Source of the DNA: Lepidodermella squamata | Taxonomy: Eukaryota; Animalia; Gastrotricha | Length of the DNA stretch: 64,000 bases | Assembly: GCA_047495785.1 (NCBI GenBank) | Contig: JBLDXI010000054.1 | Coordinates: 2,108,001 to 2,172,000, forward strand | Direction of reading: 5' to 3' | In this document: positions 1 to 64,000 of the stretch, one piece after another | Layout of the letters: each line of letters opens with the position of its first letter | Position numbering within the stretch: the stretch's first letter is position 1 | Notes under the pieces: generated by a model | Told to the model about the DNA's origin: nothing | Seen by the model: only the letters and a program-made list of their open reading frames with translations | Database searches by the model: none | Position numbers and translations under genes: made by a program

Positions 1-331
1 GCTTAATACAGAATTATTATTTGTATAATTTTTGCTGAAAGTAGCAACGCCACTTTCTAACTTTTTAGTGGGTTCAGTCTATTTTCAGTAAGGTGGCGAA
101 TTTTTATATTGAAATAGTTTCGCAACTGCCCGACGAATCCAGGTTTCAGGATCAGCAGCACCGGCCCGATAGCCATCTCGCTCATCAATACCAAATTGGC
201 GACGTTTTATATTTCCCACTGAGCTCGATTTCCGCCTCGCGGTTCGAATTACTTTAAAAGCCATCCTGTAAGGGGAAATATTTTAATGAAATCGATACAT
301 AATAAAAATTGAGACCCTCGGCAAGAAAAGC
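1..331 (-). pseudogene. Duplicated, internally deleted last-exon fragment of the 7TM receptor gene at 10792-12098
   Basis: Positions 1-331 align closely with about 10738-11251 (3' flank, last exon and part of the intron). The copy jumps from ...ttggcgacg (equivalent to 10939) to ttttat... (equivalent to 11125), a 185-nt frameshifting deletion. Confidence 0.85.
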
Positions 332-3300
332 CTGGGAATTGAGGGAATTGGCATAATTGTAAGTTCTAAATGCACCCATGTGTAGGATGTATCTATGGTT
401 TTTTTCATAGGCTGATGCTTCTCGAGGTAGCCCGCCTTCATGTCCCTTCAATATCCTTTCACCTAGCAACGCTGTCACTGTCGAGGCGACTGCCTGCCAG
501 CGAGTGAATGCTTATCAGCAGCCGTTTAATTTCATGATAATTGCTACAGCTTACGACTGCAATGGTGCATTTAGGCCTCGCCTATCGTACAAAATATGGC
601 TGCTTCTGCTTCTCCCTTATCTTTTAGAAGAGGTATCGAGAGTCATTAAAAGATTTTTCCGCTCACTAGTCACTTTCTTGGAATAAACAATTTTTTTCGT
701 GCACTCTATCACGCCTAAATGTCGTCCCCTTTCGGTCTAATTCGAGTTGTAAACATGCTGAAAGTGAAGACTTTCGACGCTCCAGCATGGGTGCGGCAGA
801 TAAACTCGAAAGATGCGACGAGAATAAATTTCGAGTACGTCGAAAAAATCGAGAGCGAATACGACACCGACAAGCGCAAGGGCGTTGCTAAATTTTGTGA
901 AATTCTCAATTTTAATCTGGAGCGAGACCTCGAGATTTATGTTCAAGCAGCTAGAGAACTGCGGCTGGACTCAATCGTCAATGCGATACTAGCTGAATTG
1001 GACGCTATTACCCACCCTAAGGAGGGCGAGTACCCGTCAAAGGAAGATACAGAAGCGGCTAAAATTCTGTTAGAAAAACTAAAACCTAGACGAGAAGCTC
1101 CCAAAGTTGAGAATGAGCCAAACAGGTAAAATGAATACGAAATTTGAATTTAGGTCCTTTAAACGATCATATTATCAGAAAACCAGAGGAGCCTGCCAAT
1201 CCCCAACCTGTGCCCGATAGCAAGCCGAACAAGCCGAAAACAATGGATCTAAAGCAACTGCCGGCGCTACTTGATGAGCAACTTGATAACGACTACAACC
1301 GCGTCCAATCTGCGAAAATCGTGGGAAGCCGTGTTGATAATCGAGACGGAATCCTCCGCAGATTTGTCTCAAAAATTGACAATGTTGTTACAGAGCCGCC
1401 ATCTGCAAATAACTCCAATGACTCCGCAAAAATTAACATTTTCATAAGTTATTGCAGGCGTAGTCGCAAGGAAGCAGTTCATGAAATGGCCAATTACCTC
1501 ATGAATCAGCCTGACTTGACAGTTTGGATTGATATGCAAAATATCAGTGGCTACTCTTATGAATCTATGGCTAAGGTATGAACTACATTTCTAAAAGAAA
1601 CTAGCGTAAAAATTGCTGAACAGGGAATCGACGAGGCAGATATTGTAATATGTTTCTTCAGTCAAGAATACTCCCTCAGCCCAAACTGCAGACGAGAAAT
1701 TGAGTATGCCGCCAATAAGAATAAAGACATCCTACCGATTAGGGTCGAGAAAGGCTACCGACCCGATGGATGGCTCTTGTTCATCTTCAAATCGCAGCTT
1801 CGATTTGATTATTGTGAAGGAGATAACTTCCAAGAATGTGCTGCTAAAATCATCCAAACTGTAAAATATATGATTGGACCCAATGCTACGGCTTCAACTA
1901 AGGGCAATGTGCCTATAGAGAAAACCAGCTCATTCAAGTTAGTCAACCTATATATCAAGTAATTAAAAAGTCCCCAATAATTTTGCAGCTTCAAGGCTAT
2001 TGGAGTACCATTCTTCTCGAAATCCAAGTACTTCAGCCGAACTGAAGACGATGAGCGAATTTTACAGCAGATGAAAGTTGCGTCTCAAACTCCGGAAGAA
2101 GGCTGCTTAGTAATCAGTGGCGATGGTGGGGTTGGAAAGACAACCCTCGTAGCTCGCTTGGTCACTGATGAAAACAGGTCTAGTTTTTACGTTCAAGAAT
2201 GCAACTTGAATCGAGTGATATGGGTCAACTGCTTCGACTGGCGAGATCACTTTGACGAGAAGCCTTTCGTTGATAAAATTGTCAACTTGGCAAAGGATAT
2301 GGAAGATTCTGATAAATCAGCTTCTTTCTCGAATCTCCAGAGTGTGGCAAGTTACTACCGCAAAAAGAATCTGCGAATCGCCTTTGTCCTTGACGATATG
2401 TTCAACCATCGCCTTATCGTGTCATTCCTAGAAAAATTCAACGACCCACCGATTTGCTTTATTGTGACGAGAGACGCGCAAACAATCATCGATGCAGATT
2501 TCACAATTGTTCAGAAGGTCGAACGGGTTGAAGAATTGACCGATGATGGCATTAAAGATATGCTGAAATCGACCTTCAAACTTCACGGCGTTTTGACTGA
2601 TGACCAGCTCATGAATCTCGCGAGTCTTTGCTGTGGCCTCCCTCTCATCGCCAGCTTAATGGCGGCAAGAATTTTGAACTGCGAGGATAAAACTGAGGTC
2701 AGGGCTGAGTATAAGCGGCTCATCTCGCCTCAATACGGGATAAGAGACCTGACAATGACAACGCAAAATCGGTCTTTCAAGACTGTCTCTAGCCTGTTGA
2801 CTTTCAGTTTGGACCAAATGGATGAAAGTCTACGATATCTCTACTACGCGTTTTTGCTATTCAACCCAGCCGAGCCTGTTTCAATTTTCGATCTGGGAGT
2901 GCTCTGGGGCTTCGATCTGGACGAAGTGAATCGTTGTGGCCTCCGCCGGATCTGTCGCGCTTTCGAGAAGAGATCATTAGTTAGGCGGGTTAAAAAGTTG
3001 GTCAACGACTCGGACGAAGATGACCAGGAGAAGCAAGATGTTAGCGAAACTGAGTTGGATGACCGGGTAGAAGATCGTTTTTTGCTCCATCAAATGCTCT
3101 GGGAATCGGCTCAAGAGAAAGCTAGATCCGAATTGGGGCTCACAGGTTCAGAGGATGAATGCCTGTCAGAAATTCGGAAGCGGCTCATTTTCAACGAGAT
3201 GAATAGTCCAGATAGCAATCTGCCCAAAAACGACCAGTTAGCCATTACATTAGCCGCCTTAAAATATAGGCGTAGTATTGTGATTGAGCGAATCTATCAA

Positions 3301-3529
3301 AAACTTGACACGGTTAGTCTCCAAAAGTTATTTTTGATGAAAAGCAAGCAAACTGGCGGTCGATTTCTTGCAATTTTAATTTTCGAAAGTCTGCCTCGTT
3401 ATACTTACGCTAATACTAAAAGCTAACTTTCAAAAAACTAACGCGTGAAAACCACTCATGGGACACTTTCGAAAAACTAGCGTTTCCAAAATTTTGCTTG
3501 ATAGCTTTTTCGAAAAACTATCGTTTCCG

Positions 3530-3804
3530 TGTAACATATGTATATATTAGTGAGCATATTAGTGTTTCGCGCCGCTTGGTTGCGCGCCCGCCTCGGAGTG
3601 GCGCGCACGCTATAATTGCGCCTGTTCGCTATTGGTGCGCTCTATAATTGTACAGCGTTATGATTGGTTAGAACCGTTCTAGAAACTTCTATACTCTTGT
3701 TCTAGTATATTCGATTCCCGCCATATACTCGTATATAAAGTCACAGATTTATCGGAATAAATAAGATTGAAGTTTGCTCACTCGTCTTGTGTTCAACTCT
3801 TACA
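3530..3804 (+). repeat. 5' LTR
   Basis: TGTAAC...TTACA. Contains a TATA-like TATATAAA (about 3732) and AATAAA (about 3756). Confidence 0.95.
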
Positions 3805-3807
3805 TTT

Positions 3808-3823
3808 TGGTGGCCACTGCCCC
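3808..3823 (+). promoter_or_regulatory. Primer-binding site (complementary to a tRNA 3' end, possibly tRNA-Ile type ...GGCCA-CCA)
   Basis: TGGTGGCCACTGCCCG lies 3 nt downstream of the 5' LTR. The tRNA identity is an inference. Confidence 0.65.
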
Positions 3824-3853
3824 GAATCTCGCCTTCGTTCTTTTGTCGCTAGT

Positions 3854-4885
3854 ATGCCGCTCAAGCCGAAACCGCCCGTTTTCTCTGCCGGCTGCAACAT
3901 CCGCGAGTTTGTGCAGCAATTTAATCGTTACCTGGACCTCGCGGGGGTCAACCTCTCTCAGGCGCAACGCCTTCAACACCTGTCCGTCGCGCTACCCACG
4001 GACCTCTACCGCTTGTTGGATGTCGAGATTACCGCCGCCGCTCCGGCCGACAATTTCAATACCGTCACCGAGCGCTTTTTGCTGGCCGCCGGCGCCCCGC
4101 CACCCGATCCCGCTACCGAGCAGGCTGCCTTCGAGGCTGCGAAGCCGAAGTCCGGCGAGAACATGGCCGCGTTTGCTGGTCGCCTCGGTGTGCTGGCTTC
4201 AACCGCCTACTCGACGATGGACGCAGCCGCTCGCGCCCTGCTGGTCAAACGCCGTTTCATCGCCGCGATGGCCGCCGATCACCCGGACGTCTACAAGGCG
4301 CTCGAGGTCGCTCAGCCCGCCACTGTCGCCGATGCTGTCAAGATCGCGACCGCTCACTTCCGCGCCGACGAGCTGATCAACGCCGCAAAGTCGAGCTACG
4401 GCAAACCGCTTGCGCCTGGTGCTGTTCCGCAAGTGGCAGGTACTGTCACTCTTAATTCTACTTCTCACTCGGCGGCTAGTGCCCCGCCTGTAGCCCCGGC
4501 CCCAGCTAGTGCGCCTCCGGGGGGTGCGAATAGTTCTGCACTGCCTAGTTCTAGTTTGACTAGCAATATCTCTGATCTCGTTAGTTTTGCTCGTGCCTTG
4601 CGCATTGCTGATCGCCGTGGTAGGGGCCCTAGGCCTAGCTTTCAGGCTTACCATGCGCGACGAGGCATGGCCCCCTCGTTTGCTATGCGTGGCTCAGGTA
4701 GACAATCGCGCGGCTTTCCGAATAACCGTAGAAACAATCAGCGCTCTGCTTCTGCTTTTTCTGCGCCTGATAGTCGCAACGCGCCGTTCGAACGTCCACA
4801 TGGACAAGCGTGCTTCACTTGCCAAGGCGTAGGACATTTCGCTCGTGACTGCCCAAACGGGCAGAGGCCGGCCAGCCGTTTCTAA
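3854..4885 (+). CDS. gag: Gypsy Gag (capsid plus CCHC zinc knuckle)
   Basis: ATG at 3854 (MPLKPKPPVFS), capsid-like helical region and the C-terminal knuckle CFTCQGVGHFARDC. Confidence 0.92.
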   Translation: MPLKPKPPVFSAGCNIREFVQQFNRYLDLAGVNLSQAQRLQHLSVALPTDLYRLLDVEITAAAPADNFNTVTERFLLAAGAPPPDPATEQAAFEAAKPKSGENMAAFAGRLGVLASTAYSTMDAAARALLVKRRFIAAMAADHPDVYKALEVAQPATVADAVKIATAHFRADELINAAKSSYGKPLAPGAVPQVAGTVTLNSTSHSAASAPPVAPAPASAPPGGANSSALPSSSLTSNISDLVSFARALRIADRRGRGPRPSFQAYHARRGMAPSFAMRGSGRQSRGFPNNRRNNQRSASAFSAPDSRNAPFERPHGQACFTCQGVGHFARDCPNGQRPASRF

Positions 4886-4896
4886 GCTGGTCGGCC
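4852..4896 (+). promoter_or_regulatory. Programmed -1 ribosomal frameshift signal (gag to pol)
   Basis: In-phase slippery heptamer C CCA AAC (4852-4858), 7-nt spacer, then an 11-bp stem GGCCGGCCAGC/GCTGGTCGGCC with a 9-nt loop. The -1 frame is open from here into the protease LVDTGA. Confidence 0.8.
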
Positions 4897-7800
4897 AGGC
4901 CAAAATTAGCGGCAGTTAGTACACGCCAGCGCGACTGTCGCATAGCTGTTAAAGTCGCTGGTCGTCAGGTGCTCGCTTTAGTGGACACGGGTGCGACTGT
5001 GAGTGTGCTGTCTGAGCGATTTGTGCAGTGGTTGAATGATGTGAAATTGGACGATGTTAACGTAGAGCCGCTGTTAGGCGCAGATAAGTCGCTTTTATCG
5101 GTCACCGCTGCTGCCACAGTCGATGTAGTTTTTCCGCCTGCGTTCTCGGTCGCACACCGCTTTCTTGTGAGCCCTGATATTATGACTGATGTGACCCTTG
5201 GTTATGACTTTATGACAATGCATGGTGTATGTTTGGATGCCGCAAGTAACTCGTTCATTATAGCTAATCAAAATTACCCTATCATCGGTGGGAGTGTGAC
5301 GAGTTCTGTGAGGAGTGTGGTGCGCGCTGATGAGCATCTTTTGGCGCCTGCACAACTAGAGGCGCGCGACGCGCTGCTGCGTCAATTTTCTTGTCTTTTT
5401 GATGGCAGACCTGGTTCGACTCATCTCGCCGAGCACTCGATCGATACTGGTGACGCTCCGCCGTGCCGTGCTTACCGCCGACCTCGCTCACCTGCTGAAC
5501 TCGCCGAAATCGACCGACAGATCGACGAAATGCTTGCCAACGGCATCATCGAGCCGTCGACCTCGCCGTGGTCCTCAGCGATAGTTCTCACCAACAAATC
5601 TGATGGTACCAAACGCTTTGCCATCGACTACCGTCGCCTCAATGCTGTTACTCGAAAGACCGTCACGCCGTTGCCACTTCACGTCGAATTCTTCGATCGC
5701 CTCGCGGGTGCCAAGCTGTTTTCAGTGCTCGACCTAAAATCGGGCTATTGGCAAATTCCGATCAACCCTCGCGACCGCCACAAGACCGCGTTCGAAAGTC
5801 ATCGAGGCCTGTTCCAGTTCCGGTACATGGCATTCGGCCTGTGCAATGCCCCGTTTTCGTTCCAGACGCTGATGAACAACGTTCTTGGTGACCTGATCTA
5901 CCGTCGCAAAGTGCTCGTCTTTCTCGATGACATCATCATCTGGTCGTCGTCAGTCGAAGAACATCTACAACTGCTGGAAGAAGTCTTCATTCGTCTCCGT
6001 GATGCTGGTCTCAAGCTGAATCTCAAGAAGTGCAAGCTGTTCGCGAAGCAAGTCAAGTACCTCGGCTTCATCGTCGACGAAAACGGAATTCGCCCTGATC
6101 CTGCGAAAGTCCGTGCAATCGAACACTTCCCGCGCCCGGCTACCGCTTCGGAACTACGTCGCTTTTTCGGCATGGCAAGTTATCTACGTCAACACGTTCG
6201 CAATTTCGCCCAGCTGGCCGCGCCGTTCTGCGATTTGCTCAACGCCAAGGACGACGAGTTCTTCTGGACCAAGGCTCAGGAAGACGCGTTTCAAGGACTG
6301 AAGGCTGCAATCATCGAAGCTGTCGCGCTCGCTCACCCTCGGTTCGATCTACCGTTTCGAATCTCTGCCGATGCGTCAGACACTGCTGTTGGTGCCGTGC
6401 TCGCTCAGGTTCAAGATGGAATCGAAACACCGATCGCCTTCGCTAGCCGCAAGCTCAATCAAGCCGAACAACGTTACCCGACAACGGAGAAAGAAGCACT
6501 CGCTCTCGTTTTCGCAACGCAGCAGTTTCGTCACTACATCCACGGCGCTCCTGTCGTTTAGCTGTCCGATCACAAGCCGCTCAAAGGTCTACGCACGTCG
6601 CCAAAATTGTCGCCGCGCATGCAACGCTGGGTAATTTGGCTGGAGCAGTTCAACTTCGATATCGAGTACGTGCCTGGTTCGCAGCAAATCGTCGCCGACG
6701 CCCTCTCTCGTGCTCCTGTCGACAGTGCCGATGACCGTTTCGACGATCTCGCGTTTCCGCCGCTCGTTCGCCAAATCGACATCACCCGCGGTTGTCAGCT
6801 CGAGGACGCTTATGTTCGACAACTTCAGCTCAACGACCCGGTGCTCGGACCCGTTCTACAACAGCTCGACGCCGACCGCCGTCGCCGCCCGACCGCTGAC
6901 AACGAACAAGGCCGCCGCTTCGCCGCGAAGTTTCGCCAGTTCCGCCAAATAGGTGGACTCTTCTACCTGTGCGTCAATGGTCGCAATTTGCTGATTGTTC
7001 CCGAAGCGTTACGTTCTGAAGTCTTGTACTACTGCCACACGTGCACAATGGCCGCTCACCCTGGGATCGCTGGTACAATGGATCGCTTGCGTACGTCTTA
7101 CTACTGGCCTACGATGGGCAATGATGTTCGCCGATTCGTGCTCGCCTGTTCGTCGTGTGGTCAAGCCAAGCCGTTCAATCAACGCCGCTCAGCGCCGCTT
7201 CAGTCGATCGAAGCCTCGTTTCCGCTCGAGTACGTCTCGATGGACGTCGTCTCGTTGCCATGGACGCCTCGTGGGCACATGGGCTGCCTAGTCATCACCG
7301 ATCTCTTCACCAAGTGGGCCGAAGTTTACCCGCTGCTCAATCACACCGCGGAGGAAATCGCACCAAAGGTTGTCGATTTTATTGCTCGTTACGGTATTCC
7401 GTCTTGTTTGCTTTCAGATCAAGGAGCTGAGTTCGAATCCGCGTTGCTGGAGAAGTTGTACAATCATCTCGGCCTTAGGAAGATTCGCACGGCAGGTCAT
7501 CACCCGAAAACTGACGGTCAGGCCGAACGCTGCAACCGCTGTCTCATCGAAATGCTCCGGGCGACTACAACCGATCGTCGTTGTCATTGGGACGAAGTGC
7601 TGCCCGCCGTTCTCTTCGCCTACCGCTCCGCTGTCAACTCGTCGACCGGTTTCAGCCCGTACGAGCTGCTCTACGGCCGTCCGCCCAGGCTGCCCGGTCA
7701 CTTGATCCTCGCCGAGTTCACGCCCGTTCGTCGCCCGCCGGAAGCTCACCTGGCTCAGCTTCAACGCATTCTGCAACGCCAGTGGGAGCAGGCCCGCGCC

Positions 7801-8289
7801 AACCTCGACGAAGCCCGGCTACGTCAAAAGCGCTACTACGACCGCTACGCCAGCACTCGTCAGTTCGAGAAGGGCGATCTTGTTTGGATAACCGCTCCGA
7901 CTCGCACGGCCAAGCTGCTTCCGGTGTTTCTCGGACCGTACCGCGTTGAAGACCGCCTCGCCAACAACGTCAACTACCGACTTCGAAAGCTGCCCGCCGA
8001 ACAGAACGCGAACACCATCGTCGTCAACGTCGACCGTCTCAAACCGTGTGGCCAGTTCGAGGACTGGATGTCTCGACCAACTACGCTGCCGCCTGCGCCA
8101 GCGCCCGCCAACGCACCGTCTCGCGTCATGACTCGTGCCTCGAAGCAACCGCAACGTTACGGCTACGTCGACACCGATTTCGCTCTGCGCGGCCTGGTTC
8201 GAAGCGTTGACTCACCCGTCTCGTTCGACTACGATTTCATCGCCTTAACGCTTATCTGTTTTGTGTTAACGCTTCTTTCGAGTTTCTGA
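4858..8289 (+). pseudogene. pol: Gypsy Pol (protease, RT, RNase H, integrase) with one in-frame TAG at 6559-6561
   Basis: Protease LVDTGA; RT LDLKSGYWQI, FGLCNAP, VFLDD; RNase H DAS, EKEALA, V*LSDHKPL; integrase HHCC, DVV...SDQG...AER and GPY. ORFs 4969-6561 and 6607-8289 are in the same frame. Confidence 0.93.
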
Positions 8290-8559
8290 TGATATTTGAT
8301 GATTTCTGATGATTTCCACTGTTCTTGATATTTGAACTTGTACTTTGGGTATATTTGGCATCACTGTTTTTTTAAGAGGGAGAGAGTGTTGTTGTTGTCT
8401 GTTATATTTTCAGTTGGCATTTCTGCTTGATGTCTCTTGTAGTCTCAGTTGTAATTGCACTATATTATGCTACTGTCTTCGAAAACTATGTATTGTATTT
8501 TTGTTTTTGTTTTGCGCTCCTTGCCTCACCCTAGTAGCTTTTCCTAGAAGGGGGAGGTA

Positions 8560-8834
8560 TGTAACATATGTATATATTAGTGAGCATATTAGTGTTTCGC
8601 GCCGCTTGGTTGCGCGCCCGCCTCGGAGTGGCGCGCACGCTATAATTGCGCCTGTTCGCTATTGGTGCGCTCTATAGTTGTACAGCGTTATGATTGGTTA
8701 GAACCGTTCTAGAAACTTCTATACTCTTGTTCTAGTATATTCGATTCCCGCCATATACTCGTATATAAAGTCACAGATTTATCGGAATAAATAAGATTGA
8801 AGTTTGCTCACTCGTCTTGTGTTCAACTCTTACA
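8560..8834 (+). repeat. 3' LTR
   Basis: Near-identical direct repeat of 3530-3804. Confidence 0.95.
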
Positions 8835-9077
8835 TCCGAAATTGTGCTTGATAGCTTTTTCGAAAAACTAGCGTTTCCTAAATTGTGCTTGATAGCTTTT
8901 TCGAAAAACTAGCGTTTTACAAGCTGCAACATGTGGCAGTTATTGATTGCGCAACAATAGTTACCAATGTTACCAACGTTACCAAGTTGCCAATGCTGCA
9001 AACTTAGCCAAAGTAACAAAAGTTAACAACCCAAAAAATTCATACATAAGCGCAAAAATGACCAATATTATATGACA

Positions 9078-9169
9078 GCCAATGGCTCAGTGGAAAGAGT
9101 GCCTGTCTTCGTAAGAGATGGTGATTAAGGATTGATGGTTCAAAGCTCATCACCAACCATCCTTTTTTT
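9078..9169 (+). other. tRNA-derived segment with Pol III A/B boxes and T-run
   Basis: A box TGGCTCAGTGG (9083-9093), B-box-like GGTTCAAAGC (9137-9146) and T7 at 9163. The acceptor stem does not pair, so it is not a functional tRNA. Confidence 0.6.
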
Positions 9170-10791
9170 CATTTTCCCACTACGGTAAGAACTACGGTAG
9201 AACTACGGCAGAGATCGGCATCATGCTGAGTCGGATAAAGAAATGCTAAGAATGGGGGTATACCAAGAGTCTGTTCCGAATCAGTGCTACACCTTTCTTA
9301 AACTCGCTTTCAACAAGCTCTATACTGCCATACCCAGAAATGACTTCTATCAAATCTTCTATGAAAGGCAAGATGGTAATGAATTTTCTTGCCTTCTGGT
9401 TGATTTGGTCAAAGAGACAGCTCGCGATTTCCAGTTGCTTCACCGCTTAACGCTAATGACAAGGATTTCAGGCTTGATTGAAGAGGGCATGGAAATTCTT
9501 TGGGAGTCAGAGTTCAGCGACCCTAAGAAGTCGCACCCCGAAATTATAATCAAAGCCTTTCACGGAGACCTAGAAGGGTTTGAAGCTTTAATTGAATCCT
9601 GCACTGATACTAAGTTGAAGGGGCTAGTTGCGACGGTAGCGACTCGGAGAACTCATCTTAAAATATTGAGGCGAATAGCTGAAGTTTGGCCTGACTTGAT
9701 TGAAGGCAGGAAAATATTCATGGCCCACTTAGCTGCGAAAAAAGGAAATCTTGATATTTTAAAGTTTTTGAATGAGCGTTCCCCTGCGTTTTAATGTTCA
9801 GCGACGATAGAAGACGGTATCCGTTGCACTGGGCTGCGGAATTTGGCCATTACGAGTGCGTTCAGTACCTCATTGATCGATACCCAGAGGCAAAGAGCTG
9901 CAAGGATGAGGATCAATGCACAGCTTTTGCATTGGCATGCCAGTATGGCCACCTTAACATCGCAGAGTTCCTCAGAGCGCAGAATCCGGAGATTGTTACC
10001 GAGTCGCTGGGAAAGGAAGGCGCCCCTCTCCGGGAGGCTGCGCGGAACAACCACCTTGAAGTTTGTAGATATTTGCTCAAAATGAGCCCTCCCATCGATC
10101 GCTTTAGCGCTCTAGGTTTAGCAGCGACATTGGGCCATGTGGACATTGTCAGATATTTTCTAGAAGAAGATCCGGAATGCGCGTGGTTCACGTCGGACGA
10201 TCCCGATGACGATATGCCGCCGATTTTGCCTGCAGCGATGGCTGGCAGTCTTGAAGTTGTTGAATTGCTGTATGGTAAGTGCAAGCATGAGTACCGCTCC
10301 GACGAAAGGATAACAGTGTTGATGGCGGCAGCAGTGACTGGCCACCTCGACATAGTGCAATTCTTGGTCGCCAAGGACCCATCGTCTGTCTACGAGAAAG
10401 ATGATGAAGACAAAACTGCTCTTGATTTGGCTGAAAAGCAGGGCCAAACGCACGTTGTTCAATTTTTGAAAGAATGCATGTGAAAAAACACTTACATGTG
10501 GAGAATAATAAAGCAAATTCTAATAACAACAACCGATAACTTGAGATCACTTGGGCCTTCATTCACCCAACCCCTATTCTCGCCTATGAAAAAAATGCAG
10601 GATTTTTTTCCTAAATTAATTGTTTACAGTTCTGAAACCTAAAATGAGAGAAAATACATTTACCTTGCCATAATTTGTTTGTTCATATTATCGTAATTTT
10701 TTAATCGTAATTTGAAAAATTAAGCATCTATATTGACGCTTAATAAAGAAATTATTTGTATCATTTCCGCTGAAAGTAACAACGCCACTTT

Positions 10792-12098
10792 CTAACTTGT
10801 AAGTGGGATCAGTCTATTTTCAGTAAGGTGGCGAATTTTAAAATTGAAATAGTTTCGCAACTGCGAGACGAATCCAGGTTTCAGGATCAGCAGCACCGGC
10901 CCGATAGCCATTTCGCTCATCAATACCAAATTGGCGACGCTAAAAAGCTCAGCAGTCAGCATATGCCGCGCGATGGGCGAGTCGTGAAACGTCATTAGCA
11001 CGAAGCAGAAAGTCATTGGCATGCAAAACAACGTATGCGTTAGAAAGGAAGATAAGGATAGCTGCGCGAAGAACACCTCCCGTTGAACCCACTCAGCCTC
11101 TCGCCGCGACGATCGAGCATCAAGTTTTACATTTCCCACTGAACTCGATTTCCGCCTCGCGGTTCGAATTACTTTAAAAGCCATCCTGTAACGGGAAAGG
11201 TTTTAATAAAGTCGATACATAACAAGAATTGAGACTCTCGGCAAGAAAAGCAATTCAATATTTTGGATGTGCCTTGGGTTACATTGATAGTAGCCGGCTT
11301 ATTTTTAAAAACTGTGACTTTGAACCCCAAACATGATGCTTTTCTCACTAAAGGTCTGCAAATATGATGAAGAAATTACAAACCAGTAATTTCGAGCTAA
11401 AACAGCTGAGGGGAAGAAAACGATTGCCACGCATGTGACGAGCTTGACAAATGAAGAATCGAAGTACCCGACTTTGAATTCGAATGAAGCGCATATCGGG
11501 GCGACGAAAGACCCGTTTAACCCCGAAAATTCGATGTATCGAATGCTGCTGTGAAAAGGGTATATCACTGACGGGAAGAGAATGGCGATGATAATAACCA
11601 AGGCCAATGTAGCTTGGGCGACAATTTTTTTAACATTCCCTCGTGGATTTGGCACAAATGACGTGACGTGATGCTTAACCGGCGTTCGTAGCTTATCAGC
11701 ATTAAAACAGGCGAGCAGAAGCTTGCTAGAATGTAAATAAGTGCTGTCAACGCCGAACACGAGTATTGGTCACCTTCCCAGAATCCACTACGAGCAGTCA
11801 GGGTGACTACAGTTGACGTTACGAAGCAATACGACGTGTTGGTGATGGCTAAAATAGTTATTAGAGCTAACAAATTGCTTCGAACTTTTCGTTTGTAGTA
11901 AATGATGACATTAGCTGTGCTGGCCATGACGACAAGGGCAGTTTCGAGCCAGAATAGGACTGTGAATATCAGGCGATCTCGAGGACTCTGAAAGGGGGTA
12001 TTAGCGCTTCCGATGAACCAATACCGGCCTTCATCTTCATCGTAGCCATGGCCTGGAATTACTGCGAAAATCCATGAACCATCCTGAGAAGTATTCAT
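10792..12098 (-). pseudogene. Orphan class-A-like 7TM receptor, copy A (frameshifted)
   Basis: Exons 12098-11384 and 11185-10792 (intron GTTTGT...TACAG). Hydrophobic TM segments, DRY-like ISYERR and TM7 AIGPVL. A 5-nt tandem duplication (acgtgacgtg, about 11661-11670) shifts the frame relative to paralogue B. Confidence 0.75.
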
Positions 12099-12418
12099 CT
12101 CATCGGCTCGAATTTCAACAGTTCATTATTGAAAAATATAATATTCAAATATTTACAATGGCTTGCGTTCATTTTACCCACCGAAGTCAAAGGTTTCGTA
12201 TTTCTCATCAAACAGCTTTTTCAGCCAAGCGCGCCCGTGTCCGAGTCGGATTGCATTTCGATCTCGCTTCAAGAGAAAGGGCGAAACATTTTTAGCTTCA
12301 ATTAACACTTCGTTTCGCTCAAGCTGAAGAATGGCTACGCTTTTTACTTCAAATAAATAAGTTTAAATAAAATATTTTAATTTCAATTTCAGCGATCTAA
12401 ATTTCTGTTTTGGCCATT

Positions 12419-14181
12419 TTATAATTTTTCACTGGTCTCATCAGATGCCAATTGATCATTTTCATCAAGAACACGAGGTTTCGAGCAAAAGAAGTTTTTC
12501 AGCTGTCCGCTGAACCCAGGTTTCAGTGTCTGTAGAACAGGCCCGATCGCCATCTCGGCCATCATTATCAAATTAGCGGCACAGAACAGCTCAGCAGTAA
12601 GAATTTTCCGCGCGACGGGATCGTCGTGAAATGTCATTAAAATGAAGCAGAAAGTTATCGGCAAACGGAACGTCGTATGCGTTAGGAAGGAACATAGGAA
12701 AATCTGCGCGAAAAACAACTCCTTATGCAGCCATTCAGCTTCTCGACGTGTAGATTTTGCTTCGAGCTGCGGGTTTCCAAACGTCCTGGACTTTCGCCTC
12801 GCGCTTCGAATAACTCTAAAAGTCATCCTTAATATAGAAAGAAAAATGAATAATTTGACATTATGCCGTTATGCTGCGAATGCAGTCCGGTTCGTCCTCC
12901 CACTTAGAGAAGAAGTTGAGCGACTCCGCCTCTCCGCGAACCCGGTGCCCCGTTCCCCGCTGGCCTTGATCGCCAGCAGGCTTCCTCGGGGTCCTTTGCC
13001 CACTTTCGATGTCTGATCTTGCCGCCTCTCCCTCTCCCTCTATCCTTTGCTTTCTCTTCTCTCTTCCCTTCTTCTTCCTCCCATTCTCCCTCGCTGTGTT
13101 CGATAAATCATCCATCACCCCGCCCACTTGTGTCCACAGCGCACTGCCGCCGGCAAGCGCATATAATCTCGCGACCCCGCGTCATTGATATCTTTACTTA
13201 TTTTGTCTCCCATATCAATGAACAATAAATATTTGAATTTAGAATTTAGACAAAAATGGATTCTAACCACTAAAATTGGGTTCCTAGCGCTACATTTCCC
13301 CGATTTCACGTTTTCCTTTCACGATCAATTCTAACGCATCCTACAACCCTGGGTTTTGGCTGCATATTTGAAAAAATTGAGATTCTGAGGAGAAAACTCG
13401 AAAACCCAAATTTTAGGACCTCAAATTCAGAGCTGGAACTTTCAGTTTGGGTTAAGGGTGTCCACAAAAATACATACCAATAGTTTCGAGCCAAAATAGC
13501 CGATGGGACGAATGCAATAGTCGCACATGTGATGAGCTTAAGAAATGAAGTATCCAAATAGCCGACTTTGAATTCAAATAAGCCGCAAAAAGGGGCAACA
13601 AAAGACCCATTTTGACTCGAAAATTCGATGTATTGAACGCTGTTAGTGAATGGGTATATCACCGACGGGAAGAGGAGGGCCGTGATCACTAATATGGCCA
13701 ATGTAGCTTGACCGAGGACTCTCCTAACATTGCATTTTGCATTCGGGACCAAGCACGTGATGCTTAATCGGCGTTCGTAGCTAATCAGCATCAAAACAGG
13801 CGAGCAACAGCTTGCTAGAATGTAAATTATCGCTGTTATTACCGAACAGGAGTTGGAATCACCCTCCCAATAACCGCCTCGAGCCGTCATGGTAAGTATA
13901 CTTGAAGTGATAATGCAGTAAGCCGAGTTGACAAAAGCGAAAATTGCTACTAGGGCTGTAAAATCGGCCCGAATTTCTCGCTTGTAGTAACTGATAACAT
14001 TGGCTGCGCTTGCGATGACGACTAGGACAGTCACGAGCCAGTATAAAATTGTGGATGAAACGCGATTTTCAAGACTTTGAAAGGGTGTATTGACGTTCCC
14101 GATGAACCAATACCGGCCCTCATCGTAGCCATGTCCTGGAATTACAGCGAAAACCCACGAACCATCGTGCGGCTTATTCAT
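12419..14181 (-). CDS. Orphan class-A-like 7TM receptor, copy B (intact)
   Basis: Exons 14181-13478 and 12827-12419 (the phase-2 join gives W-M-T-F-R). Multiple hydrophobic helices, a Cys at the top of TM3 and in ECL2, ISYERR and MAEMAIGPVL. Colinear with copy A. Confidence 0.78.
12864..13249 (+). mobile_element. 5'-truncated Jockey/I-like LINE 3' end inside the 7TM-B intron
   Basis: Encodes RYAANAVRFVLPLREEVERLRLSANPVPRSPLALIASRLPRGPLP, nearly identical to 54340-54490. Pyrimidine-rich 3' UTR with an AATAAA and (TTTAGAA)-type tail. Confidence 0.85.
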
Positions 14182-14930
14182 GTGTAATGGGAAATCTAAA
14201 AAGGCGGATATAAAATCAAGATTCAATACTAAGAGGGGAAAAACTACTCAGTTGCGAAATTCTTTCCTCTTCGTAAAATAAAGCAGTCCATAGAAAAATC
14301 CGTAAAAAAAGTCCGTAAAACCAGTACGTTAAAAAATGCAGATTTAATTTTATTTTTGAGCCCCTTATTCCACTTCCTTACCCTAATGGCATGGATCAAG
14401 CTAAATAACATTTCACCATGCCGTCCTGACAAAAATTTATAGTCAGTGTGGTCGCTAATTGCATAGCGCGAAAAAATCATGTTCTAGATCGATCGATCCA
14501 CGGCTTTGGTATTTGGCTCAATAAACTCACCTGCTTTTGAAGCCAACTATTTACTCACCGGTGGCCCCTTCAAAATCGTTATTTGATGGCAGTTAAACTT
14601 TTTGGAACGAAACCAGCGAAATATCACGCGCGTACATATGCATCCATTATGGTCGTGTTTCCTTGAAAGGAATGGGAGCTTCATTCTATTTTCCGCTATT
14701 ATCAAAAATGAACAACAGTTCACGAATGGATGCCGAGCTATGATCCTCATGGTCTAAAATCGATAAATTCAGTTGAATAATTAATAAATTGGAGCCAAAA
14801 TGAAAAACTGAAAAATGCACCGGAATCGATCACCGATATTGATTATCATTACTTTCTTTATTGGGCTATTGACCTATAGGCAACAACGTGGTTTTTGCAG
14901 TTACAACCCCAAGCACCATGACAGATTCAA

Positions 14931-15179
14931 TCAGTTTTTCAGTGATAGATCAAGCGGTGCATCAACAGCTTGTTCAGACGTTTTCTCTCCAACACTCGCA
15001 CTCGTCGGCAACAACTCCGTCGTATGAATTCGCCAGAAATCAGAATTGGCAGCGAGTTTCAGACCTTCGATTTCCAATTCCAACAATTCGTTCGCCAGTT
15101 GCAGTTTTGACTTGCGTTCCTCAAGCTCGGTTATTTCCGCGCTGCTTTTCACAACTTCTTCAGCAAGGGCCGATAACAT
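14931..15179 (-). CDS. Small coiled-coil protein with a C-terminal PLDLS (CtBP-binding) motif; finger-less paralogue of the ZF gene
   Basis: MLSALAEEVVKSSAEITELEERKSKLQL...DAPLDLSLKN. Aligns without gaps to the 40-aa ORF and to the ZF N-terminus. Confidence 0.55.
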   Translation of the reverse strand: MLSALAEEVVKSSAEITELEERKSKLQLANELLELEIEGLKLAANSDFWRIHTTELLPTSASVGEKTSEQAVDAPLDLSLKN

Positions 15180-15298
15180 TCTTGAATACAATTAACGACT
15201 AAAACTTATAAAAAAAACTAGAGGCAATTGAACACTTGGGCTATAATTTTCCAATTACGTTGCGAAATACAGTCATTAATTTCAGTTGCAGCTCCATT

Positions 15299-15421
15299 TC
15301 AAACTGGCGGATGCCGATATTCTCTCAGCTGCAGTTGCAACCTCGTCGCCCGCGCTTCCAGCTCGAAGATTTCCTTCTTCAGCTTCTCTATTTTCGACTT
15401 GTTCACTGATAACATATTCAT
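15299..15421 (-). CDS. 40-aa coiled-coil ORF (paralogous to its neighbours; below the ORF-track cutoff)
   Basis: MNMLSVNKSKIEKLKKEIFELEARATRLQLQLREYRHPPV, preceded by an AG acceptor (aatttcag). Confidence 0.4.
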   Translation of the reverse strand: MNMLSVNKSKIEKLKKEIFELEARATRLQLQLREYRHPPV

Positions 15422-15510
15422 CAACGCTGAAATTAGCATTTTACTTACTAAAATTTGAAAAAGATGTAACATTACAGTTTTATCAAAAATATTAGTCAGC
15501 TATATGACTC

Positions 15511-16254
15511 TCATGACACCTGAACTTTGTGAATTTTCCCCGTGTGCTGGGCGGCGCCTTGCTGCGAAATAAACATTCGATCGCACAATTTGCATGGAAA
15601 AAGTTTGGGCATGCTTCGACGTCTTTCAATAGCAACATTTAGCCGTATCAGACCACTGGACAGAGCAGCTTGTTTGTGCGCTTTGAACAGATGTAGGTGA
15701 AGACCGTTCCGTGAGGCAAACCTCCCATCGCACATCGAACAAGTCAGGCGTCGTACAGTTTTAATTGCGGAGGTTTTCTTCTGGCGATGGGCGATAGTAA
15801 AATGTGTCAACATAGCCTTCTTCGTCAAGAATTTCTTATCGCAGCTTTTGCACGGAATGGTGAGGGGTCTTCCTAGTTTTTGAAGGTCATGCGTCAATGA
15901 GAAATGCCTTGTTCGACTATCCAAACGCTTGAACGACTTCATGCATAAACAGCATCTGAAGATCGATAGGTCATTAGGACGATGCGTAGTTAAATCGACT
16001 GGAGCTTCGAGAATGGCGCCTATGAGTTTGTGCGATTCGATTCCGCGAAATTTTAGATCGCCTTCATTCACTGTGATGTATGCTGATTTGTTGAGATCGG
16101 GTAGCCTTCGTATTCGGAGCAACATTGCAACTTCTTCGGATTGCCGCCTGTGAACGGTTTCAAGCTTTGCGATTTCCACCCGTAACTCTTCAGCGTACTT
16201 CCTAGCCTCAGACAAGTCTTGAATGGCCATAAGTAAGATAGATGGGAGAAACAT
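15511..16254 (-). CDS. C2H2 zinc-finger protein (4 spaced fingers) with an N-terminal coiled coil and a PVDLT motif
   Basis: CCLC..HFSLTH, CKSC..HFTIAH, CSMC..HLFKAH and CKLC..HTGKIH. Confidence 0.85.
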   Translation of the reverse strand: MFLPSILLMAIQDLSEARKYAEELRVEIAKLETVHRRQSEEVAMLLRIRRLPDLNKSAYITVNEGDLKFRGIESHKLIGAILEAPVDLTTHRPNDLSIFRCCLCMKSFKRLDSRTRHFSLTHDLQKLGRPLTIPCKSCDKKFLTKKAMLTHFTIAHRQKKTSAIKTVRRLTCSMCDGRFASRNGLHLHLFKAHKQAALSSGLIRLNVAIERRRSMPKLFPCKLCDRMFISQQGAAQHTGKIHKVQVS

Positions 16255-17128
16255 TTAGAAAGACTATTTCTCAATGCTCAGGTCAAATAATTCCGATGAC
16301 TCCGCAGGCATAAGTCAATTAAATTAGCTGCAACAGCGGTGTGTCAAATAATGAGACATGAAGTGTGTGCAGAAGTGCGCGCCCAATGTGCACGACCTAG
16401 AGCATTGCTACTTAGCGCTCTCTTACACATTCAGCCGAAGCAATTAGGAAGCAATGGGCGGTAACGGGTTAAAAAATCGAGTCTGATATTTCACCATTTT
16501 ATGAGGTAAAGGTGCGTTGGCGGAGAAATGTTTAGGTCCTTGTTTGATCCATGCTTCAATTTGTTTTCTCCATTTTCGGTCAATGGGGAAAATGGGCGAA
16601 AACTATTGGTGATTCAATCGTTTGGTATCATTTCAATAGCCTACTATCATTATAAAGTATTGCTGATCTATCTATGGTTTCCACGCGTCTCCCACAACAT
16701 CACCCATGCTTTCGTGTGAGACTATCCATCAGCCATCAGGTATTGCAAGCGATGCGGCATAACGATCGTCTGACGGTAAAGTCTTCACGCTTTCGTTTTC
16801 CTGAGCGATAATATTTTACACGCAATGGGATAAATGAATTCACGCAATCACGCATCATGCAATGAGTCTCATGCCCATTGTGTTTGTCTTTGTTTTTTGT
16901 GTGTCACTGTATGGTAAATTGAGTTCCGCTGTTGTTTAGTGGGTAATTGATTGATTGGTAATATTCGATAGGTTGCGGATAGGTAATTTTGAATGGGATT
17001 ACTAATCTACCGCGTCGCTATACAAGGAAAAACAGCTTCCATCTCCCTAGTTTATGCAAGCCTAATCAGTTTCTTCTCGCTTTACAAAAGACGGCTCTTC
17101 ATAGCGCATCTTCCTTCCAATTGTCACT

Positions 17129-17174
<46 letters not shown>
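17129..17174. repeat. (TTAG)n microsatellite, about 11 units
   Basis: Directly visible perfect tetranucleotide run. Confidence 0.95.
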
Positions 17175-17175
<1 letters not shown>

Positions 17176-19432
17176 TAACTTTAAAATATAAACCAGTTTC
17201 GTGAGCTGAAACTATGGACTATGGTTTCGTGCCCTTCTTGCAAACGCTGGCCGGCTTGCCTACAAAACGATCCGGGATTCCTACGGAACGAAGTGAAAAC
17301 TACACAGCTCCCATTGCATCACTAATGACGCTAAATTAGAAATACATGACTAAAATATTATTACAAAACTTATAAAATTTTAGGAAATATTTTTAAGAGA
17401 AATTAATATAATATTCGAAATTGCGCGCCATATTTGAAAACTTGAAAGCGGAGAGCGGAGACCATCGAACCCTAACTAAGTATATAAATGTAATATACTT
17501 TATTTTCTTTTATAGCTCCGTCATTAAATTATCTATATTTTAGCTCCGTGGATTTACCTCTTGTAAATTATCTCTACTCTTGTAAATAATTCTCCAACTA
17601 GTCTTTTGGTAGCTTTCTTGCTACGACGGCGTTTGTAGGCTTCGCTGAGTGAGTGGAAAAGCCACCTGGGCACTAATGCCTGGGCCCTGGAGAAACAGTC
17701 AGCAATAACTGGAGTACCAGGGGTAGGGATTTCAATCAAGTAGTTAGTAAACCAGTTCAAACTTTCCTAGAGCGTAAGCTCGCGATTTTCTCACAAGCTC
17801 CGCCTTATGGCGAAAGCTTGAGTCCGTCAGGGCGAGGAGAAATCGTAATTCCTGATCCTGATCCTGATCCTGACCCGATCCTCAGAGACGAAAACTCCTG
17901 ACAGTACTGCTGAAAGCAGAATATGTGGACAATTTCGTCTACACAAAGAAGAGGTAACTCGCCACCTTACCTCGACGCGCTTATCTGCGTCCGTTGGATG
18001 GAAGAGCGCCTTAGTGCGAATCCAACACTATTATACATACATGCATACATACATTTGAAAGCGCCCCTTCTCTGCCCCTAACATCGAATTATCGGCGACA
18101 GGCCTAACATTCAACCCAAGACCCAAGCCCTGTTAAATCACCAGAATTGGTGTCAGGGTCTAACTTCCATTCATCCATCCATCCCCACCGATCGACTGGT
18201 ATCGCTCTTGGATGTTCTTTAGCTAAGGTTTTTGACTGATGGTATTCTCGATTACGCCCGCAGCCACCGCTTAAGGGCGTAGACGTTAGACGTGTGTGGC
18301 CATACTCCTCTAGTGGTCGGAATGCTCAGAGAAACGAGCATCTAAATATTTTGCCGTCATCCTCAGCCAGGCCCAGTTAGGGGCGTTCAGTAGAAGGGCA
18401 GTTCAGTCCTCTTGGATTCTTGTCGGACTAGCCACTACACTGACCTTATGGTCATGTCGTTGAGTCTTGAGTCGTTCGCGGCGTCCGGTTTGTTAGTACC
18501 ATACCCTACCCTAGTTGGTGTTTCATGCAATTTATTTTTGTATTCAGATGTCCCATCTCTGCGCCTAAACCCGAACAAAAGGAATTATCGGTGACATGTC
18601 TTACTTATCAACCCTAGCCATGTTAAATCTCCAGAATTGGTCTTGGGGTCCATCCATGTTTCGTGCTGTATGTGTTCGGGTGTTGAGTATTAGAATGAGA
18701 CTGCTAGCGACGCGCAGAGAAAGGGCTCATTATCATTATTTCATGCTCCAACATCTGAATCGTTGTCGTAATTCTCAGTCAGACCGGGTTATCGGCCTTC
18801 AGCTGCAGCCAGTTCAGTCCTCTCGGATGCTTGTCGGACCAGTCCAGTCTCCGACTTGTCCAACTATTTTATTAGATCGGTGAAGTTTATATTTATCTAT
18901 TTTTTACTCTATTGTCCAGTGTTGGAAGAGTTTAGCCGCCGCACTCAGTATGAGAGGAGGAAGATCATAGATTATTGATGGTCGATACGGCTGGTCAAGA
19001 TTGCACTCCTGCCTGCTGCGAGTACATCCTTGTCAATGGCTCTTTATTCTTGATAATAGCTTCTCCAACAAACTTCGTACTTCCTTTGGGTGTTACATTA
19101 AATTTACACCTGCTTCTAAGTAATCAAAGCCGAGTGCACTTGTAGGTTTTGCACGCCATTCTTTCCGAATTCCCAGACCCAGCTACCAGCTATTGTATAT
19201 GGATTAGCAAGCTTTCGTAGACATTGTGAATCTTCACTGCCCAAGTTTTATTTCTTCGGGACCTGAGGATATATTAGAGCAGGCAGCATTCGGAGTTTTT
19301 CTCGTCAGACTTTCTTACTAAGCAGGAAGCAAGACACAATGTACTATCTAGGAACAGACTGGTCAAAATTTGATGAACTTCTTTGTTTTCATTTAGTGTT
19401 TATTTCGGTTATTGTTGACTGTTCAACCCACG

Positions 19433-19882
19433 ATGGATCCAACGGTGAGTGGCACATAGTTTTGAGAAATTCATCACTACATTTATTTGTTGCTTATTCA
19501 GATTCTTCGACAGGGCCGGCGTCCAGCCTTGTGCAGGCGCGATTCTCGTTTACTAGAGCTGGCTCATCACCAAATTGTTGCCTTGACCAAGGAATGCAAG
19601 CTAGAAAGGTTGGAAAAGGGAGACTTGGAATTCAACATCAAGTTTATGAAGGAATCAAGCCTTGAAGAGAGGAGAAGAAATTCGGAAGAAATTCAAGCTG
19701 TAATAAAATGCATGACCGACTGGGGAACGAAAGAGCTTGCTAGGACGAGAGAGTTTTACGAAAAACAAATGATTCAGCTAATCAGCAACACAAATAAGGA
19801 GTTGAACGAGGCGAAGGTGGAGATTGACAAGCTAAAAGCGGAGATCGAACGACTGAGTTCGTCAGCAAACCCATCAACCTGA
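19433..19882 (+). CDS. Small coiled-coil protein, tandem copy 1
   Basis: Exon 1 ATG GAT CCA ACG (19433-19444), intron GTGAGT...TTCAG (19445-19501), exon 2 19502-19882. Heptad-rich, with AATAAA at about 19976. Confidence 0.7.
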
Positions 19883-20178
19883 TCGGCAATAGCTGAATCG
19901 CCCGACAATTTGTTTGAGTTTGCGGATATTATATTCAAACTTTTTATATCTTGAATATTTACTATTTATCTGCTCAATAAAACTAACAGTTTAATAAAAC
20001 AACTAACTGCGTTTTGAAATTTCGCAATATTGCAAGATGGCAAGGCTAATATTTGTTGATTTGTTCAACTTTTTTTTACTAATCATAAATTACCAAGGAA
20101 CCGACTTGTGAAAATATGAAGGACTTCTTTGTTTTCATTTAGTGTTTATTTCGGTTATTGTTGACTGTTCAACCCACG

Positions 20179-20617
20179 ATGGATCCAACGGTGAGTGGCA
20201 CATAGTTTTGAGAAATTCATCACTACAGTTATTTTATTGCTTATTCAGATTCTGCGACAGGGCCGGCGTCCAGCCTTGTGCAGGCGCGATTCTCGTTTAC
20301 TAGAGCTGGCTCATCACCAAATTGTTGCCTTGACCCGGGAATGCGAGCGAGAAAGGATGGAAAAGGGAGACTTGGAATCAATCATCAAGTTTTTGGAGGA
20401 ATCACACCGTGACGAGATTAGAAGAATGACGGAAGACTTGCAAGCTGTAATGGAATGCATGACCGACTTGAGAACGAAAGCGGTTGCTAGGACGAGAGAG
20501 TTTTACAAACAACAAATTAGTATCAAAGACAAGGAGTTGAACGAGGCTAAGGTGGAGATTGGCAAGCTAAAATCAGAGATCGAACAAATGATTTCGTCCG
20601 AACAACCACTAGAATAA
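20179..20617 (+). CDS. Small coiled-coil protein, tandem copy 2
   Basis: Same structure (exon 1 20179-20190, exon 2 20249-20617). The 5' half is nearly identical to copy 1. Confidence 0.7.
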
Positions 20618-20671
20618 CTGATCGGCAATAGCTGAACCGCCCGAACAATTTGTTGGAGTTTGCGCATATTA

Positions 20672-21531
20672 CACCTTTTTTCCTTTGCAATTTCATTATT
20701 TTTATTAGAGAAACACGTGTTTATTTTTTCATAATTCTCAGCGTATTCATCTTATTCATTTTCTTACTTTTTTCTACCTAAGGATTTACTCCATCTTCGA
20801 AGGTTCGCTGTATGCGAATACGAAACCTGAATTGGATGAATTTGGTATCAAATTGAAGCTAGAGATCTGATCTATCTAGCTGTGAAATTAGAATACTGGA
20901 TGCATTTTTGATCTTGGAGGTATTCAACGTTTTAGCTGACTGGTTGTTCGGAAAGTTTCTTATGATTTTACCTACAATAATGTTTATTTTTCAACAAATA
21001 ACTACTAAGGAATTATTCATTTACTTAGTCTTCGCTAATTTCATCATTTCATGATGAAACCAAAGCAATATTTGTGAAAACTACCTCAGCGTCCAGGTGA
21101 GCTATTGCCCAAAATGCTACTGAAGCCCAATTTTTCGAGGTTCTATTGCTTCTACTCGAGATATCACCTTCGCCTGATTGGTCTAATCATTTTTGGGGAG
21201 GAGAGAGGGGCATTATACCTATAAAATATATAAACTAACCAAGGAAAACATCTTTGCAGTTCATTCTACTTACTGCTTAGTTTCTGCGAAACACATAATA
21301 ATTTTGTCGATCTGATCGCATATTTGGATAGATTAGATCTCTAGCTTCAATTTGATACCAAATTCATCCAATTCAGGTTTCGTATTCGCATACAGCGAAC
21401 CTTCGAAGATGGAGTAAATCCTTAGGTAGAAAAAAGTAAGAAAATGAATAAGATGAATACGCTGAGAATTATGAAAAAATAAACACGTGTTTCTCTAATA
21501 AAAATAATGAAATTGCAAAGGAAAAAAGGTG
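20672..21531. mobile_element. Foldback MITE with TIRs of about 200 bp and a TA target duplication
   Basis: 20672-about 20877 is the reverse complement of about 21326-21531. Flanked by TA on both sides, and the paralogous copy-1 3' UTR (gatatTAtattc, about 19925) shows the empty site. Confidence 0.9.
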
Positions 21532-22588
21532 TATATTCATACTTTTTATACCTTGCTATTCACTATTTATACCTTTTCTGCTCAATAACATTCTGGTTGA
21601 TCAATAAAAGTTGAATAAAACAACTAACTGCGTTTTGAAATATCGCGACTTTGATTGCAAGATGGAAATGCTGATATTTGTTGATCGTTGAATCAGATGA
21701 GAGATCTCTTATTGAAAAACGAAAAAATCAAGCTGAATTTTCGTGAGTTTGTAGGATTTCAGGAAAAATTTCCTCCCATTTCTTAGTGCGGTTTGAACGG
21801 GAATGGAAGATTTTCTTAACTCAGCTTTTCTGGAGGATTTTGAATTTTCAGAATTTAGACCTCTAGCAGGCTCGAATCCACCTTAAAATATGGGGAACTC
21901 TAAGTGTCCCCGAAAAGGCTTATCCATTTAGGTTGACGTGAAGGCATTAGCTTGATTCCCTCAACATTGTTTAAAACAGATCCGAAAAATCGCGACTGCG
22001 CATGAGGAATAAAACATCTGAATTTATTGCGCGACTATTATCATCAATTTATGCAAAAAAAACATGTTTAGGGCGCATTTTTTCAAAATTAGCAATTTAC
22101 ACCCGCAAACTTAAAAACCCATTTTCTCAGCAACCCTGATGACTATCAACCTTTTTTTGAAATCGATTTACGTTTACTTGTTTCTGGTAACTAGGAGACG
22201 TGGGGATGAATCCATAATTTCGAGCTTTTACAGTAAGCCTCAAATCGCAAAAAGTCGTTATTCGTCATTATTCATCAAATATCGCTTTATTTTTTCTGTT
22301 TCATCAAGTCTTTCCGCCATTCAAGTAGAATAATGTTACAAGTCTGATAATATAACAGTTGTAGTAAAAGAGCAGCCTATATATGTAATAAGTAGCAATG
22401 AAAAAGAAGCAAGACATCTAGTGATTAGCGGATCTCTCTCTTTCTACAGTGAATGTTTCGCGTATAAATATTCGCTCATCGAAAAAAGCAGTAAAACCCT
22501 GGGTACGTATCATATATGTGTTGCGTTTTTTTTATCAAATACAGAGGCGCAGAAACAGACTGGTTATTAAAGTATAAAAAAAAACCGC

Positions 22589-25500
22589 TCAAACCACCGC
22601 TGCCGCCGGACTCGCGCACAACTGCGCGAATTCCGGCTTCGCCGCTAACACAGTCGCGCCGACGTAGGACGCGTGATAGGCGAAGGGTGCCCGGTTGACG
22701 CGCACCTGTATCGACGTATTCGCCGGCAACAACCGCACCAAGTCCGCCTCGAGGCGCTGCGCCAGCCCTGGCAAGCACGTCGGGCCGCCGCTCAGAATGA
22801 TATTGCGGTACAACTCGCGCCTGTTGTCGATCGGACACGCTTTAATGGCGTTGAAAATCAACTGAGCGAGCGAGGGCGAGTCGTGGCATATCGCCGGGTT
22901 GACGACCCTCTCCGCCGCATGGAAGCGGCCCCAGTCGGCGGCGAACACGGTGGGCAGGCCGTCGGGCAGCTCGCAGTCGGCTAAATCGACGGTGGTTTGG
23001 AATTTGTCGCGGTTCTGCAGGCACACGTTCAAATCGCGCTCGTAGTTGTCCGAGATGAAGCACAGTTTCTCGGCGAGGTAGCGCACGATCAGCAGTTCCT
23101 TCGCGCTCGAGAACGAGCAGATGTGCTTGCCGGGCAGCGTTGCGTTGAACGCTTCGAATAGATCGTGCCCGCCGTAGGGCAGCGTTAGACAGCCGGCGAT
23201 CATCGCGCACCCGGCGACTACCGGCATTATCGAGGTGTGCTCGCCGATGTGCACGACCACCGCGTCGGTTAGACCGTAAGCGTATAGCACGAGCGGTTCT
23301 TGCGTCGAGATGAAGTGTTTGGGGAAACCGAGGCTTCGCAGAACTGCGGTTAGTTGTGAGCGTTCGGTGGGGCCAATCTCGAACGGAATTGTGAGCAATA
23401 GCTGGAAAAATTAGAAAAAGTTAGAAAAAAAGATATTTTAGATTTTAGAGTAAAAATATGAAAAATTAACAAAATTCAAAAATTCGGAAACTCGAAAATC
23501 GAATATTTTTCTAAATCACGACTGAAATTGAAAAAATCGGTTTTCAAAGCAATTTTTCATAGATTAGCGGACAATCCCGCAAAAAACATTTGTTTGAATT
23601 TGATGATCAGGAAAATTTGACCCGACAATTTTGGTTGAATCAAAAATTTAAACACCAACACTTAAAACCTTGAAAATCCAAAATAATTCTACAAAAAAAT
23701 TGAATTTCCATCAATAAATGGCACATAGGGCAAAATACAGCGTGTCCTAGTAACGCAATCAAAGAAAATACAGGGAAATGGGTGCAGAAATGAAAAAATG
23801 CGAGACGAAGTGACATCTCATGGCCAATTAGAAAATTTCAAAAATAACGAGAATGGGTACCACGCATGTCACTTGTTAATGGGATTGAAAAAGTCCGGAG
23901 AAATTTGGTCCAATCGGGTAAAATACCGAAAATTACCGGACCGGTTACCATCGGGTTTTTTCGGGTTTTCTCCGGTCAATTTTTCATTTCTTCGGTAAAA
24001 TCGCGGATAAAAAAATGAAATATTCTCTTAGTATGTTTGATTGGGCGGTTCCTCTGGCCAATTTAGTTGAATTTCCTACAAAAAGTTGCCAAATTAAAAA
24101 ATAACTGCGCTTCAATTTTTTCGATTAACCCCGAAAGAAAAAGAATTTCATCCAAATTACATACTCAAATCGAAAAATTGAACTTTGAAATGAAATTTAA
24201 AAAAAATCAGATTTAATTTGTCCGCCCTATATTATCGATGGATTATCGAAATGAGAGGTAAATTGAAGAGTTAAATGTTCGCCATTCTTACCGAGTAAGC
24301 ACTAGGTTCTGAAATGCCAAGATTGTCGATGACCCGGCTGAGCAGGCCAGTTAAACACGCGAAGTCTGTTACGGCTCGTTCGCCAGAAATCGACATTTTG
24401 AAGGCATGCATCAGGCTGACTTTGTGGTCGTTATCAACCGGCGCAAACGAATCTTCGCCAAATCGAGTCCTTGAGAAAATAAAAATAATATAGGCGAAAT
24501 TAACAAAATTGACTTTTGTTAAAGAGATTTTTCAATTTAATTTGTGAAAAAAATCTTGGTAGCTAAATTCAAAATCTTTAAATTTATTCACAAAAACGGG
24601 TTGAGACTCGAAATTAATGCTTTAAAAATTTTTAAAAATTCAAAGATTTCAATTTCAAATTTTATTTTAATTTGTAAATTTTTAATTGATTTTCAATTTT
24701 AATTGAAATTTTTTAATTTAAAGAGCATACTCGATAGTGTGGCCGTCTCGAAGTGAAATTTTCGCGCCAGTCGCCGGGAAGAACACATCCGGCAAGGACG
24801 GGCGGTTCCTAAGCAGGCCGGCCCGCAGCGACGACTCGCCAATATCAACAACGAGCACGTTTTTCGCGCTCAAATCCTCGAAATTGCCATCCGCCGCAAC
24901 AGGTTGCATGTAGCGAAACATCTCCGGCAGCTCCAAAACCTGAGTAGAAAACGCGTTCAGCCACTGGTCACGCTCGTCCGGCGACGAGCATCGAAACGCA
25001 TTCCACCGGCCGTTCGGCTCTTCGACCGTAAACATGTCCGGCTCGACGAGAGCACACACCCTACCGCCGGCTAGATGCGACTGCAACGTCCGGTAGTGCT
25101 CGATAGAATCGGTCGATTTCTCCGAGACATACATCATGCCATCCCTTAGCCTCACGTATTTCCGCCGCCACGTTTTAACCGTAGTCGCCGTCTGCCGGCC
25201 GCCCTGCATCAACCGGTCCAGGTAGCCCTCCATGTTCGAAAACGAATGCTGCTGCTGTTTATTCGGGTCATTTTCCGCGTTCCCATCCAAATCGGTGATG
25301 GCGTAAATTTTGCGAACCAACGGCCTCGCGTCCCACGCCGCGAAGTTGACCTTTTTCGGCGGCAGCGCCACCTCGGCCGTGTGGAACTTGCCGATCGGCG
25401 AGTTATGCGTGTCGTCCATCAACATTCTAGCGGCTTCTTTGTGCGGAATGTTGCTTGCTGGAAGTTCGTGGGTAGTCGCAGTCGGAACCGGCGATGACGA

Positions 25501-28500
25501 TTGGCTGAATCGGTGTTTCCAATGAACAGCGTTTGCGTTTTGCGGATTCTCCTGCAGGCGCTTTTTCGTTAACTCGTACTCGTCAAGGCCGTGAACAGAT
25601 GTCTAGATGCAAAAATGGAAAAAATTGATAAAATAATTTTAGAAAAATGGCTCGATGAGAATTAATATTCCGCTAAGATGTGAATTAACGCCTGAATGCG
25701 CATTAGACTGCTTTTTTATGAGATCCTCTTGATCCACCCACATTTTTCATTCATACAGCTGGAAAAACAGGGTAAAATTGTTATTCATACAGAAAAATAC
25801 TATTCGTTTCAAAGCGCTTGATGAATGAGCTGTAGTTGGAAATTTGAATTTGCAAAATATTTTGAGGTTTAATGGTGGAGAAAGGCGTAGATAAAAATTA
25901 TTATCTCGTCACGAAAATGAGGCGGCAGTGATGGGAAAATAATTACCCCCTTCGTGCGTGAGCAGAGGTTAATGATGTGTTTTTTTTCAAAGATCTTGGC
26001 TCGTGCGCTCAAGGTATCTAGGGTTAAAATCTAACCCTTATAAACCTACAGGTCATTTCACATGAAGTGAAAAAAACTCATTTCTATCTCTAGCATGAAT
26101 TAACGCCAGAGGAACGGGTATATTAAAAATCAGGTTTTCACAACAAAATTTTCTAAAATTAAAAAATCTGCTACCTAATATGAAAAATCTCATTATTAAA
26201 TGTGTTCAAAGCTTATTTAAAATATTTTGAAAAATCCGAAAAAGCAAACGGGCTCACTTTCAAGGGAACCGAGAACCGAGTTTATTTCCTGCGGAACACA
26301 AAAATCGAATTTTGACGCATTCTGCTGTTTTCTATGATTTTGGAATTCAAAAAATTACGGTGAAATTCCACGCATTGTCTGCTAAATTTCCCACATTAAT
26401 TACGAAAAGGGTTGAAAGTGTCTAAAATCCAAGGAAATTTCCGATTTTCATGTGAACGGATAATGAACTATGAAACTTGTTACGAAGATTGAAAAATCGA
26501 AGAAATCCAGTAAAAATAGATACCAAAAATTACCAACCAATTCCCATCGAATTTTTCCCAATTTTTCCAACATTCTCCGCAAAGTATTTGAAAATCGAAA
26601 ACTAGCTGCTTAACTAATGAACATTTGTATGAAAATTATTTGGTTATTTAAAATTGGTTTCGCCAAAATATATTATTTTGAAAATCAATTCAGAACGAGC
26701 CAATTTGTCAAGTTTAATTAGCAAATGAAGCACCTATATCATGAGTTATATGCGAAAAAAGTTACATTTTTAGACGCGTTATTCACGCTAAAAATTTTGT
26801 TTGCGCAATAATTACCGCAAATGTGCAAGGTGGCTAAGAGCTCAGTTTACACTGAAACGGCCAGCGAATAATAATAATACCCAATTTTACAATAATAATA
26901 TTAATAAAACCCATGCGTCACCTTATACACCACAGAGAGCGAGCGAGAAAACGAGGCCCATTCATGTAATGTAATATCAATTAATGCGAATATAGAGCAG
27001 TTATAGCGCAGTCATTGACGTATCAACAGGTAGCAAGTAGCGCGCGGTCTAAATTATTTCAGCCGGCACGAGTCGACTGCTAACTGAATAAACTAACCAG
27101 CGTTTCGTCGTCGGCCGGTAGCTGCTGCTGTTGTTGCTGGTCGCTAATTATTTCGTCGCAGTTGTCCTCCGCCTGTTTCCCGTCATCAGTAGCCGCAGCC
27201 ACCAGCGTTTTCGTTGTTGATATTTGCGCCTCGCCGCCGTTATTTAGATCAACAGCCGCGTGTTCGTTTTCGCGTTGCCGCAACTGCGCCGCCAATTCAG
27301 CCGCCTTCGCATCGATTTCGCCCGTGATTATATTCTCGCTATTTGCGACCCAGCACTGCCGGGCCGGCGGCGCACCTGGCGACGCGATTTCATCGTCTTC
27401 GTCCTCGTCCTCTTCTTCGTCTTCTCCACTTCGCTCGCCGTTTTTCGGCTGGCTGCGGAGTGAAGATCGTAGGCTATCGATTCGCGCCAGCTCGGCGGGC
27501 GACATGCGCTCCGATTGCGCCTTAGTCTGTTTTAACAACGAAAGCAAAATCAACAATAAATCATCACAAATTAAGGCAAATAATGTGAATAAATTATTTC
27601 GGAAATTAACAACAAGACGCTATAAATTGTTGAATATAACGATTTACGTGTTCCTTTTCTATGCCGCATCGAAGACAACTCAGTTTCCACATTTTCCCGA
27701 ATTTTCGAGGTTATAGCGGAATTTTAGGCAAATATTTGTTATCTAGACAAAAAAGTCTGCGGTTCGTATTGAAAATAAAAATTTAATGGAAAAATAAAAC
27801 ATCCAGCTTAAAATTTCTAAAAAAAATGTCTACAATTTTCAAGGATTTCAAAAATTCAGAAATTATCGGAGCTATTTTCATAATACAAAATGTCATTGAT
27901 GAAATATTTTCATGGGTATGCTCAAGTTTATAAGCCAAGTTCAGTCCTACATTTACAGGAATATATAATATATAGAAAATACACAAAATGCAAGAATATC
28001 TCATTTTTTCCATATAAGTCTAAAATATGGAGCGCACAGATGCCAAATTTTATAACTCCCAAATGCCACAGAATATATTTAGGGAATATCGATTTTTTTC
28101 CCATCTAAAAACTCAATCGGCGCGTTATTCAGTGCACAAATATTGGCAATAAGAGCAAGTTCAAAACTGCCCCAAACTTAAGGAAACTATTGATTTAATA
28201 AAAAATTAGCTATATAAATTCTTTTAATAAATTATAATAATAAATTAAAAAATTCCAGAAAATTTTGAAAAAATTGAATAATAATTATTTTGCAATATAA
28301 AAGTCAGGGAAATGAATAATTCTTACCCCGTCAAGAATTTCGTTGAAATCTTCAATATCCGACTCGGTAATAGCGCTTGTAACATTCAGCTCTTCATAGA
28401 CCTGATCCTGCTTCAAATCAGCCGTGGCTTTTTCCGGCGCTTCCATCTTATCAAAATTCCTCTCAATCGCCGAAGTCGATAGAAAAGACGAATTTCGCGA

Positions 28501-31500
28501 AACACCTGTTGACGTGCTACTCGGGGTCGCTAGCGCCGATGAACCCGATGACGATGTTGTCGTACTAAACCCGAAACTAGTCGATTTTTGATCCGATGGC
28601 CGGCGAGAATTCGCAGCACTGCTTCGGTAGCTATTGCTGAGACTTTCCTCCTCGGTTGTAACGCCTTCGTTGTCGATGAAATCGCTGTTGCCGGCGAGTT
28701 GTGGCGTGAACGACTCTTTCCCAGCTGCTTCTTGCACTAAATCGTCGACGAGAATAAAATCGGACCGATTTGTGCCTCGTTTAGTCCGAAATTCGTTCGC
28801 TGAACTGGTTTGCAAAAGCCGGGTAACTAAAAATTACGAAAAATACAATAGAATAAAAATAGCTATATTGGGGAATTTTGTACGCTAAATCAAATAGCCA
28901 ATAAATCGAATTCGAATTGAGAAATTATGCAAGAATGCCAATTAGCCTTACACGCGATTTTTATATCGAGGCGCTATTTAGAAAGCGTGATAAAATGGAC
29001 GATTAATATTATACGCAAATGAGATGACGCTTCGCTTTTATCGCTGAACCGAAAACTCGGCAGGGCAGGGCATAACTTGACGCGAAAATAACAACAAAAC
29101 AACACCTGTAAATAAATACATTTTTCGGCGCGAATTTTCTTTTGCAGAAAAAAAACTGTGTTGTAATTTGCCACTTTTTTGTTCAACGTCGCCGCAATAA
29201 TGACGCGCGTTGTAAATATTTTTACTATAATTATTTATTTAAGGTCGCAAATATGTAAAAGTATTATTAAGGTTTTACACGTCGCGATTATTATACCGGC
29301 TTATCAATAATAAAATGCGATGCAATTTTTCTGGGCCTAAATTACATGTCATATATAATAATTATGTGCCAGTATCAATAGCAGAGCGATAAGCGCGACG
29401 CTGAAATAACTGCCGCGCATAAAAGCGGCGACACATCGCAGTAAAATACCCTCAGATATATTTATCATGAATTTTTTATATAGCCACGTGATAAACAATC
29501 CAGGTAAATTAAGATAAAAAATCCACCTTAATAGAATAAAAAATCGTGTTATTTCTTCGATGCAAACGCGAAATTCAATTGAAATTTTCTATAGTAAAAA
29601 TATACAATGCTGATGACTACATCATTTTGAGTGGAAATTCAGAGTTGAAGCATTGCAGAACGGAAATGAAATGTTGCTTGACGCGCGCGTGCGGATGCGA
29701 TGGGCTATTCTGTAGATTTTGCACATGTTGTATAGTAATACGCCGGTAATATTATAACTATAATACTTGCGATGAGTGAGTTGGTATTACGTTATTTTTC
29801 AACTATGTTATACTAGCCGCCGTACTACACAGGTAGAGAAGAGGCACCAGGGCCGAATGCGACACGAGAGAATGCAAATTAGCTCATTTTTATCATGACC
29901 ACAAGCCATCGTGTTTCAGGTGTATCTCGCGAGTTTACAACGCGATGAAATCAGCTAATTTTCCGCGGCTTGTTTCTACGCTTTGTACAATCGCAAAACA
30001 AACACGATAAATACACCTCGTATAGCAACCAATAAATCCAGGCTGGAAAAAAGGTCCAGGTTCCAGGTTCCTGAATAATAAGGCCAGTTGCGAGGCTATT
30101 ATTCCTGAAATTATGGAACCTGAGCAGGAAATAGGTTCCGTTCCGCTTTTTCCAAGAAAAAAATAATGACGTTCCAAATTTATTTCTCAATCATTGGAGT
30201 ACGTGGAAGAAATAATTTAAAAATTTAAAAAATCCAAAAAAAAATCACGGTTTAATTTGAATAAAAAAATTGATAAATTATTCTCAAAATAAATTAATTT
30301 AAAATTTAAATTTAAAAATTACCTGGAGGCTGTTTCATTTCGTATTCAACGACTTGATCGTCGTCATCCAGCCGCTCTTCCGACAATTTTTGAAAAATAA
30401 CCGGTTGATTAGACTGCGGCTGCAGGAAAAACTGGAAGCGCCTCGGGGTACCATTATGGCTATTATTACTGTTATTATTATTATTCGCTCTTTCCGACAT
30501 TTTCGCAGGTGTCGACGGATCAATCGACTCCATCTCAATAACCGGCTCTTCAACAGCAGCAGTATCATCAAAATTTTCTGGTTCCATCTCAGAGCCACTC
30601 CTCTGATTCGAGTTGCTATTGCTATGCGATCGGCTTGACAGAAATTTGTAACGCTGATCGGTGACTAATCTCTTCGCACTTGGCGTTTCAGTCGGCAAAT
30701 TGCCGCTGCCCAGCGCCAAATTTGAGCCCGACGTCGTGATTAAAAGCGGCGAGCCGTAACTTGAATTAGGCCCGTAAAATTTCTTCAAAATTCCCTTCCG
30801 CTTACTCGACTCAGATGTGTCAATATGCTCGATAGAGGCGCTTTCTATTAAGGGAGCTTGATCAGCAGTAGGTTGATCGTAACGCTTCTTCAAATCTCGA
30901 ACGGACAATTTCTCGTCATCTTCCGCCGTTGTTTGCTCGAAACTTATCGCAGCGACTTTATTCTCAGCGTCCCAGGAGCGGACTTTCAGCCCGAGACCAC
31001 GGCTATTCGAATAAGGGTCGATTTTCTGCGCATTTTTCGCCGGCCCCCAAACTTGTTGATGCTGATAATCGCCGCGTTTTTCGATTATTTCAATCTCAGG
31101 CATTCGGCTCTCGATTTTCGGAACGTTTCTCGCGTGAACTTGCCGTTCGTTTTCGCGGCTGTTCTTCTCGTTATTTTGGTCCAAGTTAAAGACGTCTCGA
31201 GGGCTGGGCAGAACGACCCGCCTTAACGCGACGCCGCCTATGCTCAACACGTCGTAGATCGACGTTGTATCCACCCCGCTGGCTTGGTTATTAGTCGCGA
31301 TTGCTGAGGACATTTCAGATTCGAGCAGGTCGAAATCGCCGCCGGATAAATGTTGCAGGTGCTGAGCGGCTATTAAGGAGGGTGAGAAGCACGATGGCGG
31401 TTGTGATGAAGAATCAACGTCCGGGTTGAAAAAATTGCTCGAGTTGTTGTAGTTGTATGAATCAGACGAGTAAATCTAGCGAAAAAAAGAGAAGAAATTC

Positions 31501-34500
31501 AATTGCGCAACAAAAAAATTTCGCAACAGAGAACAACTTCACAAATTTAGAAAATCAATGACAATTTTTGTAATTTAAAAATATTATTAAGAAGGATTTT
31601 TTCTGAAAAAATGACATTTCGAATGTTGTTTTTTGTCAAGGTAGCTTTTAATGCGAATTAAATCGCCAGGGTTCGCGTCTTTTTAGTCCTGGATAGAACC
31701 TTTCTTGAAATTAACGCCAAGTTATCTCATCAGCTAACGCGCAAAATATAGCTTCGACAAAACAACATAATAAATATTTATAGATTTGCCGCGTCTAATA
31801 TGAGGAGCGCGATTTTTGGCTCGCAGCTCTCCGAAAACATTGGGCGCGATTTTATTAGGAAGCGCGAGACCTTCGATTTTTAATTTTCGCGCCATGTGCT
31901 AATGCAACAATAATTATGACAAACATGAGAGAATTTTAGGGGCGATTTTCTCACACAGTGGGATAGCGAGAGGATTTTCCATGAAATTCTGAGCAATTAC
32001 ACAGATTTTTTTTCGAATTAGCGCAGATAAGCCAGATTTTCAACAAAAAAACAAAGATGATGCTTTTGCAAAAATATAAGTATCCGCGCATTACTAAAGT
32101 ATCAGGTGTCTAAATAGCATCGATGACTACTGTCAATTTAAATTTTGAAGAAATGTAGTGAATGACGACCTGTAATGATGAGCATCGCCGCCGACGCGGC
32201 GAGTGCATCAAGTGTGAGCAGTAATAAAATTACGCAACTTTCACCGCGTAATTGACACTGCGAAGACATCAAGTGTTCGATTTTACGCGTGTTAGCGGCT
32301 TCTTTTAGCGTATTTATCAATCAGCCTATAAATTAACCAAGTGTTGACCTCGATGCAAACCTATGTCGGCACAAGTTTAATCGCTTTTTCGCTATATACA
32401 TAGGTATACATCATGCATGTGACCTATAGCCGGAAATTGGACAATTAAAGGGACCTGCGAGTAATTTGAGCGGATATAGGCAGGTGCGTTTTATCCACAA
32501 GGCTCAACTATATACTACATAGTATTCTTCATTCAAGAAATCATTGTACCATAAATAGGATACAGGATACATCAACTTAGAAATAAATTGAATGCAAATT
32601 AGAGACATTTTAGGATGACATATTTTCGGATTGACGTCACAAGGTTAAACGAAAATGACTTTTCCTCTTCAAGTTCACTCAAATGTATTAATTTAGAGCC
32701 ACGATAGAATAACAGAAAATAACAAGAGGAAAAATTCAGGGTCAAGGTGTGGCAATGCCAATAATCGCACGGAGAGCGTGATTTTTAAAAAGGCCCCCTT
32801 AAAATTATTTAAGAAATAAATACTCAATAATATTTTTTCCGTAAATTCAACAGTTGAAAATAAATCAAATTGCTAATTTTATCACCAACCTGTTCAAGCC
32901 GCGGAGAAGAAACCAACAAATCGAGGTCTAACGGAGGCGGTGATTGAGGTGGCGGCGGTGGTAGAGCTTCGCCAATCGACTGTGAAGCCGCTCGTGACGA
33001 TGTCTGCGGGGAGTAGTAGTAATTTTGTCCTAAGACAGGCAGGCTAGTTGTCCTTGGCACACCGTTCTGCTGATTTTTCGCGTCAGCGTCAAATCGCTCG
33101 TCGAGAGAAACTAACAATTTCCTCTATTCGAGACGGGAAAAATACAAAATTAAGCTGAGAAGCCGAAGGAACAAGACACACGTGACCCGATTTAAATTGC
33201 TTGTCGATGACCGACAACAGTGCGTGATGACCCAAAAATACGCGCGGCGCATAATATTACCCCTAATAATACCGCATTTAGGCTGAATGTCAGATGCAAG
33301 GCTCTAAATTCGGGCAAAATTTTATTTAAAAATTCAGGCTTTAATAATTCAATTCAAAAACACGTGTTGTTGTAAGCAATTAGTCTACGCAAGGGGCATT
33401 TTTCGAAAATATGATCTTCCATAACTAGCAAGGTAGCAGCACGTGTTCGACCTTGATTAAATCGCGTGTTGTTGGAAAGTGAAATCGCGAGTGGGATGAA
33501 TAAAGCAGTGCTCAGTATTTTCATTCAGGCGTGATCTATGCGCAATTACCAGTCGGACTGTACCTATCCCAATTTTTAATACACCGAGCAGTCGAGGCAC
33601 TAAAATCGTCTAATCCTAACTTGATTATTTTCCCTTTTTTATGAGCTTAGCTTTTACTTTTTCGCCCTCGATGACAACATATCACCTAGATCTGGCTCCT
33701 AATTTAGGCTGCTGGATTACTGAAAATTCTCGTAGGAAAGACGGAAAAATAATTACCTGTAAAGCTCCATATGTGCGGATAGGTAGTGGTGTGGAAAAAG
33801 ACGTCGGTAGCTATAAAAAAAATGGAAATAAAAAATGAGTTCAAAATTGTAATTTTGGCAAACATCCATCATATGTTCTCACCTCTAAATCAGAACGGTC
33901 AAATTTAATTTAATTTCCTACGTCTGATTGATTGATTTGATGAATAATAAAGAGGAGGTATAAATTCTAGCAAATTTCCTTACAAGATGAAATCCTTGAA
34001 AAATTGAATTAGTCTCATAGCGTCCCACCTTTGTTACCTAGATAATTTTGTAACATGATGTCCACTATGAGAAATTTTATTGAATTGCGATTGAAATTGA
34101 AATTTAATTTTTTTTAATTTTTCACACGCCTACAAGTTAACAAAATTGTTTCCATACCCCAGCCGATGTCTCTTCCAAATTTATCCGTTTGAGATCGTCC
34201 GCATTTTCCGGCGAGGAAACCGGCCGGCCAGTTGTTGGCCGTTTCGAAATTTGCAAAGCCGGCGAATAATTTCCGCCATCAACACCGTGATTCTGTGAAT
34301 CGCTGCTGAAGGCAACCGGCCGCTTGCTTGCCACACCTTGCTGCAGCTGCGAATTCTGATGGCTCTTAGCCGTCAAAATCCCCCCGCCAATTTGATTGTG
34401 ATCAGAAGCTAGACATTCAGCCATTTGCTTCGCTAATTCATTGAGTTCTGCCTGGACTCGAAGTAAATGATCGGCCAGCACGCTGTAGTAGGCCGACGAC

Positions 34501-37480
34501 GGATCGACGAGTTTCAGTTTCTTCGCATATGTCGCGAATTCGGTCTGTTTCAAGCGGAATTCATGCCGCAGCCGATCAGCGCGGGCGAATACTTGGTCCT
34601 ATATATCAGAAAAAAATGAAAACATGGCTCAAAAAATGCGGTGTATTGTCTCGAAGGGTTTGAAAAATTTCCGGCATTATATACAGTATCAATTCTATAA
34701 ATCGATATAGGTATATAGTAAAATATCACCGATAAAAAGTATAGTGCTCAAATTTTTTTGTATGCGCGCATTTCCGCATGTTGGGATAAAAAAATAATGT
34801 AAACAGCCTAGATTCCACGCAAAATCGAGATTATCGAAAAAATAACAACTCTTACCGGTTGCATGATTGACTTGATTTCAGGTGTCGCAAATTTATCACG
34901 TGGTGAAATAATAATTGTAAAATTAATATCATCATTGCTATTAAACTCAGCAGTTGGCGATAACATTTTTTCTATATTTCACACAGAAAACGGATTTAAT
35001 TTTATTATATAATGGCAGCAGTCAAAAAGTCGGCGCCATTTAGATAGAGATAAAGTGATGAAAAAAATGTGAATGACGCTCGTTTTCATTCCTGTTTACC
35101 TATATAAATGAGAAGTGCTTCGACACCTAACTAAATTTTTTCTAAAAAAAAAAGTTGGTCGTAAAGTAAGATGTGAGGCTTGTATTTACACAGGTCACAC
35201 TTTCGTCAATAGTAAAAAACACACAGGTGAATAACGCAGGTAGTAATATTATTCGTCCCTATGCCTTTGACATTATATCAGGGTGTAGCTAAAAAACCGG
35301 TAGTAAATTAATGCGCACTTGAGAATTGAAAAAAAAAATTATTTGTCCAAAAAAATGAGGTATTATTTTCAGCGAAAATATATTCCCAGAGGTGTAATAT
35401 AATGCAGAATTTTTGTACTAATATCAAATTACTGCTCTATGCCTTATCGAATGGTAAGAAAGGCCAATTTGTATGCACCTTTGGCTATGTGTTTTTTTTT
35501 ATCATGCGATTGATTCAGTCGCGAAAAATGCGCTCAGGCCCAATAATGTCACATAGCAGTGCTATAAAAGTAATATAAAATAATTATATATGCGAATATA
35601 TGCGAATGATGACCATGTGCTTTGTATATTGGACGCGTAAATAAATATAGCAGTAATAATATGAATTATGCATCACCTAAATTTTCGGTTCTGTAAATAA
35701 TAAGAAGATCAAGAAATGAGTTGACAAAATTTTCACAATCTTCTTGCACTTGCAAAACAAATTTTTACGCATATATATATAGTACTGCAATATATATCAT
35801 ATACCGGCGTGGTCACGTGTAGAGTAAATAGGAAAAAATATGATAAAATTTTACGCTGAATGACCGAAGCGTGACAACGGGCCAAATTTTGCTAAGAGCT
35901 AGCACGCGTCTCACAGGTGTAAAAAGGCAAAGTGTATTACAAACTTTACATCAAATTTGGTCACTTTTGGCTCTCGGTTCAAATAAATACGAGACGTGAT
36001 TACTGGGTGTAAAATATACACAGACTTAAAAATAATTATACATCGCGCCTAGTCGTAAAGCTTTACCAAAAATATAAGGGGCTTTCTCGGTAGAAAAATC
36101 TGGCTAAAATCCGGCTAAAAACCTTAGACAGGCTTATTCTAAAAATAAAATACTCACCTTAAAATTGTAACCGGATGAATTTATTTTTGCCGCTCATTAT
36201 AAGGTGTTGTAAAAATTTTCCTGTTTTCATAAGCAGTGTTATAACGAGCTATTTATTTAATTTTCGACTTGTAAAATATTAGACTTATATTTGCTTTTCT
36301 AGGGTGGCTGCTAATGATCCGCAACTTTCCGCGCCGTAGGACAAAAGAGCGTTATTTTTGTTGACCTAATTAGCCTTGCTGAGAGTTAAACGAAGCGAGT
36401 ATCATTATGATAATGAAAAATAAGGTGTGAAGAAAAACGAGCGCGCTTTTTATACAAATTAAAGCGCGAAAATTCAAAATTCATATCTTGAAGAATTTTT
36501 TAGAGTTCCATTTTTTTAAATCGAAATGCTTCATGAAGAGTAGTAGGAAAAAATCAATGTGTTTTAAGTTTTAATTAAACAAACCACATCACGTGAATAT
36601 TTATAAGAGAGGTGTTTAATTATTTTACGCAGCATGCCAATTCAACAATGACGTATATTCATGAATAATGGCTAAAAAATAATGTGTGTTATACCTGTAT
36701 ATAGCAAGCGTTCAATTGCCGATTATTTTGCTCGTGCTGTTTACGCAGCTGCTCATGATGATGACGATGGCCGTTATTCAAGTAATTAGCGCTCGTCGGT
36801 ACCACCGTGGCGTCAGTTTTTTGTTGTTGTTGTTTGCCGGTCAACAACAACAACTCGTTGTTATAATAATCGGTACCTGCTGAGAGGGTCGTTTGATTAT
36901 CAGCACCATCTAACACGGCGCTTGGCGGTTCCATCTTGGCACCCGGTGTGATAATGATCTTCTTGCCGATGTAAACTCCACTGTTGTTATCACCACCGAT
37001 TTGGCCGTCGTCCAACACGTCGTAAAAGTAATAAAGCCGCTCGGTACCGGCCGGGTCTAATGAACCGGAACCGGTTGTTGACATGAAGTTAACTTTCGCG
37101 TAATCGAGCCATTCGTCCTTTGGCTGAGGGGTGAATAGCCCTTCTTCCATTTTTTCATAACTGCTGGAACCTAGCTGGTACCCGGTTCCAGCCGTGACGT
37201 AGCTACTAGTACTACCCGGCGAGGCTAGCATAACCTTAGCCCGAGGCGAGGTGGCATCGAATGAAGATCTCGGGGATGATAAAACGTCAGTGAAATAGTC
37301 GCTTCGAGACGAGCTAATTTTGTCGCTCAATGGCCGTTTAGCTGCCCTATCGAGGCGGAATTTCGGGTGAGGTGCCACGTAACGGGAGGGTGTCGACGAA
37401 AAACTGACCCGACTCGCTGATGATGAACTGCTCGAGTGCGCCGGAGAAAATGCGTGATAAATCGATTGATTTTGAGTCAT
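22589..37480 (-). CDS. Large multi-exon protein (about 1,810 aa): long low-complexity region, PH domain and C-terminal actin-like domain
   Basis: Phase-compatible GT-AG exons 37480-36695, 34598-34158, 33810-33757, 33123-32890, 31475-30323, 28799-28327, 27526-27098, 25602-24731, 24469-24292 and 23401-22589 (possible alternative first exon about 34965-34856; the 3' end may splice further). PH: MEGYLDR..KTWRRKYVRL..ERDQWLNAF. Actin fold: VLVVDIGESSLRAG, LYAYG, GGHDL, CPIDNRRELYRNIILSGG and SYVGATVLA. Confidence 0.8.
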
Positions 37481-39166
37481 TATTCCAAAAAAAATTCAAA
37501 TATTTACTCAAGACATTAAACTCTAGGCAAATAATTAAAAAAATATATAGAAATTTCATGCGACCTCAAAGAAATAGAAGGGAGAAACCCCACCTTGCGA
37601 GATAAGTCACCGTAATTAGTCACCGCGGACAGTCACCTTGAAGGCATTTTTTATTAAGGAGGATAAGATTATCTAAATATTTCTGCAATTATTCGGATGC
37701 CCAATTCAATTATGCAAATCGGTGCCTGGTACCGCGCCAAATAATTCGGTGTAAATTAATTATACGAGACAATTGACGGTAATAAACAATTATGAGGTAT
37801 ATTTCCTTACACTTGAATATATTGTAAAACTACTCATAATATGCCAATAATTCTACCGGTACGCCGAGATCTGAAGCGAGGCGCGACTCGTTGACAGGTC
37901 TCGGCTAATTTATTTCTTTCCAATAAAAATTGAAGCGTGACGGAACAAGAGGGGCGACTAAAAAAGGCAGAAAAAAACGTGCAAAAGTCATAGCGCGATT
38001 ATTTTTTGCCAAAAAAGTGTGACGCCGCTGACTTTTGTCGCTATTCCATAGAGGCGTTGCGATATATAGTTACCTTTAAGGTGTTTCCGCAACCGGGTTT
38101 TTTTTATTTGCGGATTGATGCGAGCACCTACTAGCAGGTTGTTCCATGGTTGTTTTCAGCGCGCCTTTAGGGGCGGTAAATAACGGCCGAGGGGCGAGGC
38201 TAGGCAGTCGCGCCAAAAAAATGTAGAATAATAGTCTCATAACCCGGCTATTTCCGCTGCTGTCTTTTTCAAGCAGCGAGGCGTGTACATTACTTGCCGC
38301 GTGAGTGTATTATTTTCGCGCTCATCATCGCATTGCCGACAAAACAACAACACACGCGCATTGTTTCGCGCGCAGACGCACGCGCGCGAAACAGCGGAAC
38401 AGAGCGCGCAAAAACGTGCCCGCTCTGTAGGGTGTTCGCTATGCTGCTACAAAACGTTAGTTTATATTGATGTTTGCCCACCGTGTGACAATACCTACCT
38501 ATATATACCTATCAATGGGCAGGTAATAATATCGTTAAGCCTCACTCGCGCTCAAGTGAAGGCACACCGCACACTTTTTACCCTCATTATATAAATATTA
38601 CAATAAAACAATGATATTCGCAAGTCAAGTGAAAAATCGGATTTTTTAACGTTAATAGGGACCGTCATTTCCCCGCATATCTCGGCGAGACGAATCGATT
38701 GATACATATCACTAAATGTGGGAAAAAAATGACTTCAACCCCACTTTCACTTGTCAACAGGTCGTTATTGTTGTTTTGTTGACGCAGCAGTTACTGATTG
38801 ACTCCCAGGTGGCTTTTCTTCTCATTCATTGTTTCATTCAATCAGGCGCATCACGGAAACGTGATCTCTCGTAAATAGCAACCGGAAGAGGTGTGCGTGA
38901 GATGCGAAGTCTGACAATAATTGCGATTTTACGCGCACAACATTTTCCCACGGCTGGTATCAATATTGCATTAAGGCGACGCCTTTCCCTGTGATAATGT
39001 GAAACGAAAAAAAACGCGATTCTTTCATTAAGGAGGATATTGATTTTTTCGAATAACTTTTTTTCAAAAAAGTGCGTGGTCACCCTTCACGAATATGCTA
39101 ACAAAATGAGGCGAGAGGAGTCGCGTGTTCGTCGAAAGGCGTCGAGTTGCATGACCTGCTTCCAGT

Positions 39167-39350
39167 AAACTAACCTAAGGTCGGACACAGCTGCGATCAC
39201 GAAGGCGGCGGTCCCGGTGTGAGGTGGCGCCATTGCACGCGGGGGTGACTCCAACGGCGCTGCTGAGCACTGCATCCTCGCGGCACTGTCCCGGGTTTGG
39301 GCCTGCACTTTATGCGTTTGGTGGTGTTTGCGTTCGCGCAAATCCACCCT
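39167..39350 (+). ncRNA. Divergent U1 snRNA (variant 5' end AAACUAACCU)
   Basis: SL1 GGAC..GCTGC-GATCACGAAG-GCGGC..GTCC (U1-70K loop), SL2 loop CATTGCAC (U1A site), helix H AGGTC/GGCCT, Sm-position ACTTTATG, and SL4 GGTGG..TTTGCG-TTCG-CGCAAA..CCACC, all in canonical U1 order. Confidence 0.88.
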
Positions 39351-39597
39351 TGAAGTGAAGAAAAATATTCCAAACCAAGAGAAAATCGATTAAAAATAAT
39401 ACCAAGCAGAACCAATCTTTTGATCAATAACGAATTTCCAGGAATAATTCCAGAAAAATTATTAAAAAAATTTAAACAAAATTTAAATATTAAATTATTG
39501 TCGCTATTTATTTTCAAACAAATTAAAATAAATAATGAAATATTTTCAGCTCTTGTTGAATTTTTATCAGCAGCAAAATTGAAATTATAATAAATTT

Positions 39598-40251
39598 TCA
39601 AGCCGATGTTTCCAGCAGCAGTTTGAATATTTTCCCCAACTGCGTATTCGATCCTACAGCTAAAACTATCATTCGCCCAGTTCCGGACAGCACTTTCGAC
39701 GCGGCAATAAGCGTTCGGTCATGCTCCAGTGTTTTATGCACAGTTTCACGGTCATCCTCGCCGGTTGCCACGCTTTCGTCCACCTTCAAATCGCCGCTAC
39801 ACTCAACGAGCCAGCCGTCGGCCGGCAAATTATCGCCGGCCTTAAATAGGCAAATATCACCGACGACTATGTCGCAGAGTGACACAAAAACCAGCTGACC
39901 GCCTCGCAAGACTGGATAGCGCGTGTCCAACTCGGCCTGTAACTGCGCCTGTTGCATTTGTTGATCCACCCTAAACTCCGACAGGGTGTCCGAGGCGAAA
40001 CACGCGAAAATTCGAGCGAAGCAGCGTTCGCATCGCGATGTATACAACATTTCCGCCGTTGATGGCATGGTGTTTTTGCCGAAAAGTTTGCGCCGAGTTT
40101 GAATGTCAACAGCCGAGCCGGGAATGCCGTTTTCTAGCGAAGTGTTGAGCCGCCGAGCGATTTCTTCGACGGAATTCTGGCTTAAACCACTCTTTGTTTC
40201 TAACATTCGAGATATTTCACTTACAGTTACGACAAAAGGATTATCAGTCAT
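39598..40251 (-). CDS. Soluble PMCA-derived protein 2 (N-terminal cation-ATPase segment plus actuator domain, no TM helices)
   Basis: RLNTSLENGI..RRKLFGKN, then directly VLRGG..IVVGDI..GDNLPADG..DLKVDESVATGED..SGTGRMIVLAVGSNTQLGKIFKLL and a stop. Intronless and intact. Confidence 0.85.
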   Translation of the reverse strand: MTDNPFVVTVSEISRMLETKSGLSQNSVEEIARRLNTSLENGIPGSAVDIQTRRKLFGKNTMPSTAEMLYTSRCERCFARIFACFASDTLSEFRVDQQMQQAQLQAELDTRYPVLRGGQLVFVSLCDIVVGDICLFKAGDNLPADGWLVECSGDLKVDESVATGEDDRETVHKTLEHDRTLIAASKVLSGTGRMIVLAVGSNTQLGKIFKLLLETSA

Positions 40252-40300
40252 ATTATTTACAAAAAATTCTACTGTTTGTGAGAAAAATTTGAACCTAATG

Positions 40301-40942
40301 CTATTTTTCCAATCGATGATTTCCTAGCAATTTCATTATTTTTCCCACCGTAGAATTCGCTCCGACGGCAACAACTAACATCCGCCCGGTACCGCTGACA
40401 ATCTCACTTCCGGCCATAATCCACCGATCCTCGGTCAAATTTTTCGCAACATGTGCCTCATCACCAGTGATAGGCGCTTCGTTGATTCGCAGATCGCCGA
40501 TATCCGAAATTAAAATGCCATCCGCAGGTACTTCTTGGCGCGATTTCAACAGACAAACATCGCCAACTACAATTTCGCCTACAGCAATTTCATAGGGCTG
40601 ACCAGCTCGAATGACCGGCCACTTCGACTCGGTTTCCTTTCGCTTCATATTGGCTCGATATTCTCGCTCCACTCGATGGCTTTGCGAAAAACACGACAAG
40701 ATTCGCGAAAGAAAGTCATCTGAATTTTCATCTTGCAGCAAGGTATTTTTCCCGAATATTTCCTGCCGTAATTTTAGATCGTCCGAGTCGTTGGATAAGC
40801 CGAATTGTAGTGAGGTTTTCAATTTTTTCGCCAAATTTTCAATCCCGCCGAACTGGGTTTGCAATCGCTCGACGCCTTGTTGGCCTTTAAATTCTTGGAA
40901 CTGCGAAATTTCATCTGAGCTAACGCCAAAGTGACGAGACAT
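40301..40942 (-). CDS. Soluble PMCA-derived protein 1 (N-terminal segment plus actuator domain, no TM helices)
   Basis: FGVSSDEI..FGGIENLAKKLKTSLQFGL..RQEIFGKN, then VIRAG..IVVGDV..VPADG..INEAPITGDE..SGTGRMLVVAVGANSTVGKIMKLLG and a stop. Confidence 0.85.
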   Translation of the reverse strand: MSRHFGVSSDEISQFQEFKGQQGVERLQTQFGGIENLAKKLKTSLQFGLSNDSDDLKLRQEIFGKNTLLQDENSDDFLSRILSCFSQSHRVEREYRANMKRKETESKWPVIRAGQPYEIAVGEIVVGDVCLLKSRQEVPADGILISDIGDLRINEAPITGDEAHVAKNLTEDRWIMAGSEIVSGTGRMLVVAVGANSTVGKIMKLLGNHRLEK

Positions 40943-41452
40943 TTTGCTTTTATGTTAGATAAAGAAGAACTGGGTGTGAAAATATGGCGGGTTTATTCAG
41001 CGCTACAATGTTTACTCAGCAAATCCGACGAAAAAAAATCAATCAGCAGATAAACAAACAAAAAAGATATATTGCACAAGTTACCACAGTTGCACTTGAG
41101 TTTGAAGGTAGAGAATCACTTTCAGTTAATTCACATCGAGGCAACAACAGCTCCAAACTAGGTGTTGAACCCCACAGCCAAAACTAACATTCGGCCGCGG
41201 ATACGACTTTCGAAGCCATGAGACGTAGGTACGTCTCATGTTCGAAGCAGCTAGAATCCATTTCAAGGTTTTCGAAATTGGTGTGTCATCACCAGTTAAA
41301 CCGCCCTGATGGGCAGCAAGATTGTCCGTTAGTAGTATAGTAATACCGGAATAATATAAAGTCGTTATATAAATAAAATAATTTCTTAATTCATTTAATT
41401 AAAAAAATAATTTTTTCTTAATTTTTAAAGGAATAAAAAATTATTTAATATA

Positions 41453-42306
41453 CCGTCAGTTGGGGCTATCCGGACGGCGTTTGCATTTTTACCCGTTTCA
41501 GAAGGTCCTCATTCCAATGGAAACAGGATTCCGAAATGATACATAAATATTCAATTCAAGTATTACTGATATGCTGTGTTCAGTGGTCGAGTGGCTTTGG
41601 ATGTGATTCTAGAAAGTATAGCAAAGTACGAAACGAGGGTTCGAGTCCACGCCGGGGAGAAATTTTTTCCCCAAAATTTTCGAATAATTTTTATGCACAA
41701 GGATTTAAGCAATATAAAGCACTGGTTTTTAGTTGAATTATTTGTCAATTATAGTCGTAATTAATTATTTGGCAATGTCGTAGTCCAGTAAACTAGTCTT
41801 TTGCAGCCTTTCCAGCTTATTCAAAAATTAAAATATAAATGAAGTAAAAGTCCGCTTTAATCAGCCAGGAACGCTTGAACAACGCAGTTCATTAGCATAT
41901 TAAAATGGCAGACCGAATAGCCCCTCAAATTCACTTTTTGATGGGGCTAATCGGACGCAATTAATTAGACAAAAGTATGAGTCGGATCGGGGCGTTTTCA
42001 ATTTTCCTGGGTGCCCTAGCGTCTGTAGATTCAGGAAAAATTGGGCGCGGGTCCGGCAAAATTCTCTTCGGGTCCAGGTAATTCAACGCAGAACTTCAAC
42101 TTACACCTTAAAGGTAAGCCCATATCTTCACAACCACTCACTCTCAGGTCGTGAAATTTCTACGGCATGTGGGTCGTCTTTCCACCTAACTCCGTGCACA
42201 ATTTCATTTCCAACGGCCAGGTAGTTTTTGAGCCATGCTCATTCTCCTGTTTGCATGAACATTCGTCCGAATAGCCCCAATGACCCGGATTACCCCCAAA
42301 TGACGG
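41453..42306. mobile_element. Tc1/mariner (pogo-like) non-autonomous element
   Basis: TA|CCGTCAGTTGGGG...CCCCAAATGACGG|TA, with internal repeats of GGGGCTA(T/A)(C/T)CGGACG at 41462, 41943 and 42264 (inverted). Confidence 0.8.
41580..41668 (+). other. tRNA-derived Pol III promoter segment inside the pogo-like element
   Basis: A box AGTGGTCGAGTGG, B box GGTTCGAGTCC (41638-41648) and a downstream T6. Confidence 0.6.
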
Positions 42307-43145
42307 TAACGACGTTTATATTCTGGTATTACTAAATGTCTAAAAATGCTGAGAATGGAATACAGAATAAAATAGAAATAGTCTGAGGCGATTTCAGACT
42401 CTCTTCGACCTTCGGAATTACCATAGTTCGATTTTTGATGACTTTGTAGGAATTTTAAATAATTTTTGAAATTAACCACATCGAGGGAATTTTTCATTAT
42501 TTATCCGCGAAACAGACTTTGGGAACGAATCTGGGATGGGCAATATCGTGAAATCGGTTGTAGTCGGTCGCGATATTCTGCGATCGTTGAATGTCGCCGA
42601 TGTCATAGTACTCCGGCAGCCGGAACCATTGTCAACAAAATAGTTGAAGAACATGCTGCCTAGCATGCGCGTCATCTAATGCCAGCAATGCGTGCGCCCG
42701 TTTATTTTAGGGGACTATGAAAAAATTACGCGGGAGATTGGGAAGTGCCGGCGTTTTGCCGGCGAGCTTTCGAGGGCTGAATGATGACTTTACTTCGCCA
42801 AATCGTCATTGTGTGGCATATATACTATATACATATATTGTGAGCGTTTAATGGTCTCTCGCAAAAAATGATCTCAACTGCTGGCGTGAATTTGTACATT
42901 TCATGTTTATTACATTGGATTAATCTGTAAAAAAACCGAGAATAAAATCACACCATTGTCAGCGGTTTGTTTATATTCATTGTTTCAAGGTGACTCCAGA
43001 GAGCACCACGGGGTTAACCGATAATCAGATTTCGATAATCGATATCGATTGATTATCGATTTTTAGAAACGCCTAATCAGAAAAATTATCTAAATTCATC
43101 CAAATTTATTAGGGTTAGGACTTCGTGAACAAAAGGGAGAAAGAT

Positions 43146-44688
43146 TCATTGTTCATCATTTTTTGACAGTTTTTTCTTGTTCCTTCGACGGCTGAACGAC
43201 GCCCTGAGACGCCTGATACCAACGTTCATAACTGAGGACAGATTTTCGTAGTCTGACTGGCTTGGCCAAGGCTTACGTCGAAACAGCTCTTGCATTTGTT
43301 GAAGTTGAGAACGCGTGAACAATTTTCTCGCTCCTTTCGATCCGATCTTTCCTAAGGGTATGCCTCTCAGGATGTGTCTTACCTTAGCCGGATTCAGGTT
43401 TGTAACCGATGCTATGTGTTCAATCCGTTTGGCGTAGAGCCTGCAGGGAATTGCAGCTTCTTTTTCGAGGATTGCAATTTGCCAGGGCTCTAATGCCCAT
43501 TCACGGCGCTCTCCACCGCCAGTGTTCATTTTACGCACCTACGAATGATTATTTCAGATAATGTAAATGGTATAGATTCAACAAATTACATATGGTGTAT
43601 ATTATGGCTTATGCTTACGTTTTCGAGAGTCACTTTCTCGCACAGGCGAGTTTTCGTTTGACATCTTCTCCTTTGAAACCAATTTGCTACCAAGGACCTT
43701 TCCAGCTGAAGAGCTTTAGCTAGCTCATCTTTACGCGGCGTTGTAGGCGCTACATTCACAGCGAATTCCTAATTGATAAACAATCCAATTTTAGAGATTG
43801 AACAATGAATAAGACATTCACTTTTTCGAGAATTTTAATCTGCTCTTCGTTTAGAGTTACTTTCTTCCTTCGGCAAGCACGGTCTCGAAATCGCCTTCGA
43901 CTTACACTAAACCAATTTCTGATGTGTTTTACTGACAAGCCTGTCTTCAGGGCCAGATTTTCCACTTCTACCTTTTCCGGGTGAGAGTTGGCAAGATAAG
44001 CGCCCCGCAATATGTCGATCTGCTCCCCATTCATCCAACGCTTCTTGCGCTGAATTATTTTCGGGTCCCGATTCCTGAGAAGCCAACGATAAACTTTCTC
44101 TCGATTTGCGGACATTTCTCTGGCCACGGAGTAACTGAGTTTTCCTAGCGGAATATCCCTAGTTTTCCTCCACGCTTCCAAGTGGCGGTGCAATTCTTCA
44201 ATTTGCCAGCTTTCGAATTTACTATTTGTTCGTGTTGTCACGGTGAAAGAAGTTCGGCGTTGCTGCTCTCGGTATATTGCGCGCCCTTTAGAGCCTAATG
44301 TTCCGCGTTTACGAATAAACCACTTGCGAACTTTCAACTCCTGTAATCCGGTGACAGCTGCCAGTTCCGCAATATCTTTCACTTCAGGATAGGCGTTGGT
44401 TACGAATGCGTTGGCAAGTATTGCCTGTTGCACTCTAGATTTAATGTGCTTTCGAGGTTTAGCCATTACAACCGCCATGTCGGTGTAGCGATGATGGTAG
44501 ACCCATCGATAGACACGCTCCTTATCCTCTCCGATTTCTTCAGCTAAACGTTCGCTTATTACGGAGGGTTTCTCGTTACCATTTATCTGCCAATCTTCAA
44601 GCCTCTTTCGCATTATTGCAAGCTGCCAAGGCTCAAATCCAAGCCGTAGGCCATACTTCTTCCGCAGTCCTTCCTTGCCAACAGTCAT
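43146..44688 (-). CDS. Multi-homeodomain protein, copy 1 (469 aa, 7 homeodomain-like repeats)
   Basis: Exons 44688-43822, 43768-43619 and 43538-43146 (all phase 0). Repeats include NAYP..ELAAVTGL..KVRKWF, HP..LALKTGL..IRNWF and ELAKALQL..VANWFQRRR. Confidence 0.85.
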
Positions 44689-45487
44689 TTCTTATAATAA
44701 AAAATAAAACCTGGGGAAACCTAGGTCAATAAACAATGCTGTTATACGACATCTCACAAAACGCGACAGAACGAATTGTTTCAACTTGTGAAATAATTTT
44801 TGTCCATTTTTCATCCATTTTGAAGACGAAGTAGCTTTGGCTGTTAATTATATCGGCATCTAGCGTTAGCTTGCTCGTGCGGTGAAAGCCCATTAACTCG
44901 ATGCGCACTTCATACTTAAAGGCAACTTCGGCTTCGGCAAAACGGTTCAACCAAATTACTTAGTCATCAAATTCTTCTAGAGGAATGAATGCTTTATTTT
45001 TGCCCTTATTTAAGGGACCTCCTTTTACCAGAGCCAAGTAGCGGAGCCAGATTCGCATCTTAGCGGAACCAAATTATGAAATTTTCTGGTGGCCTGAAAT
45101 ATCTTTTTGGGTATTTCTTGGTTGCCAAGATTCGCCGCTAAAAAAATTCAACATTAAATTCAGCGTAACATTCTCTTTATAAGACAGAGGATCCAATTCA
45201 GAACTCTTCGCCTCAAATTAGGCTTGCGCAAATTGTTGTGCAAAACACGGCCATGCGGAAGTTTCGGATACATGAGGCGGTTGCAAGCTTCACGAGGCGC
45301 AGATCTAGCGGCGCTGACGGACTCAAATGTAGACACTCCTGAGAGATTTTCTTGGCAAGGCACTGCGTTGAAGCCAAATTGGCATAGCAAGCCGAAAAAA
45401 TCACAAATGTTTTTAACTAGAAAATATATCCATATAAATTAGATGATTAAAATGTACTTTGCGAATGAAAGGGACGAAGACTAATTT

Positions 45488-45868
45488 TCAATCATTGTTT
45501 GAATCTTTTCTGGTCCTCCGATTGCAAAACCGCTTTCTAAGACGCCCGATGCCAACATTCACAACTGAGGAAAGATTTTCGTAATCTGACCGGGATGGCC
45601 AACGCGTATGCCGAAACAGTTCTTCCATTTTTTCAAGTTGAGAAAACATGAGAAAACGCGGCGCTCTTGAACCAATATTTCTTGAGGACTTTCCTCGCAG
45701 GAAGCTACCTACTTTCGCCGGAGTCAGGTTTGTAACCGATGCCAAGTGTTCAATCCGTTTGGCGTAGAGCCTGCACGGAATTGCAGCTTCTTTTTCGAGG
45801 ATATCAACTTGCCAAGGCTCTAATGCCGAGAAACGGCGACCTCTTTCCCCGGCGTTCAATTTACGCAT
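45488..45868 (-). pseudogene. Isolated last exon of a multi-homeodomain copy
   Basis: Nearly identical to 52378-52758. Upstream exons are absent and replaced by unrelated sequence at about 45875-46913. Confidence 0.7.
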
Positions 45869-46913
45869 CTACGCCGATTTTCGTATCCTTTCATCCTTTT
45901 CATCTTTTCATCATTTCCAACTTGGAACTTATACAACAATAAGCCGCGGTCAACAAGTGCAAGTCTTTAGTTAGACGGAGAGCCAGAGTAATTTTAAAAA
46001 GTGGAAACAGGAGAAAAGCTGCTTAGGTTTGATGCGCGGGTGGGAGAGCTATCCGGTCCGATTAAACCGAAATTTTGAATACCTCTTATAAAATACAAAT
46101 AAATTAGACAATAAGTACTTATTGGATAAAAACGATTTGTGGAGAACTTTTCTCAATTAGAAAAGCGTGTAGGCCCTCTCGCAGCCATCATCGCAGACTA
46201 ATACAAGCAAAACAAGAAAAATTAGGCACAAAATGATTAATTGAAGGTTGAAATTAGGTTGAATTCAGGTAGAGTCATTGCCCCATTGACGGCTGAGAAT
46301 TTTCGAAAGAGATGGGCATCTAAGAAAGCGATTGTTTGCTAAAATTACATTCTAAAAGTCTATATAATACTTATTAGCCTAGACTGAGGAAAATTGAGCC
46401 GCCCAAGTTCTGAAAGCATCAAATTCGTGCCAACGTGCATGGGCTTTCACCTAAATCATCACGAATAAAACTCATAAGTCGAAAAAATGCAAGTCAGCTA
46501 ATCTCTCGTCGAGGTCCGATATTATTTGAATTTTTGAAAAACCGGACCTCGCCGAGGAAATGGTCGACGGCATCCCGGGTTACTACCCGGATTTATCGCG
46601 CGCGTTGTTAAGCGAAATCCCCACTTAGTGGGGAGAGTCACTGGTTACAGCCGCATCCCGGTTCATGTTCCAGGTTTTCCCTGTTCGACTAAATTTGAAT
46701 GATAAGGCCAAGCCGGGCCGGAGACCGGCTCACGCTAGTATCGGTTCTCGGGCTAGGCTTTCCAATATTGTATCGGGTTTGCACTGGCTTTTGGATTGGT
46801 TTGCCGTTGCGAGACCCGCTACTTCTGGCGTAACGATTCGAGGACTAGGTTTTCTAACATTGTCCCGGGCTTCGCTCGGCTTTCGTAAAAACGAAAACCA
46901 TGTAAAGTTTTAA

Positions 46914-47110
46914 GAGTGTATTCCTCGCAGGAAGTGTATTACTTTCGCCGGAGACAGGCTTGTAACCGATGCTTCTGTTTAGAGGATCGCAATTTGCCAA
47001 GGCTCTAATGCCAAGAAACGGCGACCTATGTCACCGGCGTTCAATTTACGCATCTAAGAACGCTAAATTGAGAAGTTACATGGGTTACGACTGAGCCTTA
47101 CGTTTTCGAG
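46914..47110 (-). pseudogene. Deleted fragment of the multi-homeodomain exon 2 end, intron and exon 3 start
   Basis: Matches the exon-3 start (ttacgcatct...caaggctctaatgcc) with internal deletions. Confidence 0.65.
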
Positions 47111-47308
47111 AAATGACCGTCCGAACGCCGAGAAATCGCAAGGGTAGTTGGTTCGGAATTCGGAATTCGGTCGCTTGGTAGGGCTCTGCGTTGAAGCGAG
47201 AGCAATATAGCAAGCCGAAAGCGTAGAAGTTTTAGCTAAGAAATATGTATAGGTATCTAAATTTATTATGACTAAGAAATGTTCATCATGAACAGAAGGA
47301 AGAGAGAT

Positions 47309-48827
47309 TCACTGTCCATCATTTTTTGTCGTTTTTTTCCTGTTCCTTCGATTGATAAACCACTCCATGAGACGCCTGATACCGATATTCACAACTGATG
47401 AAAGATTTTCGTAATCTGACTGGGTTGGGAAAGGTTCACGTCGAAACAGCTCTTGCATTCGTTCAAGTTGAAAACGTGTAAAAAAATTTTTGTTCGCTCC
47501 TTTTGATCCGATCTTCCCTGAGGATATGCCTCTCAGAACGCTCCTTACTTTAGTGGGAGTGAGTTTTGTCAGCGATGCCAAATGAACTAGCCGTTTTGCA
47601 TAGCGCCTGCACGGAATAGCAGCTTCTTTTTCGAGAATCGCAATCTGCCAGGGCTCTAATGCCCAATTACGGCGCTCTCCGTCAACGGCATTCAATTCAC
47701 GCATCTGCGAATGATAAATTCAGAAAGAAAATGGTAATAGATGACTTGAGCTTACATTATCAGCAGTCACTTTGCCGCAAAGGCGAGTATTCGTTTGAGT
47801 TCTTTTCTTTTGAAACCAATATGCTATCGTGGATTTTTTGAGCTGAAGAGCTTTTGCCAGTTCATCTTTACGCAGCCTCGTGGGCGCTACATTCAAGGCG
47901 AATTCCTAATTGATAAACAATCAAATTTCTAAAATTGAACAACTAAAATAAGACATTCACTTTTTCGAGGAGTTCAATCTGCTGTTCGTTAAAAATTACT
48001 TTCGCCCCTCGGCATGCATGGTCCCGAAATCGCCATCGACTTCCAGTAAACCACTTTTGGATGCTCTTTACTTTCAAATCTGTCTTCAGGGCAAGTGCTT
48101 CCACTTCCCCCTTTCCCGGATAACGATTGGCTAGAAAAGCCCTCCTCAATATGCCGAACTGATCCTCATTCATCGGGCGCTTCTTGTGTTCGATTATTTT
48201 CGGGTTTCGATTCTTGAGAAGCCATCGATAAACTTTTTCTCGATTTGCGGACATTTCTCTGGCCAAGGAGAAACTAAGTTTACTCAGCGGAATATTCTGA
48301 GTTTTCTTCCATGCTGCTAATTGGCGCTGCAATTCTTCAATTTGCCAGTTTTCAAATTTCACATTTGCTGGAATTGCATCTGCAACTGAATTTCGGCGCC
48401 GCTGATCTTTGAATCTTGCGCGCCCTTCAGAGCCTAATGTTCTGCGTCTACGACTACAAAACCACTGACGAACCTTCAACTCCTGTAATCCGGTGACAGC
48501 TGCCAGTTCCTTAATATCTTTCACTTCAGGATAGGCGTTGGTTTCGAATGCGTTGGTAAGTATTTCGTGTTGCGCTCTAGATTTGTTATTTGGCGATTTA
48601 GCCCTTACAACCGCCATGTCGGTGTCGCGACGGCGTTTGACCCAACGATAGACACGCCCCGTATCCTCCCCGATTTCTTCAGCTAAACGTTTGCTCATCA
48701 TGCAGTAGTCCTCGTTACGGTTTTTCTGCCAATCTTCTAGTCTCTTATGCATCACTTCAAGCTGCCAATGCTCAAATCCAAGCCGTGGGCTAATCTTCTT
48801 CCGTAGTTTTTCTTTTCCAGCACTCAT
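47309..48827 (-). CDS. Multi-homeodomain protein, copy 2 (intact)
   Basis: Exons 48827-47961, 47905-47756 and 47704-47309, with the same intron positions as copy 1. Confidence 0.85.
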
Positions 48828-49881
48828 TTGCTAAAATGGAATCATAAGCTAGAAACCTAGAACAGTAAAAAGAATGCAATTTCCCGAAACCTCACCACAC
48901 TCGAAGCAATGAATGACCTGACACTCATGCCGTTGTCATACTGCCAAAAATTTTCGAATTTTCAGTTAAAAATTCCTCCTTTCAGCTCAGCCGGGCCAGA
49001 CAACAAAATGAGAATTTATCCCACTGTTTCGTTTATTTTGAAAGGTTTTGGAGCCTGCTTTAGCGGAAATTCTTCAACATTTTCTCGCTTCGCTCGGTTT
49101 TTAGTTGTAATTCAGCAAAGAAATGTTTTCCATCCCTGGCAGCTCCGGAATCCAAGATCACACCCTTGCTCACGCTCTATTCAATCCATTTTGAAGCTGT
49201 ATCCTAAAAATTTCCTAAAAAAATTGAAGGCTTTAAAAACTTTGAGAGCATGCAACGCGATTTGCCCCACCTCAGATTCCAGAGTGGTACTAATGGGAAT
49301 GATGCAGAATTTCATGAGAGTAAGACTTTCCTATGGTAAGCTTTAACGCTGCGTTGAAATTTCTGGCTTCACTGGAGCAAGGGTCCTCCTTTACCAGAAC
49401 CAAGTCGCGGAACCTTTCCAGTGGCCTGAAATCAATTCTTGGGTATCTCTCATGTGTCAAGATTGCCCGCAAAAAATCACCATGATTAAATTGAGCGTAA
49501 CATTCTCTTTAAAAATTGTCGACCTTTTTCGAACGCTTGCTGTTCCTTAGCCACGATGTTCCCGGGCTCATGTTTTGACCATCATCAGTCCGAACCCATG
49601 TGTAAGCTAACAAACCAGCTCATTCCCTATACCGTTACCGAGCCATCGCTTTTCGAAGGTAAAAGAGGAAAACATGAAAACCTCTCGACGGTGCCCTAAA
49701 TCTGCATAAAAGCCCCACTTTTGAACCTATACTGTGTAGGAAACCTTACCCTACTAGCACAAAAGTTGAAAACAACGAAGCCGAAAACAACGAATTTCAC
49801 AAAATAATGAGCCTAGAAAATATATACATTGAAATGATTCAATTTAATTAGCGAATGAAAGGAAGTAAGATTCATTGTAAT

Positions 49882-51274
49882 TTATTGTTTGATGCTTTCA
49901 AGTTGAGAAGGCATGAAAAAATGTTTCGCTCCTTTTGATCCGATCTTTCCTAAGGGTATGCCTCTCAGGATGTGTCTTACCTTAGCCGGATTCAGGTTTG
50001 TAACCGATGCTATGTGTTCAATCCGTTTGGCGTAGAGCCTGCACGGAATCGCAGCTTCTTTCTCGAGGATCGCAATTTGCCAAGGCTCTAATGCCAAAAA
50101 ACGGCGACTTTTTTCACCGACGTTCAATTTACGCATCTAAGAACGTATCAAATCGCATCAAATCAAGAACTAACATGGGATACGATTGAAGCTTACGTTT
50201 TCAAGAGTCACTTTGTCGCACAAGCGAATATTCGATTTATCTCTTCTCCTTTGAAACCAACCTGCTAGCACGGACCTTTTGAGCTGAAGCGCTTTAGCAA
50301 GCTCATCTCTACGCTGCACTGTAGGCGATACATTCACAGCAAATTCCTAATGGACAAATCCTTCAATTACAAATAATGGACAGCGATGAGTCATTCACTT
50401 TATCGAGAAGTTCAATCTGCTCTTCTTTCAAATTGATTTTATTCCTTCGACTTGGATGGTCTCGAAATCGGCATCGCATCCAGCAGAACCACATTTTGAT
50501 GCGTTTTATTGCCAAACCTGTCTTAAGGGCCAGACCTTCCACTTCCGCCTTCCCCGGGGAAGAATTGGCTAGAAAAACGCCCCGCAGTACGTCGAACTGC
50601 TCCTTAGTCATCGGACGCTTCTTGTGCGCCACCATTTTCGGGTCCCGATTTCTGACAAGCCAACGATAAACTTTCCGTCGATTTGCAGACAGTTCTCTGG
50701 CCACTGAGTAACTGAATTTCCACAGCGAAATGTCCTGAGTTTCCCTCCAGGCTTCCAAGTGGCGCTGCAATTCTTCAAGGTGCCAGCCTTCGAATCTCGA
50801 ATTCGCTGGAGTTGTCTCTGCAAATGAATGTCGGCGTTGTTCATCTTGATACATTGCGCGCCCTTCGGAGCCTATTGTTTCGTGTCTACGACGAGTAAAC
50901 CACTTGCGAACCTTCAACTCCTGTAATCCGGTGACAGCTGCCAGTTCCTTAATATCTTTCACTCCAGGATAGGCGTTGGCTTTGAATGCGTTGGCAAGTA
51001 TTTCCCGTTGCGTTCTAGATTTGTAATTTTGTGATTTAGCTCCAACAGCCGCCATGCCAGTGTGGCAACGGCAGTAGACCCAACGATAGACACGTTCCTT
51101 ATCCTCTCCGATTTCTTCAGCTAAACGTTTGCTCATTATGCAGAGTTTCTCATCGAACTGGTTATTCTGCCAATCTTCTAGCCTCTTCTGCATCACTTCG
51201 AGCTGCCAAGGCTCAAATCCAAACCGTATCGAAGGGCTACTCTTTTTCCGCAGTCCAGCCTTACCAACACTCAT
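49882..51274 (-). CDS. Multi-homeodomain protein, copy 3 (7th homeodomain lost by deletion)
   Basis: Exons 51274-50399, 50346-50197 and 50136-49882. Exon 3 stops at MPSQLESIKQ. Confidence 0.75.
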
Positions 51275-51639
51275 TTGTTAAAATGGAAACCTATTAGATC
51301 AGTAAAAATGCAATTTTATGACATCTGACCACACTTGAAGCATTGAATTGTTTCAACTTTTGATATAAGGTTCGTCCTTTTCTGACTTTTTTTTAATTTT
51401 TTATGTTAATTTTATCGACATCTTGCATATCCAGCTTTTACCAAGAATAAGCCGCTCGTGCGGTGAAAGCCAGCTCACTTGAAGCGCATTTCAAACCTGA
51501 GGGAAATTTTGGTATCGGCCTTAACAGTTCAACCAAAATACTTCGAGCCATCAAATTCTTCTAGAGGAATGAATGTTTTTTTTTTGCCCATATTTTAACG
51601 TCCTTCTTTTACCAGACCCAAAAAGCGGACCCAAATTGT

Positions 51640-51795
51640 GGAGTTCTCTGGCCACTGAGTAACTGAATTTCCACAGCGAAATGTCCTGAGTTTCCCTCCA
51701 GGCCTCCAAGTGGCGCTGCAATTCTTCAAGGTGCCAGCCTTCGAATCTCGAATTCGCTGGAGCCTATTGTTTCGCGTCTACGACGAATAAACCAA
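51640..51795 (-). pseudogene. Short duplicate of copy-3 exon 1 (about 50691-50900) with an internal deletion
   Basis: Near-identical gagttctctggccactgagt...aattcgctgga followed by gcctattgtttcg. Confidence 0.7.
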
Positions 51796-52377
51796 TTGAT
51801 GGAGTTCTGACAAGTTCGGTTGAAAATCGAGGTCGGTGTGGTCGTTTCTTGAGGCTGCATCAAATGTTAGGCTGCTGTAAAATCCGTATGCAGTCGATGA
51901 TAGGCCATGGATCTAGCGACTAATACTCCTACGGCCGGGAGGCGAGAGTAGGTTTCGGATACATGGGGCGGTTGCGACCTTCACGAGGCGCTGATCTAGC
52001 TGAGGGACAGTAATGTCGACACTCCTCAGAGATTATCTCGGCATGGCATTGTGCAGAAGCCGAAGAGGCATAGCAAGCCAAAACCCCGAAAGATTTCAGA
52101 AATGTAATGACTACAAAATATAGAATTGTCGCCAAAAATATAGGTCGAGTCGCTATGACAATTCGATATTTTACGGTATAACATTCGTAAATCGTTCATA
52201 TCTGAACTCGCCGCACTCGATTTACTCGTCGCAACTCGCCTCCGGCTCGTCACGACTCGTAAATCTCGGGCGGCTCCGTACAGATATAAACGTTTTACTC
52301 ATGTCATACCATACAAATATATACATATAAATTGAATGATTAAAATGTACTTCAATGAAAGGGAGGGAGACTAATTT

Positions 52378-53825
52378 TCAATCATTGTTTGAATCTTTTC
52401 TGGTCCTCCGATGGCAAAACCACCTGCCGAGACGCTTGGTGCCAACATTCACAACTGCGGAAAGATTTTTGTAATCTGACCGGGATGGCCAACGCGTACG
52501 TTGAAACAGCTCTTCCATTTTTTCGAGTTGGGAAGGCATGAGAAAACGCGGCGCTCTTGGTCCGGTCTTTCTTGAGGACTTTCCTCGCAGGAAGCTACCT
52601 ACTTTCGCCGGAGTCAGGTTTGTAACCGATGCCAAGTGTTCAATCCGTTTGGCGTAGAGCCTGCACGGAATTGCAGCTTCTTTTTCGAGGATATCAACTT
52701 GCCAAGGCTCTAATGCCGAGAAACGGCGACCTCTGTCCCCGACGTTCAATTTACGCATCTAAGAACACTAAATCAAGAAATTAGTGATACGATTGAGGCT
52801 TACCTTTTCGAGAGTCGCTTTGTCGCACAAGCGAATATTCGATTTATTTCTTCTGCTTTGAAACCAACGTGCTATCGCGGACCTTTTGAGCTGAAGCGCT
52901 TTAGCAAGCTCATCTCTACGCTGCACTGTAGGCGATACATTCACAGCAAATTCCTAATTATGATGCATACTTCAAATTACAAATATTGAACAACGAACAC
53001 GACATTCACCTTTTCGAGAATTTTAACCTGCTCTTCGTTTAGAGTTACTTTCCGATGAACTTGATAGTCTCGAAATTGCTGTCGACTTCCGCAAAACCAT
53101 TTTGTGATGTACCGTACTGGCAGACCTGTCTTTAGGGCCAGCTCTTCCTCTCCCGCCTTTCCCGGGTAAGGATTGGCTAGAAAAGCGCTCCTCAATGTGT
53201 GAAACTGTTCCTCATTTGCCTTACACTTCTTGGGCATGATCGGGTCCCGATGCCTGAGAAGCCAACGATGAACTTTCCCTCGATTCGCGGATATTTTTTT
53301 AGCAACGGACATGCTAAGTTTGCATAGCTTAATATCCTGCGTTTTCGACCATTCTTCCAAGTGGCGTCGCAATTCATCAATCTGCCAACTTTTGAATTTC
53401 CCCTCTTGGTAAATCGCGAACCCTTCAGAGCGTAAGATTCCGCGTCTTCGAGAACAAAACCACTGACGAACCTTCAACTCCTGTAATCTGGTGACAGCTG
53501 CCAGTTCCTTGATATCTCTCACGTCAGGATATGCTTTCGCTTCGAATGCGTTGACAAGTATTTCCTGTTGCTTTCTAGATATGTAATTTCGAGATTTAGT
53601 CTTTGCAACCGCCATGTCAGTGTCGCGACGCCGGTTGAGCCACAAATAGACACGCTCCACCGTCTCTTCGATTTCCTCAGCTAAACGTTTGCTCATGAAG
53701 TAGAGCCCCTCGTTACGGTTTTTCTGCCAATCTTCTAACCTCTTCTGAATCACTTCAAGCTGCCAAGGCTCAAATCCACACCGCGGGCTTTTCTTCTTCC
53801 GCGATTTTTCCTTGCCAACACTCAT
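52378..53825 (-). CDS. Multi-homeodomain protein, copy 4 (intact, shorter linker)
   Basis: Exons 53825-53010, 52953-52804 and 52758-52378. Confidence 0.85.
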
Positions 53826-54126
53826 TTATTTAATCTAGTCAAGAATGCAATTTAACGACATTCGACACAACATTCGAAGCAATGAATTGATTTCACTTGA
53901 TTATTTTAGATATAACGTTCATCCACTTCTGAATTTAAAAGACAACGAAATTTTATTTAGGTATTGTTTTATCCGCATCTAGCATTCAGCTAATCGAGAA
54001 TACACCGCTCGTGCCTTGGGGCTCGTGCGGTGTCTGCCTGCACACTCGATGCGCACTTCAAACATAAAAACATGAAAATCTTTATTATTCCCACATACGC
54101 ATGGTTAAATTTTGCCATGGAGAAAC

Positions 54127-54834
54127 CGCGTATCTAAGTCTCGTTCGAACCACGTCAACGTATGGTAACATCGTTTTCTGCACTGCACCCAAGCGGCAAC
54201 TCAAGCGCCTTGATGTCCTTCAGAACGATTGCCTTCGGGCTCTACTGAACGTCCGCCGCGATGACCGCGTCAGAGTCACGGGCCTCGAACGTCGCGCTGG
54301 TGTCCCAAGTCTCCCGCGTTTCTTTGAACAGACGCAGCGCCGTTACGCCGACAACGCCGTCCGCTTCGTCCTCCCGATCCGCGAAGCTGTCGAGCAACTA
54401 CGTCTCTCTGCGAACCCGGTGCCCCGGTCTCCGCTAGCCCTGATCGCCAGCAGGCTTCCTCGGGGTCCTCTGCCCACCTTCGGTGTGTGATCGTTCCGTG
54501 TCTCTTCCGTCTTTCTACATCTTGTACGTCTTGTCTTGTATAATCCTGGTTCCTCTTCTCCTTTCTTTTCTTTTTCTTCCTGCTGCACTCCTTCTGTTCT
54601 GATTAACCCATTACATGTAATCTTCTGCATACGATAAATATTCCTTTCGCTCGCCCACTAGCGTCCTCAGCGCACTGCCGCCGGCAAGCGCATGTCGTCT
54701 CGCAACCGCGTGCCATCTCTGTCACTTTGTATATATTGTTCGCAAGAAAGGAATTTATTTTGTTATATTGTTCTTTTATATTTTTGTGGCTGATGGACAA
54801 ATAAATTTGAATTTAGAAAAAAAAAAAAAAATTT
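54127..54834 (+). mobile_element. 5'-truncated Jockey/I-like LINE with an A-rich tail
   Basis: C-terminal ORF2 (KRQLKRLDVLQNDCLR...PRGPLP), 3' UTR, AATAAA-TTTGAATTTAG-A15 tail, and a possible TSD AGAAAC. Confidence 0.85.
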
Positions 54835-55408
54835 AGAAACATTTGTTTCTCTATGGCTAGAAATGTTTCTCTATGGCAACCAATAATTTCTCTTTGGGTT
54901 GAAACTGCCACAAATTTGGGCAGCATTTCGCTCAGAATTTGCCTCAAAACCCCCAGAAAAGTCACTTGAAAGTCACTAGAACAGTGAAAACCCCAATTTT
55001 ATTTAAAAGCAATTTCACGTCCAAAAATAAATATTTGACCAAATGAGGCGGAAAGCGAGGTCGTCGAAATCTCTTGCTGGCAGCTGAGGCGATGCAGATC
55101 CGGTTTTCCCTCCGGAATCGCGGTTTTGAGCAGCAACAGAACGTCAGCGACTAGCCATAGCAACGTTAGAGGCGACAATGACTGCTTTCTCGGCGAGTCT
55201 TCGACCGGCAAAATTGACCCATATCCACGATTAATTTCCGCCGCGACCTGAATACCATCGGATACCATGTAGCGAGCGGATGGCTTTTATCGTTGCCAGT
55301 CTCCCAAACGACGCGATGTACAGGGTGACTTTTTTATAGTGGCAATAATCCATGTTAGCAATAATTGCGTCTAGTACTGAATCATCTTTGTATGGCGAGT
55401 AATTGCAT

Positions 55409-55517
55409 GTCGATTTCTCCAAACTTAACGAACTTGTGCTAGCAATAAAATTTTATGAATGGCCTGGTATTACGCGATAATTATCAGATAGAGTTTGAAG
55501 AGTTTGGAGAAATCGAC
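55409..55517. repeat. 109-bp mini inverted-repeat element with perfect 17-bp TIRs
   Basis: GTCGATTTCTCCAAACT ... AGTTTGGAGAAATCGAC. Confidence 0.6.
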
Positions 55518-56034
55518 TTTAGTGCAGTGCAAGTACTCGCAATACTAGACAGTACTAGTCCCGATTAATGCTAACAAAGATTATTTCCACTATAAAAAAG
55601 TCACCCTGTAGATTCATTGATTTCTGTGCGCAACCGGCTGGCTGGCGATCGATTTGAGAGGATTCTTCGAGGCAACGCTTTGTTTGTTTCCAGAATCCAT
55701 CGAACCAAGGCAACTGATGATGCCGGCTTGATGATCGGGGCTTGATATCGGCGCTCTGTTCCATGAATCTTGACTACTGATGCTTCGGCCAGCCGGAGAG
55801 CATGACGATTTCGACGACGAATGAGGGTTGACCAAAAATCAAGTTGCAAACAAGAAAAAATTCGCCGGAATGAAAAATGATTTTCTTTTACAAACGAAGA
55901 ATCATTTTCGTGAAATTTTAAGTTGGATGTTTTATTTTCTCTCTGGAACCCCTCGATTCGTTTGGCTGCGCCAAACTCACTCGGGGTTCCAGATCGGGGG
56001 GAAATTATATTTCTCCATGGTTTGCCATAGAGTA

Positions 56035-57832
56035 TTCCCTTATTGTCCTCTTTCCAAATAAAATACACAAAATAACTCTCTAATAATACTATGGAACAAG
56101 AGGCGCGTGCTAGTAAGATGTATCCATGCTCATCATATTGATGGGGCACGTAAGAGACGGAGAGGGAGATGGCGAGGGTTTTATCAGTGGCAGGGTACTT
56201 TTCGATAGCAGAGAGAAACACATTACAGAGAATTGCGGTAAGAGTAAAAAGGAGAAAATATGGCGGAGACAACGGTAGCTAACGGAGGAATTTTATAAAA
56301 AAGCAAGGCAGCCTGTAGAGGAAAGAAAAACAACATGAAAGAAGAGGTGAAGAAAGAAGAGGGAAGATATAGGAGAGAAGATGGGAGAAAAGAGAATAAC
56401 AGCCCAGCCTATGAAGTCGGGCAGAGGACCACGAGGGAGTCTGTTGCTCAACAGCACGAAGGGCGAGCGCGGAGGGGGGCGGGCCATCATGCGGACGCTC
56501 TCGAGGTCCTCGCGCAGCGGCAGGACAAACTGAGCGGCTTTGGCGACATAACGGCGCTGGCACTGTTCCAGAAACCGAGGGACACTCGGGATGCGGCAAC
56601 GAGATTCCAACTCCGACACGCGGACCCTGTCGTCCCGACGAATGTGTGGAGCATTGCACGCAGGCTATCATTTTGGATGACTGCGAGACGATTAAGCTGT
56701 TGCTTCGAGGCGGTAGCCAGACAAATGGTCCCATAAGACCAGCACGAACGGACCAGAGTCAAGTAAAGGGTGCGGCGCCAGCGGCGCGACAGCCCAGGGG
56801 TGAACATGAGATGTTTGAAAAAAACCAGATTTCTGCGGCAACGGTCAGAGACCTTGTCCACATGAACTTTCCACGTCAGTTTAGGGTCCAAGTGAACACC
56901 GAGAACTCGTAACGACTCGACTTGCGGAATTACGGCTCCGTTGAGCCTAACATCAACGGACGCGTTACCAAAGGGCATAACTTCGCTCTTCGCGGGATTA
57001 AACTTCTGGCGCCATTTCTTGGCCCAGTCGGAAATACGAGTGAGCTCCAATTGGAGGCGACGCTGAGCAGCAGGGAACGTGCCACCCTCGCCGACGACAG
57101 TTAGATCGTCCGCGTAGGCCTGCAGCAACGTGCCATCCACGCTTGGGGCGGACAGCAAATCGGCGGTGTACAGAATGTAGAGAAGCGGCGACAACGGGGA
57201 ACCCTGCGGCACCCCGCAATGGACGACGACTTGACGACTCAGCGAGCCCGCCACGCGAGCTTGCAGACGACGGTCGCGAAGATAGTCGGCCAACCAGCCG
57301 ACCAAATTTCGCGGGAGAGGCAGCTTGGCCAGCCGGCGTGCCACACGGAATCGTAGGCCGCCTGAACATCCAGGCCTGCCACAACAGTCTTCTTGCGCAG
57401 GGAGCGGTTGACGTGGACGCGATGAACGATGCGAAGTGGGACATCTGGCGCGGAATGGTGCGGACGGAAGGCAAACTGATTTCTCAGGGAGAAGGTGTTG
57501 ACTTTCAAGAAACTGGGTCATCCACCGAGCCACGATCGAGCTTGGCGTCAGTCGGCAGCAAGGAGATGGGACGCTGTGACGAGACATGGTTCTGCGGCTT
57601 GCCGGCCGTCGGGATAGGCACCACAACCGCTTCTTTCCACGCTTTAGGCACGTAACGACTCCCAAGAGACATGTTGAATAGCCGACGAAGGTGGGTTTGC
57701 AGGACAGGGCCACCCCACTTCAGGTAGATGTTTTGAATACCATCCAAGCCAGGGGCCTTGAAGGACTTCAAACGGCTAACAGCATCAGCGAGCATCCGTT
57801 GACCGACAGAAAACTCGCCGAGAGCGGGCACG
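56035..57832 (-). mobile_element. 5'-truncated, frameshifted Jockey/I-like LINE (RT to 3' UTR)
   Basis: KAPGLDGI, QRPISLLP, AYDSVWHAG, GVPQGSPLSPLLY, QAYADD and KFNPAKS spread over several frames, followed by a pyrimidine-rich 3' UTR. Confidence 0.9.
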
Positions 57833-58911
57833 CGGATCACATCGGAAGCACGAAGGTAGAGAATTTCGATTTCGGAGTTCAACCCAAATACCACGAGCCA
57901 TCGAATTCTTCGAGATGCTTTAGTTCTGCCTATAATTGAGGGTCCTCCTTTTACCAGAACCAAGTAGCGGAACCCGATTTGTCAGCGGAAACACATTTTG
58001 GAATTTGCGAGTGGCGAGTGGTCTGAAATACTTATAAGCTTTCGGGTATTTCTTGGATGTCAAGATTGAACGCAATAGTTATAAAAAATCACCATTAATT
58101 CAGGGTAACATTCTCTATAAGACAGAGTATACAAGTCAGAACTCATACATCGCCTCGTGTTAGTAGAATTATTCAATAAGTGACTCTCGGCATGTTTCGA
58201 CTATGGTTCCGCTACAGCAAGTTAGGTTCCGCTCGCTATCAATTTGGTTCCGCTAAAAAGATATTCGAATTGTTTGGATAAAAATTTTAAATAGATAAAT
58301 AAACGCCCACCATAAATTGTTGTTTGGGTGTTTCTGTTCCTTAGACAGAGTATACAGTATACAAGTCAGAACCCATACATTTCATGGAATAAATCAAGCA
58401 AGTTTCAAAAACACAAACAAGCAAGTTTCTCGAATTTTGGTTTCATAAATAAAATACTATTTTTTGTTTTCTAGGACAAAGGGAAATCTGCCCGCCGACT
58501 CCGCACCGCATCTGTCTCCCGCCAAAGCATCGCCGCCGCTGTCGCCGCCGTCAATCACGTTGACTCGTCTATCGCTGTCGACGACAACCTGCGGTCGTTG
58601 AATGTCGCCGATGTCATAGTCCTCCACCAGCCGGAGCCTTTGCCAACAAAATATCTGAAGAAACATGCCCCCTAGCATGCGCAAAATCAAATGCCCGAAT
58701 TTAATTTGTGCATTTCAGGTTCATCGTATTAGATTAATCTGTAAAATAGAGAATAAAATCACACCATTGTCAGCGGTTTGTTTATTATTTCCCGTTTCAA
58801 GGTGATTCCAGAGAGCACCACAGGTTCAATCGTTCAGCTACCCGAAACAACAATTAGGCTACTGCAAAGGATTGGCTAGAAAAGTGCTCCTCAGTATGTC
58901 AAACTGATCCT

Positions 58912-60268
58912 TTTCGCTCCGCCATGCTGCAGCCCGACTCGGCCTCACGATCTTGCCCTCGCCGAAACCCACTCGCCTTCACCTCGACACTGGCACCTTG
59001 TCAACCCTCGATGTTTGGGTCCTTAACGACGCCGCAATGCGCCTGCTGCGCGGCGGTGTGATTGTTGGCGATAGGTACACCAGCGATCATTATACGACCT
59101 CTATATCTGTCGATTTTCCAGTTGGCAGACGCCCACCTGCATTTGACCATCCCGCTCCTGACCCGTTCCCGCGCTTCGATGTCTCCCGCGCTGACCGTCT
59201 CGGATTTTCGCGTACGCTGATCGAGAAGTTGATTGCGATTCCTATGCCTGTTCCCGGTGACCCGTTCCCGCGTCTTGTCGAGTATCGCCGCTCCGTCACC
59301 CGCGCTGTAGCCGACTCCCGTGACCGTCACCTACCCGTCTGCGAGCCAGGGCAGCTGCGGAGGCTTGATATTATGAGCCAGGAGATGCGTCAGATCATCA
59401 AGGAGAAGCGCATTCTGGAGAGAGCCCTGGGCGACCATGTCGACCGCGACCTGTGCGTTCTTCTCAAGGCCCTTGACGCCCGTTTTCGTGATGCGAAGCA
59501 AGCCCATCAACTCCGCCGAGATGTCGCCAACCTTCGAATGGCAGAAGCTCTGTCAGCTCAACGCCGCTACCGCGAAGCCTGGGAGCGACTCAACCGTCTC
59601 GACAAGCGCCGCCCGCAGCGCTCGACTGGTCCTATGAAGCTTGATGATGGTCGCGTCCTCGAGCCGTCCGTCGAGCTCGCTGATGTCCTTCTCGATCAGT
59701 TTGTGAAGCCCATGACGCCATTCACCGACCCTGCTGCCGACGCCTATCTGAAGCAACAGTGGGCTGACATCGAACAGTTCGTCGCCTCTGATCCCGACCT
59801 ACAGCGCACTGACCGCCTTCAGCTACCAGCCCCGGGCGAGTTCTCCGTCAGTCAGCGCATGGTTGCCGATGCTGTGTCACGCCTCAAGCCGTTCAAGGCT
59901 CCCGGGTTGGATGGTATCAGCCCCGTCTTCAACAAGTGGGGTGGACCGGTGCTGCAGCGCCACCTCTGGCACATGTTCAGCCTGAGCCTCGGATCGCGCT
60001 TCGTACTGCCCGACTGGAAGGAAGCGGCTGTGATACCCGTGCCGAAAGCTGGCAAGCCGTTAGGAGCTGTCTCATCCCAGCGGCCGATCTCGTTGTTACC
60101 CGTCGACGGCAAGCTGTTGGAGTCCGTCGTGGCGCGTTGGTTGGGCGAGTTCTTGGAGAGCCACCACGCCCTGCCCGACAACCAGTATGCGTTCCGCGCG
60201 CACCACTCTGCACCCGATGTCCCTTTACGCGTCGCCCACACCGTTCACCTTGCCCGTTCTCGACACCG
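58912..60268 (+). mobile_element. Internal fragment of a related Jockey/I-like LINE (end of APE endonuclease to start of RT)
   Basis: PTR...STLD...SDHY (APE C-terminal motifs), KAPGLDGI, WKEAAVIPVPK, QRPISLLP and NQYAFR. Truncated at both ends. Confidence 0.88.
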
Positions 60269-61734
60269 AAAACATGAGACGTACCAGGACGTGGCGCTTC
60301 GATTTAAACGCCTGATTTTTGTGTTATTTCTTAATAAGGTCCAAAGGTCGTTGTGGCTAAAAATAACCTCATTCAGCGCGGGAGACATCGAAGCGCGGGA
60401 ACGGGTCAGGAGCGGGATGGTCAAATGCAGGTGGGCGTCTGCCAACTGGAAAATCGACAGATATAGAGGTCGTATAATGATCGCTGGTGTACCTATCGCC
60501 AACAATCACACCGCCGCGCAGCAGGCGCATTGCGGCGTCGTTAAGGACCCAAACATCGAGGGTTGACAAGGTGCCAGTGTCGAGGTGAAGGCGAGTGGGT
60601 TTCGGCGAGGGCAAGATCGTGAGGCCGAGTCGGGCTGCAGCATGGCGGAGCGAAAAGGATCAGTTTGACATACTGAGGAGCACTTTTCTAGCCAATCCTT
60701 TGCAGTAGCCTAATTGTTGTTTCGGGTAGCTGAACGATTGAACCTGTGGTGCTCTCTGGAATCACCTTGAAACGGGAAATAATAAACAAACCGCTGACAA
60801 TGGTGTGATTTTATTCTCTATTTTACAGATTAATCTAATACGATGAACCTGAAATGCACAAATTAAATTCGGGCATTTGATTTTGCGCATGCTAGGGGGC
60901 ATGTTTCTTCAGATATTTTGTTGGCAAAGGCTCCGGCTGGTGGAGGACTATGACATCGGCGACATTCAACGACCGCAGGTTGTCGTCGACAGCGATAGAC
61001 GAGTCAACGTGATTGACGGCGGCGACAGCGGCGGCGATGCTTTGGCGGGAGACAGATGCGGTGCGGAGTCGGCGGGCAGATTTCCCTTTGTCCTAGAAAA
61101 CAAAAAATAGTATTTTATTTATGAAACCAAAATTCGAGAAACTTGCTTGTTTGTGTTTTTGAAACTTGCTTGATTTATTCCATGAAATGTATGGGTTCTG
61201 ACTTGTATACTGTATACTCTGTCTAAGGAACAGAAACACCCAAACAACAATTTATGGTGGGCGTTTATTTATCTATTTAAAATTTTTATCCAAACAATTC
61301 GAATATCTTTTTAGCGGAACCAAATTGATAGCGAGCGGAACCTAACTTGCTGTAGCGGAACCATAGTCGAAACATGCCGAGAGTCACTTATTGAATAATT
61401 CTACTAACACGAGGCGATGTATGAGTTCTGACTTGTATACTCTGTCTTATAGAGAATGTTACCCTGAATTAATGGTGATTTTTTATAACTATTGCGTTCA
61501 ATCTTGACATCCAAGAAATACCCGAAAGCTTATAAGTATTTCAGACCACTCGCCACTCGCAAATTCCAAAATGTGTTTCCGCTGACAAATCGGGTTCCGC
61601 TACTTGGTTCTGGTAAAAGGAGGACCCTCAATTATAGGCAGAACTAAAGCATCTCGAAGAATTCGATGGCTCGTGGTATTTGGGTTGAACTCCGAAATCG
61701 AAATTCTCTACCTTCGTGCTTCCGATGTGATCCG

Positions 61735-62730
61735 CGTGCCCGCTCTCGGCGAGTTTTCTGTCGGTCAACGGATGCTCGCTGATGCTGTTAGCCGTTTGAA
61801 GTCCTTCAAGGCCCCTGGCTTGGATGGTATTCAAAACATCTACCTGAAGTGGGGTGGCCCTGTCCTGCAAACCCACCTTCGTCGGCTATTCAACATGTCT
61901 CTTGGGAGTCGTTACGTGCCTAAAGCGTGGAAAGAAGCGGTTGTGGTGCCTATCCCGACGGCCGGCAAGCCGCAGAACCATGTCTCGTCACAGCGTCCCA
62001 TCTCCTTGCTGCCGACTGACGCCAAGCTCGATCGTGGCTCGGTGGATGACCCAGTTTCTTGAAAGTCAACACCTTCTCCCTGAGAAATCAGTTTGCCTTC
62101 CGTCCGCACCATTCCGCGCCAGATGTCCCACTTCGCATCGTTCATCGCGTCCACGTCAACCGCTCCCTGCGCAAGAAGACTGTTGTGGCAGGCCTGGATG
62201 TTCAGGCGGCCTACGATTCCGTGTGGCACGCCGGCTGGCCAAGCTGCCTCTCCCGCGAAATTTGGTCGGCTGGTTGGCCGACTATCTTCGCGACCGTCGT
62301 CTGCAAGCTCGCGTGGCGGGCTCGCTGAGTCGTCAAGTCGTCGTCCATTGCGGGGTGCCGCAGGGTTCCCCGTTGTCGCCGCTTCTCTACATTCTGTACA
62401 CCGCCGATTTGCTGTCCGCCCCAAGCGTGGATGGCACGTTGCTGCAGGCCTACGCGGACGATCTAACTGTCGTCGGCGAGGGTGGCACGTTCCCTGCTGC
62501 TCAGCGTCGCCTCCAATTGGAGCTCACTCGTATTTCCGACTGGGCCAAGAAATGGCGCCAGAAGTTTAATCCCGCGAAGAGCGAAGTTATGCCCTTTGGT
62601 AACGCGTCCGTTGATGTTAGGCTCAACGGAGCCGTAATTCCGCAAGTCGAGTCGTTACGAGTTCTCGGTGTTCACTTGGACCCTAAACTGACGTGGAAAG
62701 TTCATGTGGACAAGGTCTCTGACCGTTGCC
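61735..62730 (+). mobile_element. Inverted duplicate of the LINE RT segment at 56837-57832
   Basis: Part of the right arm of the inverted duplication. Translated ORFs are identical. Confidence 0.9.
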
Positions 62731-62826
62731 CAATTATAATTGTTGGATAAAGAATAAGTCATTTACGTTTTCGAGAAGTTCAAGCTGCTCTTTTTTCAAA
62801 TTGATTTTATTCCTTCGACTTGGATT
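62731..62826 (-). pseudogene. Remnant of a multi-homeodomain exon-1 end
   Basis: ttcgagaagttcaagctgctcttttttcaaattgattttattccttcgacttgga matches copy 3 at about 50400-50457. Confidence 0.65.
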
Positions 62827-62907
62827 GGAAAATATCTGCGTATCGATTTTCGAATTCTAAGATAGGAGACGTTTTATAAAAATAACTGATTGATTGCAAC
62901 CTGACAA

Positions 62908-63597
62908 ATGGCTAGCAACACCTTGCGAATCAAACTTCTGCAGATGGCCGAAAGCGATGAAATAAGTGAATTAACCAAGAAACTTGGTTTCTCGATAGCT
63001 TCTATGCTCGGCGATTTGGTCTCGATCGAGACTGAGCGGAAGGATGAAATATTGCTGGTCACTCAACAGTACCAGCAATTTGTCGAAGAAGTCAAAGAAG
63101 ACTGTGCCGACAACGCCGAAAATGTGATTGATGCTATGAAACAAACCCTCAACGAGGTCAATGACAATGGACGTGTCATCGAGGCTGTACACGAGGCCAT
63201 GTCCCAGCGCGACAGGGCGAACAATCTGCTCATTACTGGCATCACGGTTCCGGATGGCAACACGTTCGGGGCCCTGAACGACCTCGTCAACTGTATGGGG
63301 ATCAAGGGATTTGATGTTAATGACCGTATTTGCCGAGCTAATATCATCGTTAACAACAAAGACGAACTGCCGTCCAAAATTATCGTCCAACTCAGGTACG
63401 GGTCCGACAAGAAGCTGTTCCTCGAAAACGCCCCGAAGTTGCGCAAAGTTAGGGGCTGGGAGAAGGTCTTCATCAGCAAGGACTTAACTCCTAGCCAAGC
63501 CAAGGTCGAATTCGAAAAGCGAGAAAGAAGAAGGCTTCAGCAAACACAGACTGGCGCACCGACCAAAAAGAAACTTGAACGCCCTGGTGAGGATTAG
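62908..63597 (+). CDS. Non-LTR retrotransposon (CR1/L2-like) ORF1p: coiled coil plus RRM-like domain
   Basis: RANNLLITGI...PSKIIVQL...KVFISKDLTPSQ..ERRR, typical of L1-like ORF1 C-termini. Confidence 0.8.
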   Translation: MASNTLRIKLLQMAESDEISELTKKLGFSIASMLGDLVSIETERKDEILLVTQQYQQFVEEVKEDCADNAENVIDAMKQTLNEVNDNGRVIEAVHEAMSQRDRANNLLITGITVPDGNTFGALNDLVNCMGIKGFDVNDRICRANIIVNNKDELPSKIIVQLRYGSDKKLFLENAPKLRKVRGWEKVFISKDLTPSQAKVEFEKRERRRLQQTQTGAPTKKKLERPGED

Positions 63598-63684
63598 GAA
63601 CTCGGCGCTCTGTCCTCCAAAGTGACGCTCGGAAACGGCACTCCAAACAATAATCAAATATTAACCGATGAATTATCTGTGAAT

Positions 63685-64000
63685 ATGCCATGCTACGTTA
63701 TTAATACGAGACAGTTAACTAAACCTTGTAAAATATCGAAACTACTCCTAGATCTTATTACTCTAAATATCATGTTTGCTTTCGTGACTGAAACCTGGCA
63801 CGATGAAGATGTTAATACCTCTTTCTTTGAAAATAATGGCTATAGTGTTCACAGAGCTAACCGCTCAGACAGAGGGCATGGAGGGTCTATGCTGTTAGTT
63901 CATAAATCGCTCGAATCTATTCTTATTGCCAATACCTCTATAAACGGATGGTGTGAGATTGTCATTTGTGATGTCCTAATCAACAAAACAAAGCTTCGTT
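63685..64000 (+). CDS. LINE ORF2 start (APE endonuclease), running off the window
   Basis: MPCYVINTR...FVTETW...GYSVHRANR..GHGGSMLLV. Confidence 0.88.
   Translation, partial: MPCYVINTRQLTKPCKISKLLLDLITLNIMFAFVTETWHDEDVNTSFFENNGYSVHRANRSDRGHGGSMLLVHKSLESILIANTSINGWCEIVICDVLINKTKLR

What the first reader, a model, noticed from the sequence alone, without database searches (positions are those of the whole stretch)
39167..39350. U1 snRNA variant with a reprogrammed 5' splice-site recognition sequence (reads AG|GUUAGU)
Seen: all U1 hallmarks occur in order (70K loop GAUCACGAAG, U1A loop CAUUGCAC, helix H, UUCG-capped SL4). The 5' end is AAACUAACCU rather than A(U/A)ACUUACCU, stems II/III are longer (about 183 nt in total) and the Sm-position sequence is the atypical ACUUUAUG. 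Stem sequences diverge strongly from canonical U1 yet still pair, which is what selection rather than decay would produce. Established: U1 nucleotide 6 pairs with intron position +3, so U6>A shifts specificity from GUAAGU to GUUAGU. Seen: 4 of the roughly 18 distinct donor sites I inferred here have +3 U (GTTAGT at 1938 and 27097, GTTTGT at 11383, GTTGGT at 32889), and all 4 have G5 and U6. Inference: a dedicated U1 paralogue may serve a GUU-class intron subset in this lineage.
Basis: partly seen in the sequence, partly recalled or inferred. Interest (0 to 1): 0.88.

Follow-up and report, generated by a model that had tools for sequence, protein, structure and literature searches.

The report
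Variant U1 snRNA with altered splice-site arm
An animal genome carries a structurally complete extra copy of the U1 splicing RNA in which one base of the intron-recognising end is changed, so it matches GUU-type intron starts; these are unusually common in this lineage, but nothing yet shows that the RNA is made or used.

Summary
The U1 call holds. Rfam RF00003 matches window 39167-39349 (+) over the whole model at 70.6 bits (gathering score 69.5). It is the only RNA family hit in the window. The 5' end reads AAACUAACCU, with A at U1 position 6 (39172). A second data set, a DNA run whose contigs differ from the window by about 2-3% here, shows the same arm.

The RNA keeps helix H, four stem-loops, an exact U1-70K loop and the U1A heptamer. 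42 of 46 model base pairs still pair. The Sm site is aberrant and the U1A loop carries a 17-nt insertion. It is not a retropseudogene.

The other two have no credible downstream exon.

New here: in contigs of a related organism, 5 of 21 donors defined by protein continuity have +3U and none has +3G. Most of these are GTTTGT, which the A6 arm matches except at +4.

Expression, cap, Sm binding and genome-wide donor statistics could not be tested. Earlier notes of this scan report other, roughly 160-nt U1 copies with intact arms elsewhere in this genome.

Verdict: a real U1 paralogue with a plausible but unproven function.

The parts
39167..39349 (+). Variant U1 snRNA gene, 183 nt
   Evidence: Rfam RF00003 at 70.6 bits, full model. 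It is the only Rfam hit in the window.
39167..39177 (+). Single-stranded 5' arm AAACUAACCUA. A6 at 39172 replaces the universal U6 and is complementary to +3U of a donor.
   Evidence: Sequence. Unchanged in the run X1 contig. The same downstream pattern with A6 gives 0 hits in metagenome contigs, against at least 120 with U6.
39178..39182 (+). Helix H, 5' strand (pairs with 39300-39304)
   Evidence: CM alignment and constrained fold.
39183..39214 (+). Stem-loop 1 with U1-70K loop GAUCACGAAG (39195-39204)
   Evidence: The X1 haplotype has GAUCAAGAAG, also a canonical form.
39215..39272 (+). Stem-loop 2: 15-bp stem, U1A heptamer AUUGCAC (39232-39238), then a 17-nt loop insertion (39239-39255) that can form a 4-bp mini-hairpin
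   Evidence: Two X1 substitutions (39243, 39246) fall in the insertion; one of them keeps a pair.
39273..39299 (+). Stem-loop 3 (9 bp, slightly longer than the model)
39300..39304 (+). Helix H, 3' strand
39305..39319 (+). Single-stranded Sm region GCACUUUAUGCGUUU. The heptad reads CUUUAUG where AUUU[G/U]UG is expected.
   Evidence: None of the motifs tallied in 127 environmental U1s has C directly before UUU.
39320..39348 (+). Stem-loop 4 (12 bp) with UUCG tetraloop at 39333-39336
39075..39166 (+). Block upstream of the gene that is richer in G+C than its flank. Candidate Pol II snRNA promoter region, unverified.
   Evidence: Sequence only. No comparator snRNA genes were available. The X1 haplotype has indels at 39064-39082 and SNPs at 39116, 39128-9, 39156 and 39163.
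1938..1988 (+). 51-nt intron with donor CAA|GTTAGTCA, between the TIR exon and the NB-ARC exon. It matches the A6 arm perfectly at +1 to +6.
   Evidence: The frame is continuous only after its removal. TIR_2 lies in the upstream exon and NB-ARC in the downstream exon. Pairing is given.
11186..11383 (-). 198-nt intron with donor CTG|GTTTGTAA in a GPCR gene, between TM5 and ICL3/TM6
   Evidence: It is the only phase-2 GT that joins the two reading frames. Supported by frame and topology, not by homology (one search gave no Pfam hit for the separate exons).

Best explanation
This is a genuine, single-copy, divergent paralogue of the U1 spliceosomal snRNA gene. Selection has kept it intact at least until recently. 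If it is transcribed, it should assemble as a U1-like snRNP: the U1-70K loop, the U1A heptamer, the four-way junction and SL4 are all intact. Its 5' arm ACUAAC would pair with a donor by the usual register, with A6 opposite intron position +3. That gives a continuous duplex with GUUAGU and one extra central pair with GUUUGU, compared with a canonical ACUUAC arm.

I think it most likely acts as a minor U1 species that supplements canonical U1 at +3U donors, which are unusually frequent in this lineage.

Shown: gene identity, structure, A6 in two data sets, and the existence of +3U donors. Inferred: transcription, snRNP assembly, and use at those donors.
For: - Rfam match over the full model, with all hallmark loops.
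- 42 of 46 model pairs are kept, yet sequence-only similarity to 127 other U1s is weak: nhmmer gives 21.9 bits, over SL1/SL2 only.
- The functional single-stranded motifs are essentially unchanged: 70K loop 10/10, AUUGCAC 7/7, GCGUUCGCGC 10/10, arm 9/10. Stems differ from consensus but pair. This is the pattern expected from purifying selection.
- The three differences in a second haplotype or strain are all neutral for structure, and none is in the arm.
- There is no poly(A) tail, truncation or flanking direct repeats.
- +3U donors are supported at 1938 and 11383. In a related organism 5 of 21 protein-verified donors have +3U and none has +3G.
- The A6 arm pairs better than a U6 arm at both window +3U donors by count and run, and by duplex energy at 1938: run of 6 against 3 at 1938, dG -5.8 against -2.8; run of 4 against 3 at 11383, dG -5.0 for both arms.
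- Unverified earlier notes say the genome's main U1 copies are about 160 nt with an altered 70K loop. If so, this copy is an old, separately kept lineage.
Against: - There is no expression evidence. The only run holding the stretch is DNA-like contigs.
- The Sm site lacks the nearly invariant A before UUU.
- The Rfam score is barely above threshold, below all 19 environmental U1s scored at 81-175 bits.
- The U1A loop carries a 17-nt insertion.
- The dominant +3U donor is GUUUGU (5 of 7), which leaves a U5-U mismatch at +4.
- Homology-supported +3A donors such as GA|GUAUGC pair just as weakly with a canonical arm, so weak pairing is evidently tolerated without a special U1.
- No A6-type U1 was found in metagenome contigs.
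- In humans, most variant U1s with altered arms are barely expressed and few support splicing (PMC3561869, PMC10870369).
Confidence: 0.4

Rival explanations
1. Inert or nearly silent gene copy (a class I type U1 pseudogene, like many human variant U1s). A duplicated U1 gene picked up insertions, a damaged Sm site and a chance U>A change in the arm. It contributes nothing to splicing.
For: - Aberrant Sm heptad.
- Marginal Rfam score, far below other U1s.
- 17-nt loop insertion.
- No RNA holder.
- Divergence between haplotypes is not clearly lower inside the gene (3/183) than in the 400 nt upstream (10/399 plus indels).
- Secondary U1 copies with single arm changes also occur next to canonical copies in environmental eukaryotes: L008 ACUUAG and L112 ACUUAU.
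- Human precedent (PMC3561869, PMC10870369).
Against: - Every protein-binding loop and SL4 is letter-perfect, while the stems have diverged with pairing kept. Decay of that depth should also have hit the 37 motif positions more than once.
- The one arm change creates, rather than destroys, complementarity to a donor type that the lineage really uses. By contrast, the L008 change (C8>G) abolishes pairing with G+1 and the L112 change (C8>U) leaves only a G-U wobble there.
Confidence: 0.35
2. An expressed variant U1 snRNP whose role is not recognition of a donor class. It might be a stage- or tissue-specific U1 isoform, or a regulator of 3'-end formation (telescripting-like). In this reading A6 is tolerated or tunes affinity in general.
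For: - Structural integrity.
- Developmental U1 isoforms and non-splicing roles of variant U1s are reported in other animals (PMC3561869, PMC13172311, PMC10645366).
- The arm does not match the commonest +3U donor, GUUUGU, at +4.
Against: No direct evidence of any kind. Position 6 lies in the core of the 5' splice-site duplex, so a change there is expected to alter target choice.
Confidence: 0.18
3. This is the lineage's principal U1, co-evolved with its donors as in Entamoeba.
For: It has a canonical 70K loop, whereas unverified notes describe the multi-copy U1s as having an altered one. +3U donors are frequent.
Against: - About three quarters of the supported donors still have +3A or +3G.
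- It is a single copy with a poor Sm site.
- Earlier notes list at least five conserved copies with an intact arm in tRNA-linked cassettes.
Confidence: 0.04
4. Assembly or sequencing artefact at position 39172.
For: The window shows frameshifts in two genes that could be homopolymer indel errors.
Against: A6 is a substitution, not an indel. An independent run's contig carries it, while differing at 13 other positions nearby.
Confidence: 0.02

Closest known systems
[quoted passage not shown]
   Same: Paralogous U1 genes alongside canonical ones. 52% of human vU1s carry base changes in the 5' splice-site arm. Some have altered U1A regions. Function in splicing is uncertain.
   Different: Human vU1s differ from U1 by few bases and share its flanks. 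This copy is deeply diverged in its stems, 23 nt longer than the genome's reported main copies, and keeps its loops perfectly. Its single arm change matches a donor type that is common in its own lineage.
Co-evolved U1/donor pairs in Amoebozoa (Entamoeba ACAAAC with GUUUGU; Mastigamoeba ACGUAC; Physarum ACAUAC plus a standard U1; bioRxiv 10.1101/2022.06.08.495308)
   Same: A natural change at U1 position 6, complementary to +3U donors. As in Physarum, a modified and a standard arm may coexist.
   Different: In Entamoeba the single U1 matches the near-universal donor, and both nt 5 and nt 6 changed. Here only nt 6 changed, +3U donors are a minority (about a quarter), and canonical-arm copies are reported elsewhere in the genome. 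The host is an animal.
Engineered or genetic suppressor U1s with compensatory arm changes (principle used in PMC7139742; U1 interference PMC2367729)
   Same: A single base change in the arm retargets U1 to a non-consensus donor by restoring Watson-Crick pairing.
   Different: Those are laboratory constructs or induced mutants. This is a natural gene with many further differences outside the arm.
U11 snRNA of the minor spliceosome
   Same: A second snRNA that recognises a distinct class of 5' splice sites by base pairing.
   Different: There is no sequence or structural relation. This RNA is a U1 by covariance model. No U11 or U12 match was found.

Membership tests
U1 spliceosomal snRNA (Rfam RF00003) | Covariance-model score at or above the curated gathering score, over the full model | tested here: met
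   70.6 bits against 69.5, model 1-166, E 1.8e-15. Marginal: 19 environmental U1s score 81-175.
U1 spliceosomal snRNA (Rfam RF00003) | 5' arm ACUUACCU, complementary to GUAAGU | tested here: not met
   Reads ACUAACCU, with A at nt 6 (39172). All 127 pattern-selected environmental U1s have ACUUACCU, by construction of the pattern. An A6 version of the same pattern gave 0 hits.
U1 spliceosomal snRNA (Rfam RF00003) | Four-way junction (helix H plus SL1-3) followed by SL4 | tested here: met
   42 of 46 model pairs are standard. The constrained fold gives H 5 bp, SL1 10, SL2 15, SL3 9 and SL4 12.
U1 spliceosomal snRNA (Rfam RF00003) | U1-70K binding loop GAUCA(C/A)GAAG on SL1 | tested here: met
   GAUCACGAAG at 39195-39204. 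GAUCAAGAAG in the X1 contig.
U1 spliceosomal snRNA (Rfam RF00003) | U1A binding loop AUUGCAC closed by C-G on SL2 | tested here: met
   AUUGCAC at 39232-39238, closing pair C65-G90. The loop is 24 nt instead of 10. The effect on binding is unknown.
U1 spliceosomal snRNA (Rfam RF00003) | Sm site A-U-U-U-(G/U)-U-G between helix H and SL4 | tested here: inconclusive
   ACUUUAUG, that is heptad CUUUAUG. A at heptad position 5 occurs in other U1s, but C before UUU occurs in none of the motifs tallied in 127. Earlier unverified notes say the genome's other U1s also have odd Sm sites.
U1 spliceosomal snRNA (Rfam RF00003) | Transcribed, TMG-capped, Sm- and U1-70K-bound RNA | not testable with these tools
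   No RNA run holds the stretch. The one run laid is contigs of DNA type.
U1 spliceosomal snRNA (Rfam RF00003) | Pol II snRNA promoter (PSE) and 3' box shared with other snRNA genes of the genome | not testable with these tools
Variant U1 (vU1-type paralogue with altered arm) | Coexists with canonical-arm U1 genes in the same genome | not tested
   Only earlier first-stage notes say so (s1-402037, s1-394101, s1-391845, s1-422015). I could not read those loci.
Co-evolved U1/donor system (Entamoeba type) | The arm change is complementary to the dominant donor consensus of the genome | tested here: not met
   +3A or +3G in about 75% of supported donors, and +3U in 7 of 29. Small, non-random sample.
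snRNA retropseudogene | 3' truncation, A-rich tail, flanking direct repeats | tested here: not met
   Full length through SL4. The 3' flank is TTGAAGTGAAG. No flanking direct repeats.

The most novel reading that the evidence does not exclude
An animal lineage runs two U1 specificities side by side. Canonical U1 serves GUA/GUG donors. This A6 U1 (perhaps with further arm variants elsewhere in the genome) serves a GUU(A/U)GU donor class that makes up roughly a quarter of introns. That would be a natural, partly completed co-evolution of snRNA and splice site, of the kind seen so far only in amoebozoans.
Probability: 0.22. Interest if true: 0.85.

Novelty: new variant of a known kind. Interest (0 to 1): 0.55.

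Why it matters
The 5' arm of U1 is among the most conserved RNA sequences in eukaryotes. Natural changes that track a changed donor consensus are documented only in a few amoebozoans. Human variant U1s with altered arms have no proven role in splicing.

Here a structurally intact U1 with a retargeted arm sits in an animal whose relatives show about 24% +3U donors and no +3G. That gives a concrete, testable case for whether snRNA paralogues can partition introns into classes, and for how donor consensus and U1 co-evolve while thousands of introns are still present.

If the RNA turns out not to be expressed, it is one more U1 variant or pseudogene. The unusual donor spectrum of the lineage would remain as a separate observation.

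Tried and rejected
1. ORF-only intron prediction (GT..AG joining open frames, AT-rich interior). GT candidates were no more numerous than decoy dinucleotides, so I abandoned it as a donor census.
2. GTTAGT hexamer enrichment, 34 observed against 18 expected. It is explained by a (GTTA)n repeat plus the U1 arm itself.
3. GTTAGT at 40379, 50174 and 3313 as donors. The first is coding (M-L-V-V, conserved between the two PMCA-like paralogues). The second lies inside an intron whose paralogous donor is GTAAGT. The third is undecided.
4. A putative 86-nt intron at 11634 (GTTAAA). It encodes TM4, and the frame change is a 1-nt shift in an A7 run.
5. Orthologue search through neighbouring genes. The PMCA-like ORF gave only a 30%-identity hit and the 263-aa ORF gave none. 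No U1 or other Rfam family is present in the relative's contigs L121-L125.
6. Species identification through the Atlas, cluster names and record names. Only 'an animal' can be said; the relatives appear only in ENA metagenome assemblies.
7. MFE z-score as evidence of structure. Not significant.
8. Literature search for animals with GTTTGT or GUUAGU donors or for rotifer U1. Nothing relevant.
9. The arm ACUAAC equals the branch-site core. I treat this as coincidence, with no supporting evidence.

Full report
**What is there**

cmscan against Rfam 15 finds one RNA family in the 64-kb window. It is U1 (RF00003) at 39167-39349 on the + strand, covering model positions 1-166, at 70.6 bits against a gathering score of 69.5 (E 1.8e-15). 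A permissive rerun (E<=1) adds nothing, and there are no tRNAs.

The sequence reads:
- AAACUAACCU at the 5' end, with A at U1 position 6 (coordinate 39172);
- the U1-70K loop GAUCACGAAG (39195-39204);
- the U1A heptamer AUUGCAC (39232-39238), followed by a 17-nt insertion;
- a single-stranded GCACUUUAUGCGUUU (39305-39319);
- a 12-bp SL4 with a UUCG loop.

In the CM alignment only 4 of 46 consensus pairs are non-standard. A fold constrained to the cloverleaf gives helix H (5 bp), SL1 (10), SL2 (15 plus a 4-bp mini-hairpin in its 24-nt loop), SL3 (9) and SL4 (12). Its energy is -69.9 kcal/mol, against an unconstrained MFE of -76.0. The MFE itself is not better than that of shuffled sequence (z = -0.69), so stability alone is not evidence of structure.

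**Is A6 real?**

The only public run that holds the stretch (X1, Logan contigs, kind not recorded; depth and coverage look like DNA) comes from a haplotype or strain that differs from the window by roughly 2-3% in this region. Its 585-nt contig spans 38768-39356 with 13 substitutions and 24 indel letters. Three substitutions lie in the gene:
- 39200 C>A, the variable position of the 70K loop;
- 39243 G>A, which turns a predicted G-U pair into A-U in the SL2 insertion;
- 39246 T>C, in a loop.

None lies in the arm. A6 is therefore not an assembly error. The three changes are neutral for structure, but the sample is too small for a selection test. Divergence is 3/183 inside the gene and 10/399 plus indels upstream.

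**How unusual is it?**

A pattern requiring AACTAACCT, the 70K loop and AUUGCAC at U1 spacing has no match in the metagenome contig collection.

Nineteen of those U1s score 81-175 bits in Rfam, so this copy lies below all of them. A sequence-only profile built from them sees only nt 23-84 of the window RNA, at 21.9 bits. The rest is recognised through structure.

Among about 19 additional, unselected U1 copies on those contigs, two have single arm changes (ACUUAG and ACUUAU). Arm variants in secondary copies therefore do occur elsewhere. Both changes hit C8, which pairs with the invariant G+1: the C8>G change abolishes that pair and the C8>U change leaves only a G-U wobble.

The Sm heptad here is CUUUAUG. 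An A at the fifth position occurs in other U1s, but C directly before UUU occurs in none of the motifs tallied in 127.

The gene has no A-rich tail, truncation or flanking direct repeats, so it is not a retropseudogene. It lies in an intergenic stretch between a Ser-rich ORF (36689-37480, -) and two truncated PMCA-like ORFs (39598-40942, -).

**Context from earlier notes (unverified by me)**

According to these notes the genome is an animal's, with spliced-leader trans-splicing and TTAGGG telomeres. They also report several ~160-nt U1 copies with an intact splice-site arm but an altered 70K loop and Sm site, partly in tRNA-linked cassettes. If that is right, the copy studied here is a separate and older lineage that kept the canonical 70K loop.

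**The donor claim**

An ORF-only search for introns was no better than decoys. I therefore checked the donors one by one.

- 1938 (CAA|GTTAGTCA, 51-nt intron) is supported. Removing the intron joins a TIR_2 exon to the NB-ARC exon in frame.
- 11383 (CTG|GTTTGTAA) is supported by frame and topology. It is the only phase-2 GT that joins the TM4-TM5 exon of a GPCR to the ICL3-TM7 exon, at the acceptor ending at 11186.
- 27097 and 32889 have no credible downstream exon. Their frames end 5 and 21 codons later.

Other supported donors in the window:
- GA|GTATGC (24730) and CG|GTAAGA (24291) in a PH-Arp gene, defined by homology;
- GTGAAT and GTAAGC in the homeodomain array;
- less certainly, GTAAAA (1126) and GTGGGT (12181).

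That makes 2 of about 8 independent donors with +3U. The apparent excess of GTTAGT is an artefact of a (GTTA)n repeat.

**New evidence from a relative**

The Arp ORF has a 74%-identical match in an ENA metagenome assembly. Its contig, L121, is syntenic with window 22601-25560. A second contig from the same assembly, L122 (18.5 kb), was reached through a nicotinic-receptor exon.

Splicing out the inferred introns gives uninterrupted, conserved receptor proteins across 7 introns in L121 and 6 in L122, each 49-117 nt long. Further introns were read from conserved motifs.

The 21 donors are:
- L121: GTAAGT, GTTTGT x3, GTTCGG, GTACGT, GTATTT, GTATGT;
- L122: GTATGC x2, GTAAGT x3, GTAAAA, GTAAGA x3, GTTTGT, GTATGT, GTATTG, GTACGT.

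Position +3 is A in 16, U in 5 (24%) and G in none. Position +4 is a pyrimidine in 13. From my own knowledge, +3U is only a few percent, and +3G roughly a third, in well-studied animals. If +3U were 5%, five or more in 21 would be expected about 3 times in 1000.

The sample is small, and four of the five +3U donors are in one gene. With the window, the total is 7 of 29. Five of the seven are GTTTGT, one is GTTAGT and one is GTTCGG.

**Mechanism**

By the established register (C8:G+1, A7:U+2, nt6:+3, nt5:+4, C4:G+5, A3:U+6), A6 gives a continuous six-pair duplex with GUUAGU. It adds one central pair with GUUUGU but leaves the U5-U mismatch at +4.

For 1938 the A6 arm gives a run of 6 pairs against 3 for a U6 arm, with duplex energies of -5.8 against -2.8 kcal/mol. 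For 11383 the runs are 4 against 3.

Homology-supported +3A donors such as GA|GUAUGC pair with a canonical arm over only 3 contiguous positions. This lineage therefore clearly tolerates weak U1 complementarity, and a dedicated U1 is not logically required.

**Weighing**

For function:
- the loops are perfectly kept and the arm is nearly intact, while the stems are diverged but still paired;
- the one arm change creates complementarity to a donor type actually in use;
- the gene is not a retrocopy.

Against function:
- the Sm site is deviant;
- the model score is marginal;
- the U1A loop carries an insertion;
- there is no RNA evidence;
- the arm matches the main +3U class imperfectly;
- in humans, 52% of variant U1s have arm changes, yet they are expressed at under 0.2% of U1 and few support splicing (PMC3561869, PMC10870369).

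I put a functional variant aiding +3U donors at about 0.4, an inert copy at about 0.35, an expressed variant with another role at about 0.18, the principal U1 at about 0.04 and an artefact at about 0.02.

**Comparison with what is known**

Natural arm changes complementary to the donor are described for Entamoeba (ACAAAC with GUUUGU), Mastigamoeba (ACGUAC) and Physarum (ACAUAC together with a standard U1) (bioRxiv 10.1101/2022.06.08.495308). Lineages that prefer GUAUGU keep a canonical U1 (same source).

The present case resembles Physarum and human vU1 in that arms may coexist. It resembles Entamoeba in the position that changed. It differs in being in an animal, in changing only nt 6, and in facing a minority donor class.

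It is a member of the U1 family by covariance model, with one defining feature (the arm) tested and not met, and another (the Sm site) inconclusive.

**Limits**

I could not read the rest of the genome, any canonical U1 of this species, any RNA reads or any orthologous locus. The organism could not be named.

Noticed in passing
L121:3150-4420 (-), L122:7300-8660 (+), L122:5600-6420 (-), L122:~17080 (-), L122:~1340 (-): Contigs of a related organism from ENA metagenome assemblies (ERZ23486787 and sister samples) show an unusual donor spectrum. Of 21 protein-verified donors, +3 is A in 16, U in 5 and G in 0, and +4 is U or C in 13. GTTTGT occurs four times. The introns measured in the two receptor genes are 49-117 nt.
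   Followed up: partly
window 1200-3426 (+): TIR-NB-ARC gene. The TIR domain is interrupted by an in-frame TGA at about 1579-1581, with conserved TIR sequence on both sides. This could be a pseudogene, a polymorphism or an error.
   Followed up: partly
window 11625-11631 (-) and about 9785-9800 (+): One-base frame shifts inside otherwise continuous coding sequence. One is in an A7 run between ICL2 and TM4 of a GPCR, the other between ankyrin repeats. They could be homopolymer indel errors of the assembly or recent pseudogenes.
   Followed up: no
window 22601-25560 (-): One gene fuses a PH domain to an actin-related protein. It has introns of about 260 and 890 nt. The same fusion and gene order are conserved in the metagenome relative (L121:3-1877), where the gene is more compact.
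   Followed up: partly
window 17132-17173 (+): (GTTA)n microsatellite of about 10 units. It inflates the GTTAGT/ACTAAC hexamer count.
   Followed up: yes
window 39598-40942 (-): Two tandem ORFs of 217 and 213 aa, 37% identical to each other. Each has a Cation_ATPase_N domain plus the first ~100 positions of the E1-E2 ATPase domain, and each ends in a stop just after the '...GKI.KLL' motif. The U1 gene lies 250 nt beyond the 3' end of the second ORF, on the opposite strand.
   Followed up: partly
window 58159-58480 (+) and 61090-61408 (-): Identical sequence in inverted orientation, with the same GTTAGT context at 58159 and 61408 and the same candidate intron at 58425 and 61142. It flanks reverse-transcriptase ORFs, so the arms of an inverted repeat of a retroelement are likely.
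   Followed up: no
window 3767-8289 (+): G+C-rich (57%) Ty3/gypsy-type LTR retrotransposon pol region (RT, RNase H, integrase). It lies immediately downstream of the NB-ARC ORF and may have been inserted into that gene.
   Followed up: no
window 39170-39175 (+): The altered arm ACUAAC is identical to the core of the yeast-type branch-site consensus (UACUAAC). There is no evidence that this matters.
   Followed up: no
L008:1164-1289 (+), L112:4733-4874 (-): Secondary U1 copies on environmental eukaryotic contigs with single changes at arm position 8 (ACUUAG, ACUUAU), next to canonical copies. They are probable pseudogenes and give a rough base rate for arm variants.
   Followed up: no

What the first reader, a model, noticed from the sequence alone, without database searches (positions are those of the whole stretch)
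39598..40942. Two tandem soluble 'actuator-only' derivatives of a PMCA Ca2+ pump
Seen: two intact, intronless ORFs (213 and 217 aa). Each joins the PMCA-type cytosolic N-terminus (LKTS..GL..R..FGKN) in frame to the A domain (VGD..PADG..E..TG[D/E]..SGxGRM..AVG.N...G.I..LL), with the TM1-TM2 hairpin cleanly missing. Both stop right where the A domain ends, with no GT donor there. The two are clearly diverged from each other yet both keep an open frame and the same architecture. The phosphatase TGES motif has become TGDE or TGED. A Cys-containing amphipathic remnant (FLSRILSCF / RCFARIFACF) sits where TM1 would begin. Established: these two segments together form the folded actuator domain of P2-type ATPases. 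Inference: these are a family of stand-alone actuator-domain proteins that could regulate P-type pumps in trans or have been co-opted for a new function.
Basis: partly seen in the sequence, partly recalled or inferred. Interest (0 to 1): 0.85.

Follow-up and report, generated by a model that had tools for sequence, protein, structure and literature searches.

The report
Stand-alone calcium-pump actuator-domain genes
A small invertebrate (probably a rotifer) keeps two neighbouring genes that each encode only the soluble "actuator" part of a plasma-membrane calcium pump. No protein built this way turned up in any database or paper I searched, and its function and expression remain untested.

Summary
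Two intact minus-strand ORFs lie 49 bp apart: ORF-B (40301-40942, 213 aa) and ORF-A (39598-40251, 217 aa). Each joins a PMCA-type N-terminus directly to the first-loop part of the actuator (A) domain. The TM1-TM2 hairpin (about 65 residues) is absent, and both ORFs stop at the end of the A domain.

Both fold confidently as complete A domains (pLDDT about 90; TM-score 0.76 to mouse PMCA). No other pump sequence exists in the 64 kb window.

The two are sister sequences inside the animal PMCA clade. They share the deletion, the endpoint and a one-residue insertion, so the architecture arose once before an old duplication. Synonymous sites are saturated (pS 0.69 against pN 0.42). Differences seen in other sequencing runs are mostly synonymous (13 of 18; 9 of 9 in one contig). 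These are selected genes, not relics.

No protein with this architecture appeared among 1.8 billion representative proteins, ESM Atlas clusters, metagenome contigs or the literature.

Not shown: transcription (no RNA run held them), orthologues in other species, or function. My best guess, which is inference, is a soluble A-domain mimic that binds partners of the pump's own A domain. The scan did not note this family elsewhere in the genome.

The parts
40301..40942 (-). ORF-B, the upstream gene: 213 aa, PMCA N-terminus + junction + A-domain core, stop TAG
   Evidence: AF2 pLDDT 90.5, pTM 0.87; Foldseek match to mouse PMCA 9gsf, TMq 0.76
39598..40251 (-). ORF-A, the downstream gene: 217 aa, same architecture, stop TGA
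   Evidence: AF2 pLDDT 89.2, pTM 0.84; synonymous-biased variants in other runs
40739..40942 (-). ORF-B residues 1-68: PMCA-type cytosolic N-terminal module (Cation_ATPase_N), ending in FGKN
   Evidence: aligns to PMCA1 residues 26-91
40631..40738 (-). ORF-B residues 69-104: junction where TM1-TM2 is missing. The retained pre-TM1 amphipathic helix (FLSRILSCF) is fused to the cytosolic stalk of M2.
   Evidence: pLDDT 61-71 here; highest pN between paralogues, 0.56
40304..40630 (-). ORF-B residues 105-213: A-domain beta core and last helix, ending at ...KLLGNHRLEK
40457..40468 (-). ORF-B TGDE, in place of the TGES dephosphorylation motif
39754..39765 (-). ORF-A TGED, in place of TGES (Thr-Gly-Glu retained)
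39925..40071 (-). ORF-A residues 61-109: junction with the Cys-rich remnant (CERC, FARIFACF), modelled as one long helix 79-109
40252..40300 (-). 49-nt spacer between the genes. It has no AATAAA and holds a pyrimidine tract plus CAG 22 nt before the ORF-A ATG, a candidate trans-splice acceptor (operon-like pair).
   Evidence: genome-wide SL trans-splicing is known only from scan notes and was not tested here
39507..39512 (-). The only AATAAA in the 3' flank, 85 nt after the ORF-A stop: candidate shared poly(A) signal

Best explanation
These are two real, selection-maintained genes of a lineage-specific family. Each encodes a soluble, or at most peripherally membrane-associated, stand-alone actuator domain derived from a PMCA-type (P2B) calcium pump.

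Origin (inferred): a 5' copy of a PMCA gene was truncated at the exon boundary that follows the A-domain exon. It lost its introns and suffered an in-frame deletion of the TM1-TM2 hairpin. It was then duplicated in tandem long ago.

The pair probably forms one transcription unit, operon-like, with a 49-nt spacer and a single poly(A) signal after ORF-A.

Mode of action (inferred, about 35-40% likely): the free A domain mimics the pump's own A domain. It would bind surfaces that normally dock onto that domain, either the C-terminal autoinhibitory/calmodulin-binding tail or the P/N-domain cleft of full-length or catalytically dead PMCA-type proteins. That would tune pump activity or signalling in trans.

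Shown: the architecture, the fold, the single origin and purifying selection. Inferred: expression, the origin route, the partner and the effect.
For: Architecture and homology. No other pump segment in the 64 kb window. Complete A-domain fold for both ORFs. An isolated A domain is a stable unit, since PDB 2hc8 (a 113-aa A-domain chain of a P-type ATPase) is among the hits. Single origin: the ORFs are sister with 100/96 support on a stem of 0.5, with a shared endpoint and a shared 1-aa insertion, and 8 shared residues that are rare in PMCAs. Selection between paralogues: pS 0.69 (saturated) against pN 0.42, and pN is lowest in the A-domain core (0.37) and highest in the junction (0.56). Conserved pump columns kept: 26 of 39 (ORF-B) and 29 of 39 (ORF-A). 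Variants in other runs: 13 of 18 synonymous (P about 3e-4), and 9 of 9 in one X1 contig over ORF-A codons 59-177 (P about 2e-5). Endpoint equals an intron position in a rotifer PMCA gene. No hydrophobic TM-like window. Single-copy depth, unlike the neighbouring repeat. The PMCA calmodulin-binding tail docks on two internal receptor sites of the pump, one of them described in a 1992 paper as the 'transduction domain': review PMC8835232. Equating that site with the A domain is from my own knowledge.
Against: No RNA run was found to hold either gene, although scan notes report RNA data for other loci of this genome. The one possibly-RNA run (X2) gives only depth 1-9 contigs, and its repeat-to-gene depth ratio looks like DNA. 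No orthologue with this architecture turned up in any database. The dephosphorylation motif TGES is altered in both. One X1 contig across the spacer carries 10 extra letters whose position I could not see. No partner or interaction was tested.
Confidence: 0.55

Rival explanations
1. These are real, selected genes, but the A-domain fold has been co-opted as a binding module for something unrelated to P-type pumps, for example a scaffold or a sensor that uses the Cys-rich junction helix. Pumps are not the target.
For: TGES is changed in both copies. Eight family-specific residues are shared by both ORFs and are rare in PMCAs. The stem and tip branches are long: 0.5, 0.83 and 1.13. ORF-A has 6 Cys, including a CxxC in the junction.
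Against: Most pump-conserved A-domain residues, and the PMCA-specific N-terminal module, are still kept after an old duplication. The CxxC is not shared by ORF-B. No alternative partner is suggested by any search.
Confidence: 0.25
2. These are non-functional relics: a partial PMCA duplicate, duplicated again, that happens to retain open frames and is not expressed.
For: No RNA holder was found. The neighbourhood is rich in transposons and lineage-specific genes. No orthologues were found elsewhere.
Against: Two frames of about 215 codons remain open although synonymous sites are saturated. Fold-critical residues are conserved and both models are confident. Variants in other runs are strongly biased to synonymous changes. 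Constraint is graded by structural region.
Confidence: 0.12
3. They are alternative 5' exons, or pieces, of a larger gene whose remaining exons lie outside the window, or gene fragments carried by a transposon.
For: The tandem same-strand layout resembles alternative first exons. TEs lie nearby.
Against: Each ORF ends in a stop with no donor in its last ~30 nt. Five full-length PMCAs find nothing else in 64 kb, including 39 kb downstream. TM1-TM2 would still be missing. X1 depth over the ORFs is low (about 70-260) against 1500-5000 for the repeat.
Confidence: 0.05

Closest known systems
Actuator (A) domain of plasma-membrane Ca2+-ATPases (PMCA/ATP2B, P2B-type; e.g. PDB 6a69, 9gsf)
   Same: Both halves of the domain are present: the N-terminal module and the TM2-TM3 loop beta core. 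Identity in the core is 30-44%. The fold matches with TMq 0.72-0.76. The ORFs nest inside the animal PMCA clade.
   Different: There are no TM helices, no P or N domain and no C-terminal tail. The two halves are joined by a short helical remnant instead of the TM1-TM2 hairpin. TGES has become TGDE/TGED. Each is a separate gene of about 215 codons.
Truncated SERCA1 splice variants (S1T; Chami et al. 2001, PMC2192035)
   Same: They are natural, non-pumping, truncated derivatives of a P2-type Ca2+ pump with their own biological effect.
   Different: S1T are splice isoforms of the pump gene. They localise to the ER membrane and are thought to form a leak channel. The ORFs here are separate genes with no TM segment.
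Recombinant isolated A domains (e.g. PDB 2hc8/2voy, 113-aa P-type ATPase A-domain chains)
   Same: They show that an A domain is an autonomous soluble folding unit. They are also hit by sequence (E 5.5e-6).
   Different: They are 113-aa chains in the PDB, taken here (from my own knowledge) to be laboratory constructs of a heavy-metal pump. They are not natural genes and lack the P2B N-terminal module.
Catalytically dead PMCA-like gene noted elsewhere in this genome (scan note s1-430940)
   Same: It is another non-pumping PMCA derivative said to be under selection in the same animal.
   Different: It is reported as full-length with dead catalytic residues. I could not see its sequence, and any link to these ORFs is speculation.

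Membership tests
P-type ATPase (P2B, PMCA) as an enzyme | Phosphorylation motif DKTGT in a P domain | tested here: not met
   The ORFs end before TM3. No Hydrolase or Cation_ATPase hit appears in Pfam. No such segment exists anywhere in the window.
P-type ATPase (P2B, PMCA) as an enzyme | Transmembrane ion pathway (TM1-TM10) | tested here: not met
   TM1-TM2 columns are gapped in both ORFs. There is no TM-like hydrophobic window, and the ORFs stop before TM3.
P-type ATPase (P2B, PMCA) as an enzyme | A domain with a TGES dephosphorylation loop | tested here: inconclusive
   The A-domain fold is present. The motif is TGDE in ORF-B and TGED in ORF-A, so T and G are kept in both and Glu only in ORF-A.
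Homologue of the PMCA A domain (descent, not function) | Significant sequence match to both A-domain segments of PMCAs, stronger than to other P-type subfamilies | tested here: met
   PMCA1 E 2e-32 and PMCA2 6e-32, against 5e-9 or weaker for H+-, SERCA-like, Na/K- and heavy-metal pumps. The ORFs nest in the animal PMCA clade.
Homologue of the PMCA A domain (descent, not function) | Pfam Cation_ATPase_N and E1-E2_ATPase above the gathering scores | tested here: met
   Scores are 27.9-29.3 against a cut-off of 20.4, and 69.4-70.9 against 28.1.
Trans-spliced operon (as in nematodes and rotifers) | Same-strand genes about 50-150 nt apart with an acceptor before the downstream gene | tested here: met
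   The spacer is 49 nt and has a pyrimidine tract plus CAG 22 nt before the ATG. The only AATAAA follows ORF-A.
Trans-spliced operon (as in nematodes and rotifers) | Spliced leader on the downstream mRNA, or a polycistronic precursor | not testable with these tools
   No RNA run holding the locus was found, and the single read-laying run gave contigs only.

The most novel reading that the evidence does not exclude
This is a new class of pump regulator: a free actuator domain that works in trans. It would dock on the P/N cleft or capture the autoinhibitory tail of full-length PMCAs, or of the catalytically dead PMCA-like protein in the same genome. An intramolecular domain movement would thereby become a diffusible, titratable signal.
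Probability: 0.2. Interest if true: 0.85.

Novelty: new variant of a known kind. Interest (0 to 1): 0.62.

Why it matters
In every P-type ATPase described, the A domain is a tethered part of the pump whose rotation gates dephosphorylation and ion release. A natural, selection-maintained gene family encoding this domain alone would be a ready-made reagent for a direct question: can A-domain docking, or capture of the autoinhibitory tail, work in trans? It would also be a clear example of a membrane transporter shedding its membrane part to give a soluble protein. The recombinant proteins are small, predicted to be well folded and easy to test against pump ATPase activity. The value is limited for now by the lack of expression data and by the family being seen in one lineage only.

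Tried and rejected
1. Exons of a nearby full-length pump. tblastn with five full-length PMCAs found only the two ORFs in 64 kb. Rejected.

2. Orthologues with the same architecture:
- The word-based search with ORF-B gave one hit, a normal TM-containing fragment.
- The exhaustive HMMER search of 1.84 billion representatives with ORF-A gave a best E of 2e-26 and nothing below 1e-30. The few hits that aligned in a single stretch were inspected. All have TM2, or both TM1 and TM2.
- The metagenome scan gave one ordinary pump at 36% identity.
- ESM Atlas searches by features and by shape gave only pumps or pump fragments of 227 aa or more, and the shape matches were all 437 aa or longer.

3. Rotaria sordida P0037 as a possible orthologue. 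Its locus has a TM1 exon that the gene model skipped, plus TM2 and TGES, so it is a normal pump fragment. Rejected.

4. Exon skipping as the origin of the deletion. In the Rotaria gene both deletion boundaries lie inside exons. Not supported. Only the C-terminal endpoint matches an intron.

5. Expression. Two run searches and one read-laying run gave no run recorded as RNA. X2's nature is unknown. Inconclusive.

6. Seison PMCA locus look-up. Not on record.

7. Literature search for natural stand-alone A domains. Nothing found.

8. The 1992 Falchetto paper could not be fetched.

Full report
WHAT IS THERE

Two ORFs lie head to tail on the minus strand. ORF-B is at 40301..40942 (213 aa) and is the upstream one. 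ORF-A is at 39598..40251 (217 aa). They are 49 nt apart.

Pfam finds the same two families in each, above the curated cut-offs:
- Cation_ATPase_N
- E1-E2_ATPase, but only profile positions about 4-104 of 181

Against solved structures the best matches are human PMCA1 (E 2e-32) and mouse PMCA2 (6e-32). Other P-type subfamilies score 5e-9 or weaker. ORF-B aligns to PMCA1 residues 26-91 and 176-293, so the TM1-TM2 hairpin is skipped.

A 65-sequence alignment shows the same ~65-residue gap in both ORFs. What remains between the halves is the amphipathic pre-TM1 helix (FLSRILSCF in ORF-B, RCFARIFACF in ORF-A), fused to the cytosolic stalk of M2. Both ORFs stop a few residues after the '...KLL' that closes the A domain, and neither has a GT in its last ~30 nt.

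NOT PART OF A PUMP GENE

Five full-length PMCAs searched by tblastn against all 64 kb hit only these two ORFs. Each ORF begins with its own Met at the position where PMCAs begin, and each ends in a stop. Neither has a hydrophobic TM-like window.

THE FOLD

AlphaFold2 with a 65-row alignment gives:
- ORF-B: pLDDT 90.5, pTM 0.87
- ORF-A: pLDDT 89.2, pTM 0.84

Only the junction scores lower (pLDDT 56-75). Foldseek matches the ORF-B model to the mouse PMCA cryo-EM structures with TMq 0.72-0.76. A shape search of the ESM Atlas aligns 196 residues at 2.7 A to Ca-pump models. The sequence hits also include a 113-aa isolated A-domain chain (2hc8), which shows that this domain can stand alone.

ONE ORIGIN, AN OLD DUPLICATION, AND SELECTION

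In a maximum-likelihood tree of the region, ORF-A and ORF-B are sisters (100/96). They sit on a stem of 0.5 with tips of 0.83 and 1.13, inside the clade that holds animal PMCAs: sandfly, frog, tardigrade, Seison and Rotaria. They also share:
- the deletion and the endpoint
- a one-residue insertion, LISDIGDL / LVECSGDL against LIQS-NDL
- eight residues that are rare in PMCAs

Between the paralogues synonymous sites are saturated (pS 0.69) while pN is 0.42. Constraint is graded by region: pN is 0.37 in the A-domain core, 0.42 in the N-terminal module and 0.56 in the junction. Of 39 columns conserved at 85% or more in pumps, ORF-B keeps 26 and ORF-A keeps 29. All nine invariant columns are kept in both.

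Contigs of other public runs carry variant copies. Of the 18 coding differences listed, 13 are synonymous (P about 3e-4 at a neutral expectation of 0.3). One X1 contig over ORF-A codons 59-177 has 9 differences, all synonymous (P about 2e-5). Three caveats apply:
- The tool lists only the best-supported differences.
- X1 may be the sample from which the window itself was assembled (its contigs still carry a second, variant copy).
- One contig across the spacer has 10 extra letters whose position I could not see.

Taken together, relic status is unlikely.

ORIGIN (INFERRED)

In a Rotaria sordida PMCA gene, an intron with donor a|gtacaa lies directly after '...MILKLL'. This is exactly where both ORFs end. 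The same region of that gene has several introns, whereas the ORFs have none. The TM1-TM2 deletion boundaries fall inside Rotaria exons, so exon skipping does not explain the deletion.

The simplest route has three steps:
1. A 5' copy, or a retrocopy of a prematurely terminated transcript, was truncated at that exon boundary.
2. An in-frame deletion removed the hairpin.
3. The gene was duplicated in tandem.

The intron map of this animal's own PMCA is unknown.

GENE ORGANISATION

The spacer has no AATAAA. The only one lies 85 nt after the ORF-A stop (39507-39512). The spacer also carries a pyrimidine tract plus CAG 22 nt before the ORF-A ATG. Scan notes say this genome uses spliced-leader trans-splicing and has operon-like clusters with 54-125 nt gaps. 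They also suggest it is probably a rotifer with TTAGGG telomeres. I did not test those notes. An operon-like pair is plausible but unproven.

EXPRESSION

Expression is not shown. Neither run search found a holder recorded as RNA. X2, guessed to be RNA, has depth 1-9 contigs over 39602-40712 only. Its repeat-to-gene depth ratio resembles that of the presumed DNA run X1, so it may itself be DNA. Other agents report RNA data for other loci of this genome, so the absence here is weak evidence for low or conditional expression.

FUNCTION (INFERRED)

The proteins cannot pump, because they have no P domain, no N domain and no membrane part. What they keep is the A-domain surface and the PMCA-specific N-terminal module.

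In PMCAs the calmodulin-binding autoinhibitory tail docks on two internal receptor sites (review PMC8835232). From my own knowledge, one of those sites lies in the first cytosolic loop, which is the A domain. A free A domain could therefore do one of two things:
- capture that tail, which would activate the pump
- compete with the pump's own A domain at the P/N cleft, which would inhibit it

The T-G-acidic-acidic loop kept in both paralogues fits continued docking near a phosphorylation site, but this is speculative. A catalytically dead PMCA-like gene noted elsewhere in this genome is a possible partner; I could not see its sequence. I put pump-directed mimicry at about 35-40%, an unrelated co-opted role at about 25% and relic status at about 12%.

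COMPARISON WITH WHAT IS KNOWN

By descent these are PMCA A-domain homologues. They fail the defining tests of a P-type ATPase, since they have no DKTGT motif and no TM pathway.

The nearest natural analogues are the truncated SERCA1 splice variants S1T (PMC2192035). Those are ER-membrane splice isoforms of the pump gene, not separate soluble-domain genes.

No protein with this architecture was found in any of these searches:
- 1.84 billion representative proteins
- the 5.8-billion-cluster word search
- metagenome contigs
- ESM Atlas clusters
- the paper library

Eukaryotic genome assemblies could not be searched at the DNA level, so unannotated orthologues in related animals are not excluded.

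VERDICT

The architecture is, as far as I could search, undescribed. Expression and function remain open. I rate it a new variant of a known kind, with interest 0.62.

Noticed in passing
window 39167-39349 (+): A U1 snRNA gene sits about 250 nt beyond the ORF-A stop, convergent with it. Its Rfam score is only just above the gathering threshold (70.6 against 69.5).
   Followed up: partly
window 41454-42318: An ~865-bp non-coding element has 17-nt terminal inverted repeats (41460-41476 / 42264-42280). Its depth in run X1 is about 15-50 times that of the neighbouring genes. One X1 contig joins 41453 to 42318 with 10 other letters between, which looks like an empty-site allele. This is a MITE-like, high-copy, polymorphic insertion about 500 bp upstream of ORF-B. 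There is only one copy in the window.
   Followed up: partly
window 22589-23398 (-): An actin-family ORF (Pfam Actin, E 4.5e-34, partial profile) has GC 61.5% and GC3 80%. That is far above the 45-50% of neighbouring ORFs.
   Followed up: no
window 4969-8289 (+): Ty3/gypsy-type LTR retrotransposon pol, with RT, RNase H and integrase ORFs intact, lies in a 57% GC block. Further RT fragments are at 56487-57713 (-) and 58953-60566 (+).
   Followed up: no
window 2071-3426 (+): A 451-aa ORF has an NB-ARC / STAND NTPase domain (E 2.8e-12).
   Followed up: no
L002 6340-6459 (Rotaria sordida CAJOBD010002601.1): The deposited gene model P0037 (CAF3894464.1) skips an exon that encodes TM1 and is present in the DNA. 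That is why the protein looked as if it lacked TM1.
   Followed up: yes
window 43146-53825 (-): The ORF tested at 43756-44688 within this span has two homeodomain hits.
   Followed up: no

What the first reader, a model, noticed from the sequence alone, without database searches (positions are those of the whole stretch)
43146..53825. Fast-evolving tandem array of seven-homeodomain genes
Seen: four three-exon copies (three intact, one lacking the last domain) plus at least four fragments (45488, 46914, 51640, 62731, and a small piece near 58865). Each full protein carries about seven homeodomain-like repeats. Repeats 1 and 3 are atypical (FExWQ..L..W, extended helix1-helix2 region, VYRW instead of WF). 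Repeats 2, 4, 5 and 7 are closer to canonical (YP/HP..LA..TGL..V..WF), and repeat 6 is degenerate. Recognition-helix residues differ between copies (repeat 2: WFIRKR, WFCSRR, WFTRRR), and the normally invariant Asn51 is mostly lost. Inference: a lineage-specific transcription-factor family diversifying its DNA specificity by birth and death, analogous to Rhox/Obox/Dux clusters or KRAB-ZF arrays, and possibly germline, early-embryo or anti-transposon in role.
Basis: partly seen in the sequence, partly recalled or inferred. Interest (0 to 1): 0.75.

Follow-up and report, generated by a model that had tools for sequence, protein, structure and literature searches.

The report
Fast-evolving seven-homeodomain gene array
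A small invertebrate genome (probably the gastrotrich Lepidodermella squamata) carries a tandem array of genes whose proteins are seven homeodomain-type modules in a row. The copies differ faster than neutral drift at exactly the residues that normally read DNA bases, as fast-evolving zinc-finger families do, but expression and DNA binding are untested.

Summary
On the minus strand at 43146-53825 lie four three-exon genes. Three are intact (469, 470 and 448 aa); one is cut short after repeat 6 (426 aa). There are also an orphan last exon, three further gene pieces and a mirrored 42-nt scrap. All introns are GT-AG, phase 0, 45-80 nt, at the same places in every copy.

Pfam passes four homeodomains per protein (repeats 2, 4, 5, 7). 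Repeat 6 is a diverged homeodomain (16 bits; hhalign 93% to the canonical repeats). Repeats 1 and 3 are one atypical type, probably homeodomain-derived, with a 4-residue insertion.

The array continues past the window: ten copies in about 42 kb, about half broken. A wider family sits in other clusters of this genome. No orthologue turned up among 1.84 billion protein representatives.

Scaffold residues are strongly conserved (omega 0.17). The a-priori base-contact positions 47/50/51/54 give omega 1.9-3.3 (LRT P = 8e-16; window copies alone P = 4e-8), and this is not a CpG effect.

The scan already reported the adjoining half of this array (s1-402016) with the same conclusion. I class it as a new variant of a known kind.

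The parts
43146..44688 (-). Copy c1, intact three-exon gene (exons 44688-43822, 43768-43619, 43538-43146 including the stop; 469 aa; introns 53 and 80 nt)
   Evidence: AATAAA 35 nt after the stop
45488..45868 (-). Orphan last exon (repeats 6-7): intact 126-aa ORF with no exon 1 or 2 upstream; 87% identical in protein to c4's exon 3
   Evidence: direct repeat D11 is 91% identical in DNA to 52354-52653
46919..47053 (-). Fragment of exon 3 (first about 60 residues, repeat 6)
   Evidence: tblastn 52-58% identity, E 2e-15
47309..48827 (-). Copy c2, intact (exons 48827-47961, 47905-47756, 47704-47309; 470 aa). It is the only window copy with Asn51, in repeat 7 (WFINRR)
49882..51274 (-). Copy c3 (exons 51274-50399, 50346-50197, 50136-49882; 426 aa). 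It stops after residue 84 of exon 3 and lacks repeat 7; a poly(A) signal lies 33 nt after the stop
51641..51763 (-). Fragment of exon 1 (repeat 3 region), 97.6% identical to c3 residues 155-195: a recent partial duplicate
52378..53825 (-). Copy c4, intact (exons 53825-53010, 52953-52804, 52758-52378; 448 aa). It has a 14-residue deletion in the linker before repeat 3
62770..62826 (-). Remnant of the end of an exon 1 (residues 273-291). It is cut off at 62730 by the arm of an inverted repeat that carries reverse transcriptase
   Evidence: (E 2.7e-4)
58868..58909 (-). 42-nt piece matching exon 1 residues 220-233 (13 of 14 identical), inside the inverted-repeat arm; its mirror copy is at 60658-60699 (+)
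   Evidence: (E 0.001)

Best explanation
This is the proximal half of a lineage-specific tandem array of protein-coding genes. Each gene has three exons and encodes a protein of about 470 aa that is almost nothing but seven homeodomain-type three-helix modules, in the order A-C-A-C-C-A'-C.
- C (R2, R4, R5, R7) are canonical 60-residue homeodomains.
- A (R1, R3) are an atypical type with a longer helix 1 and VYRW in place of WF.
- A' (R6) is a conserved, non-basic derivative.

Shown here: the array grows and decays by tandem duplication, exchange between copies, truncation and retroelement insertion. Selection keeps the homeodomain scaffold (L16, F20, W48, F49, R53) but drives amino-acid replacement at the major-groove positions 47, 50, 51 and 54, and also 55 and 4, of five modules.

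Inferred: the proteins are multi-module nucleic-acid readers, most likely of DNA. With Asn51 replaced they would not read the usual TAAT core. Each paralogue would read a different composite site, so the array works like a homeodomain counterpart of polydactyl zinc-finger families. R3 and R6, which are conserved and not hypervariable, more likely serve as structural or partner-binding modules.

Unknown: the targets and the tissue or stage. A race with repeats or transposons, or a germline or early-embryo regulatory role, are the two most plausible settings.
For: - Gene structure: conserved GT-AG phase-0 introns in all copies. Exons are 80-84% identical in DNA, against 50-56% for the flanks. 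Poly(A) signals lie 33-49 nt after the stop in 5 of 7 copies. An acceptor-like motif is conserved before the ATG.
- Domains: four homeodomains pass Pfam and R6 scores 16.2 bits. R6 against the pooled canonical repeats gives hhalign 93%, E 3e-7. R1 and R3 match each other at 98%.
- R1/R3 as homeodomains: their profile's two best hits in the whole PDB are the Aristaless homeodomain, aligned end to end in register (E 0.03 and 0.1). AlphaFold gives three helices for each of R1-R4 (pLDDT about 80-86 in the domains). R2 and R4 superpose on homeodomains at Z 9.5, rmsd 0.7-2 A. The language-model neighbours of R1 and R6 are homeodomain-only proteins (leads only).
- Selection: overall omega is about 0.6. 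The specificity positions give omega 2.2 (bootstrap 1.6-3.0; 0 of 20,000 random sets), 1.9 by tree counting (P = 3.5e-8; window copies 1.67, P = 8e-4), 2.0 without CpG transitions (CpG o/e is 1.26), and 3.26 by maximum likelihood against 0.70 for the rest (LRT 64.8; window copies 3.22, LRT 30.4).
- Pattern along the domain: the per-position profile peaks at 47, 50, 54, 51, 55 and 4, while core positions are 0.14 or lower.
- Turnover: c3 is truncated. Outside the window, c5 has exon 1 only, c6 and c8 are frameshifted, and c6 and c9 lack an ATG. Each exon has a different nearest paralogue.
Against: - There are no RNA data of any kind. Neither protein search found a near-identical transcript-derived product, though this organism's own HSP70 is also absent from that collection, so this says little.
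- Asn51, the most conserved DNA-contacting residue of homeodomains, is replaced in nearly all modules. In other families that goes with loss of DNA binding (for example HOPX, from general knowledge).
- R1 and R3 fail Pfam, and their link to homeodomains is only borderline significant.
- The selection tests assume one tree although the copies are mosaics. Only 7 sequences were used, and the tree is poorly resolved (bootstraps 20-88%).
- The published L. squamata assembly, which this genome probably is, was built from whole-genome-amplified DNA, which can create chimeras (PMC11660948).
Confidence: 0.6

Rival explanations
1. The genes are real and under diversifying selection, but the hypervariable helix-3 face binds protein or RNA instead of DNA. 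The modules would be adaptor domains, like homeodomain-only proteins, engaged in a conflict with fast-changing protein or RNA partners.
For: Asn51 is lost in almost all modules. The nearest language-model clusters for R1 and R6 are 'homeodomain-only protein' (scores 0.76-0.81, leads only). No effector domain is present.
Against: The variable positions are exactly the major-groove set 47/50/51/54, plus arm position 4. Helix 3 stays strongly basic, with R52/R53/R55/R57 and basic N-terminal arms, as expected for nucleic-acid binding. RNA binding is not excluded by this.
Confidence: 0.2
2. The array is decaying: the copies are pseudogenes or nearly so, and the variation reflects relaxed constraint.
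For: Overall omega is high (about 0.6). About half of the ten array copies are broken. There are many fragments. There is no expression evidence.
Against: Three of the four window copies keep open frames across three exons, with intact splice sites. Scaffold omega is 0.17 (P = 4.5e-14 below neutral). Omega at the specificity sites is significantly above 1, not equal to 1. Exons are far better conserved than flanks.
Confidence: 0.07
3. The genes are divergent orthologues of a conserved multi-homeobox gene (ZHX/Homez, ZFHX, Dux or Compass) rather than a lineage-specific family.
For: The best solved-structure sequence matches are the DUX4 double homeodomain (E 1.7e-14) and ZHX2/3 homeodomains. 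Foldseek's top hits are DUX4.
Against: There are no zinc fingers or other class-defining domains. Identity to those homeodomains is only 20-30%, and hits are spread over the PRD, ZF, LIM and TALE classes. The best public protein, P0001, is 25% identical and lacks the R1/R3-type repeat.
Confidence: 0.05
4. The array is partly an assembly artefact of whole-genome amplification.
For: The published L. squamata assembly, which G000 probably is, was made from MDA-amplified DNA. A perfect 2,358-nt inverted repeat lies inside the array, a form that MDA chimeras often take (general knowledge).
Against: The gene copies differ by about 15-25% in DNA, so they cannot be amplification duplicates. Only the inverted repeat at 56.8-62.7 kb is suspect.
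Confidence: 0.03

Closest known systems
Dux (double homeobox) arrays of mammals
   Same: More than one homeodomain per protein; tandemly repeated, fast-evolving and lineage-specific. DUX4 is the best PDB match by sequence and by fold.
   Different: Dux has two PRD-class homeodomains with Asn51, against seven modules here. Only 20-30% identity, different exon structure, and no atypical R1/R3 module.
ZHX / Homez and ZFHX (ZF-class multi-homeobox proteins)
   Same: Three to five homeodomains in one protein, some of them degenerate and used for protein contacts. ZHX homeodomains are among the top PDB hits.
   Different: Those families have C2H2 zinc fingers and are conserved single-copy vertebrate or bilaterian genes. 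Here there are no zinc fingers, the genes form a tandem array, and evolution is fast.
Amphioxus Muxa/Muxb and the fast-evolving multi-homeodomain orphan genes of C. elegans
   Same: Orphan, lineage-restricted genes that encode many homeodomains. These are cited as the rare multi-homeobox cases (PMC6118893; PMC6956190).
   Different: I found no report for those genes of a tandem array with positive selection focused on base-contact residues.
KRAB zinc-finger (polydactyl) gene clusters
   Same: Tandem arrays evolving by birth and death; proteins made of many DNA-reading modules; replacement concentrated at the base-contacting residues while the scaffold is conserved.
   Different: A different fold (homeodomain versus C2H2) and no KRAB or other repressor domain. 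A link to transposons is not shown here beyond a retroelement inserted in the array.
Rhox, Obox, ETCHbox and Shx clusters
   Same: Lineage-specific tandem homeobox clusters with rapid evolution, duplication, loss and gene conversion (PMC8208926; PMC4207634, listed).
   Different: Those are single-homeodomain genes derived from known classes (PRD, Hox). Here there are seven modules of an orphan class.

Membership tests
Homeodomain (Pfam PF00046) | Profile score above the curated cut-off (22.9 bits) | tested here: met
   R2 35.0, R4 38.0, R5 34.3 (exon 2 part alone, profile positions 18-56) and R7 31.6 bits. R6 scores 16.2 bits, below the cut-off. R1 and R3 give no hit.
Homeodomain (Pfam PF00046) | Three-helix fold that superposes on solved homeodomains | tested here: met
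   R2 (79-134) and R4 (214-271) reach Z 9.3-9.7, rmsd 0.7-2 A. R1 and R3 are predicted as three helices but were not superposed on their own. The exon 3 model is too poor to use (pLDDT 61).
Homeodomain (Pfam PF00046) | Conserved scaffold L16, F20, W48, F49, R53 | tested here: met
   Nearly invariant in R2, R4, R5 and R7, with omega 0.14 or lower at these positions. R1 and R3 keep W48 and R53 but have V/L at 49. R6 lacks W48 and F49.
Homeodomain (Pfam PF00046) | Asn51, the near-universal adenine contact | tested here: not met
   Among the window copies it is present only in c2 R7. Elsewhere position 51 is R, K, S, G, V, W, H, C or deleted.
ZHX/Homez or ZFHX (ZF class) | C2H2 zinc fingers together with the homeodomains | tested here: not met
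   No zinc-finger family among the Pfam hits for any exon.
TALE class | Three-residue extension in the loop between helix 1 and helix 2 | tested here: not met
   The canonical repeats have standard spacing (F20...Y25-P26), although Homeobox_KN scores 26-28 bits. R1 and R3 have a 4-residue insertion (3+1) against Aristaless, which is not the TALE pattern.
Dux (PRD-class double homeobox) | Exactly two PRD-type homeodomains, with orthology to mammalian Dux | tested here: not met
   Seven modules; 20-30% identity to DUX4.
KRAB zinc-finger family | A KRAB domain plus a C2H2 array | tested here: not met
   Neither domain is found. The resemblance is in evolutionary behaviour only.
Amphioxus Mux / C. 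elegans multi-homeodomain orphans | Sequence relatedness to those genes | not tested
   No reference sequences were at hand. None of the ten top public hits whose names I looked up carries such a name.

The most novel reading that the evidence does not exclude
Gastrotrichs evolved a homeodomain-based counterpart of the KRAB zinc-finger system. Arrays of polydactyl seven- and eight-homeodomain proteins have Asn51-less recognition helices that are continually re-tuned, by positive selection at positions 47/50/51/54, to recognise changing genomic targets such as transposons or satellites.
Probability: 0.2. Interest if true: 0.85.

Novelty: new variant of a known kind. Interest (0 to 1): 0.6.

Why it matters
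Proteins with many homeodomains are rare, and homeodomain specificity residues are normally among the most conserved in animal genomes. Here a whole array of seven-module proteins shows positive selection on exactly those residues. This is a natural experiment in how homeodomain recognition can be re-tuned once Asn51 is gone. It would also be a second, independent case, after C2H2 zinc fingers, of a modular DNA-reading fold recruited into a fast birth-and-death family. The phylum has almost no molecular data, and the published genome paper looked only at Hox genes. Its weight is limited because expression, binding and targets are all untested, and because the scan already reported the neighbouring half of the same array.

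Tried and rejected
- The word-based protein search with exon 1 found nothing at E <= 0.001.
- The exhaustive profile search found only generic multi-homeodomain proteins. The best, P0001, is 25% identical, and none has the R1/R3-type repeat.
- A mitochondrial COX1 search of the genome, to identify the species, found nothing.
- The HSP70 search showed only that this is an animal with no close relative in the collection (best 83%).
- The exon 3 structure model was too poor to use (pLDDT 61).
- CpG hypermutability as the cause of the excess replacements is rejected: CpG o/e is 1.26 and omega is 2.0 without CpG transitions.
- A transposon-borne origin of the genes is rejected: I saw no transposase among the Pfam hits or terminal repeats around the gene units, and the spacing fits local tandem duplication.
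Full report
**What is there.** The window is G000:C54:2108001-2172000 of a 121.2-Mb, 151-contig animal genome. On the minus strand between 43146 and 53825, ORF listing and tblastn with the exons of the first copy show four gene copies of one structure. Reading the DNA of copy 1 and the junctions of all copies gives three exons:
- a long first exon (272-292 codons) that starts at ATG;
- a 50-codon second exon;
- a last exon of 126-131 codons.

The two introns are 45-80 nt. Both are phase 0 with GT-AG ends (donors GTGAAT and GTAAGC). They lie at the same positions in every copy, here and in the rest of the array.

Copies c1, c2 and c4 are open throughout (469, 470 and 448 aa). c3 stops after residue 84 of exon 3 and lacks the last module. 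In 5 of 7 copies examined an AATAAA or ATTAAA lies 33-49 nt after the stop. Exons are 80-84% identical in DNA between copies, introns 71-77% and flanks 50-56%. About 100 nt upstream of the ATG are conserved and include an acceptor-like ...TTTACTGATCTAG|GTTTC motif.

**Fragments.**
- an orphan but intact last exon at 45488-45868;
- an exon-3 piece at 46919-47053;
- an exon-1 piece at 51641-51763, 97.6% identical to c3;
- an exon-1-end remnant at 62770-62826, which abuts position 62730, the end of a perfect inverted repeat;
- a 42-nt scrap at 58868-58909 with its mirror at 60658-60699.

**Extent.** The array does not end with the window. Exon-1 matches continue to C54:2193394, giving ten exon-1-bearing copies in about 42 kb, plus one dispersed copy 148 kb upstream (53% identity). 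Outside the window c5 has only exon 1, c6 and c8 are frameshifted, and c6 and c9 have ATT and ATC in place of ATG. Weaker matches, and 44 matches to the atypical repeat alone, fall in further clusters on contigs C3, C24, C23, C31 and elsewhere on C54. So this family belongs to a larger set of multi-homeobox genes in this genome.

**Domains.** Pfam scored module by module on copy 1:

| Module | Pfam Homeodomain score (cut-off 22.9 bits) |
|---|---|
| R2 | 35.0 |
| R4 | 38.0 |
| R5 | 34.3 (from exon 2 alone; an intron between homeodomain positions 18 and 19 splits this module) |
| R7 | 31.6 |
| R6 | 16.2 (E 0.0095), below the cut-off |
| R1, R3 | no hit |

Profile-profile comparison groups R2, R4, R5 and R7 together (91-98%). 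It links R6 to the pooled canonical repeats (93%, E 3e-7, end to end in register). It shows that R1 and R3 are one type (98%, E 1e-14). Their link to R6 is weak and confined to helix 1 (R1 67%, R3 5%), and their direct link to canonical repeats is only borderline (E 0.003).

Further evidence on R1/R3:
- Against all PDB sequences, the R1/R3 profile's two best hits are the Aristaless homeodomain. The alignment runs from position 2 to 61 in register (F8, Q12-L13, L16, W48, R53) with a 3+1-residue insertion after helix 1 (E 0.03 and 0.1).
- AlphaFold on exon 1 (9 paralogues, mean pLDDT 72, about 80-86 within the domains) gives three helices for each of R1-R4, with a longer first helix in R1 and R3.
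- R2 and R4 superpose on solved homeodomains at Z 9.3-9.7.
- Language-model neighbours of R1 and R6 are homeodomain-only proteins, which is a lead only.

So four modules are certain homeodomains, R6 is a diverged one, and R1/R3 are probably homeodomain-derived. The order is A-C-A-C-C-A'-C. The proteins have no other domain.

**Relatives.** A word-based search with exon 1 found nothing. An exhaustive HMMER search of 1.84 billion representatives with the exon-1 profile found 1,734 proteins at E <= 0.001. The best is an unnamed 1,666-aa metagenomic protein with 13 matched stretches (273 bits), only 25% identical. Next come other unnamed metagenomic proteins, mammalian Dux-like models and Timema proteins. 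None contains the R1/R3-type repeat. By sequence the nearest solved homeodomains are DUX4, ZHX2/3, ISL1, HESX1, ZFHX3 and PBX1, which is no single class.

I did not search with the joined three-exon protein.

**Organism.** The genome's size and contig number fit the published Lepidodermella squamata assembly (122 Mb, 157 contigs, made from MDA-amplified DNA). That paper analysed only Hox genes (PMC11660948). Other agents' notes name the same species. I did not verify this by sequence: HSP70 shows only an animal without close relatives in the collection.

**Selection.** Seven copies with complete or nearly complete frames (c1-c4, c7, c9, c10) were aligned exon by exon. Pairwise dS is 0.24-0.47 and omega 0.41-0.79.

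I fixed the test class beforehand from established homeodomain-DNA structures: positions 47, 50, 51 and 54, in the five modules that keep a basic helix 3 (R1, R2, R4, R5, R7), which is 20 codons.

| Test | Omega at the 20 test codons | Support |
|---|---|---|
| Pooled pairwise (dN 0.72 vs dS 0.33) | 2.2 (bootstrap 1.6-3.0) | 0 of 20,000 random 20-codon sets reach this dN |
| Parsimony counting on the ML tree, 7 copies | 1.9 (90.7 replacements vs 47.8 expected) | P = 3.5e-8 |
| Same, four window copies only | 1.67 | P = 8e-4 |
| Excluding CpG transitions (window CpG o/e is 1.26) | 2.0 | P = 7e-9 |
| Partitioned codon model, my own GY94-type maximum likelihood, 7 copies | 3.26 vs 0.70 for the rest | LRT 64.8 against omega = 1, P = 8e-16 |
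| Same, window copies only | 3.22 | LRT 30.4, P = 4e-8 |

For comparison, scaffold positions 45/48/49/53 give omega 0.17 and the remaining codons 0.61.

The per-position profile over the canonical modules peaks at 47, 50, 54, 51, 55 and at arm position 4. Positions 12, 16, 19, 20, 26, 34, 35, 37, 40, 48, 49 and 53 are 0.14 or lower. R3 and R6 are not hypervariable at these positions.

Caveats:
- The copies are mosaics: each exon has a different nearest paralogue, and tree supports are 20-88%.
- Only seven sequences were used.
- Three of them are the copies that an earlier report (s1-402016) analysed, so only the four-copy result is independent of it.

**Reading.** The pattern is a conserved fold plus accelerated replacement on the major-groove face, in genes that are duplicated, exchanged, truncated and hit by a retroelement.

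That the surface reads DNA is an inference. The face is the canonical one and stays basic, but Asn51 is gone, so binding to RNA or protein remains possible. The role is open. I found no description of this family in the papers I could search. The multi-homeobox state is listed there as rare: Hdx, Compass, Zfhx, Zhx/Homez, Mux and Dux (PMC6118893), and fast-evolving multi-homeodomain orphans in C. elegans (PMC6956190).

I therefore class it as a new variant of a known kind (lineage-specific fast-evolving homeobox arrays). It behaves like zinc-finger arrays without being related to them.

Noticed in passing
window 56837-59194 and 60373-62730: A perfect (100%) 2,358-nt inverted repeat with a 1,178-nt spacer, carrying reverse-transcriptase ORFs (RVT_1), sits in the gap of the array. 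One arm ends exactly where a homeobox-gene remnant begins. Because the probable source assembly was made from MDA-amplified DNA, this could be an amplification chimera and not a real foldback.
   Followed up: partly
window 44700-44800, 48830-48930, 51280-51380, 53830-53930 (upstream of each ATG): A conserved motif of about 100 nt lies upstream of every copy and ends in ...TTTACTGATCTAG|GTTTC, some 10-35 nt before the ATG. It looks like an unpaired 3' splice site, either for a 5'-UTR intron or for a spliced leader. No RNA evidence was available.
   Followed up: partly
G000:C3:2355829-2381507; C24:1818396-1824779; C54:601111-635928; C54:408461-417636; C23:1350306-1358218; C31:134385-139882: Further clusters of genes carry the same atypical-plus-canonical homeodomain pair at 25-40% identity. 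The multi-homeobox superfamily in this genome is therefore much larger than this one array.
   Followed up: partly
window 3767-8289: Long open frames on the plus strand (372, 530 and 560 aa) look by eye like the gag, protease/reverse-transcriptase and integrase of an LTR retrotransposon. The region is GC-rich (57%) against 42% around it. No domain search was run on them.
   Followed up: no
window 19487-19882 and 20195-20617: Two neighbouring ORFs encode near-duplicate proteins (same N-terminal LLIQILRQGRRPALCRRDSRLLELAHHQIVALT... stretch): a local tandem duplication of unknown function.
   Followed up: no
window 42541-42672: A weak exon-3-like match (E 0.01, 41% over 44 residues) lies just beyond copy c1. 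It may be an older eroded remnant marking an earlier edge of the array.
   Followed up: no
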